64,000 bases of DNA from Limisphaerales bacterium (lineage in GTDB: Bacteria; Verrucomicrobiota; Verrucomicrobiia; Limisphaerales; AAA164-E04). Below the pieces are notes generated by a model. It saw only the letters and a program-made list of their open reading frames with translations. It was not told the DNA's origin and ran no database searches. The translations under genes were made by a program, and so were the position numbers. The stretch is from positions 2,515,371 through 2,579,370 of the forward strand of contig OZ245740.1 in assembly GCA_965227305.1 (NCBI GenBank), read 5' to 3'. Numbering within the stretch: the stretch's first letter is position 1; every line of letters starts with the position of its first letter. Of this stretch, positions 1 to 64,000 are shown piece after piece.

Positions 1-889
1 CCGCCACCAATTCCAAGTCCCTTTCTACTTCCTGGCCCTCAGCGATATAGGCCTCCGCCCCCACAGAAAGAGGCCCAACATAGCCCGGCGCAACCGCCAC
101 CACTTCAAACTCATCTTCGAACGGAGCGGCAAGCGAGTAGTTTCCCGCGTCATCGGCCACGGCCACGGTTTTCAGATGAGAATAGTTTCCGCCAACGGCC
201 TGCATCAGTCCGACCAGGGCGCCCGGAACCGGAGCCCCATCACTCATAACCCTCCCGGTAAATCGTTGTTCCGCCGGACTCTCGACAATCGTGAGTCGCT
301 GCGTCTGAGGCGAGAAAGATCCCAAGGGACTGGAAACTCGGTAGACATATTCCCCTGGAATCGCTTCCAGCCCACCACGAATCGGGAAATACGTTTCAAT
401 CTCCCCGTCGCGAAACGTCACGGCTTCCAGATCAACCTCGATGTAGTCCAAGGTTTCATTGTAGTTGGGTTCTTCGCCGATCAACGGCAGGACGCCATCG
501 GTAATCACCCGGCTATCGACGAGAATCGCATCTTCGTCAATAACACCCTCGTTATTCCGAACCAGAAACCGTTCCAGTCGAATCGTCTGCCCGAGCGAGA
601 GACCTCCGATATAGGCATCCAGATAATCCAAGTAGTTGCTTGGAATCGTCCGCTCAGAAAGTTCGAACTCGATGGGCCCGTTCCCCTCCGGCTCCGGATC
701 GGGAAACACTTCTTCACTCCCCTGGACCGGCGTATTCCAAGTCACCACCAATCGATTCTCATTGGCTGTGGTGAACCAGGCCCCGTCACTGGAACAAGAG
801 GTGGGAATGCCATGTACCCGCGAAAACGGGACCAGCAGCGCTAGCAACAGCGGGACCCACCCAAGCCCCGATCCAGACATCAACCGCAT
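1..889 (-). CDS. Secreted hypothetical protein, 3'-truncated by the window edge (signal peptide; distal part resembles a carboxypeptidase-regulatory/prealbumin-like beta-sandwich)
   Basis: It is absent from the ORF track because it has no stop inside the window. My translation of the minus strand from ATG at 889 (alternative ATG at 880) reads MRLMSGSGLGWVPLLLALLVPFSRVHG... and stays open to position 1. The later part reads GRVMSDGAPVPGALVGL...VADDAGNYSL. The + strand ORFs 176..844 and 636..1007 are antisense shadows. Confidence 0.6.
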   Translation of the reverse strand, partial: MRLMSGSGLGWVPLLLALLVPFSRVHGIPTSCSSDGAWFTTANENRLVVTWNTPVQGSEEVFPDPEPEGNGPIEFELSERTIPSNYLDYLDAYIGGLSLGQTIRLERFLVRNNEGVIDEDAILVDSRVITDGVLPLIGEEPNYNETLDYIEVDLEAVTFRDGEIETYFPIRGGLEAIPGEYVYRVSSPLGSFSPQTQRLTIVESPAEQRFTGRVMSDGAPVPGALVGLMQAVGGNYSHLKTVAVADDAGNYSLAAPFEDEFEVVAVAPGYVGPLSVGAEAYIAEGQEVERDLELVA

Positions 890-1078
890 CGTCAGAAAAC
901 CGTTTAAACCTCTCATCGCTCCGTTCTTCATTGGGACACTCTCACTTCTAAATCCACTCTTCTCACGGCGCCGCTCACTAGCGCGAAGAATGCTGAACCG
1001 AACTTAGTCGAGAGTATGAAGACTTGAGTAGTCCCCATAACGTGTGAATCGAGCCCCGAAAATGGGGACAAAGGAGGG

Positions 1079-1768
1079 CTAGCGGCCGAGGTACTTCACG
1101 ACCGCCTCCGTACGAGTCCGGACCTGGAGTTTTTCATAGATCCGACGGAGATGGGTTCGAACCGTCTCCACCCCGATGGAGAGCTCATCCGCGATTTCCT
1201 TGTAGAGGTATCCGCGAGAAAGCAACATGACAACCGATTCCTCCCGTGGACTCAGTTTCGGCAGGTCTGGATTCGTCGAAGTCGGCGGTTGAGTGTCCCC
1301 ACCAAAAGATTCAACGACGCGCCGGGCAATATAGCCCGACATCGGCGATCCCCCGGATTGCACGTCGGCAATGGCTTGAAGGATCTCCAAGGGAGCGCTT
1401 CGCTTGAGCATGTATCCCGTCGCACCGGCTTTCAGGGATTCGAACACGCGCTTGTCATCCGTGTAGGAAGTCAAGACGACAAACTGCGTTCGGGGTAACT
1501 TCGGTTTGAGTTCGCGGATGCATTCAATTCCCGTCTGCCCGGGCATTTGGATGTCCATGAGGGCCACGTCTGGTTTGTCTTCGAGTACGCCAGCCACCGC
1601 AGATTCTCCATCCGAGTAGCGGCCCACACACTCCAGTCCAGGACTCCCATTGACCAGGAGTGCCAGGCTTTCCGCAAATGACGCATCATCATCGGCGATG
1701 GTGACTCGAACTAGTTCCGTTGATGCTTCCATTCCTATGTCACTCAGCCTACCGCCATTGAGGCCCAT
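1079..1768 (-). CDS. NarL/FixJ-type response regulator (REC + LuxR HTH)
   Basis: The REC domain has the context DVALMDIQMPG, and the C-terminal HTH reads SPREESVVMLLSRGYLYKEIADELSIGVETVRTHLRRIYEKL. It lies immediately downstream of the HisKA_3 kinase at 1824..4892. The true start may be the internal Met at 1732. Confidence 0.9.
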   Translation of the reverse strand: MGLNGGRLSDIGMEASTELVRVTIADDDASFAESLALLVNGSPGLECVGRYSDGESAVAGVLEDKPDVALMDIQMPGQTGIECIRELKPKLPRTQFVVLTSYTDDKRVFESLKAGATGYMLKRSAPLEILQAIADVQSGGSPMSGYIARRVVESFGGDTQPPTSTNPDLPKLSPREESVVMLLSRGYLYKEIADELSIGVETVRTHLRRIYEKLQVRTRTEAVVKYLGR

Positions 1769-1823
1769 CCGGGAATCCCCTTTTTGGGGGACGCCAGCCC
1801 CCAGAACGCTCTTCGGCCCCCAT

Positions 1824-4800
1824 TCATTCCGCCACGTCCTCCACCGAAACGTTCCCTACTGACAATCGCACCGTCAATCCGTGAGACGGTCGCGGCAAGA
1901 ATTCAGCCAGCCCACCCACCCCAAGCATCCGCTCGCTCATGTTGCGAAGCCCATTTCCGGATCGTCGGGAAACGGCATCGCCCAACCCCTTACCGTCATC
2001 GCTAATTTCAACCAAGAACACATCTCGATTGGATCGCATTCGGATGCTCACCTCGGAAGCCTCGGCGTGTTTCAACACATTTGTCATCGCTTCACTAGCG
2101 GCCAAAAAGAGATTGTGCCGAACGTCCGATGCCATCTCACGAGCTTCTAGAGAAATCGGAACATCAAAACGCAGCCGAATCTCGGTGTGGCGAAAAAACT
2201 CCTCGGCATACGAACTAATATAGGCGACGAGCCCCTCCACATTGTCCATCTCCGGATTGGTTGCCCACACCACTTCATCCAAACCACGGGCTAGTTCCTG
2301 CGCACTGGAATTCACTTTAGAGGCCTGCTCGGCACCGGAACCGTCCGAATCCTTTTGAAATCGACCAGTCAACGATTGGCTCTGAAACAGGATCTGGGTC
2401 AGTTGCGCTCCCAACTTGTCGTGAATCTCGCTAGCAATACGAGCCCGTTCCTTCTCTACCGCATGGTCCCGCTCCAAGAAAACCAGCCGCCGCGTGAGTT
2501 TCACTCGGGCCGCAAGCCAAACGATGGTCCCAAACACCGCCCCAATCACCCCAACGGTCCCAATCTTAAAGGCCAGCGTCTGCCAGAAATGCGGTTCGAT
2601 CCGAATCGGAAGCGTCGCCCCAAGATCGTCCCACTCTCCGCGGGAGTCGCTGGCACGAACATGGAATCGGTACGTTCCGGGCGGCGGAGAATTATAACTC
2701 GCCGTCCGCTGTCGACCGGCATCCACCCACCCGCTATCCAGTCCCTCAAGCCGATACTGAAATCGCGTTCGCTTCGGCGACTCCAACATCACCGCAGAAA
2801 ACTCAAACGACAAGCGAGCCGGACCGGGAGGAATCCGCAACGGGTCTTGGGACGAATCGACAAGCCGGTCATCCACCCGCACTTCCTCAATATAGACATG
2901 CGGTTTCTTCGCCGATCTCGATACGGCTTCCGGATCAAAGGAAACGACATTCTCAACCATCGAAACCCACAGACGCCCATCCCGAGCTCGATGCATATTG
3001 GGTGAATAGGCCGCGGAACAGACCGAGTCCAAGAGCCCGTCATCAGGACCAAAAAGCAAACACTCGGACAAGACACCACTACTCGAAGATCGATTGAGCA
3101 CCTCCTCCCGTTTCACCCGAGCAATCCCCCCCGTGGTCGCCAACCACAGATAAGATCCCACACCGACAATCCCCCCCACCTCGTCACTTGGTAGTCCATC
3201 ACTCCTGCGGGTGGCCACGACTTGATCCCCTTTGCGAACCACAAGCCCTCGCCCCATCGTTCCCAACCAAAGCGTTCCGTCTTCATCCACGTAGAGCGCC
3301 GAAATAGCACGATGATCGAGTTGCTCCTCAAGCTCCAGGCGCGTTCCGACTCCCTCCTTCACGGACCACAAATTTCCCACCGATGTTCCTGCCCACAAAG
3401 TACCATCCGCGCTCTCAGCGAGGGAATAGATCGCATCCTCCCGGGTCTCCGCCAACACGCGTATACTCTCCCCGTCCGACGTCAAGATCCCACCGAACGC
3501 GCTCCCAAACCACATCCTCCCATCCCGGGCTTCGAGGAAACAGCGAATTTGTTGGGCCGGTTTGTCAATCGTAACCACGCCGGTGGAGCGAAGGGCACCC
3601 TGCCCATCCGCTTCATATTTCCCCAAACTTCCAGGCAACGCGGCCCAGTAGTTTCCCGACCGATCCACCACAACCGCCATCACGCCGGACTCGCGAACCT
3701 GCTCAAGCCCCCCATCACGCACCCGAAAAAGACCATCAGACTTGTTAAAAACAACGTGGCCCGATGGGTCTTCCGACACAGCCCCAACCTGCCCGGATCC
3801 TGGAGCCGTGACATTCTGAAAAATCCCTTGCTTCAATCGCGTCAGCCCGGCGACCGATGATCCGGCCCAAATAGAACCGTCCCGATCTTCAAACAACGAA
3901 ACCACCTTTCCTTTCCCGATCTGGAATCGCTCATACTCTCCATCGGGAGCCAAGCGATACACCCCCTGGTCATAGACGGCGATCCAAAGATTGCGGCGAC
4001 TGTCTTCAAGAAAGGCTCCGATCCCATACTGCTGGATCGAGAAAGGCCACGTTTGGGGTTGAGTGACCCTTCCGGGTGCCACCAACCGTGCCAATGCGCC
4101 ATATTCAGGGAGAGAACCGGATAGAAACCACAGACCGCCGTCCTTCCGAGAGTAGATGCTCTGACTCATTAGTTTCCGGTTAGAATCCATCACTTCGATT
4201 TGCCGATAGCCATCGGATCGCCAATGCACGGGAACCTCCCAATAGCAGGTGTAGAGCCCACCGGACACGGAGTCGACGGCAACCGTCGTGGACCGCCCGC
4301 TCGGTCCGGTCCTCCCGGGATCGCTCTGGAGTTTCCCGCCGTCCACGTAAAACAAGCCACCATCGGCGCCCACCCAGATTCGCCCCTCCTGGTCTTCGGC
4401 AAAGTCAAGAATCCCGTAGGAATTTACCTGACTGACATCGATCTTCGATATCTTGCCGTCCTCCATCTTCGCAATCTCGCCCCAAAGGGAGCCACTCCAC
4501 AAACACCCCCGACTGTCCACAAACAACGCCACAATCGTCCGGGCCGGCACGGCAGGGGTCGTGTAGGGCGAAAACACCTTAAACTGAATCCCATCAAACC
4601 GCGCCAGGCCCGCAGCCGTGCCGAGCCAGAGGAACCCATCGGGAGTCTGAGCAATGGAGTGCACGCCATTACGGGGCAAGCCTTCCGCCTGCCCCCAGGT
4701 TCGGATCACGTAGTCAGACCGTTCCTCCCGCTGATAAGGTTGGGTCAATCCAGAAAAACTCAACTCGTCGGCCCAAACCCTCCCGCTCGGCCAGAAGCCA

Positions 4801-4892
4801 AGCCCAAAGAGCACGGCCACGGCCAACAGCGACCGGCTCAAACGATTGAATCTAAGGCCAACAAACAAGGACACCACAGGAAGCGGCGCCAA
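1824..4892 (-). CDS. Sensor histidine kinase with periplasmic two-component-regulator propeller repeats + Y_Y_Y domain, TM, HisKA_3 and HATPase_c
   Basis: It has an N-terminal signal/TM segment and repeated Reg_prop-like blades (GFLWLGTAAGLARFDG, GTLWLGTMGRGLVV...). The Y_Y_Y motif is FQYRLEGLDSGWVDAGRQRTASYNSPPPGTYRFHVRA. The H-box is IASEIHDKLGAQLTQI and the ATPase part reads EISDDGKGL...GNGLRNMSERM. The stop is TGA. Confidence 0.9.
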   Translation of the reverse strand: MAPLPVVSLFVGLRFNRLSRSLLAVAVLFGLGFWPSGRVWADELSFSGLTQPYQREERSDYVIRTWGQAEGLPRNGVHSIAQTPDGFLWLGTAAGLARFDGIQFKVFSPYTTPAVPARTIVALFVDSRGCLWSGSLWGEIAKMEDGKISKIDVSQVNSYGILDFAEDQEGRIWVGADGGLFYVDGGKLQSDPGRTGPSGRSTTVAVDSVSGGLYTCYWEVPVHWRSDGYRQIEVMDSNRKLMSQSIYSRKDGGLWFLSGSLPEYGALARLVAPGRVTQPQTWPFSIQQYGIGAFLEDSRRNLWIAVYDQGVYRLAPDGEYERFQIGKGKVVSLFEDRDGSIWAGSSVAGLTRLKQGIFQNVTAPGSGQVGAVSEDPSGHVVFNKSDGLFRVRDGGLEQVRESGVMAVVVDRSGNYWAALPGSLGKYEADGQGALRSTGVVTIDKPAQQIRCFLEARDGRMWFGSAFGGILTSDGESIRVLAETREDAIYSLAESADGTLWAGTSVGNLWSVKEGVGTRLELEEQLDHRAISALYVDEDGTLWLGTMGRGLVVRKGDQVVATRRSDGLPSDEVGGIVGVGSYLWLATTGGIARVKREEVLNRSSSSGVLSECLLFGPDDGLLDSVCSAAYSPNMHRARDGRLWVSMVENVVSFDPEAVSRSAKKPHVYIEEVRVDDRLVDSSQDPLRIPPGPARLSFEFSAVMLESPKRTRFQYRLEGLDSGWVDAGRQRTASYNSPPPGTYRFHVRASDSRGEWDDLGATLPIRIEPHFWQTLAFKIGTVGVIGAVFGTIVWLAARVKLTRRLVFLERDHAVEKERARIASEIHDKLGAQLTQILFQSQSLTGRFQKDSDGSGAEQASKVNSSAQELARGLDEVVWATNPEMDNVEGLVAYISSYAEEFFRHTEIRLRFDVPISLEAREMASDVRHNLFLAASEAMTNVLKHAEASEVSIRMRSNRDVFLVEISDDGKGLGDAVSRRSGNGLRNMSERMLGVGGLAEFLPRPSHGLTVRLSVGNVSVEDVAE

Positions 4893-5000
4893 CCTAACAG
4901 TCTCAAGCCGTTTTGCCTATCAAGAAGAACCGCCCCAGTGCCAACAAGAATGGGATTGAAAAAGAATGCATCCAATAAAAGAGGGCCGTCGCAAATGCAG

Positions 5001-5169
5001 TTCCGGAAGGTGGGGCGAGCGTACCCGCGAGCCGTCGGCACAAGGGTAATCACCACCCAAAAAAGAACCACGGCGCACAAGGATAGACCCCCCATAATCC
5101 CCAAGACTGCCGAGCGCGAACACAGTACAACCAACGGCTCCCGACCACACTCGCTCCACCTTTTCCAGG
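5001..5169. repeat. MITE-like intergenic repeat, copy 1 (left terminal repeat intact, right one degenerate)
   Basis: The left end TTCCGGAAGGTGGGGCGAGCGTACCCGCGAGCCGTCGGC (5001-5039) matches the terminal repeats at 22955, 29791, 24345 and 63971. The decayed inverted partner ACGGCTCCCGACCACACTCGCTCCACC lies at about 5134-5160. The internal core (ccacggcgcacaaggatagaccccccataatccccaag) is the reverse complement of the core of copies 2 and 3. Confidence 0.6.
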
Positions 5170-5191
5170 CCAATCCCTCCGCTAAGAAACA

Positions 5192-6364
5192 CTAGGGACC
5201 GATGGCCAGATTCACGAGTTCCCGAAACCGGGCCATGGGCGGGCACCCTTTGGGGTTCTGACTAAACACCAGACCAACGATGCCCCGTTTGCGATCAATC
5301 CACGCATGCGTACCGTCCGACCCACTGTGACTGGCAACCCCGTCAGACAAACCCCAACCATAGCCATAAGCCCCGCCGGGCCGTTCCGTCTTGGCCGTGA
5401 GCATGTGCTCGACCGTTTCTTCTCTCAAGATCCGACGTTCATTCAATACGCCCCCATTCAGAATCATCTGACAGAACAGTGCGTAGTCCCATGCCGTTGA
5501 CACCATTCCTCCCGAGGCTCTGGCAAAAGGTAGCGTCACTGCTTGTCCCGCTACCCAGTTTCCGTCCCCGTCTCTCCGATAGTAAACAGGACCGAGTCGA
5601 TCCCGCTTCCCCTCCAAATCATGTCCAGCACGGAAATGATAAGAATCCTTCATCCCGAGTGGCTCGTAAATCGAACGATCCAAAAACGGTTCGAGTATCT
5701 CCCCCGATCGGATTTCGATCAACCCGCCCAGGGTGTTGTAGCCGGGGTTGCTATAGCTGTAAGACGTTCCCGGCGTGACTCGTGCGCCAACCTCGCCAAA
5801 GCGAGCCACCGCCGTTTGGAGATCCACATTGGCCTCGGCGGGTGGAAGAAACAAACTTTGGATTCTAAAACCACTGGTGTGGGAAAGCAATTGATCGACC
5901 GTGATGAACCCCGCTCGATAGTTGTCCCAACTGGGGATAAACTCCCGCACCAGATCCGAGTACTTTAGCTTCCCTTGCTCCACCAATATCGCGATTCCGG
6001 CCGCTACCACCGGTTTGGTGTTGGAAGCCAGATGAAAAAGCGTATCCCGTTTCATCGGACGCTGCTGAGCCAGATCACTGACCCCCAAGGCTTCGTGACA
6101 AACCACCTTGCCGTCGCGCGCGACCAATAGAACCACGCCAACCAAATCTCCCCGTTTAACGGCTTCCTCGTAAAAACCCACAGCACCCTTGAGAATCGAA
6201 GGAGACATGTGAACCTCGGCCGGGTGCCCATAGGCCAATCCCCCATTCACAGGTTCCTCCCCCTCCCCATTCACCTCACCGAGGCAACAGAAGGAAACCC
6301 AGAGAAAGACAAGCAACCCTCTCGCTGCCAAGGAATCACTATTCATGTCGCCAAATGTGCCCAC
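5192..6364 (-). CDS. Serine hydrolase, beta-lactamase/PBP4*-like family (paralog 1 of 3)
   Basis: It has a signal peptide and the S-x-x-K nucleophile motif in LASNTKPV. The overall class-C beta-lactamase-like pattern includes YSNPGYNTLG and HSGSDGTHAW. Confidence 0.85.
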   Translation of the reverse strand: MGTFGDMNSDSLAARGLLVFLWVSFCCLGEVNGEGEEPVNGGLAYGHPAEVHMSPSILKGAVGFYEEAVKRGDLVGVVLLVARDGKVVCHEALGVSDLAQQRPMKRDTLFHLASNTKPVVAAGIAILVEQGKLKYSDLVREFIPSWDNYRAGFITVDQLLSHTSGFRIQSLFLPPAEANVDLQTAVARFGEVGARVTPGTSYSYSNPGYNTLGGLIEIRSGEILEPFLDRSIYEPLGMKDSYHFRAGHDLEGKRDRLGPVYYRRDGDGNWVAGQAVTLPFARASGGMVSTAWDYALFCQMILNGGVLNERRILREETVEHMLTAKTERPGGAYGYGWGLSDGVASHSGSDGTHAWIDRKRGIVGLVFSQNPKGCPPMARFRELVNLAIGP

Positions 6365-6472
6365 CGTAATCCGGAAGGAAAAGGATGAATCTTAATCCCA
6401 GTTTTGAAAATCAGCCCCAAGACGGAAAGTCGCGGCTCGCCAGATCCCGGCGAGTTGGTAACCTGTCCCACC

Positions 6473-8635
6473 ATGAAGCACGCGATAGCACGACTCGTAG
6501 CAGTAGCAGGGATCCTCTGGCTCGGGCCATCCCAAGCCCAGACGCTCTCCCCCGTTCCCGACAAATTGGTCGTGCTCACCTTCGATGACTCCAACCGATC
6601 CGATCGCTACTTCGTGGCTGAAATCGTAAAAGAGTTCGGCTTCGGTGCCACCTTCTACGTCACTGAAGGGCTCGGCTTCCTCAAAAGCAAAACGAACTAC
6701 ACCAGTTGGGAAGATATTCGTGAATTACACGACATGGGCTTCGAGATTGGGAATCACACGCAACACCACCGGAATGTCACCCGTCTCTCCCCCGAAGAGT
6801 TTGAAGCCTCCCTCACCCATATCGACCGTCGCTGCGAAACCTACGGGATTCCCAAGCCCACCACGTTCTGCTTCCCAGGCTTCTCACATGCCATGAACGC
6901 GGTCGACGTCATCGATCGACATGGGTTTCAATTCGCTCGCCGTGGCGTCCGACCAGAGTTCAACGATGGCGGACAGGGTGGCCGAGGCCCCGCCTACGAT
7001 CCACAGGTCGATCACCCCTTACTCATCCCCACTACCTGGTATTCAGGGCCTCAATCAGGGTTTAACGATCTGAAATGGGCAATCAATCAAGCGCACGACG
7101 GCAAGATCGCCGTCCTCTGCTATCACGGCGTTCCGGCGCTTGAGCATCCGTGGGTGAGCACCCCGGAAGAAGCGTTCATCCAACACATGCAGTACTTGAA
7201 AGATCAGGGCTGCAGGGTCATCGCAATGCGCGACCTCAAGAACTTCGTGGACACCAGTAAACGTGTGACCGATCCCTACGCACACATTCAAGCACGCACA
7301 CCCATGCCGCTATCCGATCGTCGGGAATTTTTGGTCGACGACACCTTGATCGAAAACACCACCGGCAATATCAAATTGCACCTCCATCGCCCCGAGCCGC
7401 AAGAGGTCGTCTTGGTTACGGACCAACCCTGGGAAGGCAATACCTGCGCCTATTTCACGCTCTTTCAAGATGACGATCGTTACCGCATGTACTACCGCGG
7501 CTCACACTACGACGAAGCCACGAAATCGGCGACACACCGGGAGGTCACGTGCTACGCAGAAAGCCGGGACGGAATCCATTGGGAAAAGCCAAAACTAGGG
7601 CTGGTCGGATTTGAAGGCTCCAAAGAAAACAACATCGTGTGGGACGGTATCGGGACCCATTGCTTCACCGTATTCAAAGACAAGAATCCGAAGTGTCCGC
7701 CAGGGGCAAAGTACAAAGCCATTTCCCGCGGGCGTCCCCAAGCCGAGAAAGGGCTCTATATCTTCCAATCACCCGACGGCATTCATTGGTCCCTAATCCA
7801 GGAGGAACCCGTGATTACCGACGGCGCATTTGATTCGCAAAACCTGGCGTTCTGGGATCCTTCCGCCGGCGTGTATCGCGAGTTTCACCGCTCGTTCCAA
7901 GATGGGATTCGAGCCATCAAGACGGGGACTTCGACCGATTTCATTCACTGGACAAAGCCGGAATGGGTCACCTACGGAGAGGCCCCAGCCCAACATCTCT
8001 ACACCAACGCGATCCTCCCACACCCCGAGGCACCGCATTTCTTGTTAGGGTTTCCGACTCGTTACCTGCCCGATGAGGGCCAGCGGGTGGAACCGACCTT
8101 CATGACCAGCCGAGATGGTGGACTTAGCTTTCACCGATGGCTGGAGCCGATCATTCCAGAGTCCGCCCCGGAGGACCGCAGCGGCAATCGCAGCAATTAC
8201 ATGACTTGGGGGCTTCTCACGCTGCCTGAGCGTCCAAACGAGATGTCGGTTTACGCCACGGAAGCGTACTACACGGGCCCGGACAGCCGCGTCCGACGGT
8301 TTACCTATCGGAAAGATGGTTTTGTCTCAGCCCGTTCCCGTGGAAATGGCGAGTTAAGAACCAAACTCCTTTCATTCCAAGGTGATGAGCTGATGATCAA
8401 CGCGAGAACCAAACCCTCGGGTAGCATTCGAGTCGAGTTGCAGGACTGGCACGGGAATCCGTTACCGGGCGTGCGGATGGAAGACTCTGAAGCCTTTTCG
8501 GGAGATTCGACTGGAGGACACAGTGTTCAATGGAAAGGACGTCCCGACCTGAGTCGATTCGCCGGCATGCCGATTCGTCTTCGAATACAACTGAATCAAG
8601 CCGAGGTGTTCACCTTCCAATTTCGGAAACGCTAG
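6473..8635 (+). CDS. Secreted polysaccharide deacetylase (NodB/CE4-like) fused to a beta-propeller glycoside-hydrolase-like domain
   Basis: The signal peptide is MKHAIARLVAVAGILWLGPSQAQ, starting at ATG 6473 (the ORF track starts upstream at 6404). The NodB motifs are LTFDDSNRSD and GNHTQHH. The C-terminal ~430 aa carry repeated blade-like segments (RMYYRG, SRDGIHWEKP, SPDGIHWSL, STDFIHWTKP, SRDGGLSFHRW). Confidence 0.8.
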   Translation: MKHAIARLVAVAGILWLGPSQAQTLSPVPDKLVVLTFDDSNRSDRYFVAEIVKEFGFGATFYVTEGLGFLKSKTNYTSWEDIRELHDMGFEIGNHTQHHRNVTRLSPEEFEASLTHIDRRCETYGIPKPTTFCFPGFSHAMNAVDVIDRHGFQFARRGVRPEFNDGGQGGRGPAYDPQVDHPLLIPTTWYSGPQSGFNDLKWAINQAHDGKIAVLCYHGVPALEHPWVSTPEEAFIQHMQYLKDQGCRVIAMRDLKNFVDTSKRVTDPYAHIQARTPMPLSDRREFLVDDTLIENTTGNIKLHLHRPEPQEVVLVTDQPWEGNTCAYFTLFQDDDRYRMYYRGSHYDEATKSATHREVTCYAESRDGIHWEKPKLGLVGFEGSKENNIVWDGIGTHCFTVFKDKNPKCPPGAKYKAISRGRPQAEKGLYIFQSPDGIHWSLIQEEPVITDGAFDSQNLAFWDPSAGVYREFHRSFQDGIRAIKTGTSTDFIHWTKPEWVTYGEAPAQHLYTNAILPHPEAPHFLLGFPTRYLPDEGQRVEPTFMTSRDGGLSFHRWLEPIIPESAPEDRSGNRSNYMTWGLLTLPERPNEMSVYATEAYYTGPDSRVRRFTYRKDGFVSARSRGNGELRTKLLSFQGDELMINARTKPSGSIRVELQDWHGNPLPGVRMEDSEAFSGDSTGGHSVQWKGRPDLSRFAGMPIRLRIQLNQAEVFTFQFRKR

Positions 8636-8642
8636 CCGATTT

Positions 8643-11600
8643 CTATGGAATACTTTGGCCCAGCGCCGCTCCACCTTCACGAATCACGACATAGCCATCG
8701 TCTCCGGCCGAGGCGAGATCCATTCCATCTGGAGAAAACGCCACTTCGACCACATAGCTCTCGTGCTCCTGAAAGAACCCCTTTGCCTCCATCTCCTCCA
8801 GATCCCAGAGTCGTAGCAGGTTATCCATACTACCGGACGCTAAGGTTTTTCCACTCGGCGAGAATTCAACGTCATAGACCCAACCGGTATGCGCTAAGAA
8901 CTGAGCTCTTTCCACAAACGATTCCGTATCCCAGATCTTGATTTTCGAATCAAACCCGCCCGTAGCGAGAAGACGGCCGTCTCCGGAAATGGCCATCGAC
9001 ATGATCGTCTTGTCATGCACCCCCACCAAGCCTCCTCGATCCCGAATTTCAACGCCGCCTGACGAAATCTGCATTCGCCACCAGCGCAGATCTCCCGCCG
9101 CGTTACCGGCAACCAACAAATAATACGGCGATGCATCAGGCCCATTATCAGCGATCCGTTTCAACACCAACCGGCTCATTCCCTCACCCGGATCCCGAGC
9201 CCGCCATAACTCCGTTCCTGCCGCCAGATCAATGAGACGCAAGGGCAGTTCTCGAGACTTCACCGCTGCCACGGCCAACTCTTCATCGAAAGCAAATGGT
9301 CCCAATGGATCCCCTTGCTGACCCTGCCAGACCAGTTCCGATTCAGAACTCTCACTCGGGCGCCAGCGGTATACCCCGTTGAAACCTCCCCCAGCCAGTG
9401 ACTGCCCATCGGCACTGTAACGAAAATCGTAAATCACTTCCGGTGCCTCCAGCCGTTGCCGCAGTTCCCGGGTCGATTTATCAAACACCTCCAATGCCGT
9501 CTTCCCATCCAGCGCAATAAGACACACCGCCAGCGAGGCTCCATCCGGAGAGAAACTAAGATGGGAGCTCTCGCCAAACCCAGTGCGAAACCCACCGGGA
9601 CGGCCTAGCTCAGTCGTGTCCCAGAACTTGATTTTCCCTTCAACGCCCGAGGTGATCAACCACTTCTCGTCCGCCGTCAAGGTCATGCCCGTAACGGCTC
9701 GCGAGTGTCCTGGGACCGGATCCGTGAGTGCCCCGGTCATGAGATCCAGGACCCGAATGGTATTCTTCTCATCGGCGATATACAAACGGTCCCCGGTCGT
9801 ATTGAGACATATCGGCGCCATCGATGAAACTGCGTCTCTAACCAAGGGACCGTTGTCATCCTGCCGCAATTTCCCAGTCGTGGTTTCGAACACCTTCACT
9901 TTGCTATCCGTCGCACCCGCCGTAATGACCGAGTCACCGTCAGGACTCAACACGAATGCGCCAATATCGAGAACACGTTGCCCATCCCGGCTCAAATGGG
10001 GATGCCATCGAGCGACCAGATCACGGGTTTGGAAATCCCAAACCATGATTTCCTGATGACATGAGCCAACCACATAGCGCTGATCCGGCGTAAAAAACAC
10101 CCGTTGTACCCAGTGCGTTTCCGCAAAGGCAGGCTCCAGAATCTCATGTCCGTTGGACTCGGGATGCCAAACTCCCACCGCTCCGGCAATTCCTCCATGC
10201 ACGATCCATTCACCGTCTGGTGAGAATCTCGCCCACATCTCATGCGGATTCCCCGGGTAACGGTTCTCAATTTCACCCGCTGCGGAGAAAACCACCAAAT
10301 CCGTACAACTCGCCACCAAGCGTTGCAAATCCGGAGAAAACGTCAGGTCCCGCGTGAGATGCTCTCCACCGATCGGCTCCATCTTCAAAACGGTTCGGGT
10401 ATCGACATCCACCCAAATGAAATCGCTTCCATACCCGGCGGCCACCAGAAGGTTCCGTTCGGGGTCCAAAGCAATCTCATATACGCCCGCATCGAACGTT
10501 AGCGCCGGAACGGACCGAAACCGCGCGAGTTCTGCCTGTAGAAAATACCACTCGAACTCTCGCCGATCCACACCGTCCGCGGCAGCGGCATCTGGCCCAT
10601 GACGTGATATTAATTCGTCCACTCGCTGCAAATCCGTCTGCTCACGCGCCTGCAAAGCCGCCGTCATATCCGCAATATACAGGCGCTGATTCAACGACTC
10701 GTTGGAAGCCGCCAAGTCATCGGCATACTCTGCCAAGAGGAGCACGCCTATAACAACCAGACCCAAGACGCCAACTATTCCGAAACAGAGCGATCGATGC
10801 CGTCCAACAAACTTACGAGCGAAATACCCCCAACCAGCCCGCCTAGCCAACACGGGTCGTTGCTCCAAATAAGCCATAATGTCCCCCCTCAACGCTTCCG
10901 CAGATGGGTATCGCAAGTCCCGATCTTTCTCGATCGCCTTCATAACAATGGCATCCACGTCGGCATCCAGCCGATCCGCAAACCCACTCGCCGCGGTTCC
11001 GCTCCCAACATTCGAATCCCGTTTCAAAGACCGCAAACGCCGTGAGGGAACCACCGGCACACGCTCAGAGAGCATCCGCAGCATCCCTGCATATCCATCC
11101 GCCATCAGCATCTCTTGATCAAACGGTAATGCCCCGGTTACCAGCTCGTACAGGATTGTACCCAAGGAATAAACATCTGCTCGGGTGTCCACATCCCCAC
11201 GCGCGATATCCGCCTGTTCCGGACTCATATAAGCAGGAGTTCCCAACAACTGACTCTCCATCGTCAGCGCTGCGTCTCCGGAACGCGACTCAATCGCCTT
11301 GGCGATACCAAAATCAATAATCTTAGGGATGAGCCGGCCATCCGTCTCCACAACGAGAATATTGCTGGGCTTCAAATCCCGGTGCACCACCCCTTTCTGA
11401 TGCGCGTGCGTCACACCGCGGCAAACTTCCGCAAAAAGAGCCAAACGTGCCCTAAGATCCAAGGACCGACTCCGCACCACTTCCATCAGAGTCTCGCCTT
11501 GAATCAACTCCATGACGAAATAAGCGTCCCCCCGTGGGGTCACCCCAGCGTCGAACACTTTTGCGATCGAGGGATGGTTCAGCACGGCCAAGGTTTGCCG

Positions 11601-11966
11601 TTCCAACTCAAAACGCTTCAGGATCTGATCCGAACTCGTCGTCCCCTTAAGCACCTTGACCGCGACTTCTCGTTTCAGGGGTACTCGTTGAGTCCCTCGA
11701 TACACCCTTCCCATCCCGCCCTCGGCAATCAGTTCCAAATCTTCAATCCCCGGAACGTCCTCCGCAGCCAGCTCTCGGGTGGATCCCTCGGATTCCCCCA
11801 AGGCTCCCGGCGCAATGTCGGCACAAAATTGAGCAAAGGAATCCTTGAGTCGATCATCCGCATGGAACGCACCGCGCAGGAACGCCGCCCGCTCGGCACT
11901 GGTCGCCAGAGTCTCGGAATCGCGAATCAGTCGCTCAACGCGCGGCTTTTGAGAATCGTCCAACAT
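8643..11966 (-). CDS. Ser/Thr protein kinase with TM segment and C-terminal WD40 beta-propeller repeats
   Basis: The Hanks kinase motifs are VAVKVLK, HRDLKPSNILV, DFGIAK and GTPAYMSPEQ. A TM segment (FGIVGVLGLVVIGVLLLA) follows, then many WD-like repeats (e.g. SMDNLLRLWD, FDSKIKIWD, VEGKIKFWD). Its start lies 1 nt after the stop of the sigma gene at 11968..12726. Confidence 0.9.
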   Translation of the reverse strand: MLDDSQKPRVERLIRDSETLATSAERAAFLRGAFHADDRLKDSFAQFCADIAPGALGESEGSTRELAAEDVPGIEDLELIAEGGMGRVYRGTQRVPLKREVAVKVLKGTTSSDQILKRFELERQTLAVLNHPSIAKVFDAGVTPRGDAYFVMELIQGETLMEVVRSRSLDLRARLALFAEVCRGVTHAHQKGVVHRDLKPSNILVVETDGRLIPKIIDFGIAKAIESRSGDAALTMESQLLGTPAYMSPEQADIARGDVDTRADVYSLGTILYELVTGALPFDQEMLMADGYAGMLRMLSERVPVVPSRRLRSLKRDSNVGSGTAASGFADRLDADVDAIVMKAIEKDRDLRYPSAEALRGDIMAYLEQRPVLARRAGWGYFARKFVGRHRSLCFGIVGVLGLVVIGVLLLAEYADDLAASNESLNQRLYIADMTAALQAREQTDLQRVDELISRHGPDAAAADGVDRREFEWYFLQAELARFRSVPALTFDAGVYEIALDPERNLLVAAGYGSDFIWVDVDTRTVLKMEPIGGEHLTRDLTFSPDLQRLVASCTDLVVFSAAGEIENRYPGNPHEMWARFSPDGEWIVHGGIAGAVGVWHPESNGHEILEPAFAETHWVQRVFFTPDQRYVVGSCHQEIMVWDFQTRDLVARWHPHLSRDGQRVLDIGAFVLSPDGDSVITAGATDSKVKVFETTTGKLRQDDNGPLVRDAVSSMAPICLNTTGDRLYIADEKNTIRVLDLMTGALTDPVPGHSRAVTGMTLTADEKWLITSGVEGKIKFWDTTELGRPGGFRTGFGESSHLSFSPDGASLAVCLIALDGKTALEVFDKSTRELRQRLEAPEVIYDFRYSADGQSLAGGGFNGVYRWRPSESSESELVWQGQQGDPLGPFAFDEELAVAAVKSRELPLRLIDLAAGTELWRARDPGEGMSRLVLKRIADNGPDASPYYLLVAGNAAGDLRWWRMQISSGGVEIRDRGGLVGVHDKTIMSMAISGDGRLLATGGFDSKIKIWDTESFVERAQFLAHTGWVYDVEFSPSGKTLASGSMDNLLRLWDLEEMEAKGFFQEHESYVVEVAFSPDGMDLASAGDDGYVVIREGGAALGQSIP

Positions 11967-11967
11967 G

Positions 11968-12726
11968 TTATCCCACTACGATCCCAAGAAGATAGCGAAT
12001 CTCTCCGTCTAGATCGTTGCTACTAGGTGAGTGCATGGTATTCGAAACCACATTCCGCAAGGCTCGCGGAAAGTGATTCTCACGAAACCGTTTCACTTCC
12101 GACTTCAAGGTATTTTCGGAAATTCCCAAATCTTCCGCGACGAGTGCGTATTTCCGGCGTTGTTGCGAGTGGCCCGGAAGAGTCGACTTCAGAAACTCGA
12201 ACAGTGTCCGCTTGTCATTGGATTCATAGTGTTCCTTCACTTCCTCCAAAGCCCGCCCAAAGGTTGTCAACGCCCAGCTCCGATCAAAAGTTTCCTCTTC
12301 GCTGATCCCATCCACCTCAGCGACCAAGAAGTCCGATTCCGCACCATCGAAATCCAACCGAAGCACCGCCGCCCCACCGCCTCGTTTCTTCGCGGTTCGG
12401 GCCTTCCACTCATTGATTCTAAAACGTTCCAAGGCACATTTCAGAAAGCCACGAAAGGATTTGGTCTCGTCCCAGATAGGCCGCGCCAAGAAATCTTTCT
12501 CGATCAGCCTCTCAAAGAATCCTTGTACCAGATCCTGGGCATCCGCGGGTTGGGCGACCTTTCGCCGAGCAAAATAATACAACGGCCGCCAATAGACCCG
12601 ACAGAGATTCTCCAAAGCTTCCTGCCGCTTTTCATCATCAACGTCACCCGCCGCTAAGACGACCGTCCACTGGGTCGACGGAAAGCAGTCCGAATTCGGG
12701 ATTTCTTCCCCTTTCCTTGTTGCCAT
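11968..12726 (-). CDS. ECF-type sigma-70 family factor, kinase-associated subgroup
   Basis: The N-terminal TQWTVVLAA motif and the YWRPLYYFARRK region-2-like segment are present. The C-terminal HTH-like segment is YALVAEDLGISENTLKSEVKRFR. The gene is translationally adjacent to the STK-WD40 gene. Confidence 0.8.
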   Translation of the reverse strand: MATRKGEEIPNSDCFPSTQWTVVLAAGDVDDEKRQEALENLCRVYWRPLYYFARRKVAQPADAQDLVQGFFERLIEKDFLARPIWDETKSFRGFLKCALERFRINEWKARTAKKRGGGAAVLRLDFDGAESDFLVAEVDGISEEETFDRSWALTTFGRALEEVKEHYESNDKRTLFEFLKSTLPGHSQQRRKYALVAEDLGISENTLKSEVKRFRENHFPRALRNVVSNTMHSPSSNDLDGEIRYLLGIVVG

Positions 12727-12986
12727 GGTAAGGGCAAAAAATTAGTTCTCAACGCTCCGTTTTGTCAAACCGATTGAGTGGATCAGAAACAGAGATTCAA
12801 CGACACAACCGGGAAACGAGTTCCGAAATTGGGGACAAACATTCGCCAGTGACTCTGAGGCAGGTGAAGGCGAAGGTGTCGCTCTTGCAAGCCATTCTGC
12901 CCGCATTCTTATTCATCGAAACCAGCAAATCCTCGCTGCAATATCTTGCTTGAGTTCACCGCACATCGGCGCCAATCTCAATACCG

Positions 12987-15128
12987 ATGAATTTTAGTCG
13001 TCGTTCCATCCTTGTATCCTTATTCGCCGGCACTCTCGCCTGCCACGCACAGTCGATCACGCCTATCTGGGAGAACCTGATCACAAAGCCCGATCCTTCC
13101 ATTCCGATCCTAAAAGGCACCGCCCTACCGAGCCTAGGGGACGACGTGTTCGATGGTACATCAGCGGCCGATAGCTATAGCGGCTTCAAACGCTACGACG
13201 AGACGCGACTCCTGCTCGCTGTCCGCGAAAACGGGATTAACGAAGATGATCCAACTCATGACAGCGATCTCGCCACGGCCTACCCTGACCGATCTCTCAT
13301 ATGGATCGATCCAGCGACCGGCGCGTCGCTCGGAGTCGCCCTCGTGGTCGGACACACGCCCGTGGCATTGGATCAAGACTTTCTCGACGCAAACGGAACG
13401 GAGCTCGATTTCTACTTCAGCTTCGGCGTGGCCGACGATGGGGTCGTCTATGTTGGCTACAAGAACAAGATTCTGCGCTACGCTCCGGATGACTCCAACG
13501 GCTTCTCCGCCCCCACCGTAGCCTACACCCGAGCCGACGACGAATCCGCCAATTGGTTCCAATGGCGCTGGGACAACTTCCGAATCACCGGCGCGGGCGC
13601 GGATACCGTCATCTTTGCTGGCGGCAAGACTTGGCGTCCAAATCAGGGCTATTATCAATTCACCACGAGCGACGGCATGACCTTCGACCACGTCGCGGAT
13701 CCTTCCACGGTCACCGTCCCGAATGGTTTCGGCAACGCTTCGGGTGGTGCGAGTGACATCGTGGCCGCGATCGATCCCGAATTCCCCGGTGACGTCTGGG
13801 TCTATGTCTCAAGCTACCCGGGCAGCAGCAGAGGCGATGATACCACGTTCTATCGCTTTATTGGCTTCCCCCCCTTTGACGAATCCTTCACCAAAGATGA
13901 TACCTTCAACGCAGTTAAAAACGGCAACGCGCCGTTGACGGCATACCGCACCGAATTCATCACCGACATCGACGCCCATCCCGACCTGGACTACGTGGTC
14001 GCCTACTCAACTCCCAGTTGGAACAGCCGAGCGATCGAACGCGGAACGCGTTCCCCCGGTTGGTTGGCTATCCACGGAGTGGACGGTGCCGTTCGCTCCG
14101 TTTACTTGCTGGATGTCACCGAGGACGACGAAGTAGTGCCGGATGATTCCGGGACACCCAATCGGGCTCCGGCGACCGCACTCTTGGGCAGCGTTGAAAT
14201 CAACATCCGAGGAACCCGTGATGACGGGAGCGATGATATCGAGCTTCTCTGGTTCAGTGGCATCTACGGCTTTGGCCGTTACCAAATTGAGCGAACCCTC
14301 TTTGACGAAGTCGGTGTCGTCTACTTCCACTTTGACAATGGCCTGACGGACGCCAACGGCAATTTCACTCTCAACCCCGGACTGGAAGACGATCCCGAGG
14401 CAGGCTCCCTGCCACTCCTTTCGGATGCGGGGAGTTCCGGCGGAGAAAAGGATCTCGCAGCGACCTTTGACGGTTCTCAAGTCACACACATCCTCGACGG
14501 TGCGGGTGCCTTGCAACTCGCGGACACCGACTACACTTTGGAAGCTTGGGTGCGGTTGGACGGCCCCTTACCCAGCCGACGAATCGTCTTCGGCTACGGG
14601 ATCCCGGGCGGTTACTCCCTATCCGTCACTCCCGAAAACACCCTGTTTACGACCACCTACGGAATCGCCGACATTCCTTCCTCAGCCGCCATACCCGATG
14701 ACGGCGCTTGGCATCACGTCGCCGTCGTTCATGACAACCAGAGCGAGGTGAGATTCTACATTGACGGTGAGTTGGGCGATACGGTCACCTACACGCAAGG
14801 CGTCAATTCGACCGACAATCAAACCTTCTACGTCGGCAACGAAATCAACGGCGTCAACCCCTGGATCGGTGGAATCGACCGGATTCGAATCTCACGTGCC
14901 GCTCTCACCGTCGATCAGTTCGACCTAGGCGCGAGTTCCCCCCCGGAACCTGCCGTCCTCGCAATTGCCACAAATCCGGACGGGAGCCTGACGGTCAGTT
15001 GGGAAGGAAGTGGGACACTCCAATCCAGCGAACAGCTCACCGGTCCTTGGAACGATGTGGCAGACGCAAGCAACCCGACGACAATCCAAGCAACGGAGGA
15101 CCAACGTTTCTACCGCTTGCGAGAATAG
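12987..15128 (+). CDS. Secreted protein with LamG/concanavalin-A-like lectin domain
   Basis: The signal peptide is MNFSRRSILVSLFAGTLACHAQS. The LamG_3-like segment reads YTLEAWVRLDG...WHHVAVVHDNQSEVRFYIDGELG...NPWIGGIDRIRIS. The C-terminal beta-sandwich tail ends in ...QRFYRLRE. Confidence 0.8.
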   Translation: MNFSRRSILVSLFAGTLACHAQSITPIWENLITKPDPSIPILKGTALPSLGDDVFDGTSAADSYSGFKRYDETRLLLAVRENGINEDDPTHDSDLATAYPDRSLIWIDPATGASLGVALVVGHTPVALDQDFLDANGTELDFYFSFGVADDGVVYVGYKNKILRYAPDDSNGFSAPTVAYTRADDESANWFQWRWDNFRITGAGADTVIFAGGKTWRPNQGYYQFTTSDGMTFDHVADPSTVTVPNGFGNASGGASDIVAAIDPEFPGDVWVYVSSYPGSSRGDDTTFYRFIGFPPFDESFTKDDTFNAVKNGNAPLTAYRTEFITDIDAHPDLDYVVAYSTPSWNSRAIERGTRSPGWLAIHGVDGAVRSVYLLDVTEDDEVVPDDSGTPNRAPATALLGSVEINIRGTRDDGSDDIELLWFSGIYGFGRYQIERTLFDEVGVVYFHFDNGLTDANGNFTLNPGLEDDPEAGSLPLLSDAGSSGGEKDLAATFDGSQVTHILDGAGALQLADTDYTLEAWVRLDGPLPSRRIVFGYGIPGGYSLSVTPENTLFTTTYGIADIPSSAAIPDDGAWHHVAVVHDNQSEVRFYIDGELGDTVTYTQGVNSTDNQTFYVGNEINGVNPWIGGIDRIRISRAALTVDQFDLGASSPPEPAVLAIATNPDGSLTVSWEGSGTLQSSEQLTGPWNDVADASNPTTIQATEDQRFYRLRE

Positions 15129-15298
15129 TTCCAAGTTCGTTGGAAACCCGCGCGTTGAAATCGACGCGCCATTGCCTAAAAGCGTGAGTTCGATCGGAGC
15201 GATGCCGCGATCGAGCCACGCGTGGCTACGCGCGAACCGGGAGAGGTTTTCGCAGCACTCGATCCCAATTCACGGAACGACAGCGTCACAACGGCGTG

Positions 15299-15898
15299 TT
15301 AGCGAACGGATTCATAAGGTTCTTCCACCGTTGCATGGCCGATCAGCAGCTTCACGAACAGGACTGGAACCAACCACTCCAAGCCGGGCGTAGGGTTGAA
15401 GAGGCTTAATGCGAGAATCGTACCAAGGCACGTCATGCTGACGGCAACACACCGCTGGATTTGAATGGGCGATCGGCTCACGGCAAACGCTCCCAACATC
15501 AACCACGCACTCATCGCAACGAACCAGACGACGTCGCCACCGCGAAAGACAAACGCGACCAGCGCCAAGTGAACGACATGTACGCCAATAAACCCCAGGT
15601 GATGTCGAGCGGTTTGTCCCGGCCGATGATACCAACGTTTGGCACTTCCCGTAGCCAAGGTCGCCGCGCCTCCAGCGATATCGAAAGCCAGCACGAGCGC
15701 CAAACCCCATTGTACGGTATTCCATTCTAAGTCGCCGACGCCACCGATTACGGCAACGGCTAAGGCTGCCAACAGAGCCACCCCAAACGGGACCCACTGT
15801 TCGGCACTGCTGGCACCCGGTCCTACAAAGCGGTCCCACTGTCCGGACCAACCGCTCCGCGGAGATGGATACTCCCAATTGGAATGCCTCATTGTCAT
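15299..15898 (-). CDS. Integral membrane protein of unknown function
   Basis: It has five to six hydrophobic segments (VALLAALAVAVIGGV, LALVLAFDIAGGAATLA, VVHLALVAFVF, FVAMSAWLMLGAFAV, CLGTILALSLF). An ATGA start/stop overlap links it to the upstream SDR gene. The alternative-frame ORF 15312..15932 was rejected. Confidence 0.6.
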   Translation of the reverse strand: MTMRHSNWEYPSPRSGWSGQWDRFVGPGASSAEQWVPFGVALLAALAVAVIGGVGDLEWNTVQWGLALVLAFDIAGGAATLATGSAKRWYHRPGQTARHHLGFIGVHVVHLALVAFVFRGGDVVWFVAMSAWLMLGAFAVSRSPIQIQRCVAVSMTCLGTILALSLFNPTPGLEWLVPVLFVKLLIGHATVEEPYESVR

Positions 15899-16779
15899 GA
15901 TAGGCTCGCCCCGGATTGCATGAGCGAATCAAAGAATCCCGCTAATCGCCGCTCGCCGGAAGCAGGAGCTACATAATCCGAGCCCATCACCGTCAGAAAG
16001 AACTCGACCGGACCATGAATTCGAACAGGCGTGACGGATCGGACCAAGCCAATGACCAGACGGCGAACCCAATCGGGTAGATGCGTCACTCGTGAGGGTT
16101 TGCCACACGCCTTCAACGCGAGTCGGGCGATTTCCTCCTGACTCAGCACGTCGGGTCCGCCCACCTCGATTTCGGTCACCTCGCGTTGAATCGCATCCAA
16201 GCAAACATTCGCTAGGTCCGCTCCATGGATCGGGTTGAGCCGCTGGCTTCCATCGCCAAAGAGATAAACCCGGCCTCGTTCCGCCATCTTTACGAAATCG
16301 CTCATATCAGAGAAGAAACCGTTAGGCCGCACGACGGTGTAGTCGATCCCACTCGCCCGCAGTTCATCGACAAAGCGCTCCTTAGCCTCGAAGATCTTCA
16401 AGTGACGCAGGGCGTCGCCCCGAAGTGCGGATACGTAGATAAACTTTCGAACTCCCGCTCGCAAGGCCTCGTCAAGCAGATTACGGTTCGCCTGGTAGTC
16501 TACATCCATGTAGGTGAGACCGTCCCGCTGCCGGGTAATCCCCACGGTACTCATCACCACGTCAATCCCCGTACAACAACCCGCAACCGAGGCTGGATCG
16601 GTCAGCTCCCGTGTTTCAATCGCCTCTGGAGCAAGGCCCGCCTGGAGCAGTTTTTCGGGGTGCCTCGCAACGGCGGAAAACCGCTGATTCCGAGCCATCG
16701 CTTCACGCACCAGGTACCCACCTAGGTAGCCAGTAGCCCCGGCGATCAGGAGCCGATCATTCGTATTTTTCGTTATCAT
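15895..16779 (-). CDS. NAD(P)-binding atypical SDR / NmrA-like oxidoreductase
   Basis: The Rossmann motif LIAGATGYLGGYLVRE lies at the N-terminus. The length and pattern are typical of NAD-dependent epimerase/NmrA-like proteins. Confidence 0.85.
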   Translation of the reverse strand: MITKNTNDRLLIAGATGYLGGYLVREAMARNQRFSAVARHPEKLLQAGLAPEAIETRELTDPASVAGCCTGIDVVMSTVGITRQRDGLTYMDVDYQANRNLLDEALRAGVRKFIYVSALRGDALRHLKIFEAKERFVDELRASGIDYTVVRPNGFFSDMSDFVKMAERGRVYLFGDGSQRLNPIHGADLANVCLDAIQREVTEIEVGGPDVLSQEEIARLALKACGKPSRVTHLPDWVRRLVIGLVRSVTPVRIHGPVEFFLTVMGSDYVAPASGERRLAGFFDSLMQSGASLS

Positions 16780-16792
16780 TTCGTTCCTTCTT

Positions 16793-16821
16793 TTATTAAC
16801 TGACCGTTCGGTAGATTATTA
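16793..16821. promoter_or_regulatory. Candidate TetR operator upstream of the SDR-membrane protein operon
   Basis: TTATTAACTGACCGTTCGGTAGATTATTA is a near-palindrome centred on ACCG-TT-CGGT, 14 nt upstream of the SDR start. It shares the ACCGAAC..GGTC core and AT-rich arms with the site at 17456. Confidence 0.35.
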
Positions 16822-16858
16822 TCCAGCCTGTCGATCCGGTTGGATTGACAGAAATTCG

Positions 16859-17443
16859 TTAAGAATTCAGCAGAAACCCCACGTTGCGACGCAACAAACT
16901 TTGAACGGGTTGGCCCGTCAGATGAGCAATCACAATGCACCCCTCAATCTGAGTCACCACGGCGGAACCCATGAGCTTGCAATTGGTCGTTTTCGCCAGT
17001 TCCCCGGATTGCACCCCTTGTTTCAGGATTGTCTCGAACAGACGCTGGTATCCGCTGAAAAAACCCGCAATCGCTTTCCGAATCGTGGCATCCCGTGAGG
17101 CGCGGGCAAAGCACTCCAGAAAAACGGGCTGAAGCCCGGCGGTCTTACTCAAGAACTTCCCCAGATGGTCCACGTAGTCGAGAATCCGCTCCAGGGCACC
17201 TCTTTCACGGGCCTCCGCTAGGGCCACCAAGTAGGGCTGATCCGAATCGAACAAGCGTTTGACCAAACCTTGAATGATGGCGTCCTTGCCCGGGAAATAA
17301 TGATAGATAGCCGCCTTGCTGAGCCCCGACGCTTCGGACAGCTCATTCATACCCGCCGCATCGATACCACGCCGACTAAACAACTCTGCTGCCGCATCAA
17401 GAATCTGCGGGATCCGCTTATGACTCACATCTGGTCTCGGCAC
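16859..17443 (-). CDS. TetR/AcrR family transcriptional regulator
   Basis: The N-terminal HTH reads ILDAAAELFSRRGIDAAGMNELSEASGLSKAAIYHYFPGKDAI. The start codon is GTG (cac at 17441-17443). Confidence 0.9.
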   Translation of the reverse strand: MPRPDVSHKRIPQILDAAAELFSRRGIDAAGMNELSEASGLSKAAIYHYFPGKDAIIQGLVKRLFDSDQPYLVALAEARERGALERILDYVDHLGKFLSKTAGLQPVFLECFARASRDATIRKAIAGFFSGYQRLFETILKQGVQSGELAKTTNCKLMGSAVVTQIEGCIVIAHLTGQPVQSLLRRNVGFLLNS

Positions 17444-17455
17444 CCCATATTAATA

Positions 17456-17469
17456 ACCGAACAGTCGGT
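17456..17469. promoter_or_regulatory. Candidate TetR operator upstream of the TetR gene
   Basis: ACCGAACAGTCGGT is an ACCGA / TCGGT inverted repeat, preceded by TATTAATA and 13 nt upstream of the TetR start. Confidence 0.3.
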
Positions 17470-17767
17470 CGATTTACAAGGAAATGTTTTCGTTCTCGAT
17501 CAAATCATCCCCCCTAAGGGCTTTGATTTAGTCCCGGACAATCTCCTCACTCATTCTCGCCCTGCTTCGCTTCCCTATCCGCAAGAAGCTTGTCTCGCGC
17601 TGCCTTGGCCGCTCTTGAAAACAATGGGGTTGTCTCACCCGAGAGCATGTCCAGAAGACTTTGACCTACTTCGCCTTCGCCAACCGCCCCATCTCGTAAA
17701 ACATCCAACACAGCCACCTCTGGATCCAAACGTCAGAAGCAGAGCGTCAAAAGGGCCACCGGCTTAT

Positions 17768-17785
17768 CTTCTATTTTTATAGAAG
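17768..17785. promoter_or_regulatory. Palindromic operator 1 upstream of the BlaI-like repressor gene
   Basis: CTTCTATTTTTATAGAAG is a perfect 18-bp palindrome (TTCTAT-N4-ATAGAA). Confidence 0.5.
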
Positions 17786-17820
17786 CTTCATTCTTGACCG
17801 CCTCCAGTCTTCGCCTTACC

Positions 17821-17836
17821 TTCTATAAAAATAGAA
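17821..17836. promoter_or_regulatory. Palindromic operator 2 upstream of the BlaI-like repressor gene
   Basis: TTCTATAAAAATAGAA has the same TTCTAT-N4-ATAGAA half-sites and ends 4 nt before the ATG at 17841. A TTGACC hexamer lies at 17794-17799, between the two palindromes. Confidence 0.5.
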
Positions 17837-17840
17837 ACAC

Positions 17841-18245
17841 ATGGCGCGCAGGAAATCCAAACACCCCACTGAACTGGAACTACTGATCCTCCAAGTCCTC
17901 TGGGATCGTAGTCCGCTCCCCGTAAGAGAGGTTCGGGTAGCGCTCGAAGAACGCGACCGTCCACTCGCCCATACGAGTCTAATAACCACGCTCAATGTCA
18001 TGGTCGACAAGGGCTACGTCGCCCGAAAACCTGCTGGGCGCGGCTATGAATTCTCACCTTCGGTGACCCGCGACGAAGTCTCACAAGGGATGGTTGGGGA
18101 CCTTGTTGAACGGCTCTTCGAGGGATCATCCAAATCCCTGCTACTAAGTTTGCTCGATCATCAACACCTCAGCGCAGCCGAACGAGACGAACTCGCAGCC
18201 GCTATCGCAAACCACAAAAAGGAACATTCGAAAAATGACAAGTGA
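17841..18245 (+). CDS. BlaI/MecI/CopY family winged-helix repressor
   Basis: The penicillinase-repressor fold pattern is TELELLILQVLWDRSPLPVREVRVALEE...TSLITTLNVMVDKGYVARKP. The gene overlaps the downstream M56 peptidase gene by 11 nt. Confidence 0.9.
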   Translation: MARRKSKHPTELELLILQVLWDRSPLPVREVRVALEERDRPLAHTSLITTLNVMVDKGYVARKPAGRGYEFSPSVTRDEVSQGMVGDLVERLFEGSSKSLLLSLLDHQHLSAAERDELAAAIANHKKEHSKNDK

Positions 18246-20877
18246 ATGGCACTGGATCGCGTTTCAGTTCACCCATGCAGCCGCCCATTTTCTCTGGCAA
18301 GGCACCCTTATCGCACTCGCGACAGCGGCGCTGCTCCCTTGGCTCCGCCACCGTCCACACGGGCGTCACGCCCTCTTGATGGGCAGCCTCGTGTTACTGG
18401 CGCTCTGCCTACCTGCAAACTTCGCCCTGATCCACACCAACGCAACCCTCGGACTCCCCGACCATAAAGGCACCGCCAGTGGGTCGTCATTACCTACGCC
18501 CGCAAGTGACTCCTCGGACCATTCCCGAACGCTGGAACCGATCGGCCCCATTCCCTCCGGCATACCCGCCCGGAATCCCCAAACGAATGACGCGATCTGG
18601 TCCACACTCGCCCCTCCATTCGTGACAGCCTACGCACTAGGACTAGCTGCCATGTGCCTCCGACTCAGCATCGGATTTCGATACAGTCAAAGGTTGCGAC
18701 GCCGGGCCAAACCGCTCGTCGAGACGGAATGGCTTCCCGCACTGAAACGCGTGGGGCACCGCCTCAAACTCAAGTCGCTCCCCGCCTTGGCCTGGTCAAC
18801 CGAAGTCGCCACGCCCGTCGTCGTTGGAATCTTTCGCCCCATTGTCGTCGTACCTCAAGCCCTGCTCTCCAGCTTTACGGTTCAACAGATCGAGTCCATC
18901 CTGGCCCACGAGTTAGCCCATTTGCGACGATTCGATCCTTGGATCGTCGCCCTTCAACGGAGTCTTGAAACGATCCTGTTTTTTCATCCGGCAATCTGGT
19001 GGGCAAGTCGCCAAATGGATCAAGCCCGTGAGGAAGCCTGCGATGACATAGTCCTAACCAGCGGGATCGATCCGGCAGAGTATGCCACCGCATTGCTCCA
19101 TTGCTCTTCGGCAGCATCGCCTACGGAACCCATCCCGGCACTAGCGGCTTCGGGTCCGAGGGCCGGCTCGCTACGCCACCGGATCCTTAGGATTCTCGGC
19201 CACAGCCAAAACGAGACCGTTCGGCCCGGAGCGATGTGTTGGATTGCCACCGGGCTGCTGGTCTTGGCAGGGTTCGGCGCCACCACCCCATTTTCTCAGG
19301 CAGAGATCACCACCTCTGAACCGAGTTCGGAGTCCGCCAACGAATCGGGGATCGAACACAACGACGACTACGCAGCCATTCCGATCCGGGAAGACGAGCG
19401 GCCCCGCTTTCAAGAAATCGTTCAAGCTCTCGAAAGCAACCGTGAACACGCGATTAAGATGCTTAGAGAGAGCGCGGCTCGCGAAGGCTCCAGCGCGCGA
19501 TTCGATTTCCTACTCGGCAACCTCGATCAAAAAACCGGAAGGTTTGAAAGCGCCAAGAAGCACTTTCAAACCGCGATTGAGAAACACGATCGGTTCGCTC
19601 GTGCGCACAAGAATCTCGGCGTGGTGTGCGTGCAAAGCGGCGACTACGAGCAAGCAGCTACGGCCCTCCAACGAGCCCAAGCACTTGGCGAGGAGGATGC
19701 GACAACCCACGGTCTACTCGGCTATTCCCTCCTGAACCTCAAAGACTACACGAATGCGGAATCAGCCTATCAGAAAGCATTAGAACTTGCCCCGGGTAAC
19801 CGCGATTGGGAACTAGGCTTGGTCCAAGTCCTTTTGGCCAGCGGGAAAAACGCGAAAGCCGCAGCTTTGTTGGAACGCTACCCACTCGACCCTCAGATTC
19901 TCCGCCTCCAGGCCATCGCCTACCAAGGCATGAAGTCCAACTTGCTTGCAGCAAAGAACTACGAATTGATCCATCTCCTTGAAGGATCCAATCACAAAGA
20001 ACTAAAGACTTTGGGTGATCTCTACGTGTCGGAAGGGTTGTTTTCCGCCGGTAGTGACGCCTACCGGCGCGCCGTTGAAGCAGCCCCGGAGGCAGAAAAA
20101 ACCGCGCTGAATAACCGATCGGCCCAACTCCTTACCAATCTAGGCGCCTACGATGAAGCCGAACACCTGCTGAAGTTGGGCAACACGGACGCGAATCCGA
20201 CCAACGATCAGACATCAACTGACCGAGCGAGCGCGTTGAAACTACAGGCAAAAATCCGAATCCATCAAAACGATATCGAACCAGGCATACAGCTCCTTAA
20301 AGAAGCGCTTCGACTCGATCCTAACAACGGCGAAACCATGCTGCTCTTGGGCCAGCAATACGGCAAACAGGGTAACCTGACAGAAGCCATTCAACTGCTC
20401 GAACGTGCCGCGCAACACCCGGCAAGCGGCAATCAAGCACTCATTCGACACGCCCAATTGCTCGTAGAAATTGAACGCTATGAAGATGCGATCGTTCTCC
20501 TTAAAAAAGCACTGAGCCAAGAACCCAAGAACAACGTTGAGGCGTATCTGAAGCGTATCGAAGAACTGGCCGCTCGGGCACCCAGCAAGGCGAACGAAGC
20601 TCGGACAGCTCCGAATCCGGAACCCATCTCCATCGCGATCGACACGAACCAGCGAATTGTCTTCCAAGGCCGAGAGATTGGTATCGAAGGGATCCGCCCG
20701 TTGATTGAGAGACGATCTTCGGGGTCCAAACCCGTGGTCAAAATCAGCTCGGCCCGCGACGTGCCCAGTGCCATCGTTCTCCGAGTGGTGACGACGGTCA
20801 AGGAAGCGGGCGCCGAGAGAATTTCGATCTCCACTTACTCTCAAGAGCAGACACCATCCAACAACCCTCCCCGCTAA
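18235..20877 (+). CDS. BlaR1-like M56 membrane metallopeptidase with TPR repeats and ExbD/TolR-like C-terminal domain
   Basis: It has N-terminal TM segments, and the zinc motif HELAH sits in ILAHELAHLRRFDPW. Multiple TPR-like repeats follow (about aa 400-760). The last ~90 aa (ISIAIDTNQRIVFQGREI...PVVKISSARDVPSAIVLRVVTTVKEAGAERISIS) match the ExbD/TolR pattern. There is no penicillin-binding sensor domain. Confidence 0.85.
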   Translation: MTSEWHWIAFQFTHAAAHFLWQGTLIALATAALLPWLRHRPHGRHALLMGSLVLLALCLPANFALIHTNATLGLPDHKGTASGSSLPTPASDSSDHSRTLEPIGPIPSGIPARNPQTNDAIWSTLAPPFVTAYALGLAAMCLRLSIGFRYSQRLRRRAKPLVETEWLPALKRVGHRLKLKSLPALAWSTEVATPVVVGIFRPIVVVPQALLSSFTVQQIESILAHELAHLRRFDPWIVALQRSLETILFFHPAIWWASRQMDQAREEACDDIVLTSGIDPAEYATALLHCSSAASPTEPIPALAASGPRAGSLRHRILRILGHSQNETVRPGAMCWIATGLLVLAGFGATTPFSQAEITTSEPSSESANESGIEHNDDYAAIPIREDERPRFQEIVQALESNREHAIKMLRESAAREGSSARFDFLLGNLDQKTGRFESAKKHFQTAIEKHDRFARAHKNLGVVCVQSGDYEQAATALQRAQALGEEDATTHGLLGYSLLNLKDYTNAESAYQKALELAPGNRDWELGLVQVLLASGKNAKAAALLERYPLDPQILRLQAIAYQGMKSNLLAAKNYELIHLLEGSNHKELKTLGDLYVSEGLFSAGSDAYRRAVEAAPEAEKTALNNRSAQLLTNLGAYDEAEHLLKLGNTDANPTNDQTSTDRASALKLQAKIRIHQNDIEPGIQLLKEALRLDPNNGETMLLLGQQYGKQGNLTEAIQLLERAAQHPASGNQALIRHAQLLVEIERYEDAIVLLKKALSQEPKNNVEAYLKRIEELAARAPSKANEARTAPNPEPISIAIDTNQRIVFQGREIGIEGIRPLIERRSSGSKPVVKISSARDVPSAIVLRVVTTVKEAGAERISISTYSQEQTPSNNPPR

Positions 20878-20963
20878 CATACCGCCCCCGTTTGGAGTGC
20901 GAAAGCGATTCTGTAGTTTGCCCAACCGTCCCAAGAGGCCCGGACAATCTGAATAGCTACACG

Positions 20964-22739
20964 TCACCGCAAAGGCCACACCCAAAGGATCATCGGGATT
21001 GAAACCGCGATAATCAGAATCTCCAGCGGAAGCCCCATACGCCAATAATCCCCAAAACGATAACCACCCGGTCCCATAATCAAAGTATTGTTCTTGTGAC
21101 CGATCGGAGTCAGAAACGCACACGAAGCCGCCACCGCCACGGTCATCAGAAACGGATCCGGGTTCACCTCTAGCCGCTTGGCTAAATCGACCGCAATCGG
21201 CGCGGCAATCACGGCCGTTGCCGTGTTGTTCATCACATCCGACAAACACATCGTAACCACCATCAGTAACCCAAGAATAAAAACCGGAGAGAACCCAGAC
21301 GCCACCTTGACGATAGACTCTGCCACCAACGTGGCGCCCCCAACCGATTCCATCGCAGCCCCAATGGGAATCATGGATCCCAACAGAACGATCACCGGCC
21401 ATTCAACGGAATCGTACAGTTGGCGCAACGGGACGATGCCACAACCGATCAAGATAACCACTGCAGCAGCCAGTGCCACAGGAAGATACAGGATTCCCAA
21501 ACTCGCCAACAGAACCGCAATGCCGAAGATCCCGGCAGCAAGCGCCCCTTTGTTTCGCTGAAGCACTGAGACATCCGATCCAGCCAGCGGCAGACACCCC
21601 AACCACCGGATCGTGTCCTCAAGACTCCCCGCATCGCCCAACAAAAGTAAGACATCACCGGGTAGAATCTCCATCTTCCGGACTCGATCCGTGATCCGCT
21701 TGCCTTGCCGCGACACCCCAACCAAAGTCACCCCACGGCGAGAGAGCAATCGAAGGGACATCGCTGAGCGCCCCGCAATTCGTGCCGAATCCGGCACCAC
21801 AACCTCGTGAAAAACCAACCCTGGAGCAGCTCCTTTCTCTCCTAGTTTCCGGGCATATTCGAGCCCAACCTGGCCCACGAATTTTTCCAAATTCTCGGGA
21901 GCCGCTTTGATCGTCAGAATATCTCCCTTCCGAATCACGACTCGCCGGGCAGCACCGGGCAACCGATCGCCACGCCGGACCAGCCCCACGATCTCAACGT
22001 CATTCTCCTGGGCCACATCATCCAGTTCCGCAACTTTCTTCCCCTCGGCACTGCTCTCCTCAGACACCTTAACCTCAGCCACATAGCCTTCCGTCTCTCG
22101 CATCTCTCGGGGAATATCATGCTTGGTATTCGCGGCTGGGATGAGTCGCCAGCCCACCGTGGCAACAAACACCACCCCCACCAACGCACACACCAAACCC
22201 ACGGGGGTGAAATCAAACATTCCGTAGGGCTCTCCGAGTGCGCTGGCACGGAATTCCGCGATCACAATATTCGGAGGGGTCCCGATCAAAGTAATCATCC
22301 CACCCAGAATGGAAGCGAACGAAAGTGGCATCAGCGTTAGAGCGGGACTCCGTTTGCTCTTTTCAGCGGCTTGAAGATCCACCGGCATGAGCATTGCCAA
22401 AGCGGCTACGTTGTTCATCAAGGCCGACAGCGAAGCCGCGAGTGCCGACATGATGGTAATATGAGTTCCGAGCGAGCGAGCCGTCCCCATAAACACGCGG
22501 CCGAGGAACTCGATCACCCCAGAATTCGCCAGCGCGTGGCTCACGATCAAAACCAACGCAATAATCACCGTGGCGGGATGACCAAACCCCGAGAAGGCCT
22601 CTTTGGTCGGGACCACTCCCACGATGACCGCCATCGTCAGCGCTCCGAAAGCGACCAAATCATACCGCCATCGCCCCCAAATCAGGAGCGCAAACACCAC
22701 TCCAAGAAGTCCAAATACCGTAAGTTGTTCCGTAGTCAT
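20964..22739 (-). CDS. SLC13/DASS-family permease with two central TrkA-C (RCK_C) domains
   Basis: It has many TM segments, and the central soluble part carries two RCK_C-like repeats (GYVAEVKVSEESSAEGKKVAELD..., LVFHEVVVPDSARIAGRSAMSL...). The likely start is ATG 22739 (MTTEQLTVFGLLG); the ORF track extends it to 22817. Confidence 0.85.
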   Translation of the reverse strand: MTTEQLTVFGLLGVVFALLIWGRWRYDLVAFGALTMAVIVGVVPTKEAFSGFGHPATVIIALVLIVSHALANSGVIEFLGRVFMGTARSLGTHITIMSALAASLSALMNNVAALAMLMPVDLQAAEKSKRSPALTLMPLSFASILGGMITLIGTPPNIVIAEFRASALGEPYGMFDFTPVGLVCALVGVVFVATVGWRLIPAANTKHDIPREMRETEGYVAEVKVSEESSAEGKKVAELDDVAQENDVEIVGLVRRGDRLPGAARRVVIRKGDILTIKAAPENLEKFVGQVGLEYARKLGEKGAAPGLVFHEVVVPDSARIAGRSAMSLRLLSRRGVTLVGVSRQGKRITDRVRKMEILPGDVLLLLGDAGSLEDTIRWLGCLPLAGSDVSVLQRNKGALAAGIFGIAVLLASLGILYLPVALAAAVVILIGCGIVPLRQLYDSVEWPVIVLLGSMIPIGAAMESVGGATLVAESIVKVASGFSPVFILGLLMVVTMCLSDVMNNTATAVIAAPIAVDLAKRLEVNPDPFLMTVAVAASCAFLTPIGHKNNTLIMGPGGYRFGDYWRMGLPLEILIIAVSIPMILWVWPLR

Positions 22740-22954
22740 GCTGAATTCCCTGACGTCATTCTCCGCCCCTCGTCTCTCGCCCCGTTGATTCGGCCCACCC
22801 GCGAAATGACACGGCACCTACCAAACGGACTCGGAACAGTCCAACAGATCCGGAACGCCCGAGTCAAAATGATTCTAACGTTCAGAAGTAGCCACCAAAG
22901 CCCCCTCGATTCCCTCTTCCTGGAACACAGCCCGGATCGATCCATGCGAAGCAA

Positions 22955-23143
22955 ATGGTGGGGCGAGCGTACCCGCGAGCCGTTCGCGACATTCGTGATC
23001 GATCGAAGAAAGCCGTCCGTTGCGCACCGACGGCAACCGCCAATCCTTAGGACTTTGGGGGTTCTATCGCGGTGCGCCTTGATCTTTTTCAGGCTGGCGG
23101 CTCCCCTCGTGCCGACGGCTCGCGGGTACGCTCGCCCCACCAT
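22955..23143. repeat. MITE-like intergenic repeat, copy 2 (complete, 29-bp perfect terminal inverted repeats)
   Basis: The left end ATGGTGGGGCGAGCGTACCCGCGAGCCGT (22955-22983) has its exact reverse complement at 23115-23143. The core ccaatccttaggactttgggggttctatcgcggtgcgccttgatc is shared with copy 3. Confidence 0.75.
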
Positions 23144-23237
23144 CCGGAAACAATGCCCCCGTTTTCATTTAGGGTCGTGCCGGTCGAGACCTACGATATC
23201 GCTCGCCGATGGATGGCAGGCTGCTACGATTCGAGTC

Positions 23238-24329
23238 ATGAATCGACGTGCTTTTATTGCATCCACTCTTGGCATTCCGTGTGGCATTTCACTCCAAGCC
23301 GCCGTTCATCGCCATGACTTCGACGCCGCCGCACAGATTCTGACTCGCGCCACAGAATCCGGCCAAGTTACTGCAGCCACCCTCCTCGTCCGCCAATCGA
23401 GTCGGACCTTCAGCCAGGTCTTCGGCGAAGCGTCCTCAATCGACGCCAACTTCCTCCTAGCCTCCCTCTCCAAACCGATTAGCTGCTGCGCATTCATGAC
23501 CCTGTTCGACCAAAAGGAATTCCAGCTCGACGATCCCGTTGCCAAGTTCCTGCCTGAGTTCAAAGGCGAGGGTCGCGAACGGATCACCATCCAACACCTA
23601 CTCACCCACACCTCAGGCCTTCCCGATCAACTCCCGGAGAACGCCGAACTCCGAGCCCGGCACGCCCCGTTAAGCGAGTTTGTCCAACGAGCCATCCGCA
23701 CGCCCCTCCGTTTCCCTCCCGGCACACGTTATGGCTATGCCAGCATGGGAATCCTCCTAGTCAGCGAAATTGCCCAACGCATTACGAATCAAACCTTTGC
23801 GACCTTCGTTCACGAAACGGTCTACACACCACTGAAGATGGCACACTCCGCGATGGGAATTGGGAGCTTGGACCCCCTCAAACTCCAACAATGCCAAGTG
23901 GCCCAAGCCGCCCCGGAATCCGGGGCGGGCAATCCGGAAAGTCGCACATGGAACTGGAACAGCCACTACTGGAGGCGCCTCGGCGCCCCCTGGGGTGGCG
24001 CGCACGGATCGGCAGCCGATGTGGCTCGTTTTCTCGAAGCGTTTGTCCACCCCACGAACCGAGTCCTCCGTGAACCCACCAGCCGCCTCATGACCCAAAA
24101 CCACAATCCCAGCGGCCTTCGCCCCCGCGGACTCGGTTTCGACATCAGTCCAAACATTGGCCCTCAATCCAGCACCACCGCCTTTGGTCACACCGGATCG
24201 ACTGGAACCCTCTGCTGGGCGGACCGCAAATCGGATACGATCTGCGTTGTGCTAACAACCCTCCCAGCAAGGGCGGCAAAGCCCCATCCGCGCAACCAAG
24301 TCAGCCAAGCCATCGAACGAGCCAGCTAA
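23238..24329 (+). CDS. Serine hydrolase, beta-lactamase family (paralog 2 of 3), Tat-like signal
   Basis: It starts MNRRAFIASTLGIPCG and has the S-x-x-K motif in LASLSKPIS. HTSGLPD and GHTGSTGT are also present. The track ORF 22371..24329 has a spurious 5' extension. Confidence 0.85.
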   Translation: MNRRAFIASTLGIPCGISLQAAVHRHDFDAAAQILTRATESGQVTAATLLVRQSSRTFSQVFGEASSIDANFLLASLSKPISCCAFMTLFDQKEFQLDDPVAKFLPEFKGEGRERITIQHLLTHTSGLPDQLPENAELRARHAPLSEFVQRAIRTPLRFPPGTRYGYASMGILLVSEIAQRITNQTFATFVHETVYTPLKMAHSAMGIGSLDPLKLQQCQVAQAAPESGAGNPESRTWNWNSHYWRRLGAPWGGAHGSAADVARFLEAFVHPTNRVLREPTSRLMTQNHNPSGLRPRGLGFDISPNIGPQSSTTAFGHTGSTGTLCWADRKSDTICVVLTTLPARAAKPHPRNQVSQAIERAS

Positions 24330-24344
24330 CTAGCTAGCCCCCCC

Positions 24345-24490
24345 GGTAGGGCGAGCGTACTAGACTGTGTGAAAAATCCCGTTGGCAACTCCATCGCGGT
24401 GGTCAAAGCGAGAGCGGAGCTGTCGCTTTCACACTCTCTTACCTGCAGGTGGAAAAGGACTTTTTGCACAGTCTGGTACCCGCGAGCCGT
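24345..24490. repeat. Solo terminal repeat of the MITE-like family, split by a 115-bp insertion
   Basis: GGTAGGGCGAGCGTAC (24345-24360) and GTACCCGCGAGCCGT (24476-24490) together reconstitute the family motif GGGCGAGCGTACCCGCGAGCCGT, with GTAC present twice. Confidence 0.65.
24361..24475. mobile_element. 115-bp miniature insertion with 18-bp imperfect terminal inverted repeats and a GTAC target-site duplication
   Basis: The left end is (T)AGACTGTGTGAAAAATCC and the reverse complement of the right end is (C)AGACTGTGCAAAAAGTCC (15/18 identical, first 8 perfect). It is flanked by GTAC at 24357-24360 and 24476-24479. It has no coding capacity. Confidence 0.55.
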
Positions 24491-24566
24491 TGGGCAAGGA
24501 CAGCAAACGCAAAACTCAACAGGCCAGTCGGACACCCGTCATGAGAACGACAATAAAAACGCACCC

Positions 24567-25499
24567 CTAGTTATCCGTTTCTCCGTCAAGCAAACCGAAA
24601 TTCTTGGCGTGAAACAGCATGATCACTGGCCCCACCGTTTCGTAGATTTTAGTGGCACTGTGCCCAACACCTCCGGCAATGGTCGTTTGATATGGGATCT
24701 GCAACTCATCAAGGAAGCCCATGTAGGCCAAATTGTTGTCGTAGTTAAACCCTTTGGTTCCCACATGAATCAGGATCGGCAAACTCGGCACCCTACTTTT
24801 CGCATAGGCGCGCGCGCGATCGTAAGCGTTATGTCCCGGCAGAAACTTTAATTCCTCGTTCTCCCACCCGTCGTTCTCAGAAATACGCTTCTCGGTCGCA
24901 TAGCCCGAACCGCCCGGAGACGCACTGGCGAAAAGTTCGGGATAGGCAAACAGGATCCGCGTGGTGCCACGTCCACCTTGAGAGAATCCTTCGATACCAC
25001 GCCCTTCTCGCGAAGCAATGGTCCGATAGGTCGCATCGATGTGAGGAATGAGTTCGCGAATAAAAAGATCCTCTCCCATCGAATCGAACTGCGGCACGTT
25101 GTAATGACTCACCTTCCCCCCATTCACAAAGACATAGATCATGGGTGGAACCGCACCTGAACGAATATGCTTATCGAAGAGAGCCGCCATCCGAACGGTT
25201 TTCGCCTCATTCCCGGGTCGCCCACCGTGAAGGTAATACACCACTGGAAAGCGCGCCACGGAGCCCTCATATTGCGGTGGCAGATACACACAGTAACCAA
25301 TCGCATGCCCCCGTGACGGACTCTGGAAAGTGCCATGACGCAATCCCGAGATTTGAAACTTCTCGGGAATTGGATTCACCCACTGAAACTTCGTAATCCA
25401 ATCCTCCAAACGCTTCGCTTCTTGTCCATTGCCAAGCAATGGCAATAAGAGCGTCATCCAAACCAGGCAGCTAGGAGTCAATCTCATCATCGGTTTCAA
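24567..25499 (-). CDS. Secreted esterase (alpha/beta hydrolase, putative-esterase/CE1-like family)
   Basis: It has a signal peptide, the segment FPVVYYLHGGRPGNE, and the nucleophile elbow GFSQGG. Confidence 0.85.
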   Translation of the reverse strand: MKPMMRLTPSCLVWMTLLLPLLGNGQEAKRLEDWITKFQWVNPIPEKFQISGLRHGTFQSPSRGHAIGYCVYLPPQYEGSVARFPVVYYLHGGRPGNEAKTVRMAALFDKHIRSGAVPPMIYVFVNGGKVSHYNVPQFDSMGEDLFIRELIPHIDATYRTIASREGRGIEGFSQGGRGTTRILFAYPELFASASPGGSGYATEKRISENDGWENEELKFLPGHNAYDRARAYAKSRVPSLPILIHVGTKGFNYDNNLAYMGFLDELQIPYQTTIAGGVGHSATKIYETVGPVIMLFHAKNFGLLDGETDN

Positions 25500-25788
25500 A
25501 CCTCCAGCCTAGTGCCCGCCAACCTGAAGTCAACGCCCTCTACATGACGCCATCAAGCATCGAAATCCTCCACCGGCAACCGACGTGTCCCAACTCACTT
25601 CATTCCCTTTGCGTTGTAAAACGCATCACATTTCGGACACGCCCATGCCTTCCCCGGAATAATCGGAAACTTCGACCGGTAATACGGCCCTGAATTGACG
25701 AACGATTCGCCCGGAACATAGAAGGTATCGCGCGACCCGACTCTTAGGGGTCGAAATACGACACACAACACCAACTCACTCAAAGATA

Positions 25789-26760
25789 ATGAACACCAAT
25801 TACACGCTATCGAAAGCACTCGGCGCTGGCCTCCTGGGAATGGCCACTATGTTCAACACGTCGCAAGCCGATGAAATCAGCGGCGACGAATCCCTTCCCA
25901 CTCACGCCAGCGTAACTGAGCATCTGAAGGCAATCGTCGCCGAAAACAACGCCGGGTTCGGCCTCAACATGTGGGCTACGATCGTCAATCGCGACGGGAT
26001 CGTTCACACCGTGGCGATGTCCGGCGACAACCGCGGAGAACAATGGCCAGGAAGTCGCGTCATCTCCGCTCAGAAAGCGAATACCGCCAACGCCTTTAGC
26101 CTTCCCGGTTTGGCGCTTTCAACGGCCAACCTCTTCACCGCCGTCCAGCCCGGCAACAGCCTGTTCGGACTTCAGTTCAGCAATCCCGTCGATACCATGA
26201 ACGCGTATGCCGGACCGTCCGAAGTCTACGGCACCGCTAACGATCCCTTGGTCGGGATGAAAAGCGGCGGCGTCAATGTCTTCGGTGGCGGTCTCCCTCT
26301 CTATGACGCTACCGGCAAACTCGTCGGCGCGGTCGGTGTCAGCGGGGACACCTCGTGCACGGATCACGTGATCGCTTGGAAACTCCGCCACGCGCTGGAA
26401 CTCGACTACGTTCCTGGGGGCGTCCATCCGACCCGCGGCGACGACAGCATTGTGTTCGACCAGACCAGCGGCTGGGCACACCCCGTCTGTGACGACAACG
26501 TGGCTGCCGTAGCAGAAGCTCTCCCCGCCCCGCGGCAAGTCGCCGGAATGGAACGGCTCTCCCGCGCTCGGATCACCCCACAGGGACTCTTCCAATTCAT
26601 GGTCTCCGGGGCTCCCAACGAATCCCTGGCCGTCGAAGCGTCAGAAGACCTCAATACCTGGCGCCAAGTCGGGGCCGTCACCACGGATGCCTTGGGCAGC
26701 GCCACCTATGAGGAACCAGCCAACGAGGCAACCCGTGCCTTTCGAACCTTGAAACAGTAG
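25789..26760 (+). CDS. GlcG/HbpS-like (DUF336) heme-binding-type protein with C-terminal beta-sandwich tail
   Basis: The DUF336 pattern reads MWATIVNRDGIVHTVAMSGD...SRVISAQKANTANAF...GGLPLYDATGKLVGAVGVSGDTSCTDHVIA. A signal peptide is present. Confidence 0.8.
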   Translation: MNTNYTLSKALGAGLLGMATMFNTSQADEISGDESLPTHASVTEHLKAIVAENNAGFGLNMWATIVNRDGIVHTVAMSGDNRGEQWPGSRVISAQKANTANAFSLPGLALSTANLFTAVQPGNSLFGLQFSNPVDTMNAYAGPSEVYGTANDPLVGMKSGGVNVFGGGLPLYDATGKLVGAVGVSGDTSCTDHVIAWKLRHALELDYVPGGVHPTRGDDSIVFDQTSGWAHPVCDDNVAAVAEALPAPRQVAGMERLSRARITPQGLFQFMVSGAPNESLAVEASEDLNTWRQVGAVTTDALGSATYEEPANEATRAFRTLKQ

Positions 26761-26773
26761 GCACAACCGTCGC

Positions 26774-26806
26774 GCTCGTCAGGCCGGTGAGAACCGCCTG
26801 ACGAGC
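26774..26806. terminator. Hairpin between convergent genes (possible bidirectional terminator, no U-tract)
   Basis: GCTCGTCAGGC (26774-26784) pairs perfectly with GCCTGACGAGC (26796-26806), giving an 11-bp stem. Confidence 0.4.
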
Positions 26807-26839
26807 CTTACCCACCAGAGACTCGCACTCTCGATTTCC

Positions 26840-27841
26840 CTACGCCGCAGCCACCCGCATCGCTTCCGGAGTCATCCCCGTCCAATCGCGGAATGCCCGG
26901 AAGAAGGAACTGGGTTCTTCGTAGCCGATCAAATAGGAGATCTCGGCATACGCAAGCTTGGTATCGGCCACGTAGTGCCGCGCGAGTTGCTCCCGGGTTT
27001 GTCCCACGACTTCTTTGTATGACACGCCCTCGGAACGAAGATTCCGTTGGAGTGTTCGGGCACTCACCCCGAGGCGCCGAGCAGTATCGTCGATCGAACT
27101 CTGCCCGCTGGGAAGCCCCTCAAGAAGCACGTTTCGGACGCGTTCGGCTAAGGGCGCTTCCGCCTGGAGTTGGGTCAGACGACGCCGAAGCTCGGGTTTA
27201 AATGTTTCCCAGATCGCCTCATTCGCGGTGAGAAAAGGTCGTTCGACGTCTGCCTTTGAAAAGGTGACGCCATTCCGATCCGACCGCTTCGGCGCCACAC
27301 CAAAAAACGTTTCGTAGGCCTCCCTCGGCTCAAGCCGATGACAACACTCAACTCGCTGGGGTTGAATCTTCTCCCGAGTCCCAATCCGAGCCATCTGCGT
27401 CATAAAGGCCAGTTCCAAGGCGACAAACGTTTCCGGCGAACGTACTGTCGGATCATCCCAATCGAAACCGACGAACAGCCCTGCCGCTTCTTCGTCAATG
27501 CGAACCGTCATCGGTGCGCAGAGTTTCTTATATTGGGCTAAGCGACCGACCGCGATCTTGAAGTTGGGACTACAAAGGGCGGCGAAGATCGGCGGGTGAA
27601 AGGCTGCCGGTGAGACGAGCTGCACCAGCGTCAATGGAAGCAGCGGATCCGCGGCCTCTAGCTCAATGGCTCCCCAGAGACGGAAATACTCGTCGACGCT
27701 CACACGGGGATTCTCCCGGGTCAAAAGATCGAGGGGCAACTCGGCCCGACGCAGTACATTCTCCTCATTGATTCCGAGGTCCTTAACGGCTATCGCCCAG
27801 ACCCGCTCCAAGGACACCGGCTTCTTCGAATCTTCATTCAT
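26840..27841 (-). CDS. AraC family transcriptional regulator (N-terminal ligand-binding-like domain + C-terminal double HTH)
   Basis: The C-terminus reads ARRLGVSARTLQRNLRSEGVSYKEVVGQTREQLARHYV...ISYLIGYEEPSSFFRAFRDWTGMTPEAMR. Confidence 0.9.
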   Translation of the reverse strand: MNEDSKKPVSLERVWAIAVKDLGINEENVLRRAELPLDLLTRENPRVSVDEYFRLWGAIELEAADPLLPLTLVQLVSPAAFHPPIFAALCSPNFKIAVGRLAQYKKLCAPMTVRIDEEAAGLFVGFDWDDPTVRSPETFVALELAFMTQMARIGTREKIQPQRVECCHRLEPREAYETFFGVAPKRSDRNGVTFSKADVERPFLTANEAIWETFKPELRRRLTQLQAEAPLAERVRNVLLEGLPSGQSSIDDTARRLGVSARTLQRNLRSEGVSYKEVVGQTREQLARHYVADTKLAYAEISYLIGYEEPSSFFRAFRDWTGMTPEAMRVAAA

Positions 27842-28018
27842 CGCGCTTCCACCTTACCCCGTTTCAAATCCTTGTCATTGACATTACCCGCCAAGCCATA
27901 GGCAGAAAACGCCAATTTGGCGTCTTTCGACAACGATATGGCGGGGCAAGCGAATGACACAAACCGCAAACCAGTGCACTATTACCTCAACGAAAACAGC
28001 TTATCATTGGGATAAACT

Positions 28019-28810
28019 ATGAAAAACAAAACGGCACTCATCACCGGAGCCTCCACGGGAATTGGACGAGAACTCGCTCGCATTCACGCTGAAGAAGGGG
28101 GCGACCTCGTCATCGTGGCTCGCAACGAAAACAAGCTCGTAGCGCTGAAACAGGAACTTGAGGAAAAGCATTCGGTCACGGTGACGGTGATCGCGAAAGA
28201 CCTCACTCAGCCCACTGCCGCTCGGGAGCTCTTCGAAGAAGTGCAGTCGGCCGGGCTTAAGATTGACTATCTTATCAACAATGCCGGATTCGGAGGCCAC
28301 GGCAAATTCCACGAACGCGAGTGGGAACAAGATCTCGCGATGATCCAACTGAATGTCGTAACCCTGACAGCGCTCTGTCGTTTCTTCCTCCCCGAGTTCG
28401 TCGAACGAAACTCCGGCCGCATTCTAAACGTTTCCTCGACGGCCAGTCTAACACCGGGCGGCCCGCTACAAGCCGTCTACTTCGCCACCAAGCACTTTGT
28501 GACCGGAATCAGCTACGGTATTGCAACCGAACTCGCCGAGACCGACGTCACCGTAACCGCCTTGCTCCCCGGCGCCACCGCAACGGAGTTCGCCAACACG
28601 TCAGGGATGGACCAAACCAAACTCTTCGAACAAGCCGGATCTGCTCGATCCGTCGCGGAGGACGGCTATCGTGGAATGGTCACCGGAAAGCTCTCGGTGG
28701 TATCCGGCCTAACGTTCGCCCAAACGCTCATGATGAAAGCCGTTCCCATCACTCCCAAGAAGATGCTCCTAAACCAAATTCTCAAAATGCAGGAAGCCGA
28801 TAAGAACTAA
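28019..28810 (+). CDS. Classical short-chain dehydrogenase/reductase (SDR)
   Basis: The motifs are TGASTGIGRELA, NNAG and the catalytic Y-x-x-x-K in YFATKHFV. The gene is divergent from the AraC regulator. Confidence 0.9.
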   Translation: MKNKTALITGASTGIGRELARIHAEEGGDLVIVARNENKLVALKQELEEKHSVTVTVIAKDLTQPTAARELFEEVQSAGLKIDYLINNAGFGGHGKFHEREWEQDLAMIQLNVVTLTALCRFFLPEFVERNSGRILNVSSTASLTPGGPLQAVYFATKHFVTGISYGIATELAETDVTVTALLPGATATEFANTSGMDQTKLFEQAGSARSVAEDGYRGMVTGKLSVVSGLTFAQTLMMKAVPITPKKMLLNQILKMQEADKN

Positions 28811-28862
28811 CGATTGAGCCAATCGGTAAACGTCCCTCTCCACCCAAGTAGCAAGGCAAAGC

Positions 28863-29741
28863 ATGTTCGGTACAATGATTTCCAACATGATGATCAAACC
28901 CGGTGTTTCACCCGTGTTCGATCATCCGAATAATCACGACCTCGACTATGAAGACGTGTCATTTAAGAACGCCAACGAAACCACCCTTCGCGGATGGCTC
29001 ATCAAAGGAGGGACGGACAAGCTTGTTATCCAAACCCATTTCGGCGTTCAATGCAGTCGAGCCGGCTATACGCCGACCGGCAAGGGGCTCATAAAAATGT
29101 GGCCCGAAAATATCTCATTCCTACGCCAAGCCAAGCACTTGACCCAACTCGGATACAGCGTCTTGATGTATGACCTCAGCAACCACGGCGAAAGCGATCC
29201 GGGCTCGTGTCCTTGGATCTCGTGGGGACCGAACGAAGCCGCTGACGTAATCGCCGCCGTTCAATTCATTACCGAACATCCGAACTACCGGAACGCCAGC
29301 ATTGGACTCCTAAGCATCTGCATGGGTGCGGTTGCTAGTACTTACGCTTACGGTATGGGCGACGACGGATTGCGTCGCTCCCCCAACGTGAAGGCCATGA
29401 TTTCCGTACAGCCCCTGCACTACAACGAGTTCGTCAAAGCTTTCGGAATCCCGGCGTTCATGAATCGGCAAGGCCTCAAGATATCCAAGGAACGTCTCGG
29501 CTTCGATCTCGCAGGCAAGACCTTTATGCAAGCCGTTCCCTCGATTTCCGTCCCCACCCTCGTCCTCCAAAACGAAAACGATCCGTGGACCGACATCGCG
29601 TTCGTCCGAGACTACTTCAATCGACTCACAACCGAGAAAGAGCTCCTCCTGCCAAAACTATCCAACAAACGAGCTGCCGCCTATGATTACCTCGTTACTC
29701 ATCCAAGAGTAATCTCTGACTTCTTCAGCCCGCACCTGTAA
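28863..29741 (+). CDS. Alpha/beta hydrolase-fold protein with a probable Cys nucleophile
   Basis: It has the length and pattern of an alpha/beta hydrolase. The nucleophile-elbow position reads LLSICMGAV (Sm-x-Cys-x-Sm, dienelactone-hydrolase-like) rather than G-x-S-x-G. Confidence 0.7.
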   Translation: MFGTMISNMMIKPGVSPVFDHPNNHDLDYEDVSFKNANETTLRGWLIKGGTDKLVIQTHFGVQCSRAGYTPTGKGLIKMWPENISFLRQAKHLTQLGYSVLMYDLSNHGESDPGSCPWISWGPNEAADVIAAVQFITEHPNYRNASIGLLSICMGAVASTYAYGMGDDGLRRSPNVKAMISVQPLHYNEFVKAFGIPAFMNRQGLKISKERLGFDLAGKTFMQAVPSISVPTLVLQNENDPWTDIAFVRDYFNRLTTEKELLLPKLSNKRAAAYDYLVTHPRVISDFFSPHL

Positions 29742-29790
29742 CCGTTCGCGCAAACCCGCATAGCCGACCAAGTAAAGCCGTCCTGGGTTT

Positions 29791-29995
29791 GTTTCCGGAA
29801 GGTGGGGCGAGCGTACCCGCGAGCCGTTCGTGACGACGGTGACCATCTGAAAAAAGCCGTCCCATGCGCACCCACAGCACTCGCCAATCCTTGGGGCCTT
29901 GGGGGTCCTACCACGGTGCGCCTTGATCCTATTAGGGAAGAGAACATCCCTTGTGACGACGGCTCGCGGGTACGCTCGCCCTACCATCCGGAAAC
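29791..29995. repeat. MITE-like intergenic repeat, copy 3 (most complete, ~43-bp terminal inverted repeats)
   Basis: The left end is GTTTCCGGAAGGTGGGGCGAGCGTACCCGCGAGCCGTTCGTGAC. The reverse complement of the right end is GTTTCCGGATGGTAGGGCGAGCGTACCCGCGAGCCGTCGTCAC. The core is homologous to copy 2. Confidence 0.75.
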
Positions 29996-30039
29996 GAGAA
30001 GGACTTGCGGGTTGGCCTCCCTTCTCTGAAGATAGGCGC

Positions 30040-31404
30040 ATGAGCAGCCAAGCACCTCCCTCCTCAGATTCCGAAGTAGGTCTTGGTATCAAACAACCGC
30101 CGACGTCCCTGAAAGGCACTCTGTCCGAGTTGGGACCGGCAATGATTCTCTCCGCCTCGGTGGTGGGTTCAGGAGAGTTAATCATGACCACCACCCTGGG
30201 CGCACAGGCCGGGTTTGTCGCTCTGTGGGTAATCATCCTCAGTTGCTTGGTCAAAGTCTGCGTCCAACTCGAATTCGGCAAGCATGCCGTTCATACGGGC
30301 GAGACCACCATGCACGCCCTCAACCGCCTCCCTGGCCCTCGGATCGGCCGGATCAACTGGACGCTCTGGATGTGGTTTGTTGTCCAACTGGTTATCTTTG
30401 TGCAATACGGTGGGATCGTCGAAGGGGTTGCCCAAGCACTCAACATCGCCCTTCCGGGAATCCCGGTTTGGGCTTGGGCTTGCCTGGCCGGTGGCCTTAC
30501 CGCAGCCCTGGTTTCGCTGGGCTACTATCGCCTGATCCAAGGAGTTTCCATTGCCCTGATGCTGGCGTTTACGGTGTTCACGTTGATTTGTGTCGGACTA
30601 CTTCAAACTACGGAATACGCGATCAGTGCAGAACAAATCGGAACCGGTCTCAGCTTCTCACTACCCGGAGCGGCGTTGGGAGCCGCCGTGGCCGCCTTCG
30701 GCCTCACGGGTGTCGGGGCTTCCGAGATCATCGCCTATCCTTATTGGTGCTTGGAGAAAGGCTACGCAGCCTATACCGGACCTCGCGAAGAATCTAGCGC
30801 CTGGCGTCAGCGAGCGCGGGGTTGGATTCGCGTGATGTATTGGGACGCCGCTCTTTCCATGCTCGTCTACACCATCGTTACGGCGGCCTTCTACGTCCTC
30901 GGCGCCGCCGTGCTCCACGGACGCGGCGAGGCCCCTCAAGGATCCGAGATGATCCGTTCCTTGTCTCGGGTATACACCGAGTCCGCGGGTTCTGGCGCCA
31001 TGACCTTGTTTCTAGTCGGAGCCATCGTCGTCTTGTTTTCAACGCTGTTTGCTGGCTCAGCGGCCTGGACTCGTATGTTCAGCGATGCTTTTGCGGAAGC
31101 CGGTCTCTTGGACTACTCCGATCGGCGTCAACGCGGGAGATGGATTGCGGCGTTCGCCTGGTTCTTCCCCCTGGCCTGGACCGTCCTCGGACTCACATTC
31201 AAGGCCCCCGTTGCCATGGTCGCGGCTGGCGGCATTGCCAACGCCGCCCTGCTCCTTCTCGTGGTCTACGCCGCTTGGGTCTTTCGCTACCACCGGCTCG
31301 TTCCCGAACTCCGCCCCGGGCGGCTCTACGACAGTTTGTTATGGATCAGTATCCTCGCCGTGGCCAGCGTCGGGCTCCTCGCTATTGGCAAGCTGTTCTT
31401 CTGA
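30040..31404 (+). CDS. Nramp-family (MntH-like) divalent metal transporter-like membrane protein
   Basis: It has 11-12 TM segments. The N-terminal pattern LGPAMILSASVVGSGELIMTTTLGAQAGFVALWVIILS is typical of Nramp-related permeases. The start is ATG 30040; the track ORF start at 29899 runs through the repeat. Confidence 0.75.
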   Translation: MSSQAPPSSDSEVGLGIKQPPTSLKGTLSELGPAMILSASVVGSGELIMTTTLGAQAGFVALWVIILSCLVKVCVQLEFGKHAVHTGETTMHALNRLPGPRIGRINWTLWMWFVVQLVIFVQYGGIVEGVAQALNIALPGIPVWAWACLAGGLTAALVSLGYYRLIQGVSIALMLAFTVFTLICVGLLQTTEYAISAEQIGTGLSFSLPGAALGAAVAAFGLTGVGASEIIAYPYWCLEKGYAAYTGPREESSAWRQRARGWIRVMYWDAALSMLVYTIVTAAFYVLGAAVLHGRGEAPQGSEMIRSLSRVYTESAGSGAMTLFLVGAIVVLFSTLFAGSAAWTRMFSDAFAEAGLLDYSDRRQRGRWIAAFAWFFPLAWTVLGLTFKAPVAMVAAGGIANAALLLLVVYAAWVFRYHRLVPELRPGRLYDSLLWISILAVASVGLLAIGKLFF

Positions 31405-31427
31405 GATCGACACCACCCCCAGGCGTC

Positions 31428-32594
31428 TCAGACTTCAAACGGAGCCAGCTTTTCCCAATTGAATGTGACACCGGTGCCCGGTTCGTCGGACGCAACCGCA
31501 CGGGAATCGCGCACGACCAAGGGACGCAACGTGTATTCATCAATCGGGAAACTATGTACCTCAAGCCACCCCGCATTGGATTGTGCGGATACTAAACCCA
31601 CGTGCAACTCCTGCATCCCATGAGAACAGCACGGGATCCCCACGAGCCGGGATCGTTCAGCCACTCGCAGCCACCCACTGATCCCACCACAATTCGAAGC
31701 ATCCGGTTGGATGTAAGACAGTCGAGCTTGGTCAAAGGCATAACCAAACTCGTGAATCGTATGCAGGTTTTCCCCCATCGCCAACGGGATCCCAGTCGCC
31801 TCCGCGATCCGCGCATAACCCTGGTAATCATCCGGAATCGTGGGTTCTTCGAACCAAAGCACGTCAAACTCTTGAAAGCGCTTTGCGGCCTCGATGGCTC
31901 GATCCACGCTATACGCGTAGTTGGCATCCACCATGAACGCAGCGTCCGGCCCCAACAAATCCCGAACGGCTCGCACGCGTTCGACATCGTCATCCAACTG
32001 CTCCCGCCCTACTTTGATCTTCGCCGCAGGAATCCCGCGATCAACATACCCCCGAACTTGCGAAAGCAACTTGTCTAACGAGAAGTCGAGATCGATGCCC
32101 CCACAATACGCCCGACACGTCGAATCGGCTCCCCCAGCCATTTGCCACAGCGGTGCCCCCAACCGCCGTCCGCGAATGTCCCACAGGGCAATATCAAGGG
32201 CCGACATGGCAAAAGAAGCAACCCCGCCGCGACCAACATAATGGATCAACCATTCCATCGCCTCATAGATCGACTCCAGCTCTCCCCCGTCCCGTCCAAT
32301 CAACTCCGGAGCGAGATCCGATTCAATCATTGCTCGGATCGCACGGCCACCTTTCCCTCCGGTATAAGTGTAGCCCGTGCCTTCACTGCCATCTTCAAGC
32401 CGCACCGTCGTGGTGATCAATTCAAAGTGGGTGTGTGCGGGATGCTTTGCGTCGGCCAAGGGTTCTTGCAACGGCACCTCAAACAACCGCACCTCGATCG
32501 AAGCGATCTTCGATTTCGGAAGGGCACTGAACTCCGCATCTGCCATGGAAGGACCAGTCTGCAAAAATCCGCCCCGTTCGGCGACCCTTTTCAA
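31428..32594 (-). CDS. Enolase-superfamily enzyme (mandelate racemase/muconate lactonizing enzyme family)
   Basis: The motifs are [20 protein letters not shown] and AMGENL. The start may be the internal Met at 32546. Confidence 0.85.
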
Positions 32595-32728
32595 TCATGC
32601 TGTCACGACAGGGCCCAGAATAAAATCGAACGACCTCGCAACAAATGCAAAACGAGCTGTTGATCGGTGCCCAACCATGCGGGGCAGCCGAACCAACAGC
32701 AACGTTTCAAAACAGGCGAACTCGGATC

Positions 32729-34288
32729 TTAACGATTACTCAACTGCTCCTGGACCTCGGACGCCTTTATCAACTGAACCGCTCCGGCGGCTGTGTAACA
32801 GGCTAGTCGGCCGTCCTGAACCTCCTGTTCGTCATACAACAAGACCAGCATCAACCCGTCCTCCACCGACCTTGGAACCGTCACCCCGGTCCCAACGTAT
32901 CGATACGGTTTCTCGGTCAACATCGAGACGGCTTTCTCCGACTCTTTCAGAAAATCATCCTCATAGAGCTGACTCAAGCGTTCCGGGAACTTCGAATCGT
33001 TCTTGGCCGCATAACGCTGGATCGCCTTCCCGATACGCATCAATCTTTGGATATTCCCTCCGAGATCAGTGTTTTGACGCAACCCATTCAGCGTCATCCT
33101 CGCCAGCATCACGTCACGACCCGCGCGAAAAAGTTCCGGCGACGCCACCATGGCTTTTTCGACGTCCGTCAATTTGGAAACCCACGGGCCCGCGTCGCGT
33201 TCTTCGGCACCCACACCGGTAAGGTAGCCAAGGATCGCATCGCTCTTTGGAATCGCCAATGCCAGCAACCTTTCACTCGCACTCTCAAGGCGTTGTTTGG
33301 CGGCTCCGAAGTCCGGGTGCGCTTCAACTCCGGAATACAACCGAAGCTGGCGGACAAACTCCTCCGTCTCGCTCTCTGTGACAGCCAGGGCCGTCGAGAT
33401 CAAACTCGGCAGACTGCGGGCAACTTGCATACCCATCGGCCCGTCATCAATTCCAGGCCACGAGATCGCCACACTCACGAGAGCTTGAGCCACTGCGGCA
33501 TAGCTGTTCATCTCCGGCGCCTTCTCCAAAGCGGCCAATTCCGCCTTGAAGCGAAAGCTGGTCTGCAAAGCGCGATCGGCATATTCCCGGGTGTAAAAGT
33601 TTCCGACATAGAGTTGCCCTGCCAGGGTTAACAAAAGGTCTGCGGCCTCACGGCGTCGTCCGTCCCCGTCTCGGTAAGCCAGCGTCGTCAGAGCGACTAC
33701 CGTCTCTTGCATGCTCTTGGTAGAAAAGCCCCGTTTCCGAGAGGCCAACCAACTGATCGCACCCAGACGTTCGCGAGGGTTAAATCCTAACGATTGCAAG
33801 GCTTGCTTGAGTCCAGCGCTCGTCAATGCCTCGTAACAGCGGATTTCTTTACAAGCCGCCCCACGTCGAAACGCCGCCAACGCCTCGTCATCTCGGTTTT
33901 CCCGAAACGCCAGATTGCCGGCGAGGTAGTGTCCCAATCCGTTCTCAGGATCCAGGGTTACCAAGGCTTCCACCAAGGCCGGGTTGATCTCATCCAACAT
34001 CACCTGTAAAACGCCATGAGCCCGCCTGAGCTCCTTTTCTGAGGTAGGCAGTTCTCGGCCGATTTCGGCCCGCACCGGACTCCCCCCCGGTGCCAGATAG
34101 GCCAGGCCCAAGCGAATTTTCGGATCGCTCACGGTCGCCAAATGATCGCGAAGCGCGGCGGGCGCGAGCGCTTTATTCACCGAGGCAACATACGCGGGGT
34201 ATCGGGACATTTGCTGCGTATGTGCCAGCCAAGTGGCGGACAACAATAACAGCCCAAGTAACAATCTGAGTATCAATTTCATGTTCAA
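32729..34288 (-). CDS. Secreted hypothetical protein (helical-repeat-like), last gene of the ECF sigma/anti-sigma operon
   Basis: It is a 519-aa ORF with the signal peptide MNMKLILRLLLGLLLLSATWLAHT. I recognise no family. It lies 27 nt downstream of the anti-sigma gene. Confidence 0.6.
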   Translation of the reverse strand: MNMKLILRLLLGLLLLSATWLAHTQQMSRYPAYVASVNKALAPAALRDHLATVSDPKIRLGLAYLAPGGSPVRAEIGRELPTSEKELRRAHGVLQVMLDEINPALVEALVTLDPENGLGHYLAGNLAFRENRDDEALAAFRRGAACKEIRCYEALTSAGLKQALQSLGFNPRERLGAISWLASRKRGFSTKSMQETVVALTTLAYRDGDGRRREAADLLLTLAGQLYVGNFYTREYADRALQTSFRFKAELAALEKAPEMNSYAAVAQALVSVAISWPGIDDGPMGMQVARSLPSLISTALAVTESETEEFVRQLRLYSGVEAHPDFGAAKQRLESASERLLALAIPKSDAILGYLTGVGAEERDAGPWVSKLTDVEKAMVASPELFRAGRDVMLARMTLNGLRQNTDLGGNIQRLMRIGKAIQRYAAKNDSKFPERLSQLYEDDFLKESEKAVSMLTEKPYRYVGTGVTVPRSVEDGLMLVLLYDEQEVQDGRLACYTAAGAVQLIKASEVQEQLSNR

Positions 34289-34315
34289 TATGGATTCCTA
34301 AGCCCTTCCCAGAGC

Positions 34316-34834
34316 CTAGATGCGGTTATCGATTTCCAAAGGGACATGGCGCACAACTTCTTCCAGCGGAATCAGAGGAATCCGACGTTCACGGTTGGGA
34401 GCTGCCCATCGTTCGAATTCACCGTCGTCGTTTCTCCGTTGTTGTTCGCTGAGTTCCACGCTTGTTTCCCCGTTAGGGTGACCCGTCTCGACGGGCCCCT
34501 CCACTTCCGACACCCTGACCTCCGTATTCGGTTTGTTGAGTAGGTTCGGAAAATTCAATAGTCCCCAGGCAAGCACCAAGAGTCCCGCAACCAAGGCCGC
34601 CAGGCTTCCCCACGCAACTCCCGGTCGCGCCGGAAGATCCAACTCAACTGGATTCCGGGAGATTGCGATGGTCTCAAAACTCGCCCGTCCGAAATGATTC
34701 AGCTCTGCGAACGCTTCGACCACACCCCGACACGCGGCACAAGCATTCAAGTGCGCTTCGATTGGTTCACTAGCATTGATATCAAGCTCTCCGTCGACAT
34801 AGGCGACGAGCTCAGATTCCTTTGGGCATGACAT
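34316..34834 (-). CDS. Anti-sigma factor, zf-HC2 type, single TM
   Basis: It starts MSCPKESELVAYVDGELD...HLNACAACRGVV, which carries the H-x3-C-x2-C motif, and has the TM segment WGSLAALVAGLLVLAWGLL. The start at 34834 overlaps the sigma gene end; the track start at 34930 was rejected. Confidence 0.75.
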   Translation of the reverse strand: MSCPKESELVAYVDGELDINASEPIEAHLNACAACRGVVEAFAELNHFGRASFETIAISRNPVELDLPARPGVAWGSLAALVAGLLVLAWGLLNFPNLLNKPNTEVRVSEVEGPVETGHPNGETSVELSEQQRRNDDGEFERWAAPNRERRIPLIPLEEVVRHVPLEIDNRI

Positions 34835-35351
34835 TTTGCTCCTTTGGTAATTCTTCCTGCGTATGAAGGAGGCGACGAAGCCGGGATTTCGCTTCGAACA
34901 ACGTCGCCTTGACCGTACCCACCGAAACATCGAGGGCCTTCGCGATCTCTGGGTAACTTAAGTCTTCTAAAAAATGCAAGGTGATCATCTCGCGCTGACG
35001 AGACGGCAACGAACGGACGGAATCCAGCAGCTGGCGATTGCGCTCTTGCCTCATCAAAGACCGGTCCGCCGAAGGCAAACATTCCGGAAACAAGATTGGA
35101 TCCCCCTCGTCCAGTTTACGGAGCCGAGACCGGTTTACCCGCGTCGCAGTCCGAACCAGAATTCGGTAGCTCCAACTAAAAAAAGACGACTCGCCACGAA
35201 ACTTGCCGAAGGCTCGATAGGCTGCCACCAAGGTCTCTTGAACCACATCTTCAACATCCATCTTGGAAGCGCATAGGACACTGGCCGCCCGGCGTAGCGG
35301 GGCATAGGCGGCGGCGGCCTCGGATTCAAAGCTGCGTCTCTCGGCGTTCAT
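34812..35351 (-). CDS. ECF sigma factor (RpoE-like)
   Basis: Region 2 reads DVVQETLVAAYRAFGKF and region 4 reads LPSRQREMITLHFLEDLSYPEIAKALDVSVGTVKATLFEAKSRL. Confidence 0.9.
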   Translation of the reverse strand: MNAERRSFESEAAAAYAPLRRAASVLCASKMDVEDVVQETLVAAYRAFGKFRGESSFFSWSYRILVRTATRVNRSRLRKLDEGDPILFPECLPSADRSLMRQERNRQLLDSVRSLPSRQREMITLHFLEDLSYPEIAKALDVSVGTVKATLFEAKSRLRRLLHTQEELPKEQNVMPKGI

Positions 35352-35544
35352 TCCTCACATTCAGCGTTTCCGTTCATGAGGTTAGTGCGAGTAAGGGGAC
35401 AAAAGGTTTAGTTCGAAAGCAGAAAATCCTCAGCGATCTGTTCTCACGGATTCCGAGATGGCCAGCCTGATTCAAAGCGGTTCAACTTTTTCTTCAAAAC
35501 CGGTTGACGAATACAAACAATAGCGTTACTCCTATTTACGTTCG

Positions 35545-35718
35545 ATGGAGGTTTACACACACCGTTTCAAAATCATGAGATTGCCATATACATTGTTGCC
35601 GCTGGAAGGAACCAGCCGACGTCGTCGTTCTGACATGTATACCGGATCGGATTCCCATCGGCTCGAACATATTGAAGAACATGATTCCGAACCCGAGGAC
35701 CGGGAGGCAAACAGGTAG
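35545..35718 (+). CDS. Small ORF (57 aa; or 47 aa from ATG 35575), highly charged, uncertain
   Basis: My translation is MEVYTHRFKIMRLPYTLLPLEGTSRRRRSDMYTGSDSHRLEHIEEHDSEPEDREANR*. It is below the ORF-track cutoff and is followed 26 nt later by a strong intrinsic terminator. It could instead be a non-coding transcript. Confidence 0.2.
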   Translation: MEVYTHRFKIMRLPYTLLPLEGTSRRRRSDMYTGSDSHRLEHIEEHDSEPEDREANR

Positions 35719-35743
35719 GCCTATTTTCACTGGCTTTTGAAGA

Positions 35744-35775
35744 CCCTGTTTGCCTGAGTGCAAACAGGGTTTTTT
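35744..35775 (+). terminator. Rho-independent terminator
   Basis: The stem is CCCTGTTTGC (35744-35753) with loop CTGAGT and GCAAACAGGG (35760-35769). It is a 10-bp perfect stem followed by TTTTTT (35770-35775). Confidence 0.65.
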
Positions 35776-35819
35776 GTTTCCGTTCCTAACTTGGAATCAA
35801 TCACGCGTTCGTCCCGAAG

Positions 35820-35892
35820 AGCGGGGTGAAGGAGCTTCGGGTGAGATTCATAAGCTCAACCCCTGCGGGTGCAACTCCCGCCCCCGCGACCA
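35820..35892 (+). tRNA. Aberrant tRNA-Met/initiator-like gene (anticodon CAT), CCA encoded
   Basis: The 5' end AGCGGGGTG and 3' end CCCCGCGACCA resemble the initiator tRNA ends, with an A1/G72 mismatch. The T-arm is GCGGG-TGCAACT-CCCGC and the anticodon loop is TTCATAA. However, the D-arm is a mini-hairpin (GAAG-GAG-CTTC) and the anticodon helix is extended and bulged (GGGTGAG / CTCA-A-CCC). Confidence 0.4.
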
Positions 35893-35899
35893 CAATACC

Positions 35900-35986
35900 G
35901 AGGCGTGATCCATCTGCCGGACTGTAAATCCGGCGTCTTGAAACAAGGTGGAAGCCAGACGATTGGAGCATTACCAACACGCCTCA
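35900..35986 (+). ncRNA. tRNA-Tyr-like structured element (anticodon-arm mimic with GTA), non-canonical
   Basis: An 8-bp closing stem pairs GAGGCGTG with CACGCCTC, followed by A. The perfect anticodon-type arm is GCCGGA-CTGTAAA-TCCGGC, and the variable-arm-like hairpin is CTTG-AAA-CAAG. There is no D-arm and the T-arm is poor (TTGG-AGCATTA-CCAA). Confidence 0.3.
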
Positions 35987-35995
35987 GTGATTTAT

Positions 35996-36071
35996 GGACT
36001 CGTAGCTCAATCAGCAGAGCCACCCGTTGTCTGCGGGAAGGTTGAGGGTGCAACTCCCTTCGAGTCCGCCA
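35996..36071 (+). tRNA. tRNA-Asp (GTC) with A18/G55 elbow, CCA encoded
   Basis: The parse is GGACTCG TA GCTC AATCAGCA GAGC C ACCCG TTGTCTG CGGGA AGGTT GAGGG TGCAACT CCCTT CGAGTCC G CCA. The acceptor and D stems are perfect and the discriminator is G73. Oddities are an A27/A43 mismatch and T37. Confidence 0.7.
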
Positions 36072-36076
36072 GTTTC

Positions 36077-36112
36077 CCCTTGGGGGTTCGGTTGAAAGCG
36101 AACCCCCAAGGG
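36077..36112 (+). other. Perfect 14-bp hairpin in the spacer of the tRNA array
   Basis: CCCTTGGGGGTTCG, loop GTTGAAAG, CGAACCCCCAAGGG. It is followed by ATGCAAC, which resembles the array's T-loop (TGCAACT) without a 3' stem. Confidence 0.6.
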
Positions 36113-36137
36113 ATGCAACCAAGAGAATTGAATTTAA

Positions 36138-36215
36138 GTCCGTGAATGCAAAGCAGCTCGAGCACTCTGCCCTTCAAGCAGAACCTAGTCGGTGCGAGTC
36201 CGATCACGGATACCA
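36138..36215 (+). tRNA. tRNA-Glu-like (TTC in canonical register) with C33 and A18/G55 elbow, CCA encoded
   Basis: The parse is GTCCGTG AA TGC(A) AAGCAGCTCG (A)GCA C TCTGC CCTTCAA GCAGA ACCTA GTCGG TGCGAGT CCGAT CACGGAT A CCA. The 1:72 pair is a G-T wobble, and loop position 33 is C rather than U. Confidence 0.6.
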
Positions 36216-36221
36216 GATTTT

Positions 36222-36296
36222 GTCCGCGTAGCTCAGATAGATTAGAGCGCCGCCCTACGAAGGCGGAGGTCGCAGGTGCGAGTCCTGCCGCGGATA
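36222..36296 (+). tRNA. tRNA-Arg (ACG) with A18/G55 elbow, no encoded CCA
   Basis: The parse is GTCCGCG TA GCTC AGATAGATTA GAGC G CCGCC CTACGAA GGCGG AGGTC GCAGG TGCGAGT CCTGC CGCGGAT A. All stems are perfect apart from a G1-T72 wobble. A20 and A73 are present. Confidence 0.8.
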
Positions 36297-36302
36297 CTTT
36301 AT

Positions 36303-36377
36303 GGTGGTCATGTTGTAATAGTAGCATCACGCCCTGTGACGGCGTCCGTGCCGGTGCGAATCCGGTTGGCCACCCCA
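36303..36377 (+). tRNA. tRNA-His (GTG) with encoded G-1, C73, A18/G55 elbow, CCA encoded
   Basis: The parse is G(-1) GTGGTCA TG TTGT AATAGTA GCAT C ACGCC CTGTGAC GGCGT CCGT GCCGG TGCGAAT CCGGT TGGCCAC C CCA. The 5' and 3' ends match the classic bacterial tRNA-His pattern GGTGG...CCACCCCA. Confidence 0.8.
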
Positions 36378-36446
36378 ATTTCTTATCAACCAGCGGTGAC
36401 AAGAGGATCGACAAGAATGACGCCTAGCGTTCTTCCATTCTACATT

Positions 36447-36527
36447 CTGCAGTTTGCATTGCCTCCCCCGAGAGCGAAGCCAGGCAAACAATGCAAAAGT
36501 TAAATTGAAAACTGCAAACTGCAAAAG
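36447..36527. repeat. TTTGCAG-heptamer / TTTGCATT inverted-repeat element, locus A
   Basis: On the minus strand it reads TTTTGCAGTTTGCAGTTTTCAATTTAACTTTTGCATTG...CAATGCAAA. The inverted repeat is TTTGCATTG (36453-36461) and CAATGCAAA (36489-36497). The architecture matches that at 57791-57867. Confidence 0.55.
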
Positions 36528-36609
36528 TTGGGGAACCCAGGAGAATGTCCCCGTTACTGATGGTCGCCATTACGACTCACACCAATGCCTCGTCGCACTC
36601 GGTCTTGCT

Positions 36610-37758
36610 TCATTCCGAGTCGCCGGGCAGTTCCGAGAATGTCGCCGTATAGATCTGTTGATCATCCTCACCCGAGGCTCGGTCAAAAACCCCTCGCCAA
36701 AAGAGCTGAAGGACCTCTCCGTTTGGATCCACCGCCATCGCCGGACCGAACGCGCTACCCGGCGGGTTCTCGCCAAACAAATTCACCGAACGCCATTCAT
36801 CATCTCCCTGAAGCAACGCGAAGGAAAGCGCCGGATTCCCCGGAGTCTTCCCTCGGGGTTGATCGCCCCGCCATCCGACCAGCAACCCGCCTCCCCATGC
36901 CACCGCTCCCGGAGTCCAGGCGGATTGGGCCTTCGGAATGATCGGGAGTGGGAGTTGGAAGGTGGACCACGTTTCTCCATCGAAAAATCCATGATACAAC
37001 AAAGGATCGCCGGGATCGCTATTCGGCCCCAAAAACGTTAGCGATCCGGTCCCCCGCCAGACGGCGTACAAGCGCTCACCGACCGGTGCTAGCGTGGGAC
37101 CAGAGGTCCCGTTGGCGTGAACAATATTGATACTGTGACTCGGCTTCCCCAACCACACTCCAGCCTGCGGATCAAATACCTTGTAGTTGATCCAATGATG
37201 ATTGCCCGGAACCGTTCCCACCGTGACGTTGCCATAAGCCCTCCAGCTCAAGTACACCAAACCGTTGAAAACCGCTAAGCCTGGCGGCCCAGCACTGTAG
37301 GGGCCGGGAACGACACCGGCATATTGGATTTCCCCATCCTGACGCATCGAGGCGAAATACGCCGCGGGATCCCCCGTCCCGCTAAATAGATTGCCTTCGC
37401 CGTGCCAAGCAATAAACAGCTGATCCGACGAGGCCGCCAATACGGGACCAAACATACTCCTCCCGGACAAGACCTGCGGCTCCGTCCAAACACCCGCTTC
37501 CCGTGTCGCCAAATAGAGCTTCTGATCATCTTCGGCCGCCCCGGGCGAACCGGAACCACGCCAGCTCAAGTAAGTTTTCCCATTGAAAACCGCGGCCGAT
37601 GGTGCAAAGGCACTGCGAGCCTGAGGTACGTATTCCACGGCCGAGTGCGCCAAGCCAGCCCCCAACCACAGCCCCGCAACGAGAAGGCCAAGCGTCCGAC
37701 TCCAAATCGACCCGTTCGATATGGCCAAAGAATTTGGAATGTGATATTGCATGCCCAT
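36610..37758 (-). CDS. Secreted six-repeat protein (W-R/H-G motif), probable beta-propeller
   Basis: It has a signal/TM segment followed by six ~55-aa repeats with cores YLSWRGSG, FIAWHGEG, YLSWRAYG, YAVWRGTG, LLVGWRGD and LQLFWRGV. Each core is followed by an aromatic-rich strand. Confidence 0.7.
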   Translation of the reverse strand: MGMQYHIPNSLAISNGSIWSRTLGLLVAGLWLGAGLAHSAVEYVPQARSAFAPSAAVFNGKTYLSWRGSGSPGAAEDDQKLYLATREAGVWTEPQVLSGRSMFGPVLAASSDQLFIAWHGEGNLFSGTGDPAAYFASMRQDGEIQYAGVVPGPYSAGPPGLAVFNGLVYLSWRAYGNVTVGTVPGNHHWINYKVFDPQAGVWLGKPSHSINIVHANGTSGPTLAPVGERLYAVWRGTGSLTFLGPNSDPGDPLLYHGFFDGETWSTFQLPLPIIPKAQSAWTPGAVAWGGGLLVGWRGDQPRGKTPGNPALSFALLQGDDEWRSVNLFGENPPGSAFGPAMAVDPNGEVLQLFWRGVFDRASGEDDQQIYTATFSELPGDSE

Positions 37759-37806
37759 CCGTAGTCGCTTTTGAATACTCGACGGTGATCCTAGTCATCA
37801 GTTCGG

Positions 37807-40800
37807 ATGATTCCAAGCTTCGGACAACATCAAACAGCAATGCGGGCCAAGACATTCCAATCCAGGAAAGAACGCGTCCCGTCCCTTCCGCCCCGCCCAG
37901 TCGGAACGGTGTCGCCGACCGACACGAGATACCGCCGGTCGCCCCTGATATTCACCGCACCGTTTGGCAATCTGGCCACGTCTCTCTTTGCACTCTGTGC
38001 ACTCATCTCGGTCCTGACCACGGCGCCCTGCACGCAGGCAGCGGAAAGAGCCGCTCCGTATCGCGTCACGAATTGGCAGGTTGAGGATGGTCTCCCCCAG
38101 AATACGATTCAGAAGATCACCCAGACATCGGACGGCTACCTCTGGTTGGCAACCACACATGACGTGATTCGATTCGACGGTCTTGAATTCCGAATTCTCG
38201 CTGGTGACGATTTAAGCAACTTCGACTTCCGCAGTGTTCGGTGTCTCTTTGGCGACCAGGATGGGGCTCTTTGGATCGGGACGAATCAAGGGCTAATTCG
38301 GTATCAGGAAGGCGAACTCAGTTGGATCGACGGCCCCGAAGAATTCGCGCCAATCAAGATCAACAACATCTGTCAGGCACCGAACGGCCGTATTTATATG
38401 ACCTCAAAACTCGCTGTGTTCGAGTTCAGAGACGAGGTGCTCGTTCCCATCACCGAAGAGGGTCCAGAATCACCGGACGGCGGTTGGGTCATCACAGCGG
38501 ACGCTAAGAATCGGGTCTGGGTCAGTTGGGGGAACACGCTCTATCGGCGCGAAAACGACCAATGGTCGAGAGAGATCCAATTCCCCCGCATTATAAACTA
38601 CATTTCAAGCGATAGCGATGGAACCATTTGGTGTGGGCTCAATGCCGGTTACTTCGCTTGGTTGAAGCCCGGCGGTAAGGAAAACATCAAGGTATATCCC
38701 GGGGGCTCCATTTTTGACGTCGCCCAGAATCAAAAGGGAGATGTCTTCTTCCGCGTTTCCGACCGCCTTCATCGCTTTCCAGATGGCGAAAACGTTCCGC
38801 TTTTCCTTCAGAACGGGGAACCCGTTGAGCGGATACAGATCATTTTTCAAGACCGAGAAAAAAACCTCTGGTTGGGAACCAAGGGCAAAGGCCTGGTGCT
38901 CTTAGAACCGCAACCATTGGCAACCTACTCCACCGAAGCAGGCCTCCCCTATCCCGAAGTCAAAACCATCGCGCAATTCGATGCAGACTGTCTCTGGCTA
39001 GGAACAACGGGCGGAGGCCTGGCAAAGCTTCAAGGTGAAACCTTTCACCCCATCGAGTTCACGGGCTATTCGAATATCGGCGCGATACAGCGATCAAGGG
39101 ATGGCCAACTTTGGGTTGGAACCTACGGCAATCACCTCTGGCACATCGATCAGGGCCAGCCCACCATCGAAACCCGCAGCCGAGCCCTCACCGGCCGCTG
39201 CCTCTTTGAAGACATTGAAGGAGCCCTGTGGGTTGGCGGAGAAGGCATGGGAGCGGAGCGCCTGACGTCGAATCAAGTCGTCCGACTCGATACGGGCAGC
39301 GGATTGGTTTCCGACAATGTTCGCTGTTTCGCCCAGGATCAATCGAACGCGATCTGGATCGGGACGGATCGCGGCCTGCACCGCTATTGGAACAACAAAG
39401 TCGAAGCCTTCACGACACACGAGGGTCTACGAGACGCACGCGTTCAATCCCTGTTTGTCGACTCCAGCGGCACCCTTTGGATCGGGACCGAAGCTCGCGG
39501 GTTGACGCGGTTCCAAAACGGAAGTTTCGATACGATCCGTACGGAACAAGGTTTCTTCAGCGAGAGCGTCGCTCAGATGCTAGAGGATGACCTCGGATAC
39601 CTTTGGCTCGGCACCAATCGGCGGCTCTTCCGCACCCAGTTGGACGAGCTCAACCGAGCCTTCGATCAAGGGGAGGATAAACTCATCGGAAAATCGTTCG
39701 GCAAAGAGGACGGGATGCGCAGCCAAGAATGCACGGGAGGCTTTCAACCCAACTGCCTCAAAGCGTCTGATGGGATTCTGTGGTTCTGCACCGCGGACGG
39801 TGTGGTTCGCGCAGATCCCGCCTCCGTCCAAGAGAAAGCCGTCTTGCCCGACATTCACATTGATCTCTTCCTCGCCGACGGCGAACCGGTTCGAAAGGAG
39901 AACGCATCAGACTCCGAGACGTTTGATCTCGTTCCCAAGTTGGGAGTCTACGATTCCTTCGGAGCTTCTTCCGTTGCTCAGGATTTGAAAGAGAATCGGT
40001 TCGTCGTCCCTCCCGGAGCGGGACGTCTTGAGATTCACTATACTGGGATCAACTTCACGGCACCGACCAGCGTGCACTACCGCTATCGACTGAGCAATTA
40101 CGATACCGACTGGACAGTGGCGGGTTCACAAAGCATCGCTGCCTACACCCAAGTCGCTCCCGGAACCTACGAATTTGAGGTTCAAGCAGGAAACAGCGAA
40201 GGTAAATTCAACCCCGTTTCGAGGAAGCTCGCCTTTGTGGTGCGGCCGACGTTGATTCAAAGCGGGTGGTTTCGCGTCAGCGTCGGCCTCGGCGTCTGTG
40301 CCGCGCTGGTAGCGTTGACCTACGGCCCCATTCAGCGCCGCCGACAGTTGGCAAAGATGCGAATCCAAATCGCTCGCGATCTCCACGATGAAGTGGGGTC
40401 CAACTTGGGTTCCATTTCGCTCTATAGCCAACTCGCCCGGGAAAAAGCCGGGGAAACCTCACCTGCTGTGGAAGAGTTTGACGAAATCACCCGAACGATC
40501 CACCGAACCGCCCAATCTCTTCGAGACGTCATCTGGTTCACAAATCCAGAATTCGATACCTTACGGGGGATGCTCCAACAGATGGAAGACACCGCCAATC
40601 GGATGTTGGTAGGCAAGCAAATCGCCTTCAAGGCGGATTGTCCCGTATCCGATCGCCGGCTTTCCTTGAATTTCCGGCGTCAAGTGTTCCTCATCTTTCG
40701 AGAGATCACCCACAATATCCTCAAACACTCCCAAGCGAGTCACGTCAAGATCACCATCTTCGCTCGAAGAAACGTTCTCTCCCTCAAAATTGCCGACGAC

Positions 40801-40947
40801 GGTGTTGGGTTTGATCCGAACAACGGACGCCGCGGAAATGGGCTAAACAACATGCAACAACGGGCAGAGGAATTGAAGGGGCGGGTCACGTTCCATTCCC
40901 AACCCGGGCAGGGTTCAACCATCCTTTTTGAAATCCCCATGACGTGA
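37807..40947 (+). CDS. Sensor histidine kinase (Reg_prop repeats + Y_Y_Y + TM + HisKA_3 + HATPase_c), paralog of 1824..4892
   Basis: The blades include GYLWLATTHDVIRFDG, GALWIGTNQGLIRY and GTLWIGTEARGLTRF. The Y_Y_Y motif is YRYRLSNYDTDWTVAGSQSIAAYTQVAPGTYEFEVQA. The H-box is IARDLHDEVGSNLGSI and the ATPase part reads IADDGVGF...GNGLNNMQQRA. The exact start is uncertain. Confidence 0.9.
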   Translation: MIPSFGQHQTAMRAKTFQSRKERVPSLPPRPVGTVSPTDTRYRRSPLIFTAPFGNLATSLFALCALISVLTTAPCTQAAERAAPYRVTNWQVEDGLPQNTIQKITQTSDGYLWLATTHDVIRFDGLEFRILAGDDLSNFDFRSVRCLFGDQDGALWIGTNQGLIRYQEGELSWIDGPEEFAPIKINNICQAPNGRIYMTSKLAVFEFRDEVLVPITEEGPESPDGGWVITADAKNRVWVSWGNTLYRRENDQWSREIQFPRIINYISSDSDGTIWCGLNAGYFAWLKPGGKENIKVYPGGSIFDVAQNQKGDVFFRVSDRLHRFPDGENVPLFLQNGEPVERIQIIFQDREKNLWLGTKGKGLVLLEPQPLATYSTEAGLPYPEVKTIAQFDADCLWLGTTGGGLAKLQGETFHPIEFTGYSNIGAIQRSRDGQLWVGTYGNHLWHIDQGQPTIETRSRALTGRCLFEDIEGALWVGGEGMGAERLTSNQVVRLDTGSGLVSDNVRCFAQDQSNAIWIGTDRGLHRYWNNKVEAFTTHEGLRDARVQSLFVDSSGTLWIGTEARGLTRFQNGSFDTIRTEQGFFSESVAQMLEDDLGYLWLGTNRRLFRTQLDELNRAFDQGEDKLIGKSFGKEDGMRSQECTGGFQPNCLKASDGILWFCTADGVVRADPASVQEKAVLPDIHIDLFLADGEPVRKENASDSETFDLVPKLGVYDSFGASSVAQDLKENRFVVPPGAGRLEIHYTGINFTAPTSVHYRYRLSNYDTDWTVAGSQSIAAYTQVAPGTYEFEVQAGNSEGKFNPVSRKLAFVVRPTLIQSGWFRVSVGLGVCAALVALTYGPIQRRRQLAKMRIQIARDLHDEVGSNLGSISLYSQLAREKAGETSPAVEEFDEITRTIHRTAQSLRDVIWFTNPEFDTLRGMLQQMEDTANRMLVGKQIAFKADCPVSDRRLSLNFRRQVFLIFREITHNILKHSQASHVKITIFARRNVLSLKIADDGVGFDPNNGRRGNGLNNMQQRAEELKGRVTFHSQPGQGSTILFEIPMT

Positions 40948-41681
40948 ATACGTCCGTTGTCGCTCGTTGCATTTGCCCTCAGGATCGTTTCGAACGGGCA
41001 ATGGCATTAGCGACAATAGACGAGATTATTCCGACCAGGGAACGGGGCAAAGTATCGGTGTGGGCCGTAGAAGACAGCGCCTCCTTCCGATCTGCAGTGG
41101 TGCAAGTCTTGAATTCGATCTCAGGCATCCGTTGCACCCAATCATTCCCAACGATGGACGTCGCTCTCGAGTCGCTCGGCAAGGGCAGTCCACCAGACGT
41201 CTTGCTGATGGACATTCATTTGCCCGGGAGTTCCGGCGTGGACAGCGTCATCAAGATTCGATCCGAGTTACCGGACCTCCCCATCCTCTTGCTAACCATC
41301 AATGAAGATCATTCATCGATCATGCGAGTCATCTGTGCAGGCGCCCTGGGCTACCTCGTAAAAACAGCCTCCGTGAATACCATCAAAAGCGCAATCTACG
41401 AGGTCAATCACGGAGAAGCCGACATGCCCCCACAAATCGCCCGATCGGTACAAACGCTGTTTGACGACTGCCCACCGAAAAACTCTCGAGATCGCCTCAG
41501 CTCACAGCAACAACAAACCCTTACGCTGCTTACCGAAGGAAAGAACCGTTCTGAGATTGCTGAAATCCTCAACTGCGAAGCCACCGCGCTGGGAAGGGAC
41601 ATCCGAACCCTTTACGGCAAACTCCACAAACACAGTCGAAGCCCCGCAGCCGCTAAACTGATTCGGAACAAGACGTTCTGA
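40944..41681 (+). CDS. NarL/LuxR-type response regulator
   Basis: The REC domain reads VSVWAVEDSASF...DVLLMDIHLPGSSG and the HTH reads LSSQQQQTLTLLTEGKNRSEIAEILNCEATALGRDIRTLYGKL. The GTG start overlaps the kinase stop (GTGA). Confidence 0.85.
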   Translation: MNTSVVARCICPQDRFERAMALATIDEIIPTRERGKVSVWAVEDSASFRSAVVQVLNSISGIRCTQSFPTMDVALESLGKGSPPDVLLMDIHLPGSSGVDSVIKIRSELPDLPILLLTINEDHSSIMRVICAGALGYLVKTASVNTIKSAIYEVNHGEADMPPQIARSVQTLFDDCPPKNSRDRLSSQQQQTLTLLTEGKNRSEIAEILNCEATALGRDIRTLYGKLHKHSRSPAAAKLIRNKTF

Positions 41682-41757
41682 CGCAACTCCGGTTTCAAGT
41701 CGGAAACCCCACCGGATGGGTCGAGTCCGCTCCGGCCCACGCCTCCCGGCGAGGAAC

Positions 41758-42369
41758 CTACTGGGCTACAGAAGTCTCTGTCGCCATCAACAGAGATGCT
41801 GCGAGATCACTGTCCGGTTCCAACGAGGAAAAGTCATCGTCCGTCCAGTGCACCCCATCGGGCCCGGCGGAGCGGATCTCAATCTGCCGACCCGACATCC
41901 GATGAAAGTAAAACGGCGTGTCCCAGCGGTCGACGATCTCCCCAGCCGCATTCATCCAGTCCCCCTCGGTAGCGATAAACGCAATGCCTCGATTGTTCGC
42001 GCCCCGGAAGACGCGCACCCAATCCGCATTCTCGCCATAGGGAAACTCTTGAAAAACCGAGTAATACGAAAACAACAGATTATCCACAATCGCCAGGTCT
42101 CGCTCGATGGCCCCCTGAGGATCATTGAGCCCATCCAGCATATCGGGTTTCTCGACTTGAGCCCCAGCTTCCGGCTCTCCCGCAGCACGCGAAAGAGGCC
42201 GTCGCGAAAGAGCCGGCGAGGGCTCAGTGGATTCCGCAGCCAATTCCCGCTGCCCGACTGTCTCACCCGCCAACACGGGGTCGCGGGAATCCGGCTGCCG
42301 GTCAAACATCAACAAGACCACGCCAACGCCACAGAGTCCCACGAGAATGAAGATTCGCAATGCCTTCAT
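41758..42369 (-). CDS. Membrane-anchored hypothetical protein (C-terminal part faintly pseudopilin GspG-like)
   Basis: The N-terminal anchor is MKALRIFILVGLCGVGVVLLMF. The C-terminus DRWDTPFYFHRMSGRQIEIRSAGPDGVHWTDDD resembles the GspG-type motif. It lies 3 nt downstream of the DUF1501 gene. Confidence 0.55.
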   Translation of the reverse strand: MKALRIFILVGLCGVGVVLLMFDRQPDSRDPVLAGETVGQRELAAESTEPSPALSRRPLSRAAGEPEAGAQVEKPDMLDGLNDPQGAIERDLAIVDNLLFSYYSVFQEFPYGENADWVRVFRGANNRGIAFIATEGDWMNAAGEIVDRWDTPFYFHRMSGRQIEIRSAGPDGVHWTDDDFSSLEPDSDLAASLLMATETSVAQ

Positions 42370-42372
42370 CCG

Positions 42373-43776
42373 CTACCCCATGAAGCCCATGTCGGAAGTC
42401 TCAAAGTTCCCAATGTTGGGAAACACCTGTGGCAAATCCGAATCCGCCACGCCGAACCAACGCGCCATCGTGGCCCCATACTGATCGACAGAATACTTGG
42501 GAATCCAGCGTCCCCGCCCCACATCATCGGGACTGTTCCCGAGATTCGGGTTTGGATACTCCCCATACACTTTGCCTCCATTCACGCAACCGCCCATGAC
42601 GATGTGATGACTTCCCCAACCGTGGTCTGAACCTCGCCCATTTGAATCAAAGGTCCGGCCAAAGTCTGACGCGCTGAACGTGGTCACGTTGTCATGCACG
42701 CCCAACTCGCGCATCGCACTATCAAACGCCACCAAGGATCCATTGATCCCCGCCAACAATCCGGCGTGCGGTCCCAACTGATCCCCATGAGTATCGAATC
42801 CGCCCGTCGCGCAGAAGAAGATCTGTCGCCGCATACCCAAGGCCGCTCGCGCCTCAATCAGCTTAGCGATCATGCGCATCTGTTGTCCAAGCCCACTAGC
42901 AGGAAAATTGGGAAAGTCTTGCGTGTTTTCCAAAGCTGCCGCCAACACGCCATCACTATCGATCGCTCGCTTGGTAATATCGGCAAACGCCTCTTCAAGT
43001 AAGTTGTGATGGTCCAGGTTTAGCAAGTCGACAAACGCTTGGTACTTGCGTTGTTCCCCGCCGTTGCTGCTGTTCGAGAGCCCGATCCCCGAACTCCCGC
43101 CGCTCGAAAGCCGAAACGGAACAATCTCACGCCCCACCTGAAAGAAGTTGGATCCCGAGATGGAAATCGACATCGAGACGCTCTGATCGTTGTAGAGCGA
43201 GTGCAGCAAATCGGCGATTCGCCCTCCCCACCCGGTGTCTTCATAAGCCGCGGCATTCTCCGGCACCGAGGTCTGCCACAACACTTGCTGGTCGTTGTGA
43301 GAAAACAGATTGGGCGGCAACGCGGACCGGCGGTTTCGAAAGTCCGACAAGGTGACCGGAGCCAAAAGTGTCCCAACGTTTTGAATCAAGGCGCAGTCAC
43401 CCGCATTGAAGAGCTGCTGAATGCCACCCATTGAAGGATGCAGAGCCATCGGCTGCGCACCGGCGCCAACCGTCAATGGCAACAGGATACCCTGAGGCAA
43501 AGCCAAGTTCTGACGCCCGGCGGCATACAACGCATAGGTCTCCGGATCCATGGGAATGAGCATATTCGACGCATCATTCCCTCCATAGAGAAAGAGACAG
43601 ACCAAGGCCTTGTAATCATCGCCACCCGAGGCGGCGGCGTTGATTTGCCGCAAGTCCATGAGCGTTGACAACAGGCTCATGGACCCCACTGCCGCACAGG
43701 CTCCCTGCGCAAGAAAAGACCGACGTGATAAGGGATTGTTTTCCAGATTCATAGGGATCCTAACGTTGGATGGCAA
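42373..43776 (-). CDS. DUF1501 domain protein (sulfatase/alkaline-phosphatase-like fold), Tat signal
   Basis: The twin-arginine signal is SRRSFLAQGACAAVGS. The DUF1501-type motifs are GGNDASNMLIP, GGFDTHGDQ and GRGSDHGWGSHH. The start may be Met at 43752, which would remove the overlap with the upstream gene. Confidence 0.85.
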   Translation of the reverse strand: MPSNVRIPMNLENNPLSRRSFLAQGACAAVGSMSLLSTLMDLRQINAAASGGDDYKALVCLFLYGGNDASNMLIPMDPETYALYAAGRQNLALPQGILLPLTVGAGAQPMALHPSMGGIQQLFNAGDCALIQNVGTLLAPVTLSDFRNRRSALPPNLFSHNDQQVLWQTSVPENAAAYEDTGWGGRIADLLHSLYNDQSVSMSISISGSNFFQVGREIVPFRLSSGGSSGIGLSNSSNGGEQRKYQAFVDLLNLDHHNLLEEAFADITKRAIDSDGVLAAALENTQDFPNFPASGLGQQMRMIAKLIEARAALGMRRQIFFCATGGFDTHGDQLGPHAGLLAGINGSLVAFDSAMRELGVHDNVTTFSASDFGRTFDSNGRGSDHGWGSHHIVMGGCVNGGKVYGEYPNPNLGNSPDDVGRGRWIPKYSVDQYGATMARWFGVADSDLPQVFPNIGNFETSDMGFMG

Positions 43777-46700
43777 ACTGAGGAGAGGTGATGATCAATT
43801 GGATCGCGGATGCCGCTCGATAACCGGGATCCTGATTCAAATCTTCCAGGGTAGCACGGAGGGCCGTTCGCATCTCGGACGACATGCTGTTCGCCATCAA
43901 CACTAAGTCGAGGTAATCAAGCAATGCGTCTACATCGGAAGCAACGGCAATGGCCGCAGCCAGGTTCAAGCGGATGCGATCCGCGAAACCCGAGCCTGAG
44001 CCAAATCCACGGACAATGCCCTGATGCACAAAGTTAGCCCCGTCAATTGCTCGCACCTCGGAAGTAATCTGGAACTCCGGCGCCACCAACCCGGCGTCTT
44101 GAATGGGTCCGGACGGACTGTAGTCTTTATCGAAAAAGTTAAACACGCTCGGAGCATGAACGGGAGCTTGCCCGAGCGGGCCCAGCACCGATCTGCCAAA
44201 GCCAAACCGGCCCAACGCGGGGGGGCTATCACTCTGAAAGTCGTAGAAGGCTCGAATCAGATGGGTTAGGCGAATGATCGGTTCCCGCTGCTTGCCGTAT
44301 CCCGGATCTGTCAGACGACTTGGATCACGCGCTTCTTCGTCCAGCATGATGGCCTTAATGATCGCAGCCATATTGCCGCGTTCTCCCTGGCCGTTATCGT
44401 TAAAGGCGGACGCCACTCGATAAATATAGCCGGGACTCGGGTTGCTCGTCACAAGCCGTTGGATCAAGGCCCGCGCAACGAACGGCCCCATATTGGGATG
44501 ATGGAAGATATTGTCCAAAGCATCAGACAGATCATCATAGGCCGTCTGATTGGCCGGCAACACCACGCCGCCAAACAGCGTTTTAGGATCTGTATCATGA
44601 TACTCTTCGAAGGCCATCATCGGGCTCATGAAGTCGGCCTCGCCACTCCGCGCCCGAAAGAACTCGCTTGATCCGCTAAAGGTCCACCCCGTGAATACCC
44701 GCGAAAACGTCAGGATCTCCTCCATCCCGTAAGTCGGGATCAAGTCACCGTCCGTATCCGTCTGGTCCGTGCCATCCGGATTCAACCACTTGAGCCCAAT
44801 CGTAAACAACTGGAGCAATTCCCGACCATAGTTCTCATCCGGCAATAACCCGAGTTCTGGATTCGCTTTCGAGCTACGAACAATCGTGAGATAGATGCCC
44901 ATCATCGGGCTCAGTGAGACTTCTTCCATGATGTCCCGGTAATTCCCAAACGCGTTTCGAACCATAATGTCATAGTAGTTCGCGACGGCCATCGGGTATT
45001 GCTGTAGCGCCGGGCTACGGTCTGACACCACGAAGATCTCACTCAACGCAAAGGCCACCCGCTGCCGCAATTGATCCGGCGCTTCCATCGCATGGGTCCA
45101 CCAGGTATACATCCGATCATCGACCCGCGGCGTACGCGGCGTGACCGAAGGCGCACCCATCACGTCCTGGCCAAAGTCATAGAACCCATCGCCGAGCAGC
45201 GTCATTGCCCACTGCAAATGATCCACGTGCAAGGTCGGCGGGAGATCAATCTGATCGTTCAGCCAGGGTTCAATTCCCATGGATTGCACGCGCTGAATCT
45301 CAGCGTGAGAAGGTCCAAAGGTTCCCTGTGCGAGCAGCCGAGCCGCATCCTCCGGACTCACCGCACCGGGCAGCGTCCAACCCGATGGAGCGGGCGGGAT
45401 AAACCCTGGCGGAGGCGGCGGTGGCCACGACGCACTCGTCCCCTGCCCGACCGGCCGCTCGACCCGAATATGCCGCGAAACGATGTCTGAGTGATTCCCC
45501 GAGGAATCGTAGACCGAATACGCCACATGGTAATTCCCCGGCGTGTTCGGATCCACCTCACCCACGACTTCGACCCAGTCCGTCAAATCACCATCGACGT
45601 TATCCAGCGCCTGATAGCCCGGTTCCGCGTAGCCGGCTCCTACGAGGATCGTCTGCGAGATAGGGCCACTCAGTGTGATCACCGGCGGTTCCAAATCATT
45701 GGCCGCCGAGAACGGAGAAAGGAATCCACCAGCAATGATCTGACGTTCCCCGATTCCGGGTCCGGTCCACGCAGCAGCCAAGTGATCGCCGCCGCCGCCC
45801 TCTTTGTGCCAGATTTCGATGTAATAGCGCGTCCCTCCGACCAACGGGATTCGCTCAGAAGTCTGCTCCGGGAACTTGTCCCACTGCTCAGCCTGCGTCC
45901 AACTCGGCACGCGAGCCACGGGATAGGCGGACGCGGGATCATCCGTCTCTCCGAGCCACAACTGGGTCTCATCATCACCCGAGATCCAAAATTGGTAATC
46001 ACCATCGGCCGGCGGATGAAGAAACCCTCGAATCCGAGTGCCATAACTATTTCCCCAGCCCGGGGCCACTTTCAGAGCACTGATGATCTCGCGGAAATCG
46101 GGCTGATCCGGAAAGCTCGGTGCGGCTTCCAAGTGACGAAGTCGGCTGCCCGAGATGCCTTCATACACCTCTCGCAAGATTCGCCCTGAACTTGGGGAGG
46201 CCGGAGCAGCAACGTGAACCTGCAAATCATCTGAGGCTCGATTGAGTCCGTCATTGGCCCTGAGACGAAGCGTATAATCGCCCGGCCCCGGAAAGACCGC
46301 GGTTGCCGACGCGGCGTTGTCACGGGTCAACAACACGTCGTCTCCTCCCACCTGTTCCCAACTCGAAACAACCTGATAGGGTCCCGGCGCCAAGTCGTGG
46401 ACCAAGCCCTCAAGCGGCAAGAACGGCGCTGGCCAAGCCAATTGCACATCCGGGCCCGCAATGACGAACAGATCGGAATCTGACAATAACGCGGGGCCAT
46501 AGGGTTCGAGAAAACCGCCGGGAATGATGACCGGCTCTTCCGTCTCCGTGCGCGTCCAGCCCACCGCTACGTGGTCCAAACCGCTTCGTTCCTTTTGCAA
46601 GGCCTCGACGTAGTACCGCTGTCCCCCGGTCAGTTGTAACGGGCGGGAACGCTGACTCGGATACCGGTTCCACTGACGGTACTTCGTCCATCCGTCAATA

Positions 46701-49700
46701 AAGGCAATGCGCTCCGGATTTGCATCCGTTCCATCCGCGCCAAAATAAAGTTCCGAATAGTCGTCTCCCGAAAGCCACAGGTAATAGGTGCCTGTTTCCG
46801 GCGGGTAGAGGTAGCCACGCAAACGCGTGCCGTAGTTCTCCGCCCAATCACGCGGAGTTTCGAAATCAGAAACCAGATCGGAAAAGGTCGGCGAATCCGG
46901 GAACAGATCACTCTCAACGAGATTCGAAACCCGCACACCGCCCAATTGCATCCACACCTCTCGCAGCAGGCCACTCGGCCCCGAGCCAGCCGGTGGTGCA
47001 ATCGACACCGCAATATCCCGGTAGGCATCATGCACCCCATCACCCGCTCCAAACCGGATCACATAATCCCCCGGGGTATCAAAGATCGCCGTCGTCAACT
47101 GAGAGTTCGGATCCGTGAAGGATACATTTCCACCGTTCAACACCTGCCAGTAATAGTCCAACGAGCGCGGTCCTTTGCGCAGGTCAAAGGCAAGACCTTG
47201 CAGTGGCAACTGGGCTTCCGGCCAAACGAGTTCGTAACGGTTCGCAGTAAGCAGCTGAATCTGACCGTCAAACGGAACGGCCGGGGCAAACGGCGAAAGA
47301 AAGCTCCCGCCAATCACGCGCGGTTCCGACCACTGAGGCCCCGTCCATCCCACGGCAAAATGGTCCGAGCCGCCGGACTCTTTGTGAAAAGCCTGGAGAA
47401 AATAGCGCTGTCCCGATTCCAATCGGATCGGACTCGAAGCCTGATACGGTTTCCGAAACCAGTCACGGGGACGATTCCAACTATTCACGAACGCCACCCG
47501 CACCGCGTCCTCCGGACGATCACTCGAACTGAGCCAAAGCTCCGAATAGTCGTCTGAAGACAGGAAGAACTGGTAGTCCCCCGATTCCGGCACGTGCAAA
47601 TAACCCCGGAATCGAGCCCCGTAGTCATTCGCCCAATTCGAAGGCACTTCGAGTTGGGAAATCACATCACTGATGGTCGGCGGCGCCTGGAACCGCTCGG
47701 ATTCCAGCAAGGCTTCGACCGTCTTTCCCCGAACCCCTAGCCAAACCTCTCGGTTCACCCACCCCACATCCGGCGCCAAGGGCGGGAGAATCTCCACCAC
47801 AACTTGATCCGAGTGCCGATCCACGCCGTCCGTACCCGTCAACTCAAACACATGTCGCCCCGCCTCCAAAATCTGAACGGAGGTCTCCAACGACTGCGGA
47901 TTTTCAATAACGACGGAGCCCGGAGCCGCCGCTGAGACCAGTCGCCATTCAAACGTCGGCGCACGGCCGTCTTCCGGTCGCGCGTAATGGAATGCTCCCG
48001 CCAAACTAAAACTTGATTGGGGTTGAAAGTGCTCTTGATCCATCCCCGCGTGAACAAACAGAACTTGTCCCGGAGACGTTGGTGTTCCGACCTCGAATGG
48101 AGAAAGAAACCCCCCGTGAATGATCTGCCGAGAAGGCAGTCCGGGCCCTTCCCACGCCACTTCCACGTGGTCTCCCCCGCCGCCTTCTTTGTTCAAGACT
48201 TCAATGTAATACCGGGTTCCCGGCACCAACGAAACCGGCTCCGACTGTTGTTCGGGGTACCGATCCCATTGCTCGACCCGCGTCCAACCTTTGACGAACG
48301 CAATCCGCTGCCGTTTTGCGGGATCTCCATCCGGACTTAGATACAACTCACTCTGATCGTCTCCAGAAATCCAAAACGTAAACTCGCCTGGCTCCGGAGG
48401 GTGAAGATACCCGAGCAGACGCGTGCCGTAGGCATCGGACCAATCTACCGGAGTCTCCAGACTCGGCAGCGTATCCCGCAGAAAAGGCTTATCTGGAAAG
48501 TCCGGATGATCCGTGAGTCGGGATAACTTGCTACTGCCAATTCCAAACCAAACATGGCGCGTCACCCCGCCCAATTCCGGCGCTAGGGGCGGCCGCACGG
48601 TCACAGCCAATTCTGCCTGCCGCTCGTGGAGCCCATCACTAGCGACAACCCGCACCACGTAATCACCCGGTCTCGGAAAAACAGCGGTCGTCTCAAAACT
48701 ACTCGGATTCTCAAACGTAACCCCCGATCCAGCAACACCCGGCTCCCACCTTACACTCACGGCCTCGGGCCCCTCTTCCAAGTCGAACACCGTAGCGGCA
48801 ACGTCCATGCGATCGTTCGGCCAGTAGGTAAACGAATCGCCCTCCAGGACAATCTGCAACTCACCGAGATACGGTGGCGCCGCTTCAAACGGGATCAAGT
48901 AACTCCCGGCAATAATCTCCCGATCCGGAATCCCCGGGCCCCGCCAAGCCGCGGCAAAGTAGTCGGCCCCGCGGGCTTCTTTAAACAACGCTTCAACGTA
49001 ATAACGCTGTCCCGCCACCAAGGGGATCCCGGCCGCGTGTTGGCTGGAGCGACGATCCCACTGCTCCCGCCCCACCCATTGAGTGAGCGAGGCCACGAGA
49101 CTTGCATTCGCCGGGTTGTCATCTGGGCTAAGCCACAATTCAGAGTAGTCATCACTGGCAATCCAGAGATCGTAAAGCCCGGTTTCTGGAGCAATCAAAT
49201 ATCCCCTCAGGCGACTGCCGTAGTCGTCATTCCAGTTCGTCGGCAACTCAAAATCTGGCACCACATCGACAACATCCGCGGGTTGATCCAAAACACCACT
49301 CTCCACCAAATCCCCCACGCCGCGCCCGCGAATCCCAAGCCAGACCTCTCGGGTCAAACCACCCGCTTCCGGGTCAATGGCCGCACGAATCTCGACCCGC
49401 ACGGTATCCATGGCCGTTTCCGCATCATCATTCAAAGCCAGCTGGAGTTCATATACCCCTTCTCCCGGGAAATGAGCCCGCGTCTCAAAGGCACTCGGAT
49501 CCTCAATCACCACACCCGGCGTTCCCGAAATCTGAGACCAGTTCGCTCGGGGTTCTCCATCCGATTTTTGCAGATACCGATGTCCGCCCCGAAGCACCAA
49601 CTCACGCCGCGGACTGTGCAGCACCCGATCTTTCCCCGCCAAGGCGATCAAGTTGGCAGCCGGATCGAAATCCGGGAACGCCCGAAACGGCGTCAGAAAC

Positions 49701-51595
49701 TCTCCCTCAAGAATCTCGGGCCCGGACTGCAACGGGCCTTCCCAAAATACCGTAACGTGGTCACCGCCCCAATTATCCTTTTGCAACACTTCAATGTAGT
49801 AACGTTGCCCGGCTTCCAAGGTCTGGACTCCGGACCGCTGTTCGGGAAAGCGATCGATTTGGTGAAGTCGCGTTCCTCGTGGCACACTCGCAATCACAAC
49901 CGCGTCATCCGGATTTTCAGAGGGACTCAGTAACAGCACCGCACTGTCATCCCCGGAAAGCCAGAACCGGTACGCACCACTCACCGGAGGATGAACAAAT
50001 CCCCGCGTTCGAGCCCCGAACTGGCTCGCCCAATTCACCGGCCCATCAAATGAGGGAAGCTGCGCCACCGTGTCAGGAAAAAACGGAAAGCGTAAATCCG
50101 CCTGCAACGATTCCACACTCGATCCTTTGATCCCCAACCACGCTTCCCGGGTGACGCCACCGACATCCGGTCCCAATTCCGGGTACACCGAGACGTTGAC
50201 CTCATCAGAGACCACTTGGCCCTCATGTTCGAATCGGAGTTCAAACGCATACTCACCGTACGTCGGCACCCAAACCTCCGTCTCCAAATCAGTCGGCGAG
50301 GCAATATTGGCACCCGCTAGACCAACGGATCGCCACTCCACGCTGGGGTTTTCAATCCCGCTGCCCAACGGAAAGAACCGCCCGGCAAGCCGAAAGGTTT
50401 GTCGCGGGAGGTAGATGTATTGATCGGCTCCGGAGCTGAGAACAAAGTCAGGGTCCCCAACGTACTGAGGCCCGTCTTTGAACGGAGTCAGAAACGCTCC
50501 CGAAATGACCTGGCGTTCCGGCACCACGGGACCACTCCAGGCGACCGCGAGATTGTCGCCCCCCCAACCTTCTTTATGCAGCGCCTCAATGTAGTATTCT
50601 TGCCCTGCGACCAAGGCAATCGGCACAGAACGCTGCTGCGGAAACTTGTCCCAACCGCGCACCGGGGCCCAACTGGGCACCCACGCGATCAGCTCTCTAG
50701 AAAGGGGTTCGTCAGAAGTCCCGAGATACAGCTCCGATTGATCGTCCCCCGCGATCCAGAAGGTGTAGAGTCCCGACGAGGGCGCTCGCAACAACGCACG
50801 CAAGCGCGTGCCATAGGTATTCGCCCATTTGGTCGGCGCCTCAAAATCCATCAAGACATCCGAAAAAGCGGGCGATCCAGGGAAATCCGGATGAGCGCGA
50901 AGATTCTTCAATCCCGAACCACCGATTCCTAACCAAACTTCCCGATAAACCCCACCGACAACGGGTGGAGGCAACGGCGGTGCGACCGGATTCCCATTGG
51001 GCACGCCAAACATCACCGAACGCCAAGCCAACTGATCCAAGCGAATCTCTCCCGTGCCTGGCAAGAATCGTAGACTCGACTCATGAGAAAGCGTCAGCGA
51101 CTCCAGCAGTTCTCCATCCACTCGAATCTCAAATCCATTGGGACTGGCCTGAATCTCGAAAGTCTGCCAAGCCGAAGTCCCTTGACTCTCCGGTAGGGTC
51201 AGGGTCAAAGGCTCAAGCTCAATCTGTTCCGTCCCCAGTCCCGAACCAGCGACCTCGAACGATACCAACCAGCCACCCCCCGCAGGATCCATCAAGGGAA
51301 TCTCGAACACCCCATCGCCTTCCGGCGCAACGAGGGACAGCACCTGCCCGTGCTCAACATCATCCTCCACAATCTCAAGAGCCATCCCCTCAGCAACCAC
51401 TCCGATCACCTCACCAAAATCGACCGGTCCCAGGCCATACCCTTCCTCCGCCTCAAATCCCAAGGTCCCTCCCCGAACGGCACCTCCCGAAGCCCAACAA
51501 ACGAACAACGCCACGCAGAGCCCTTGCCAGCTCAAACAAGACCGGAACATCCGCCCCAACCGCACCGCACCACCCGACTGATATGATTCAAACAT
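43760..51595 (-). CDS. Giant secreted protein: N-terminal domain + 7 PA14 modules alternating with Ig-like modules + DUF5011-like Ig domain + C-terminal DUF1800 domain
   Basis: The 2611-aa ORF has a signal peptide. Seven PA14 cores are present (GQEYYIEALHKEGWGGDNLAVAWSGP, GQRYYIEVLQKDNWGGDHVTVFWEGP, GQRYYVEALFKEARGADYFAAAWRGP, GTRYYIEVLNKEGGGGDHVEVAWEGP, GQRYFLQAFHKESGGSDHFAVGWTGP, GQRYYVEALQKERSGLDHVAVGWTRT, GTRYYIEIWHKEGGGGDHLAAAWTGP). The last ~480 aa follow the DUF1800 pattern (LLAQGTFGP..., ...FDKDYSPSGP...). Confidence 0.85.
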   Translation of the reverse strand: MFESYQSGGAVRLGRMFRSCLSWQGLCVALFVCWASGGAVRGGTLGFEAEEGYGLGPVDFGEVIGVVAEGMALEIVEDDVEHGQVLSLVAPEGDGVFEIPLMDPAGGGWLVSFEVAGSGLGTEQIELEPLTLTLPESQGTSAWQTFEIQASPNGFEIRVDGELLESLTLSHESSLRFLPGTGEIRLDQLAWRSVMFGVPNGNPVAPPLPPPVVGGVYREVWLGIGGSGLKNLRAHPDFPGSPAFSDVLMDFEAPTKWANTYGTRLRALLRAPSSGLYTFWIAGDDQSELYLGTSDEPLSRELIAWVPSWAPVRGWDKFPQQRSVPIALVAGQEYYIEALHKEGWGGDNLAVAWSGPVVPERQVISGAFLTPFKDGPQYVGDPDFVLSSGADQYIYLPRQTFRLAGRFFPLGSGIENPSVEWRSVGLAGANIASPTDLETEVWVPTYGEYAFELRFEHEGQVVSDEVNVSVYPELGPDVGGVTREAWLGIKGSSVESLQADLRFPFFPDTVAQLPSFDGPVNWASQFGARTRGFVHPPVSGAYRFWLSGDDSAVLLLSPSENPDDAVVIASVPRGTRLHQIDRFPEQRSGVQTLEAGQRYYIEVLQKDNWGGDHVTVFWEGPLQSGPEILEGEFLTPFRAFPDFDPAANLIALAGKDRVLHSPRRELVLRGGHRYLQKSDGEPRANWSQISGTPGVVIEDPSAFETRAHFPGEGVYELQLALNDDAETAMDTVRVEIRAAIDPEAGGLTREVWLGIRGRGVGDLVESGVLDQPADVVDVVPDFELPTNWNDDYGSRLRGYLIAPETGLYDLWIASDDYSELWLSPDDNPANASLVASLTQWVGREQWDRRSSQHAAGIPLVAGQRYYVEALFKEARGADYFAAAWRGPGIPDREIIAGSYLIPFEAAPPYLGELQIVLEGDSFTYWPNDRMDVAATVFDLEEGPEAVSVRWEPGVAGSGVTFENPSSFETTAVFPRPGDYVVRVVASDGLHERQAELAVTVRPPLAPELGGVTRHVWFGIGSSKLSRLTDHPDFPDKPFLRDTLPSLETPVDWSDAYGTRLLGYLHPPEPGEFTFWISGDDQSELYLSPDGDPAKRQRIAFVKGWTRVEQWDRYPEQQSEPVSLVPGTRYYIEVLNKEGGGGDHVEVAWEGPGLPSRQIIHGGFLSPFEVGTPTSPGQVLFVHAGMDQEHFQPQSSFSLAGAFHYARPEDGRAPTFEWRLVSAAAPGSVVIENPQSLETSVQILEAGRHVFELTGTDGVDRHSDQVVVEILPPLAPDVGWVNREVWLGVRGKTVEALLESERFQAPPTISDVISQLEVPSNWANDYGARFRGYLHVPESGDYQFFLSSDDYSELWLSSSDRPEDAVRVAFVNSWNRPRDWFRKPYQASSPIRLESGQRYFLQAFHKESGGSDHFAVGWTGPQWSEPRVIGGSFLSPFAPAVPFDGQIQLLTANRYELVWPEAQLPLQGLAFDLRKGPRSLDYYWQVLNGGNVSFTDPNSQLTTAIFDTPGDYVIRFGAGDGVHDAYRDIAVSIAPPAGSGPSGLLREVWMQLGGVRVSNLVESDLFPDSPTFSDLVSDFETPRDWAENYGTRLRGYLYPPETGTYYLWLSGDDYSELYFGADGTDANPERIAFIDGWTKYRQWNRYPSQRSRPLQLTGGQRYYVEALQKERSGLDHVAVGWTRTETEEPVIIPGGFLEPYGPALLSDSDLFVIAGPDVQLAWPAPFLPLEGLVHDLAPGPYQVVSSWEQVGGDDVLLTRDNAASATAVFPGPGDYTLRLRANDGLNRASDDLQVHVAAPASPSSGRILREVYEGISGSRLRHLEAAPSFPDQPDFREIISALKVAPGWGNSYGTRIRGFLHPPADGDYQFWISGDDETQLWLGETDDPASAYPVARVPSWTQAEQWDKFPEQTSERIPLVGGTRYYIEIWHKEGGGGDHLAAAWTGPGIGERQIIAGGFLSPFSAANDLEPPVITLSGPISQTILVGAGYAEPGYQALDNVDGDLTDWVEVVGEVDPNTPGNYHVAYSVYDSSGNHSDIVSRHIRVERPVGQGTSASWPPPPPPGFIPPAPSGWTLPGAVSPEDAARLLAQGTFGPSHAEIQRVQSMGIEPWLNDQIDLPPTLHVDHLQWAMTLLGDGFYDFGQDVMGAPSVTPRTPRVDDRMYTWWTHAMEAPDQLRQRVAFALSEIFVVSDRSPALQQYPMAVANYYDIMVRNAFGNYRDIMEEVSLSPMMGIYLTIVRSSKANPELGLLPDENYGRELLQLFTIGLKWLNPDGTDQTDTDGDLIPTYGMEEILTFSRVFTGWTFSGSSEFFRARSGEADFMSPMMAFEEYHDTDPKTLFGGVVLPANQTAYDDLSDALDNIFHHPNMGPFVARALIQRLVTSNPSPGYIYRVASAFNDNGQGERGNMAAIIKAIMLDEEARDPSRLTDPGYGKQREPIIRLTHLIRAFYDFQSDSPPALGRFGFGRSVLGPLGQAPVHAPSVFNFFDKDYSPSGPIQDAGLVAPEFQITSEVRAIDGANFVHQGIVRGFGSGSGFADRIRLNLAAAIAVASDVDALLDYLDLVLMANSMSSEMRTALRATLEDLNQDPGYRAASAIQLIITSPQFAIQR

Positions 51596-51886
51596 AGGCT
51601 CTCGCCGCTTCAGATTTTAGGTCACCCAAAATACCCCACCAGGCGGCATTCACCCCAAGCAACTGCCTCTCGCAGTCCTCGAAGCATTTCGCTCACCCAT
51701 GGACTTCCTAAATCATTCGCCCACAATGGGGCTTTCTCGCAACTTCTATGAATAGCCAAGAGAACCCCTAAAGCGACGAGCAAGGCCCGGAAACGGCTAA
51801 GAGTCGACCCAGTAACATCTCAACAAAAGAGTATGTAGCGGTTTCGAGTATCGTATTCCAACCACACCAAGCCCCCTCGCCCCCCA

Positions 51887-51920
51887 TTTTGCACTTTGCA
51901 GTTCGCAGTTCGTGGTTTGC
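51887..51920. repeat. Degenerate TTTGCAG heptamer array, locus C
   Basis: TTTTGCAC TTTGCAG TTCGCAG TTCGTGG TTTGC is about five tandem heptamers. It sits in the divergent promoter region between the giant gene (start 51595) and the gene starting at 52052. Confidence 0.5.
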
Positions 51921-52051
51921 CCCCCACTCCGAGCCCCGCATCATCTCAAGCCCCCATAAAAATCCAGCATTTTCACTTGCCGCTCCACCACAAGCCATGG
52001 GACCCTACATTAGGATCAGCTAATATCGTCACGACCTCAAATCGAACGCAT

Positions 52052-53365
52052 ATGAAAATGGCATCGGGCTTGAAATCGCTCCTCATCGTAGGGACAACCA
52101 CCCTGACCCTAAGCACCTCAGCGGCCACCTTCCCTCACCGCGTGGCCTACATCGGCAGCGACGACCAGCGCGCCAACGAATACGAAGCGTTCCTAAACCA
52201 ACACTTCCAAGAAGTCACCCAGCACGACCGAGCCCAGTTCAAGCCGGTCGACGCAACGGGGGCCGATGTAGTGATTCTGGACTGGCCGCAAGGCGTCGGC
52301 CCCTTTCCTCCGACAGACTGCCCTCTCGGGGAACGCGCTAAATGGAACAAACCAACCGTGCTCCTCGGCAGCGCAGGCCTCAACGTTGCAGTCACCTGGA
52401 AGGCCGTCGGCGGTGTGGGCTGAACGTGCCTAAAACCTTTCGCGCACGTGTTGCGCGACCACGAGATCTTTCAAAAACCATTACCTATCGAAGTCGGCAA
52501 CACGATCCCGAAGCCTCGCCCCGAAGCTTGGCGCTATGAGACCGAAAAGCCGATCCTACGAGTGCTCCCGCTCGTCACCGATACCACCAAGACGTACCGC
52601 TCCGGTTGGTGCACCTACACGTACTACTTCCCCGACACACCAGACCTCGAAGTGATGAGCGGAGGCATCAACACCAAAACAATCGAGGCCGGTGGTCTCT
52701 GGCGGCAAGGCCACCTCATGCACTTTGGATTCGATCTCTCGCCGACTGAGATGAATGAGAACGGGAGAGCCCTCTTGATCAACTCGATCGTCTACATCGC
52801 CAAATTCTCAGACGATCGCCCGATCCCGACCGTTCCATCCGTATTCGCCGGAATCGCCACGCGGCACCGCAAGTTCATAGATCGAACGCTTTCGCGTCAG
52901 GATCTCAATGGACAGACGATTCCATATCTCAAGACACTCGTGGCTGAAGAGACCTTGGGGGCGGCTCGCACCGAGAACGTCGACAAACTCAAGGCGTACT
53001 TCGCCAAAGTCGGCGAATACCTCTACGCACGTACGGACGGCAAGCTCATCATCGACAAAGACGCCCAAAAACTTGGCATCTCCCCTCGGAGTCCCCAGTT
53101 CCTAACAAAGACCGTTGCGGAGCTTTCCGAGAGCCGGCGACGATCCGACGCAGCCCGCCGGATGCTCGACCGCTATCGCCCACACGAGGCGCCACCCGCC
53201 ACCGCTCCAAAACGAGATTGGAAATCCTGGCTAAACGAAAACAAAAACTACCTCTTCTTCTGTGATGGGGGCTGGTACCGCTGGTATCTAGATCCGCTAG
53301 CCAAGAAACGCGGCATCCCCACGGCAGAACTACGCGGACCAAAACGGGCCACGCCTTCCCATTAG
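52052..53365 (+). CDS. Secreted protein of unknown family interrupted by one in-frame TGA (52421-52423): candidate selenoprotein, read-through gene or pseudogene
   Basis: Track ORFs 51896..52423 and 52448..53365 are in the same frame and are separated only by the TGA plus 8 sense codons. The joined sequence reads ...VTWKAVGGVG-[TGA]-TCLKPFAHVLRDHEIFQ.... The signal peptide MKMASGLKSLLIVGTTTLTLSTSAA starts at ATG 52052. Confidence 0.5.
52440..52458 (+). promoter_or_regulatory. SECIS-like hairpin downstream of the in-frame TGA
   Basis: TCGCGCA (52440-52446), loop CGTGT, TGCGCGA (52452-52458) form a 7-bp perfect stem. The loop starts 24 nt after the TGA and contains GU. Confidence 0.4.
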
Positions 53366-53415
53366 TCAACGGCAGGAATCTCTCGACCTCTAGCCGGACA
53401 GAACTGACATGAGGC

Positions 53416-53952
53416 CTACTCGTTTACGACGGAAACGACAGCCGTGAGTTCGACGGTTCGCGGCGGCCAACAGATCTCCAGATCACAGGCTTGATAGCCT
53501 AACTGGCAAGAAACGGTGACTTCTCCACGAGCGGTATCCGGATCAAGGACGAGTTCACGGCCAAAGACAAAGCTCCCCTCATAGACATCATTGCTGCCAG
53601 TGACATCCTTCGACGCAGGCGGTAGAATCCAATCACCCACCGGGGCAAAGGAGTCACTCGGCGCCAGTTCGAGTGTGGTCGCTATCCCAGGCCCGGAGTT
53701 CTGCAAGGAATAGATATGCCAGCCCTCAGCCATATCGACCTTCACAACAAAATGAACGCGACTCCCCGCCTGAGTGGGTGACGGCCGCACTGCCGCCGTC
53801 ACAGCCAAAGGTGCATGATTCGCGGGAGGAGCAACCTCAATGGGTTCAGCCAGGCGCTGAATGGACTCGTAGGTCAGCGGTCCTACGGGAATCGAATCCG
53901 TTCGACAGCCAGCTAAGCAGAACAACGCCAGTATTACTAAATTCCCGCGCAT
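53416..53952 (-). CDS. Lipoprotein with DsbD-N/DsbC-corrector-like (thiol:disulfide interchange N-terminal) domain
   Basis: The lipobox is MRGNLVILALFCLAGC, from ATG 53952. The domain pattern is HFVVKVDMAEGWHIYS...LGYQACDLEICWPP. The track start at 54147 runs through a REP-like element and was rejected. Confidence 0.75.
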   Translation of the reverse strand: MRGNLVILALFCLAGCRTDSIPVGPLTYESIQRLAEPIEVAPPANHAPLAVTAAVRPSPTQAGSRVHFVVKVDMAEGWHIYSLQNSGPGIATTLELAPSDSFAPVGDWILPPASKDVTGSNDVYEGSFVFGRELVLDPDTARGEVTVSCQLGYQACDLEICWPPRTVELTAVVSVVNE

Positions 53953-54048
53953 GCCCAACTCTACAACATAAGCGCACCTTTTCCAGCCTCCGGAAACCCT
54001 CAATCCGCCTTTCGTCAAGAGTCCGTCCCGAATCAGACCAAGTTCAGA

Positions 54049-54126
54049 GGGCTGAAGGCCCGTTCCGTTCGAGCCCAGGGCAACGCCCTGGGACCTCCCC
54101 ACAAATGAATACCGAGCCCGGTAAGG
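54049..54126. repeat. REP-like cluster of short GC hairpins
   Basis: The hairpins are GGGC-TGAAG-GCCC, CCCAGGGC-AAC-GCCCTGGG (54074-54092) and GCCC-GGTAA-GGGC. The translations (SPGQRPG..., ...QGVALG...) are the kind of junk peptide I associate with widespread intergenic palindromic elements. Confidence 0.4.
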
Positions 54127-54356
54127 GCGGCCCAAACAAGCTTTCACCCGTCACCGCATCCCCTCCAACATGACGACTGACTTTCTACAATAAATCTCGG
54201 TCACTCGCGAAAGATTGGGCCGTTCCATACGTATCTAAAGGGAAGGTCTTCATACACGTTACCAGGAATGGGTCGCAACCCTGAGACTCCTGACCTCCAG
54301 CAAACAGAGTGTATATCGAAAAACACGACAGAGACCACGGAACAAATAGATCTAAT

Positions 54357-54944
54357 ATGAAAACCCTACACACCATCATCCGCCTCGCAGCGATCGTTTC
54401 AGCAGTCAAAATCACCCTAGCCGTCCAGGCCGTCAGCTTTGCCTTCGGGCCTTCGATCCATAGTACCACAACGGGCACACTGAACGACGGTGGAGTCGAA
54501 ATGACTTATCTCAATCCCATTGGGAACAACAATAACCGAATCGATGCCTTTGCCAACGGAATCGCCTTCGACAATGGATTCAATAATGATCTGCAATCCG
54601 TGGATTTCACCTTCGATACCCAGGTTCGATTCGACTCCTACGTGGTCGGCGACCAGGCTCACGGTGGGGGCTCTCTGAACGTGAGGTTGAACGGGATCAT
54701 CCAAGAGGCAGTGGATGTATCCAGTCTGGGAAGCCAGAATCTGACGACGCCCTTCGTGATCGGAACCGGACAAACCCTTACCCTGCAGAACGTCGTGCCC
54801 GGTACGGACGAGTTTGCGATCTCGTCACTGTCTTTCACCGTTGTGCCAGAACCCCAAGAAACGGTGGCTTTCGCCCTTCTTGCCCTAGGGGCATTCGTTT
54901 TCGCGCGAAGGTTCGCACCTCAGGCTGCGCGCCACTTGGCGTAA
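54357..54944 (+). CDS. PEP-CTERM sorting-signal protein
   Basis: The signal peptide is MKTLHTIIRLAAIVSAVKITLAVQA. The C-terminus VPEPQETVAFALLALGAFVFARRF combines a PEP motif, a TM segment and a basic tail. Confidence 0.75.
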   Translation: MKTLHTIIRLAAIVSAVKITLAVQAVSFAFGPSIHSTTTGTLNDGGVEMTYLNPIGNNNNRIDAFANGIAFDNGFNNDLQSVDFTFDTQVRFDSYVVGDQAHGGGSLNVRLNGIIQEAVDVSSLGSQNLTTPFVIGTGQTLTLQNVVPGTDEFAISSLSFTVVPEPQETVAFALLALGAFVFARRFAPQAARHLA

Positions 54945-55223
54945 TAGGCCTCCCCGTTCTTCAAAGTGGGGGTTCTTCGAGAAGACATCTCCCGCAACCC
55001 TCACTTTGTCGTCACTCTAGCCAATCTCGCGTCTTTCACTAAGGCAAGCACGCTACAGCCGGCGTGAATGAATTGGACTGCGTTCAAGACAGGAACGTCA
55101 TTCCACCTTCTGGAGTCGGGCCCCCCTCTGATTCACTCACTCTCCACCCGTTCTGAATCGTGACTTCAGACTTTTCGGATGGCAGCGCGTCCTTCACACT
55201 CTCCGTCACAATTCCCTCAATTC

Positions 55224-56729
55224 ATGAAATCAATTCGCCTCTTCTCCTCCCTTAGCATCCTACTCGCGTTTCTCGTCTCGCTTCCTTCCGCTGTCCGTGG
55301 GGCTCACAACTTTCCAGTCAGCATCCCGGAACAACAAGGTGTCTCATCCGACGCCATCCTCGCTCTGATCGATCAACTCGAACAAGAAGTGGACGCCGTC
55401 CACAGCCTCATGATCCTCCGACACGGCAAACTCATCACCCAAGGCTGGTGGGCGCCCTATGATGCGGCAAGCCCGCACGTGATGCATTCCTTGAGCAAGA
55501 GCTTCACGTCGACCGCTATCGGCTTGGCAATCGAGGAAGGGCTCCTCTCTCTCAACGACCCCGTCATTTCATTCTTTCCGGAAGAAACGCCCGATGATCC
55601 CAGCTGGCAGCTCAAGGCAATGCGCATTCGAGATCTGCTCACGATGAACACCGGACACCGAAGCGCCCCGCGGCTCTTTTCCATTGAATCCAACTGGGTA
55701 CGAGCGTTCCTGCACTCCGAGATCGAATTCAAACCCGGGACTCATTTTCAGTACAACTCAGCCGCCACCTACATGCTCTCCGCCATTCTTCAAAAAAAGA
55801 CGGGGGAAAATCTGGTCGACTATCTGGACAGTCGCCTCTTTCAACCTTTAGGCATTGAAACCCCAACGTGGGATGAATCGCCCGATGGCGTCAATACGGG
55901 GGGTTGGGGCCTACGGATCACCACCGAGACAATCGCCAAGCTCGGCCAACTCTATCTTCAGAACGGGATGTGGGAGGGCAAACGCCTGATCTCCGAGGAG
56001 TGGGTCCAACTCGCCACCTCAAAACAAACTTCCAATGGCAGCGATCCCGAAAACGACTGGGATCAAGGCTACGGCTACCAGTTCTGGCGCTGTCGGCACA
56101 ACTGCTACCGAGGAGACGGTGCCTTTGGACAATTCTGCATTGTCATGCCCGAGCACGATGCGGTGGTCGCGATTACCTCGGGAGCCAACAACATGGGCGG
56201 GATTATGAGCGCCGTCTGGGAAACCCTCCTTCCAGCGATGGAAGCCACTCCGTTGCCCCCAAACCGAACAGCATCTCGTGCCCTTCAGGCGAGACTCGCG
56301 CACCTGCGCCTACCGCTACTCAAAGGGAAACCCAATTCACCCCTGGCCGAAAAACTGACGCAACAAACGTTTCGACTCCAGGACAATTCAATCGGCCTTG
56401 AGTCTGTCCGGTTCGAACTCCGAGGAAGCGTCCATCACATCCAACTCACGACTGCGCAAGGCACGGAATCCCTCCAACTTGGAACCGATCAATTCCTACG
56501 AGCCCAAACCAAACGGCCCATCCCCTTCACTAAAAACCAGCCCAACCAAATCGGCGCACACGGGCTGTGGATCGAACCGAACACCTACCAAGCCAAGATC
56601 TACCTCTGTGAATCACCGGCAAGCATCATCTATACAATCACGTTCGAAAACGGCCAAATGACCTGGGAGAGTCAGCTGCGACATTCGCTCTTTGGCAATC
56701 GGAACCCGGAACGCCTAAAAAGCCGATAA
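55224..56729 (+). CDS. Serine hydrolase, beta-lactamase family (paralog 3 of 3) with C-terminal extra domain
   Basis: The signal peptide is MKSIRLFSSLSILLAFLVSLPSAVRG, and the S-x-x-K motif lies in HSLSKSFT. YNSAATYML and GDGAFGQF are also present. Confidence 0.85.
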   Translation: MKSIRLFSSLSILLAFLVSLPSAVRGAHNFPVSIPEQQGVSSDAILALIDQLEQEVDAVHSLMILRHGKLITQGWWAPYDAASPHVMHSLSKSFTSTAIGLAIEEGLLSLNDPVISFFPEETPDDPSWQLKAMRIRDLLTMNTGHRSAPRLFSIESNWVRAFLHSEIEFKPGTHFQYNSAATYMLSAILQKKTGENLVDYLDSRLFQPLGIETPTWDESPDGVNTGGWGLRITTETIAKLGQLYLQNGMWEGKRLISEEWVQLATSKQTSNGSDPENDWDQGYGYQFWRCRHNCYRGDGAFGQFCIVMPEHDAVVAITSGANNMGGIMSAVWETLLPAMEATPLPPNRTASRALQARLAHLRLPLLKGKPNSPLAEKLTQQTFRLQDNSIGLESVRFELRGSVHHIQLTTAQGTESLQLGTDQFLRAQTKRPIPFTKNQPNQIGAHGLWIEPNTYQAKIYLCESPASIIYTITFENGQMTWESQLRHSLFGNRNPERLKSR

Positions 56730-56742
56730 TTAGAAGCCGCGG

Positions 56743-57693
56743 CTACGGCCCGGCATCCAATTCAAGTAGCTCCAGCTCGTACTCGCTCCGCATCTGCGCT
56801 TTCCGCAACGTAGCCACCTCCTCCGAAAGCTCACCCTCGCGCACGGCTTGGTCGATCTCCAATCGTTCGACCGCTAACTGGCTTTCCCGCACCGTCACTT
56901 CAGATTGACGCAATACCGACTCCGCCGACTCTCGGGTTAGTTCCCCTTGGGAGAGGGCACGCCGCAAGCGGGCTTCTTCTCCCTTGTGATCCAGTTCGGC
57001 TAGCAACACGGTCTCCTGCGCCGCGGCAATCTCGGGGGTGAGATCGCCGCGTTCAACAGCGTCCGCCAGTTCATGTTGCTCAACCTCGAATCGCTGAGCC
57101 GCCACATCGAGCTCTACCTCGTGGTATTCCGTCTCGGCTGCTTCCCGACTCATCGCTCCGCTGCTCACCGCGTCTTCCAGCTCGATCTCCAATTCTCTTA
57201 GATTATACTCACCGTGTAACAATTCCCGGCGAGCTTCAGCCATGGCCTCGCTGATGTCTCCCGAGTTCTCCGCCCGAAGCAATTCTAGCTCTTCCAATTT
57301 CAAACGCCGCTTCAACACATCCTTTCGGGCTTCCTTCAACGCCGAATCCAACTCAGCAGGATCTAGGTTACCATCGAGATCGCGTTCCAACGTCGGTAAG
57401 AATTCCTCACCTGCACTCTCCACCATCGTTCTGGCCTCTATCAGCTCAGAGCGAACGGCATTCAATTCGCCGTGCAAGACCGTTACTTCCTCCGCTAGCC
57501 TGCTACTCTGAGAACCCTGCTCCAATAGCCGAGCCCGCTCCTCGGACCATCCCGCCGTTGCGTCCAGTCGAGCGATCAAATGGCTGTTCTGAACCGACAG
57601 GTTGCGCATTCGCAATTGCTGCCACGCCAAGATCCCGGCACCTCCGATCAATAGAATCGCGATCCACTTTGACTTCAACACAACCCCCAACAT
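56743..57693 (-). CDS. Membrane-anchored coiled-coil protein
   Basis: An N-terminal TM segment (WIAILLIGGAGILAW) is followed by ~280 aa of E/L/A/R-rich heptad-like sequence. Confidence 0.7.
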   Translation of the reverse strand: MLGVVLKSKWIAILLIGGAGILAWQQLRMRNLSVQNSHLIARLDATAGWSEERARLLEQGSQSSRLAEEVTVLHGELNAVRSELIEARTMVESAGEEFLPTLERDLDGNLDPAELDSALKEARKDVLKRRLKLEELELLRAENSGDISEAMAEARRELLHGEYNLRELEIELEDAVSSGAMSREAAETEYHEVELDVAAQRFEVEQHELADAVERGDLTPEIAAAQETVLLAELDHKGEEARLRRALSQGELTRESAESVLRQSEVTVRESQLAVERLEIDQAVREGELSEEVATLRKAQMRSEYELELLELDAGP

Positions 57694-57790
57694 TCAGATT
57701 TCAAGTTCAGTTGGTTCACGTAAGCTTCTAAGATATCGATCCGACCAAACCAAGCAAACGGAAACTGAGCGCCCCACTTCCCATTTCAAA

Positions 57791-57867
57791 TTTTGCAGTT
57801 TGCAGTTTAACTTTTGCATTCCTCCGAACGCCCCAATTCCATCCCAGGAGACAACGGAAATGCAAAA
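57791..57867. repeat. TTTGCAG-heptamer / TTTGCATT inverted-repeat element, locus B
   Basis: TTTTGCAGTTTGCAGTTTAACTTTTGCATT (57791-57820) is followed 37 nt later by AAATGCAAAA (57858-57867). The order of modules matches the reverse complement of locus A. Confidence 0.55.
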
Positions 57868-57917
57868 TGAAGCGAATCGACGGCGAGAATAGCGCCACTG
57901 AACAACGAGCTTTTTCT

Positions 57918-58250
57918 CTACCGTTTGAACCAACCAGAATCGGGATAGGACGATGCGGACGTCCACGAAGGCCGCCACGAGAGTGTCGTCCGCGAGCCAA
58001 TATGAGAATCCACATCCGTGACACTTAGATTGAATCGCAGATCCTTCCATGCGCCTCCAGCGCAACGATCCAACACCGCATGCGGAACGGCAATTTCGAA
58101 AAAATACCCATCGTCCGTCCGCGTGCCGCTTCCCGTAATTCCCGTTTCGGCGGGAACCCGTCGCACGGTACTCGCCGCCACATCCACACACGGAGCTCCT
58201 TCGAGGGTGAGTGGCTTTTCATACCACTCCCCATCGCCGTTCGCGATCGC
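57918..58250 (-). other. In-frame continuation of the metallophosphoesterase ORF beyond its TGA (second half of a CBM9/DOMON-like beta-sandwich)
   Basis: It is in the same frame as 58251..59765 and has no further stop for 111 codons: AIANGDGEWYEKPLTLEGAPCVDVAASTVRRVPAETGITGSGTRTDDGYFFEIAVPHAVL...RFNLSVTDVDSH...TLSWRPSW. Confidence 0.5.
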
Positions 58251-59765
58251 TCACTGATCTCGCGTCCGAGCATCCAGAGTCACCAAGAAGTGATCCTGCG
58301 CACCAGAGCTCACCGGACCTTTGTCAATGTAAGAATCATCCACAACCTGAACCCCGATGTATAAGTTCGAGTCATCCTGACGCAAGGCGAACTCATAACT
58401 GAGATCCTGGGGTCCCGTCCAAGACTGACGCGCTCCGGACATGACCAACGGCCGTTCGACCCATTGTTCAAACGAGTCCCAGTCCCCTGCTTGCCCATCA
58501 ACTACAATCGCCCCCTCCAATACGGGAATGGAGCGTACCGACTCAATCGCCGCAAACGCCGTACGCTCCCAAAGCACGGGCCCCAAAGCCGCCGGATGAT
58601 ATTGAAAGGAGTAGTGAAATGGGACAACGTCGCCCGCCCCCTCAACCCTATCGCCCCGCTCGAACACCACCGGAAGCTCGAATTCTGAATCGCCTGGAAT
58701 CTCCTCCATCATGCCCTGGGACGAAGCCAAGAAGCCGTGTCCTATGGCAAATCGCCCCTCAAAAGCCACGGGCAACTCAGACTTGTTCGTCACTCGCAGG
58801 GTCGTCTGATAGGCCAATCCGCGATCCCCGCCCCCCAAGCGAATCGGATCGATCCGGACCCCAACTTGCTGCCCGAGAACATCGATAACTTCCCCTGTCT
58901 CTTCCGTCCTGACATCTTGATCCAACACTCCATCCAGAACGATATTCGCAATCGTCGGCCCTTCTTCAGTCATCGTCACCCAAACAAAGTGATCGAAGCG
59001 ACCATGCACCGCCCCGCTCAGATCACTACCACCGCCCGTTGTCGCCAACTGGATATAGCGGGTATTGTTGCGTGCAAACGACTGATACCGATGCCGATGC
59101 CCAGCAAACACGGTATGTTTTCGATCCTTCAAAGCATCCTCAATCGGCTGCCATCCCGTCGCACGATTCCCGGTCTCTTCGTAATACCACATGGGCTTGT
59201 GGGTAAACACCAGAGTCCATCGCACCTCTTTTTGTTCCTCCAGCACCTTGAGAAAGTACGCCGTCTGCTCCGGTCCAACCGTGGTTGCTTGTCCGTCTTC
59301 GCTATTGATCGCCAAGAAGAGCACCCCTTTGTAGAGAAAATGATAATAACTCGCCCCGAACCGTTTGTCCCAGGCCTCACGCGAAAAGTCGCTCCAGATA
59401 TCGTGATTCCCCGGCAGATAAAAGAACCGCATATCAAGATCATCTACCAATCCATCGAAGTAATCCCACTCGCGTTGGTTCTGTTGAACATCATCAAAAT
59501 AACCCTCCACCAAGTCCCCCACGCTCATGACGAACTCCGGTCGCATCAGGTTGATCTTTCCAACCGCCTCTTTGAAAACACCGTCCCGCTGTCCACCGGT
59601 CCGATCGGTCACAATGACAAACTGGAAGTGATCCTCATTATTCAGGAACGGTTGCGCTGACCAGGGAATCGCCTTAGTTCCATCTGGGTTGAAGCCAGGA
59701 ACAAAATCGGCGCCAGCAACTGATGGTATGATTGTAAACAGCAGGAGTAAGAATCGAGAGTTCAT
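58251..59765 (-). CDS. Secreted calcineurin-like metallophosphoesterase; ORF ends at a TGA inside a C-terminal carbohydrate-binding-like domain
   Basis: The motifs are VIVTDRTGG, GDLVEGY, LPGNHD, FTHKP and AGHRHRY. The C-terminal DGQAGDWDSF...LYIGVQVVDDSYID...HFLVTLDARTRDQ* looks like the first half of a CBM9-like domain. Confidence 0.85.
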   Translation of the reverse strand: MNSRFLLLLFTIIPSVAGADFVPGFNPDGTKAIPWSAQPFLNNEDHFQFVIVTDRTGGQRDGVFKEAVGKINLMRPEFVMSVGDLVEGYFDDVQQNQREWDYFDGLVDDLDMRFFYLPGNHDIWSDFSREAWDKRFGASYYHFLYKGVLFLAINSEDGQATTVGPEQTAYFLKVLEEQKEVRWTLVFTHKPMWYYEETGNRATGWQPIEDALKDRKHTVFAGHRHRYQSFARNNTRYIQLATTGGGSDLSGAVHGRFDHFVWVTMTEEGPTIANIVLDGVLDQDVRTEETGEVIDVLGQQVGVRIDPIRLGGGDRGLAYQTTLRVTNKSELPVAFEGRFAIGHGFLASSQGMMEEIPGDSEFELPVVFERGDRVEGAGDVVPFHYSFQYHPAALGPVLWERTAFAAIESVRSIPVLEGAIVVDGQAGDWDSFEQWVERPLVMSGARQSWTGPQDLSYEFALRQDDSNLYIGVQVVDDSYIDKGPVSSGAQDHFLVTLDARTRDQ

Positions 59766-59924
59766 GGGTATCTATTGGATCACAACGAAACAAACCGAAT
59801 GTCTCACTAAATGTCCAGTAAGCTGTGACCATTCGGTTACATTTCGATCGCCGACACATGATCGACTAGCATTGCGGTTGCAGTCAATCGGCCGTTGCAC
59901 ACCCCAGATGGAGCTAGAAACCCA

Positions 59925-61766
59925 CTAATTCCCCGAGGGATTCCTGACCGATCGCGAAATCAATGCTTCGCGATCAAACCGATCGACAACGCCATCTCCA
60001 TTGACATCGAAAGCTCGACCGCCTCCGGCTGGTCCTCGCTTCAACTCATCATTGAGCTCCACAATATCCAGAATATCACGGGTACCATCCTGGTTGAAAT
60101 CACCCGCGATTGGCTTGGATGCATCCGGACGCAACTTCGCCATGACAATCACTTGAGTCTGATTGACTTCAGTCTGAAACACCAGGTTTCCCTCCTCATC
60201 CAGCGGACTCCACCAACCCTGCTCGCCACCACTCCCGTCAACATAAAGCTGTACCCCTCTCGCAATCCCACCGAGCACTGCACCGGGAAGATCCTGCCCA
60301 GGCACCACTACTGGCACCAAGGTTCCATCTGGGAAGGACGCCCAAAGACCATTCGAGAGGGACTGTTCCGTTGGCCGACTACTTAAGTTAGCAAACATCA
60401 CCACGATGCCCTGCTCGTTCATGAACGGTGTGCGCGCATGACCCCAGGTGAACAGTGTACGCCCATCAGAAAACCCGGGCGCAGGATCCCCGTCGGCAAA
60501 GATTCGGGATAGGTTCCCTGGCTTCCCACGAAAGTAGCCACCTCGAAACACCGGATTCACCACCCCTGAGCGGAAGCGATGAAAGAACACAATCGTTCCG
60601 TCACCACTGATCGCGGGCGAACCTCGCCCCGGATCTAGCAGATCAAAGAAAACGTCGCCATCACCACCCGGAATGAGGTCCCCTTCCCTTACCACTTCTT
60701 GCAGTTCCCCCGGTCGCCCCACCCAGATGCCCGAGTCATTGGCTGCATCGATGCCAGGTCCAGAAACGTGGCTGGCAAAGACAACCTGCCCTCGATTATT
60801 GAGCCCTGGAGGGTGAATAAAGACCCTTGCCGAAGTATCGCTGGCAAAGAGAAAGTTAGGATCCTCATCGGACACTGGCCTCCCTTCAATCGCAACGGGC
60901 TGGAGTCCCTCCTCGCCATAGAAAAAGTAGCTACGGAGAGACTGGCCGGCTACGGAGACGCCTCCAATAAACGCCACTTCTCCGTGGTCATTCATGGCGA
61001 GTTGTTTTGGCTCCGTGACGGTCAATCCAAGCACCTGAGCCCCGGGCCCCGCAGCGGGAAACGGTTGGTTTTCCCAAACCAGTTCTTGCAGAAGTCCTTG
61101 GTGAAATCGCCAGAGCCCTCGCCGGGACACTCCATCTACAGTTTTCGTGGCCACGAAGGCACAGCCCCCCGTCCGATTGACCGCCAAACTCCCCCTCCAA
61201 ATCTCGTCAAAACCGCCCGGCCCGGTCCAAAGAATCGGGACCATTCGGCCGCCTTCGTTCCTGCGCCAGATACCATATCCTGTCGCCCCCGATGGAGCAG
61301 CCCAGTGACCGTAAATAATAGTAGAGTCGTCGTAAGCCAACCGAACCCCATCGAGATGAAACAGAACGGCATTTGAAAGACCAACGGGAAGCGCCATCTC
61401 ACGGATTCGGTCGCGTCGAAACTGCCCCCTTTGATATTGAAATATCACCGAGAATGATTCCGGAAATGGTCCCTCCGATCCCTCGGGAATGAATTCCCGA
61501 ATCGACCCTGTAAGCAGCAACCGACCAAAGGAAACTTGACCGTGCCCCAGACGCTGAAACTGATGATCGGGCATCCCTGGCACCGCCTCGTACTGCCGAG
61601 CCACCACTCGATAGTCGATCCGTGGTTGGGCCTTTAATGGGGTCGAGCAAACCACGATCAGTACCGTTCCAATCGCAGCCCACCACGCAACGAAGTTCCC
61701 TATCCGATCGATAGGGCCCCTGCCTCTACGTGCCGTTGAAACCTCCTTTAAACTGTATTCTACCAT
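59925..61766 (-). CDS. Secreted repeat protein (NxxGxxAF-type tandem repeats) with C-terminal dockerin-like EF-hand pair
   Basis: The repeats include NDHGEVAFIGG, NNRGQVVFASH, ISGDGTIVFF and NEQGIVVMFAN. The C-terminus reads DFNQDGTRDILDIVEL...FDVNGDGVVDRFDREALI. Confidence 0.75.
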   Translation of the reverse strand: MVEYSLKEVSTARRGRGPIDRIGNFVAWWAAIGTVLIVVCSTPLKAQPRIDYRVVARQYEAVPGMPDHQFQRLGHGQVSFGRLLLTGSIREFIPEGSEGPFPESFSVIFQYQRGQFRRDRIREMALPVGLSNAVLFHLDGVRLAYDDSTIIYGHWAAPSGATGYGIWRRNEGGRMVPILWTGPGGFDEIWRGSLAVNRTGGCAFVATKTVDGVSRRGLWRFHQGLLQELVWENQPFPAAGPGAQVLGLTVTEPKQLAMNDHGEVAFIGGVSVAGQSLRSYFFYGEEGLQPVAIEGRPVSDEDPNFLFASDTSARVFIHPPGLNNRGQVVFASHVSGPGIDAANDSGIWVGRPGELQEVVREGDLIPGGDGDVFFDLLDPGRGSPAISGDGTIVFFHRFRSGVVNPVFRGGYFRGKPGNLSRIFADGDPAPGFSDGRTLFTWGHARTPFMNEQGIVVMFANLSSRPTEQSLSNGLWASFPDGTLVPVVVPGQDLPGAVLGGIARGVQLYVDGSGGEQGWWSPLDEEGNLVFQTEVNQTQVIVMAKLRPDASKPIAGDFNQDGTRDILDIVELNDELKRGPAGGGRAFDVNGDGVVDRFDREALISRSVRNPSGN

Positions 61767-61989
61767 CCGGCCAAGCTCCCCGTGCTACTCAGCTAACCGA
61801 GATATAACGCAGCTCCATCCAAGAATCGAACAGAATCGAGCTAGCCTGACAGAGGATAGACTCGCCCTGGGTCCGAGGGGTTCCACATTATCCAGTCGTT
61901 CCTCTTCAACCCGCTAACCGGTTTGCCGCGACTATAGCCAAGGCAACAGCTACGCTCCCGCCCTCCAAAGTCGTGTCTGTGGCTCGGCT

Positions 61990-62871
61990 CTAGCGGTGCA
62001 GGCGCTCTTCCCCGATGAAGCGCTCAGCGATCCACCGCACATCGGGATTGTTCTTGGCGTCCGCTACGGGCAGCGGGATGCTTGAAACCGACTCATTACT
62101 ATTACTGACCTTCTGGATCCAATTCAGCGTCCGTTGATCCTGCCACCGACGGGACTCCGCGTGCCCGTCGGCAAAGGCAAAAGTACTCCCGTTAATGTGA
62201 TACCGTGCCAAGGGATCGTAAATGGTCCCATCCCGCAAAAGGAAGTGCCACCCGCCTTCATTCGCTCCGTAGCGGGCGCCAATATGCTCCTCCTCCACAA
62301 AGACAAAAAACTGCGACGGGCTTCGGATTTCCACATGCTTTATGTATTGGTTGTATCCCGGTGGATCCCAGTTGCCCCCAAAGGCATACGAAATCGAATA
62401 GCTTCGGTAACAATCGCGGGGCGCTTTGCGTCGTTTCTTACGCGTATCTCCGGGACAGTGATACGCCCCCACCGCTCCCACATACGGATACAGGGCGCCG
62501 GCTTGAATCCCACGAAAACGATCCTCATCCGTAATCCGACTCAAGGGCGTTGGACGACCGTTTTCATCCTGAGGTCGAAAAACCCAAATTTGCTTATCCT
62601 GAACATTCCCCGGCCGATCATAGCACGCCCGAGAACTGCAGAGCCGATCCTCGTTGTCATCGGCATACATCGTCCAGGCAAGGATCATCGTTTTCTGATT
62701 GGCCAAGCAAGCCGCCATCGTCCCCTTCTGCTTCGCCTTGCTCAAAGCCGGCAACAACATGCCAGCCAGAATCGCGATGATGGCAATCACCACCAAGAGC
62801 TCGATCAACGTGAATCCCCCCCATGCTGAAATACGCCTTGAGCCGATCCGTTTCGCGTTCTGGGCTTTCAT
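61990..62871 (-). CDS. Prepilin-type N-terminal cleavage/methylation protein with H-X9-DG motif
   Basis: The N-terminus is [32 protein letters not shown]. The C-terminal [16 protein letters not shown] fits the H-x9-DG pattern. Confidence 0.85.
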
Positions 62872-63067
62872 AGCAATACCACAACCCTACTCCTCTTTCC
62901 GATCCGTCGTCAATCGATTCGGATCTCACTGCCTCCGGCTACAATGCGACTGAGGACGCTTACATCGGATCCGGAAACCCCATTCCAATCTACCCACCTA
63001 ATGGCTGTTTGCCGGAACACACCACGCAAGAACTTGACTCTACCAACAAACTCGCAAGAGTTACGGG

Positions 63068-63970
63068 ATGGGCACCCTAACCTGCAACGAACTCGCCGAG
63101 CTGAAAGCGTCTCACTCAGACTTGCGAGTGATTGACGTCCGCCTGGCCTCGGTATACGCGGAACGGCATCTCCACGACGCCCTCAACAACTGCGTCTACG
63201 AGGTCGCATTTGGCGAACGCATGGCCCAGCTCGTCCCAGACAAGGACGAGCCGATCTGTGTCTATGGAGAAGCCGGGAGCCTCGAATCACAAACCGCGGC
63301 AGAGAAACTCGAACGGATGAGTTACACTCAGGTCTCCGTGCTAGAGGGAGGAATTGAATCGTGGATCGAAAAAGGACTACCGACTGAAATCCACGATTCC
63401 GCAGGGCCTGTGGAAACAGACACCTTCCCGCCAGAAGGAGAGCGCCCCATTCAAGTCGGAGCCAGTCAGGTGGAGTGGACGGGCAGAAACCTTGCTAGCA
63501 AACATTGGGGCACGCTCGGGCTCAGTTCCGGCTACCTGGAATTCCGAGAAGGCGAATTGGTGGGGGGTATGGCGGTCATCGACATGCACTCGATAAAAAA
63601 CCGCGACATCACGGATCCCGAGGCCAGAAAACTTTTGGAGGAACATCTTGCGAGCGACGATTTCTTCAACGTCACTCAGTATCCCGAGGCAATCATCTCC
63701 CTCTTCAATGTGATCCCGCTCGCAAACGTCCCCACGGGCACGCCCAATCTCCACATCAGTGCCCGACTCACCCTCAAAGGGGTCACGGAAACGATTGAGT
63801 TTCTCGCGACCGCAGGTATCGATGGCAAGGGCAATTGGACCGCACAAGCCAGTTTCGATTTCGACCGCACTCGGTTCAACGTGCTGTACGGCTCCGGCCG
63901 CTTCTTCAAGAAACTCGGTATGCACCTGGTCAATGACCTAATCAACCTCCAACTCAAGGTCGTTGCCTAG
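63068..63970 (+). CDS. Rhodanese-like domain fused to YceI-like domain
   Basis: The N-terminal ~100 aa are rhodanese-like (LRVIDVR...EPICVYGEAGSLESQTAAEKLERMSYTQVSVLEGGIESW). The C-terminal ~170 aa are YceI-like (VEWTGRNLASKHWGTL...DFFNVTQYPEAII...LTLKGVTETIEF...FDFDRTRFNV). Confidence 0.8.
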   Translation: MGTLTCNELAELKASHSDLRVIDVRLASVYAERHLHDALNNCVYEVAFGERMAQLVPDKDEPICVYGEAGSLESQTAAEKLERMSYTQVSVLEGGIESWIEKGLPTEIHDSAGPVETDTFPPEGERPIQVGASQVEWTGRNLASKHWGTLGLSSGYLEFREGELVGGMAVIDMHSIKNRDITDPEARKLLEEHLASDDFFNVTQYPEAIISLFNVIPLANVPTGTPNLHISARLTLKGVTETIEFLATAGIDGKGNWTAQASFDFDRTRFNVLYGSGRFFKKLGMHLVNDLINLQLKVVA

Positions 63971-64000
63971 TCGGATGGTAGGGCGAGCGTACCAGCGAGC
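63971..64000. repeat. MITE-like repeat, copy 5 (terminal repeat, truncated by window end)
   Basis: TCGGATGGTAGGGCGAGCGTACCAGCGAGC starts 1 nt after the stop of the rhodanese-YceI gene. It matches the family terminal repeat. Confidence 0.6.

Follow-up and report, generated by a model that had tools for sequence, protein, structure and literature searches.

L-arrays are horizontally transferred same-strand tRNA arrays of up to 43 genes, far longer than gene accretion would produce and additional to a housekeeping tRNA set; Verrucomicrobia are among the phyla that have them, rtcB and homing endonuclease genes are found beside them, and they are normally silent, being induced by translational stress (PMC8421152). 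One such array, the trn operon of Anabaena sp. PCC 7120, shares its regulation with rtcB; T-loops, G18 and U55 are not mentioned in the text of the paper (PMC8421152). The L-array is the closest known kind to the tRNA islands reported here, which are alike in having numerous, closely spaced tRNA genes on the same strand, a nearly universal encoded CCA, a patchy distribution, and rtcB and HNH/homing endonuclease genes nearby. Unlike the L-arrays described, the islands are merged with modules for Ro60 and Y-RNA and have 3 to 4 RtcB paralogues. Nearly all island tRNAs carry G55, the mark of an A18/G55 elbow, and the link between this trait and L-arrays is not general, since the two actinobacterial plasmid L-arrays inspected have canonical elbows.

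The rtcR-rsr-YrlA-rtcB(-rtcA) operon of Salmonella and of Chthoniobacter flavus (L159) shares the Ro60, Y-RNA-like and RtcB families with the islands. However, tRNA genes are missing from the plain operon, and the elbow of its YrlA is canonical; no RtcR was found in the island stretches examined. As for phage tRNA clusters, IMG/VR contigs, viral by database label, hold clusters that mix canonical and A18/G55 tRNAs, some being nearly all A18/G55, and in at least one case RtcB and an endonuclease lie near such a cluster. The locus studied here and its nearest homologues, in contrast, are in cellular contexts. It lies in a 64-kb stretch of a soil Verrucomicrobiota chromosome, hereafter the window. 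Its array shares one L-array feature, the patchy distribution with absence from a relative, but with six genes it is too short for an L-array, has no rtcB or homing endonuclease, and lacks all the genes of the rtc operon.

The array and its surroundings

Six tRNA or tRNA-like genes are arranged head-to-tail on the + strand at positions 35820-36377, in a 1258-bp gap between flanking ORFs that end at 35351 and 36610. The sequence-only reading had placed six same-strand genes in a non-coding gap with a CCA encoded in four of them, and both the coordinates and the CCA count were confirmed (Met-like, Asp, Glu-like and His have it; Arg and Tyr-like do not). We accepted as tRNA an element that reaches the 29-bit gathering threshold of the Rfam RF00005 covariance model and forms a cloverleaf. 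When ARAGORN and RF00005 were run on the window, as that reading had proposed, they agreed on three of the six elements (Asp, Arg-ACG and His); the other three are below threshold, and Met-like, Tyr-like and Glu-like have no RF00005 match even with E<=10. Four clean cloverleafs had been claimed, which stands for Asp, Arg and His and not for the Glu-like gene, whose cloverleaf is non-canonical and falls below the tRNA models. The motif GGTGCRANTCC occurs five times in the window, always within the array (0.39 expected). Within the gap Rfam also gave sub-threshold matches to L10 leader, PyrR, YrlA, group II and Tymo tRNA-like, which were discarded, their scores being far too low.

The ORFs around the array are ordinary chromosomal genes of PVC type according to Pfam (ECF sigma/anti-sigma factors, histidine kinases, DUF1501/DUF1800 and beta-lactamase-fold proteins). 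RtcB, Ro60 and HNH are absent among the ORFs scanned with Pfam in the 64 kb, the window has no TROVE protein, and the larger ORFs scanned across it contain no phage, integrase or transposase domain. A contig search with the neighbouring histidine kinase returned one relative with 57% identity (L121) and a paralogue, and the neighbouring 382-aa protein had no match in the metagenome scan; exact matching of three proteins encoded in the window gave no hit either. The array is absent from the MAG L121 at the syntenic unk382-HK-RR locus, where no tRNA is found.

In the spacer that separates the array's two blocks lies a perfect 14-bp hairpin (36077-36112, + strand; MFE -31 kcal/mol, z = -5.0) with no homologue among the island loci compared. 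It is placed where full islands have several more tRNAs and an RtcB gene. From Asp to the Glu-like gene there are 66 nt in the window against approximately 2.1 kb in the island L144, where the interval holds Pro, Arg-UCU, Asn, Ile, Phe and RtcB.

Three confirmed tRNAs and three rewired elements

The tRNA-Asp(GUC) gene (35996-36071, + strand), called by ARAGORN and scoring 47.5 bits with RF00005, has the D-loop AATCAGCA (A18 G19), the T-loop TGCAACT (G55 C56), G73 and an encoded CCA. Its anticodon loop UUGUCUG, with U37, is unusual, and 20 of the 21 pairs are intact, with an A27-A43 mismatch; the U37, the loop and the mismatch are all kept in homologues with 88-92% identity. In tRNA-Arg(ACG) (36222-36297, + strand; ARAGORN, RF00005 61.5 bits) all 21 pairs are intact, the D-loop is AGATAGATTA (A18 G19 A20) and the T-loop TGCGAGT (G55), while A73 is followed by CTT in place of CCA. 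Its homologue has the anticodon GCG in 25 out of 25 metagenome loci, which are those retrieved with the Arg pattern, and CCA is encoded in 24 of these. ACG is the standard bacterial Arg anticodon, of the TadA type, and the change from GCG to ACG could reflect use of the window gene as a housekeeping gene. The third one, tRNA-His(GUG), extends over 36303-36377 on the + strand, with G-1 at 36303 (ARAGORN; RF00005 43.4 bits at 36304-36377). It has an encoded G-1 opposite C73, the D-loop AATAGTA (A18 G19), the T-loop TGCGAAT (G55) and an encoded CCA, and 20 of its 21 pairs are intact, with a U10.U24 mismatch. Its homologues, with 87-92% identity, come after Arg or Arg-Thr in L130, L132, L141, L150 and others. 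The identity marks that had been expected are present in all three tRNAs (G-1:C73 in His; A20, C35, G36 and A73 in Arg; GUC and G73 in Asp).

Contigs from soil and peat metagenomes, and others from IMG/VR, contain homologues of the Met-like, Tyr-like and Glu-like elements in which substitutions compensate one another. Judged from these comparisons, all three imperfect members represent designs that are non-canonical but conserved. The Glu-like gene (36138-36215, + strand; anticodon UUC), missed by both ARAGORN and Rfam, has a conserved cloverleaf with a G1.U72 pair and A8 A9, in which a D stem of 3 bp carries the 12-nt loop AAAGCAGCTCGA. Its anticodon loop is CCUUCAA (C33) and its T-loop TGCGAGT (G55), followed by A73 and an encoded CCA. 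We found 23 homologues with 85-92% identity, located just upstream of tRNA-Arg where checked. In their alignment, 99.1% of the cells pair according to the cloverleaf, five pairs are changed on both sides, and none of 500 shuffles equals this result.

For the Met-like and Tyr-like elements BLAST returned no homologue, and those described here come from motif and profile searches. The Met-like element (35820-35892, + strand; anticodon CAU) is below the default thresholds, and the ARAGORN call obtained with a lowered threshold is odd. The D arm has a 4-bp stem (GAAG/CTTC) and a 3-nt loop (GAG), the anticodon helix is extended with the loop UUCAUAA, and the T-loop TGCAACT (G55) is followed by A73 and an encoded CCA. 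Homologues are found in L144, L141, L005 and L112/L127, their resemblance to the window element being at the 3' end, and their D stems covary (GAAT/ATTC, GGTT/AACC). The 1:72 mismatch is A1.G72 in the window, U.U in L144 and C.A in L112; an A.G closing mismatch in the anticodon arm and U32 are seen in the window only and not in the homologues. Bacterial initiator tRNA-fMet is marked by a 1:72 mismatch and by three consecutive G:C pairs that close the anticodon stem next to the loop; as a candidate for this kind, the element has the mismatch and lacks the G:C pairs, and its D arm consists of the 4-bp stem and GAG loop.

The Tyr-like element (35900-35989, + strand; anticodon GUA) has the anticodon loop CUGUAAA, no D arm and a long variable arm. 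In element numbering, folding and comparison indicate that the linker 10-16 pairs with 47-53 inside the variable arm; together with the V stem 36-39:58-61, this extra helix forms a predicted pseudoknot, with a conserved AG directly after position 53. A T stem of 4 bp carries the T-loop AGCATTA (A54, G55, C56, U58), an invariant G8-C79 permits an 8/4 acceptor/T arrangement, and the 3' end is A73 followed by GTG, with no encoded CCA. Allo-tRNAs (PMC5389517) combine a 12-bp acceptor branch split 8/4 or 9/3 with a long variable arm and serine identity; the Tyr-like element could form 8+4 bp and has a long variable arm, with the anticodon GUA and A73. The lack of a D arm is shared with D-arm-less mitochondrial tRNAs (PMC7609411). 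Unlike in both of these, the segment found in place of the D stem is predicted to pair with the variable-arm loop as the pseudoknot. In L144 and L141 a homologue immediately precedes Asp, and another is in the IMG/VR locus L102. The extra helix covaries among them (TCCATCT/AGGTGGA, TCCGGC/GTCGGA, TCCGATT/AAATCGGA, CCCATC/GATGGG), and in the whole alignment 95.6% of the cells pair, with both partners changed in seven pairs, a result that no shuffle out of 500 equals.

The A18/G55 elbow

G18, G19, Ψ55 and C56 are near-invariant in cytoplasmic tRNA, and Ψ55 has been called the most universally conserved tRNA modification. In the RF00005 alignments of the three confirmed tRNAs, the consensus GGUUCgAaUCC is matched to GGUGCGAGUCC, GGUGCAACUCC and GGUGCGAAUCC, and the D-loop consensus GG is aligned to AG in Asp, Arg and His. 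Because these alignments fix the loop register, A18 and G55 are genuine, next to an unchanged G19 and C56; the T-loop register on which G had first been assigned to position 55 was correct. The canonical inner pair G18/U55 is thus replaced by A18 and G55 in Asp, Arg and His, while G19, C56, T54 and A58 are present in these three and in the Glu-like gene. The TGCRANT type of T-loop with G55 also occurs in the Met-like and Glu-like elements, and the Tyr-like element has G55 in a variant loop, with A54 and U58.

T-loops of the TGCRAnT type were sought in other contigs, as the sequence-only reading had advised, and were found in metagenome and IMG/VR contigs. Among 510 distinct tRNAs, the T-loop/D-loop combinations were TTC/GG in 255, TTC/AG in 3, TGC/AG in 173 and TGC/GG in 17, and nearly all of these 17 also have AG at 18-19. 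The covariation of A18 with G55 is almost perfect (Fisher p ~2e-99 over the 510 distinct tRNAs, with kinship ignored), and the consistent covariation first noted in a handful of genes recurs in hundreds of independent tRNAs. The 19:56 pair stays Watson-Crick, with some family members swapped to U:A or C:G, and a compensatory switch is seen between orthologous Arg-UCU genes (GAATATATCA/TGAGAAT versus GAATACATCA/TGGAAGT). Selection rather than decay had been proposed behind A18/G55, and this recurrence bears it out; the window genes, moreover, keep their stems through compensated substitutions.

The dominant T-loop solution in riboswitches is UGNRA with an intercalating adenosine (10.1101/2022.12.26.521914). 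In that motif, with consensus UGNRA/YGNRA, an A intercalates between loop positions 4 and 5 and bonds to the sugar edge of G; the T-loops of the window are UGCRA, with G likewise at position 2. The rule was stated for non-tRNA RNAs, in contrast to the UUCRA of tRNA (10.1101/2022.12.26.521914), whereas here it is seen in otherwise normal tRNAs that keep 19:56. Since UGNRA plus an intercalated adenosine is a generic T-loop rule of riboswitches, the elbow fold is plausible: A18 would intercalate between 57 and 58 and bond to the sugar edge of G55. These tRNAs would also have no Ψ55, because a G cannot become pseudouridine. No description of an A18:G55 tRNA elbow appeared in the accessible text of the papers and reviews covered by a full-text literature search, and G55 is not mentioned in a review of structurally non-canonical tRNAs; the family is apparently undescribed.

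An otherwise normal, apparently chargeable class of tRNA is seen to use a riboswitch-type elbow, in hundreds of distinct sequences from islands and phage contigs. If confirmed, an elbow incapable of carrying Ψ55 would be tolerated in nature and even preferred in mobile tRNA sets, which would offer a natural test bed for the contributions of Ψ55, TruB and elbow readers.

Related islands and the origin of the array

Five of the elements have sequence homologues: those of Asp, Glu-like, Arg and His are 85-94% identical, and that of Tyr-like was found by profile search. The gene order falls into two syntenic blocks, Met-like/Tyr-like/Asp and Glu-like/Arg/(Thr)/His. The largest islands, long enough for an L-array, have 17 ARAGORN calls (L153) and 16 calls plus further Rfam matches (L158), and among 101 distinct island tRNAs G55 is present in 97 and an encoded CCA also in 97. 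They contain three to four RtcB genes, Ro60 (Rsr), Y-RNA-like modules, an HNH endonuclease and an R2K ATP-grasp protein, with transposase genes also accompanying the tRNAs. Their flanks are ordinary cellular ones, and related islands are in large MAG contigs. The island RtcB is named Roseimicrobium, Verrucomicrobiae or Chthoniobacteraceae in NCBI records and has 74% identity with RtcB of Chthoniobacter flavus. As far as homology and gene order indicate, the window array is a cut-down copy of these widespread, larger tRNA islands tied to RNA-repair genes. One early suggestion was a specialised or horizontally acquired set, which agrees with a patchy, array-specific family that is absent from the syntenic locus of L121.

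Taken as a whole, the array is probably a reduced copy of L-array-like, Verrucomicrobiota-named islands whose tRNAs have a generic T-loop elbow and make up a back-up pool. This reading is based on the homology and gene order common to the islands, on the covariation at 18:55, at 19:56 and in the stems, and on the undamaged identity marks of His, Arg and Asp. The RNAs would fold into an L shape and be processed and charged by host enzymes, giving a supernumerary pool for translational stress or tRNA damage. The back-up role is suggested by analogy with the Anabaena L-array, co-regulated with rtcB, and by the physical link of the islands to RNA-repair genes. The window copy has neither the repair genes nor about 2 kb of the island middle; since these and two CCAs were lost and Arg has ACG, it may be a domesticated remnant or a slowly decaying one. 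At most we infer insulation from TruB or a role for a tRNA-dependent enzyme.

Possible but doubtful is a wider proposal, in which the A18:G55 sets are a parallel pool, distinct at the surface met by TruB, elbow readers and toxins, and serve as a transferable, self-contained translation-rescue cassette maintained by RtcB paralogues of its own, Ro60 and Y-RNA, the window holding a domesticated fragment. It covers the occurrence in Verrucomicrobiota and many phages, the swapped 19:56 pairs and the rewired Met-, Tyr- and Glu-type members; toxins that target the elbow are possibly part of it. We regard as unlikely that the array is a non-functional island remnant in decay, i.e., pseudogenes caught before disabling mutations. 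Only 6 of more than 20 genes are left, some 2 kb of the interior, comprising five tRNAs and rtcB, has given way to the 66-nt spacer, Arg and Tyr-like have no encoded CCA, mismatches are present in Met-like (A.G, with U32, in the window only) and in His (U10.U24), and stray single genes occur in L163. However, substitutions against the nearest homologues (6-12%) mostly preserve pairing, with every pair intact in Arg and all but one in Asp and in His, the acceptor-stem and extra-helix changes of the Tyr-like element are compensated, and a genome with a CCA-adding enzyme can do without encoded CCA ends. It is quite unlikely that A18/G55 is a trait of all tRNAs of this organism or clade, with the array as part of the housekeeping set, even though the three model-confirmed tRNAs are intact and the Arg gene has the standard bacterial anticodon ACG. 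The Y-RNA tRNA mimics inside island L158 (5650-6200) have a canonical UUCGA T-loop and GG D-loop, as does the Y-RNA in the plain rsr-rtcB operon of C. flavus Ellin428 (L159); YrlA RNAs score 74.5 bits in L159 and 71.5 bits in the MAG L165, and in Salmonella TruB acts on YrlA (PMC4201824). These canonical Y-RNA elbows suggest that the housekeeping tRNAs would be canonical too. In addition, the family is patchy, with HNH and transposase genes beside the island tRNAs: it is absent at the L121 site and around rtcB in L159 and L165, where no tRNA array is found, and L163 has members only as stray single genes.

A phage origin appears very unlikely, in which the set would come from a former prophage and serve, or have served, against a tRNA-targeting defence. 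At least 120 IMG/VR contigs match one A18/G55 pattern, some IMG/VR loci are almost wholly A18/G55 (L080 18/18, L031 14/15, L112 16/19), and RtcB and HNH are common in phage tRNA regions, but these contigs are viral by database label, and one of them (L127) carries RtcB as the islands do. The scanned window ORFs show no phage, integrase or transposase domain, the closest homologues have ordinary cellular flanks, with related islands in large MAG contigs, and two cultured phages and two plasmid arrays examined have canonical elbows. Least credible, to the point of being hardly probable at all, are RNAs with no translational function, acting as decoys or sponges for ribotoxins or as substrates or partners of RtcB/Ro60. 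Three of the six strongly depart from the cloverleaf, Ro60 and Y-RNA-like modules are found in islands, and a sponge was proposed for L-array tRNAs (PMC8421152). Nevertheless, anticodon loops, discriminators, G-1:C73 and CCA ends are kept as in chargeable tRNAs, and the YrlA model (RF02553) has as its best window match one of 17.7 bits against a threshold of 69, straddling two neighbouring genes.

When the array was compared by BLAST with cultured phages and plasmids, the matches were generic tRNA ones only, with identity of approximately 75-85%. The loci inspected in DSS3_MAL1, Rctr197k, Atu_ph07, Mycolicibacterium pCBMA213_1, Pseudarthrobacter pACHL01 and Sphingopyxis pMC4 were rejected as members of the class, all having canonical TTC/GG elbows.

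If this class of tRNA is confirmed, the islands would represent horizontally moving tRNA arrays physically tied to RtcB/Ro60 RNA repair, and the Tyr-like and Met-like scaffolds may serve as orthogonal translation chassis. It would also mean that standard tRNA finders overlook conserved members of such sets, three of the six having been missed in this array.

The array locus and its tRNA genes

The array (35820-36377, + strand) sits inside a 1258-bp gap bounded by two - strand ORFs: the gene for an ECF sigma factor (34812-35351) and, at 36610-37758, a 382-aa ORF without any Pfam match. ARAGORN called three tRNA genes in the entire 64-kb window, all within this gap, and the same three exceeded the Rfam RF00005 threshold of 29 bits: Asp-GTC (35996-36071, 47.5 bits), Arg-ACG (36222-36297, 61.5 bits), and His-GTG (36304-36377, 43.4 bits). 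The sequence-only reading had proposed six tRNA or tRNA-like genes here; by these tools it stood for Asp, Arg, and His, while the Met-like, Tyr-like, and Glu-like elements fell below every tRNA threshold, even at E<=10.

Its T-loop register was confirmed by the Rfam alignments, where the consensus T arm GGUUCgAaUCC lies column-for-column with GGUGCAACUCC, GGUGCGAGUCC, and GGUGCGAAUCC, and the consensus D-loop GG lines up with AG. The array tRNAs thus have G at position 55 and A at position 18, with G19, C56, U54, and A58 retained in the three aligned tRNAs; positions 18 and 19 are putative assignments from loop alignment. The marks it had listed also check out: His has G-1 facing C73, Arg has A20 and A73, Asp has G73, and four of the six genes encode CCA. 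The motif GGTGCRANTCC has five copies in the window, all inside the array, with 0.39 expected by chance, and the single copy of canonical GGTTCRANTCC corresponds to the chance level.

Just upstream of the array there is a 47-codon ORF (MRLPYTLLPLEGTSRRRRSDMYTG..., 35576-35719) and, 3' of it, a strong terminator-like hairpin (35739-35774) of 15 pairs followed by a T run, which may terminate an upstream transcript and thereby mark where a separate transcription unit for the array begins. In the spacer 3' of tRNA-His (36430-36530), TGCAAA/TTTGCA words recur and there is an imperfect inverted repeat (GTTTGCATTGCCT...AGGCAAACAATGCAAA); this could serve as a terminator for both the array and the convergent 382-aa gene. 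A Reg_prop/Y_Y_Y histidine kinase paired with a LuxR-type response regulator occurs twice, the two pairs being paralogous (1079-4892 and 37807-41681); one pair adjoins the array.

Conserved families in tRNA islands

An Arg-type pattern scan of metagenomes returned 25 soil and peat contigs (L130-L154) whose arrays contain up to 17 ARAGORN-called tRNAs, with additional ones found by Rfam. The window Arg has 90-94% identity to the island Arg gene, which carries anticodon GCG in 25 of 25 loci; the window His has 87-92% identity to genes in L130, L132, L141, and L150, and Asp has 88-92% identity to homologues that share its odd loop UUGUCUG and A27-A43 mismatch. For the Glu-like element we found 23 homologues (85-92% identity), directly upstream of Arg where checked. 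In a 17-sequence alignment, 99.1% of the cells of its proposed cloverleaf are paired and 5 pairs are changed on both sides, a pairing matched by none of 500 shuffles. From this comparison the element is a predicted conserved tRNA-Glu(UUC), with A8, a 3-bp D stem, a 12-nt D loop, and G55, that escapes standard tRNA finders.

Homologues of the other two elements were found by motif and profile searches, with the order Met-like, Tyr-like, Asp in L144 and L141 and further copies in the IMG/VR loci L005, L112/L127, and L102. The Tyr-like acceptor, anticodon, and 4-bp T stems covary (95.6% paired, 7 pairs changed on both sides, equalled by 0 of 500 shuffles), and the T-loop, AGCATTA or AGCGTTA, has G55, C56, and 54:58 swapped to A:U. 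This RNA lacks a D arm; base pairing joins its 5' linker to part of the variable-arm loop (TCCATCT/AGGTGGA in the window, TCCGGC/GTCGGA in L144, TCCGATT/AAATCGGA in L141, CCCATC/GATGGG in L102) and the variable stem covaries as well (GTCT/AGAC versus GCCA/TGGC), so that the core is probably pseudoknotted. A conserved AG directly follows the relocated strand. In the Met-like RNA, which has A73 and CCA, a 4-bp D stem covaries (GAAG/CTTC, GAAT/ATTC, GGTT/AACC) around an invariant GAG loop, and the 1:72 mismatch is A.G, U.U, or, in L112, C.A. Each of the six window elements thus belongs to a conserved family, and together they occupy two syntenic blocks. In L144 these lie ~2.1 kb apart, separated by Pro, Arg-UCU, Asn, Ile, and Phe genes and an RtcB gene; in the window a spacer of 66 nt, containing a perfect 14-bp hairpin (z = -5.0), takes the place of this segment.

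Between the island tRNA blocks there are genes for 3-4 RtcB paralogues, Ro60 (TROVE plus vWA), an HNH endonuclease, and R2K ATP-grasp, SPFH, and HEAT-repeat proteins. Ordinary cellular genes make up the flank of L149 (Na/H exchanger, KdpD-like kinase, LuxR-type regulator, epoxide hydrolase, isochorismatase). Island RtcB has relatives at 85-94% identity under the NCBI names Roseimicrobium sp., Verrucomicrobiae, and Verrucomicrobiota bacterium, and is 74% identical to that of Chthoniobacter flavus Ellin428. The island on the 292-kb MAG contig L158 has two RtcB genes, Ro60, YdjM, a transposase, HNH, and ~20 tRNA genes, mostly G55. A plain rtcR-rsr-YrlA-rtcB operon without any tRNA is found in C. 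flavus (L159) and the MAG L165. In another MAG, L163, there are two stray tRNAs of the array type alongside two RtcB genes; small remnants like that of the window therefore occur elsewhere.

Covariation of the elbow pairs

IMG/VR was searched with the pattern GTAGCTCA N5-12 GAGC N24-30 GGTGCRANTCC, which combines the common D stem and the G55 T-loop with an unconstrained D loop, and at least 120 contigs matched; "viral" is here the database label as given, and one such contig, L127, carries RtcB like the islands. On the loci of the matches listed, ARAGORN called 536 tRNAs, in which TTC T-loops go with D-loop GG in 337 cases and AG in 2, and TGC T-loops with AG in 144 and GG in 14. Deduplicated together with the metagenome loci, the set comprises 510 sequences (TTC+GG 255, TTC+AG 3, TGC+AG 173, TGC+GG 17; Fisher p = 2e-99, ignoring kinship and counting related sequences), the canonical tRNAs of the same loci serving as internal control. 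Nearly all of the 17 TGC+GG exceptions (e.g. AGG-AG-TA) have AG at the 18-19 place too. The consistent covariation claimed from the window is borne out by this split, and G55 T-loops do occur outside it, in IMG/VR and in soil and peat contigs. The pattern recurs in almost all isoacceptor types, some IMG/VR loci being near-pure (L080 18/18, L031 14/15, L112 16/19). Elbows are canonical in two plasmid arrays from actinobacteria and in two cultured phages that were examined; A18/G55 is therefore a property of a subset. Many IMG/VR contigs (L012, L013, L016, L026, L029, L034, and L039 among them) encode an initiator-type tRNA-Met with the A18/G55 elbow, C1xA72, a GGG/CCC anticodon stem, D loop AGTAGAA, and T-loop TGCGACT.

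The outer pair also covaries in the islands, where TGA.. T-loops (A56) pair off with AT-containing D-loops (U19) and TGG.. T-loops (G56) with AC (C19). Orthologous Arg-UCU genes switch 19:56 (GAATATATCA with TGAGAAT in L131 versus GAATACATCA with TGGAAGT in L144), and 54:58 is A:U in several Ile, Ala, Gly, and Glu genes. Such compensated tertiary-pair changes are difficult to account for in RNAs that do not adopt a tRNA fold or are not subject to selection. Swaps to U:A, C:G, or U:G were observed in some Arg-UCU, Arg-UCG, Pro-UGG, and Leu genes (L131, L144, L152, L140, L153, L132, L036, L158), with T-loops such as TGAGAAT, TGGAAGT, TGGAAAT, and TGTGAGT and compensated switches between orthologues.

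The T-loop consensus of FMN and cobalamin riboswitches is UGNRA (88.7%) or CGNRA, the tRNA consensus UUCRA being singled out as the exception (10.1101/2022.12.26.521914). The window tRNAs, reading UGCRA with A18, follow this generic rule in place of the tRNA-specific one and retain the 19:56 pair; we infer that they may adopt it in three dimensions. As G at 55 is not isomerisable, the array RNAs cannot carry Ψ55, the most universally conserved tRNA modification according to reviews (PMC7912444). Individually, the generic T-loop, L-arrays, phage tRNA clusters, and the rtc/rsr operon are already known. The sequence-only reading knew of no bacterial tRNA set with A18/G55, and the literature searched, chiefly outside subscription journals, likewise gave no description of A18:G55 tRNAs or of 19:56 swaps in tRNA; nor did the searched literature describe arrays fused with Ro60, Y-RNA, and multiple RtcB genes, or rewired Met-, Tyr-, and Glu-type members. 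Targeted checks of reviews on T-loop modification, the elbow, and non-canonical tRNAs, and of the L-array paper, turned up no A18:G55 in tRNA either.

Origin and possible role of the array

The reading with the best support makes the window array a cut-down representative of a family of islands akin to L-arrays, which are long, horizontally spread tRNA arrays that occur in Verrucomicrobia among other phyla, hold supernumerary genes, adjoin rtcB and homing endonucleases, and in Anabaena are silent until translation is impaired (PMC8421152). On this analogy, and given that RNA-repair genes are physically linked to the islands, the array and island tRNAs might act as a reserve for use under translational stress or when tRNAs are damaged. 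Among 101 distinct island tRNAs, G55 is found in 97 and an encoded CCA likewise in 97. That the array RNAs are non-translational decoys is scarcely credible. The window copy has no island accessory genes and two of its genes have no encoded CCA; its gene stems stay paired through compensated substitutions, and a decaying remnant seems unlikely. Its Arg anticodon is ACG versus GCG in all homologues, a difference compatible with domestication (ACG being the form that TadA acts on) or with chance.

The comparisons favour A18/G55 as probably array-specific. That it extends throughout the organism or clade is quite improbable, since the array family is patchy among related genomes and the tRNA mimics of Y RNAs are canonical (GGTTCGA T-loops, GG D-loops) in the L158 island (5650-6200) and in C. 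flavus; in Salmonella, TruB acts on YrlA (PMC4201824). In L121, a MAG and the only relative found, the neighbour genes of the window keep the same order at 57% protein identity, with a pseudopilin-like gene at the array position. A prophage leftover is very doubtful. The window around the array is a typical Verrucomicrobiota-like chromosome stretch, and no RtcB, Ro60, HNH, integrase, or phage domains were found among the ORFs scanned in it.

Other RNAs were observed in the islands. Y-RNA-like/tRNA-like modules with canonical TTCGA T-loops and GG D-loops (L158 5650-6200; also L153 ~9001-9074, L131, L142, and L149) lie between G55 tRNAs and ydjM/Ro60 genes, each preceded by a recurring GGGCCG...GATTATC motif; ARAGORN labels some as tRNA-SeC(tca) or Leu(caa), and none of them reaches the YrlA threshold. 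A second GUG-anticodon tRNA type in L134-L158 (CAGGAT...TTCCTGACCA, e.g. L158 5545-5620) has A73 without G-1:C73 and so is without the usual histidine identity mark; the window His, with G-1:C73, is of the other type. A 92-nt tRNA-Ile(UAU) combines a D loop of 5 nt (AAAGA) with a long extra arm and T-loop AGCRTTA (L140 4143-4234, L144 1082-1173, L153 4520-4611, L158 13837-13928). The UAU anticodon is unusual in bacteria, where AUA is normally read by lysidine-modified CAU. Outside the islands, in the Verrucomicrobiota MAG L163, an Acido-Lenti-1 RNA (11648-11693; 53.3 bits, threshold 37) lies between the two RtcB genes on the opposite strand.

Follow-up and report, generated by a model that had tools for sequence, protein, structure and literature searches.

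The in-frame TGA at positions 52421-52423 most likely encodes selenocysteine (Sec) in a secreted protein. The codon lies in a stretch of 64,000 nucleotides from a Limisphaerales bacterium; this whole stretch is referred to here as the window. We consider it highly probable that positions 52052..53365 are one gene for a secreted selenoprotein, that its UGA is recoded by means of SelB and a hairpin, and that U124 and C126 constitute a redox centre with a DsbD_N-type partner. The initial annotation had put the locus forward as a candidate selenoprotein, and the proposal is backed by the alignment of Cys with the TGA, by relatives with the same TGA, by the criteria for bacterial SECIS elements and by covariation. 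The recoding itself would follow the usual bacterial mechanism; what is new is the selenoprotein family, which is widespread and consistently mis-annotated. The features of the locus are the following.

52052..53365, + strand: complete coding sequence of the predicted selenoprotein, 437 codons long; codon 124 is the UGA, and the stop codon TAG lies at 53363-53365 (from the translation and full-length homologues).
52052..52126, + strand: probable Sec-type signal peptide (MKMASGLKSLLIVGTTTLTLSTSAA), read by eye, with an approximate cleavage site.
52370..52381, + strand: codons of the GSAG turn G106-S107-A108-G109, which is invariant in alignment A3; its placement at an elbow is inferred from the order of secondary structures in a model.
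52421..52423, + strand: UGA codon, read as selenocysteine (U124), aligned with an invariant Cys and present as TGA in relatives.
52427..52429, + strand: TGC codon of Cys126, the partner within U-x-C, invariant in A3.
52440..52458, + strand: bacterial SECIS-type hairpin inside the coding sequence, with a 7-bp stem and the loop CGUGU (from the bSECIS criteria, covariation and RNAalifold).
53416..53952, - strand: convergent gene of the DsbD_N type (PF11412), probably for a lipoprotein (Pfam E = 2.4e-9 on the longer ORF 53416..54147).

The two ORFs 51896..52423 and 52448..53365 on the + strand lie in a single frame and are split by the TGA and eight sense codons (52424-52447), exactly as had been noted at the outset; coordinates and translation agree on this point. 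Translation from the ATG at 52052 gives ...WKAVGGVG*TCLKPFAHVLRDHEIF..., and with it the motif U124-T125-C126, that is, the anticipated U-x-C context with a Cys two residues past the TGA. The residues ahead of U124 in the joined product are LGSAGLNVAVTWKAVGGVG, followed by U and then by TCLKPFAHVLRDHEIF. The protein is probably secreted, its N-terminus resembling a Sec-type signal peptide, and short hydrophobic N-termini also appear in the alignment of its homologues.

Among the ORFs in the 64-kb window with a length of 300 aa or more, 11 out of 32 end in TGA, so the recoding is a local event and the codon is a normal terminator elsewhere, as the initial annotation had stated. When 107 pairs of ORFs split by a TGA were screened across the window, a good coding signal together with a Cys context was found only at the TGA at 52421. 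A UxxC candidate at 30293 on the - strand was considered as a second selenoprotein and was rejected, since it translates as a shadow frame. The results of a promoter and terminator scan around 52052..53365 were at chance level.

A search of a collection of 5.8 billion proteins with the joined protein recovered 525 relatives. Most of them are annotated as 'hypothetical proteins'; they come from Verrucomicrobiota and Planctomycetota, are about 435 aa long and cover 92-100% of the joined sequence. In an alignment of 86 sequences (A3; 85 full-length homologues) the residues G120, G123, C124, T125 and C126 are invariant, and the motif over the TGA column is GGxG-C-T-C, always with Cys. Because full-length homologues span the site with an invariant Cys, the TGA marks neither a gene boundary nor a domain boundary. 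The homologues had been proposed as a check on this position, and what they present there is an aligned Cys, with neither the end or start of separate genes nor an unrelated residue.

The family comprises 1212 clusters at 50% identity in a library of 1.8 billion proteins. About 45 of the best 150 cluster representatives begin just past the Sec position; these are split gene calls, because their start falls just after the TGA. Split gene calls have also given rise to P0017 (298 aa) and the window's own product of 305 aa. Exact-sequence look-ups gave no record for the window's product (P0001) or for P0003. The joined protein matched no family in Pfam or NCBIfam, even at E = 1, which is in agreement with the earlier failure to recognise the protein family, and a profile search against the sequences in the PDB gave no match at E <= 10.

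Next to the Cys-containing homologues there are many relatives with TGA at the same codon. The two closest relatives, L001 (54% identical) and L002 (64% identical), both read GGSG-TGA-ACG-TGC with an open frame onward; their gene calls are N-terminally truncated, and the in-frame TGA is revealed by the contigs. Since both carry the TGA at 54-64% protein identity, the codon is older than their divergence. We then searched contigs with a DNA pattern for A-G-x6-W-x3-G-G-x-G-TGA-T-C, which has no chance match in the window. Metagenome contigs contained at least 114 family members with a TGA that read through into family sequence; 6 chance matches were removed for this count, and all of the remaining matches listed belong to the family. 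The same pattern retrieved 50 stretches from contigs of GTDB, with one genome per species, and 47 of these were true members from Pirellulales, Gemmatales, Isosphaerales and other Planctomycetota, from Verrucomicrobiota and from Acidobacteriota. Joint conservation of the UGA, the downstream frame and the hairpin extends to well over 150 independent sequences, which belong to three phyla. The stretch of eight codons that separates the TGA from the GTG of the second ORF is conserved as T-C-L-x-P-F-A-H/Y. A rough neighbour-joining tree of 88 Sec-forms and 108 Cys-forms suggests at least 10 switches between Sec and Cys, a number that is only indicative because the two forms are sampled unequally.

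The hairpin consists of TCGCGCA (52440-52446), the loop CGTGT (52447-52451) and TGCGCGA (52452-52458). It has 7 perfect pairs and a free energy of -10.1 kcal/mol, and the spacer from the UGA to the loop is 23 nt long. The bSECIS model requires a loop of 3-9 nt, an upper stem of 4-16 bp, a G in the first two loop positions, a distance of 16-37 nt from UGA to loop and a minimum free energy of <= -7.5 kcal/mol (PMC13188914; the consensus of Zhang and Gladyshev as summarised there). The window hairpin passes all four of the criteria scored; its loop has G at position 2, followed by U. All four are also passed by 73 of 101 relatives, while the other 28 miss one of them under a strict count of the contiguous upper stem only. 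Taken alone, the window hairpin is within chance expectation: the fold of 61 nt has z = -1.10, and 36 of 200 shuffled sequences fold as well or better. Its significance therefore comes only from the comparison with relatives.

For this comparison we used 101 distinct segments of the TGA plus 60 nt, in which helix columns 20-26 pair with columns 32-38. The helix is 93.8% paired over the 101 sequences; sliding the 3' partners by 1-3 columns reduces this value to 7-50%. Double changes fill 27 cells, against 4.6 in shuffled data, and not one of 500 shuffles reaches 27. One pair, which connects the first base of a Tyr/His codon with the third base of a Leu codon, occurs as U-A in 77 sequences, as C-G in 16 and as U-G in 6, with zero mismatches; the Tyr codon TAC is accompanied by the Leu codon TTA or CTA in 73 of 77 Sec-forms. 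The C-G state of the window (CAC with TTG) is common to L001 and L002. Another pair is G-C in 90 sequences and U-A in 7. Here Ala GCG with Arg CGC is replaced by Ala GCT with Ser AGC, so that a residue is altered and the pairing is kept.

Five Cys-form genes use the Leu codons CTG or TTG throughout. They form 4-6 of the 7 pairs, with energies of 0 to -5.4 kcal/mol, and have no stable hairpin at the SECIS position. Because the Cys-forms retain these 4-6 pairs, part of the hairpin follows from the amino acid sequence. RNAalifold returned an empty consensus for the full alignment of 101 rows, the reason being that two hairpin registers are mixed in it: 11 sequences have the hairpin 2 nt further upstream with the loop AUGGC or ACGGC. 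When each register was folded separately, the helix appeared in both, with -7.95 kcal/mol for the 88 main rows and -10.8 kcal/mol for the 11 shifted rows. The hairpin has no match in Rfam at the gathering threshold or at E <= 10. Judged from the aligned sequences, it is a SECIS-type element maintained by compensatory substitutions, which points to selection at the RNA level. The suggestion that it fits the geometry of a bacterial SECIS element is thus borne out by the four published criteria as well as by compensatory covariation in 101 sequences.

Two further statements of the initial annotation concern the same region. A 6-bp hairpin formed by ACGTGC (52424-52429) and GCACGT (52444-52449) had been offered as an alternative that starts at the TGA. 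It does occur in the window; most relatives read GCGTACGG at that site, and the alternative was rejected because it is not conserved. The second ORF had been described as having only a GTG start. This GTG sits in the loop of the SECIS-type hairpin; most relatives have GGG in its place, so a restart codon is not conserved.

The fold of the family was approached with an AlphaFold model of the Cys homologue P0003, which is 49% identical to the window protein (pLDDT 93.7, pTM 0.92). A Foldseek search of the PDB with this model gave 55 matches at E <= 0.001, and those listed are nearly all GATase domains. The similarity is to class I glutamine-amidotransferase domains and extends over the N-terminal ~240 residues, with TM-scores per target of 0.5-0.59. 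Single-domain targets with a probability of 1.0 include the GATase subunit of GMP synthase, PabA, TrpG, HisH and Pdx2. The C-terminal half of the model is helical. According to this model the family has an alpha/beta domain that is class I glutamine-amidotransferase-like and, C-terminal to it, a helical domain; the window protein matches none of the GATase models in Pfam.

From the order of secondary structures in the model we infer that the Ser of the invariant GSAG turn occupies the position of the nucleophile elbow, where class I glutamine amidotransferases have their catalytic Cys in GxCxG. By the same order U124-x-C126 would lie on the strand after the elbow helix, and the invariant His224 on the strand that precedes the domain's final helix; in the alignment His224 is followed by F-G-F-D/E, the amidotransferase pattern being a His-x-Glu pair. 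The side chains of U124 and C126 would face the same way, because the two residues are two positions apart on one modelled strand. Peptidase families S51 and S66 are serine hydrolases on the class I amidotransferase fold. They appear to have two residues in common with the modelled protein, namely the Ser of the putative elbow and the conserved His ahead of that final helix, but they have no sequence match to the window protein and are not known to contain Sec or a CxC motif.

The protein encoded by the neighbouring gene of the DsbD_N type begins with MRGNLVILALFCLAGC. This N-terminus is of the lipoprotein type (LAGC), and the protein has retained a C-x4-C pair within QACDLEICW. Clustering of neighbouring ORFs was swamped by overlapping shadow ORFs in this GC-rich DNA, and a targeted DsbD_N profile was used instead. 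With this profile, DsbD_N was found next to the selenoprotein gene, or fused to it, in 42 of the 154 Sec-form loci that remained after redundancy was removed. The gene is directly upstream on the same strand in 34 of them and downstream on the same strand in 4; at least one of these four, L126, is a C-terminal fusion in which the DsbD_N domain was confirmed. It is absent from 33 Sec-form loci for which both flanks are available. An upstream DsbD_N gene is also present in 2 of the 5 Cys-form loci, and P0093 is a fusion protein with an N-terminal DsbD_N domain. In several of the upstream genes DsbD_N is preceded by CarboxypepD_reg repeats, and no DsbD membrane domain was seen nearby. On the basis of this recurring link we propose a role in extracytoplasmic thiol/selenol redox chemistry.

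The following scheme would account for these data. The hairpin 23 nt past UGA-124 would be bound by SelB carrying Sec-tRNA(Sec), which is the known bacterial mechanism, and the UGA would then be decoded as selenocysteine and not as a stop. The full precursor of 437 residues would be made and exported. U124 and C126, on one modelled beta-strand, could form a selenenylsulfide/selenol-thiol redox centre, and this centre may exchange electrons with the DsbD_N-type protein encoded adjacent to it or fused. On this view it would function outside the cytoplasm, as a selenol-based oxidoreductase in which U124 takes part.

An alternative that accepts the same gene and the same recoding assigns another chemistry to the site: in place of selenenylsulfide cycling, a metal or metalloid would be bound by U124 and C126, possibly with the help of H137, C187 or H224. 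Another U-x-C family in the catalogue of selenoproteins is a Cu/Zn efflux transporter (SO_0444 family), and both formate dehydrogenase and [NiFeSe] hydrogenase use Sec as a metal ligand (PMC13188914). H137 and C187 are at least 90% conserved in the homologue alignment, and H224 is invariant. On the other hand some Cys-forms (P0062, P0074 and P0088) have Ser or Ala in place of C187, the recurrent partner is a domain of thiol-disulfide relays and not a metallochaperone, and no metal-binding family in Pfam or NCBIfam matches the protein. We consider a metal site unlikely, and prefer the redox centre.

It is considerably less probable that the window contains a dead or dying copy within a genuine selenoprotein family. 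The Sec machinery would in this case have been lost, or a recent nonsense mutation would have turned TGC into TGA, and translation would stop at codon 124. The mutation is a single base change, and the search for the machinery was negative within its range. ARAGORN found no tRNA-Sec in the 64-kb window and 60 related loci, and a tblastn search with SelA, SelB and SelD of E. coli against the window and all loci produced weak, short matches only (E ~1e-5). In sum, selA, selB, selD and tRNA-Sec were not found within the 64-kb window or ~0.9 Mb of related loci; because the search covered this range, a recently inactivated copy keeps a small probability. Complete gene sets for Sec insertion have been reported in Planctomycetes (PMC4807772), and they make the trait plausible here. 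The gene itself does not look like a decaying one: the 313 codons 3' of the TGA are intact with a third-position GC of 0.66, compared with 0.68 in the upstream part, the hairpin is perfect and in the same C-G state as in L001 and L002, and the TGA predates the divergence of these two relatives.

Read-through of the UGA without selenocysteine, for instance through a suppressor or a tRNA for Cys or Trp that is near-cognate, with a hairpin that would only slow the ribosome or block the release factor, is in our judgement very improbable. A reassignment of UGA to Trp has been reported in some Verrucomicrobiota (PMC13462651). However, TGA is a normal terminator in the window and the aligned residue is Cys, not Trp. 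Furthermore, the spacing of the hairpin and its G-containing loop are those of bacterial SECIS elements, and an exchange of Cys and TGA at a conserved Cys beside a second Cys is the standard signature of a selenoprotein (PMC12013277, PMC13188914). We dismiss the possibilities that the two ORFs are separate genes, that the TGA marks the border between domains or that it arose through faulty assembly: gene callers give two ORFs here and in relatives (the 305-aa product and P0017), but full-length homologues are single proteins across the site, T-C-L-x-P-F-A-H/Y is conserved between the TGA and a GTG that is GGG in most relatives, and the same TGA occurs in more than 150 independent assemblies.

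We compared the selenoprotein with known systems. It resembles other bacterial genes with a UGA and a bSECIS element (E. coli fdhF model; PMC13188914) in that UGA stands against Cys in homologues, and in having a hairpin in the coding sequence directly downstream, with a small apical loop, a G in its first two positions, a distance of 16-37 nt and a second Cys near the Sec. The common selenoproteins contain UxxC or CxxU, whereas this new family has U-x-C and a fold that is not thioredoxin-like. It is absent from the 119 families of prokaryotic selenoproteins in a 2026 catalogue (PMC13188914, Table 1). The comparison covered the whole of Table 1 and, for its Pfam and NCBIfam identifiers, searches of Pfam-A and NCBIfam release 20, which gave zero matches. 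NCBIfam release 20 holds many of the curated selenoprotein models that are cited in the catalogue (PMC13188914). Keyword searches of the papers on deep-Sep and BSepDB brought up neither Planctomycetota, Verrucomicrobiota or Acidobacteriota nor a related family.

The nearest catalogued entry by fold is the CTP-synthase-related amidotransferase selenoprotein (PMC13188914). This family (NF004836) is likewise predicted to be a selenoprotein on a class I glutamine-amidotransferase fold. Its Sec is within GxUxG, whereas the window protein has G-U-T-C, with the Sec ~17 residues past GSAG and, in the model, on the next strand; unlike the NF004836 family, the window protein is probably secreted. It contains no GxUxG and matched no NCBIfam family at E <= 1. 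A second group for comparison are the DsbD-dependent periplasmic reductases DsbC, DsbG and CcmG, along with the Sec-containing DsbA/DsbG/TlpA-like proteins. Common to these and the window family are the extracytoplasmic location, a redox-type dithiol or selenol-thiol motif and the genetic linkage to a DsbD N-terminal-type domain with a Cys pair. The proteins of this group have a thioredoxin fold and CxxC/UxxC, in contrast to the GATase-like fold and the stand-alone or fused DsbD_N of the window family. The window protein has no thioredoxin-type match in Pfam, its motif is U-x-C and its modelled fold GATase-like, which sets it apart from the thioredoxin-fold selenoproteins.

The family is common among bacteria of soil and sediment. 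Gene finders routinely split the gene, with the result that genomes from these habitats consistently list the family as ~300-aa fragments. Once the UGA is read as Sec, it points to the probable catalytic residue in a family of 1212 clusters. This reading also adds to the selenoproteins one whose fold is not that of thioredoxin, and extends the use of selenium in Planctomycetota, Verrucomicrobiota and Acidobacteriota. The recurrent DsbD_N partner, apparently a dedicated redox partner, provides a concrete biochemical hypothesis. A wider interpretation, which we put forward tentatively and regard as doubtful in its full extent, is that a selenium-dependent system outside the cytoplasm has gone unrecognised in these three phyla. 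Its parts would be a secreted enzyme built on a GATase-like scaffold, with a U-x-C centre off the nucleophile elbow, and a dedicated DsbD_N-type lipoprotein or fused domain; Sec would be the ancestral and most diverse state, as opposed to a sporadic variant.

A minority of the family also departs from the usual geometry of the RNA signal. In these members the hairpin is shifted by 2 nt, and the loop AUGGC falls outside the G-position rule of the bSECIS model. The two hairpin registers and the pair-preserving change from Arg to Ser illustrate how the coding sequence and the RNA signal constrain each other.

Among the Sec-forms (homologues with TGA at the Sec codon), one subclade carries the peptide V-A-Y-G-L-S-D in the region of the SECIS hairpin (nucleotides TGA+19 to TGA+38; loci L006, L014, L017, L081, L085, L108 and L122). 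These loci have the codons GCT for Ala and AGC for Ser in the places of GCG for Ala and CGC for Arg. The residue is replaced, yet the SECIS base pair is kept as U-A for G-C. The same peptide is also present in L138, as seen from the protein sequence only.

In a second group of Sec-forms, a clade with the peptide F-A-H-G-A/V-R/Q, the hairpin lies in another register, 2 nt further upstream, with the loop AUGGC or ACGGC (L003, L005, L007, L011, L025, L041, L067, L075, L094, L099 and L116). This second register is atypical under the published bacterial SECIS model (PMC13188914), because the loop G falls outside the first two positions.

The Cys-forms, which have Cys at the same codon, retain much of the pairing. 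At the codons matching window positions 52440-52458, 5-6 of the 7 hairpin positions are paired in L173, L175, L178 and L179, and 4 of the 7 in L174. Pairing is left in these loci because the peptide A-Y-x-L-R/K fixes much of the underlying sequence. Since the Cys-forms are still largely paired, a small number of synonymous substitutions could be enough for a SECIS to emerge or to persist. One further copy of the family gene, L141 from a Gemmataceae MAG, loses its frame a few codons past the TGA and reads TCLGPPQGWWSRS*; this is possibly a pseudogene or an assembly frameshift.

The convergent neighbour of the family gene is of the DsbD_N type (PF11412):

53416..54147 (-), DsbD_N-type gene, listed ORF, 243 aa

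The true start of this gene is probably ATG 53952 and not the start of the listed ORF. Read from this ATG, the protein has the N-terminus MRGNLVILALFCLAGC with a lipoprotein-type signal, and its size of 178 aa is close to that of the gene at L173 (187 aa).

Elsewhere, this domain is found joined to the family protein itself. The post-TGA ORF has a C-terminal DsbD_N domain by Pfam in L126, and it matches the DsbD_N profile built in this analysis in L150 and L026, although the latter ORF has no Pfam match. In the homologous protein P0093 the domain stands at the N-terminus, while L133 has it in a separate ORF, downstream of the family gene and on the same strand.

The window also contains the following genes:

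1824..4892 (-), large Reg_prop/Y_Y_Y histidine kinase
8643..11966 (-), Ser/Thr kinase fused to WD40 propellers
35996..36377 (+), tRNA cluster Asp(GTC), Arg(ACG), His(GTG)
37807..40947 (+), second large Reg_prop/Y_Y_Y histidine kinase
40944..41681 (+), LuxR-type response regulator, directly after this kinase
42373..43776 (-), DUF1501 gene, next after the DUF1800 gene
43760..51595 (-), PA14/GLEYA and PKD repeat-module protein with C-terminal DUF1800, 2611 aa
54309..54944 (+), ORF of 211 aa

The last ORF has no match in Pfam; its C-terminal end, VPEPQETVAFALLALGAFVFARRF, looks like a PEP-CTERM sorting tail. DUF1800 and DUF1501 form a gene pair that is common in Planctomycetes, and the DUF1800 partner found here is unusually large.
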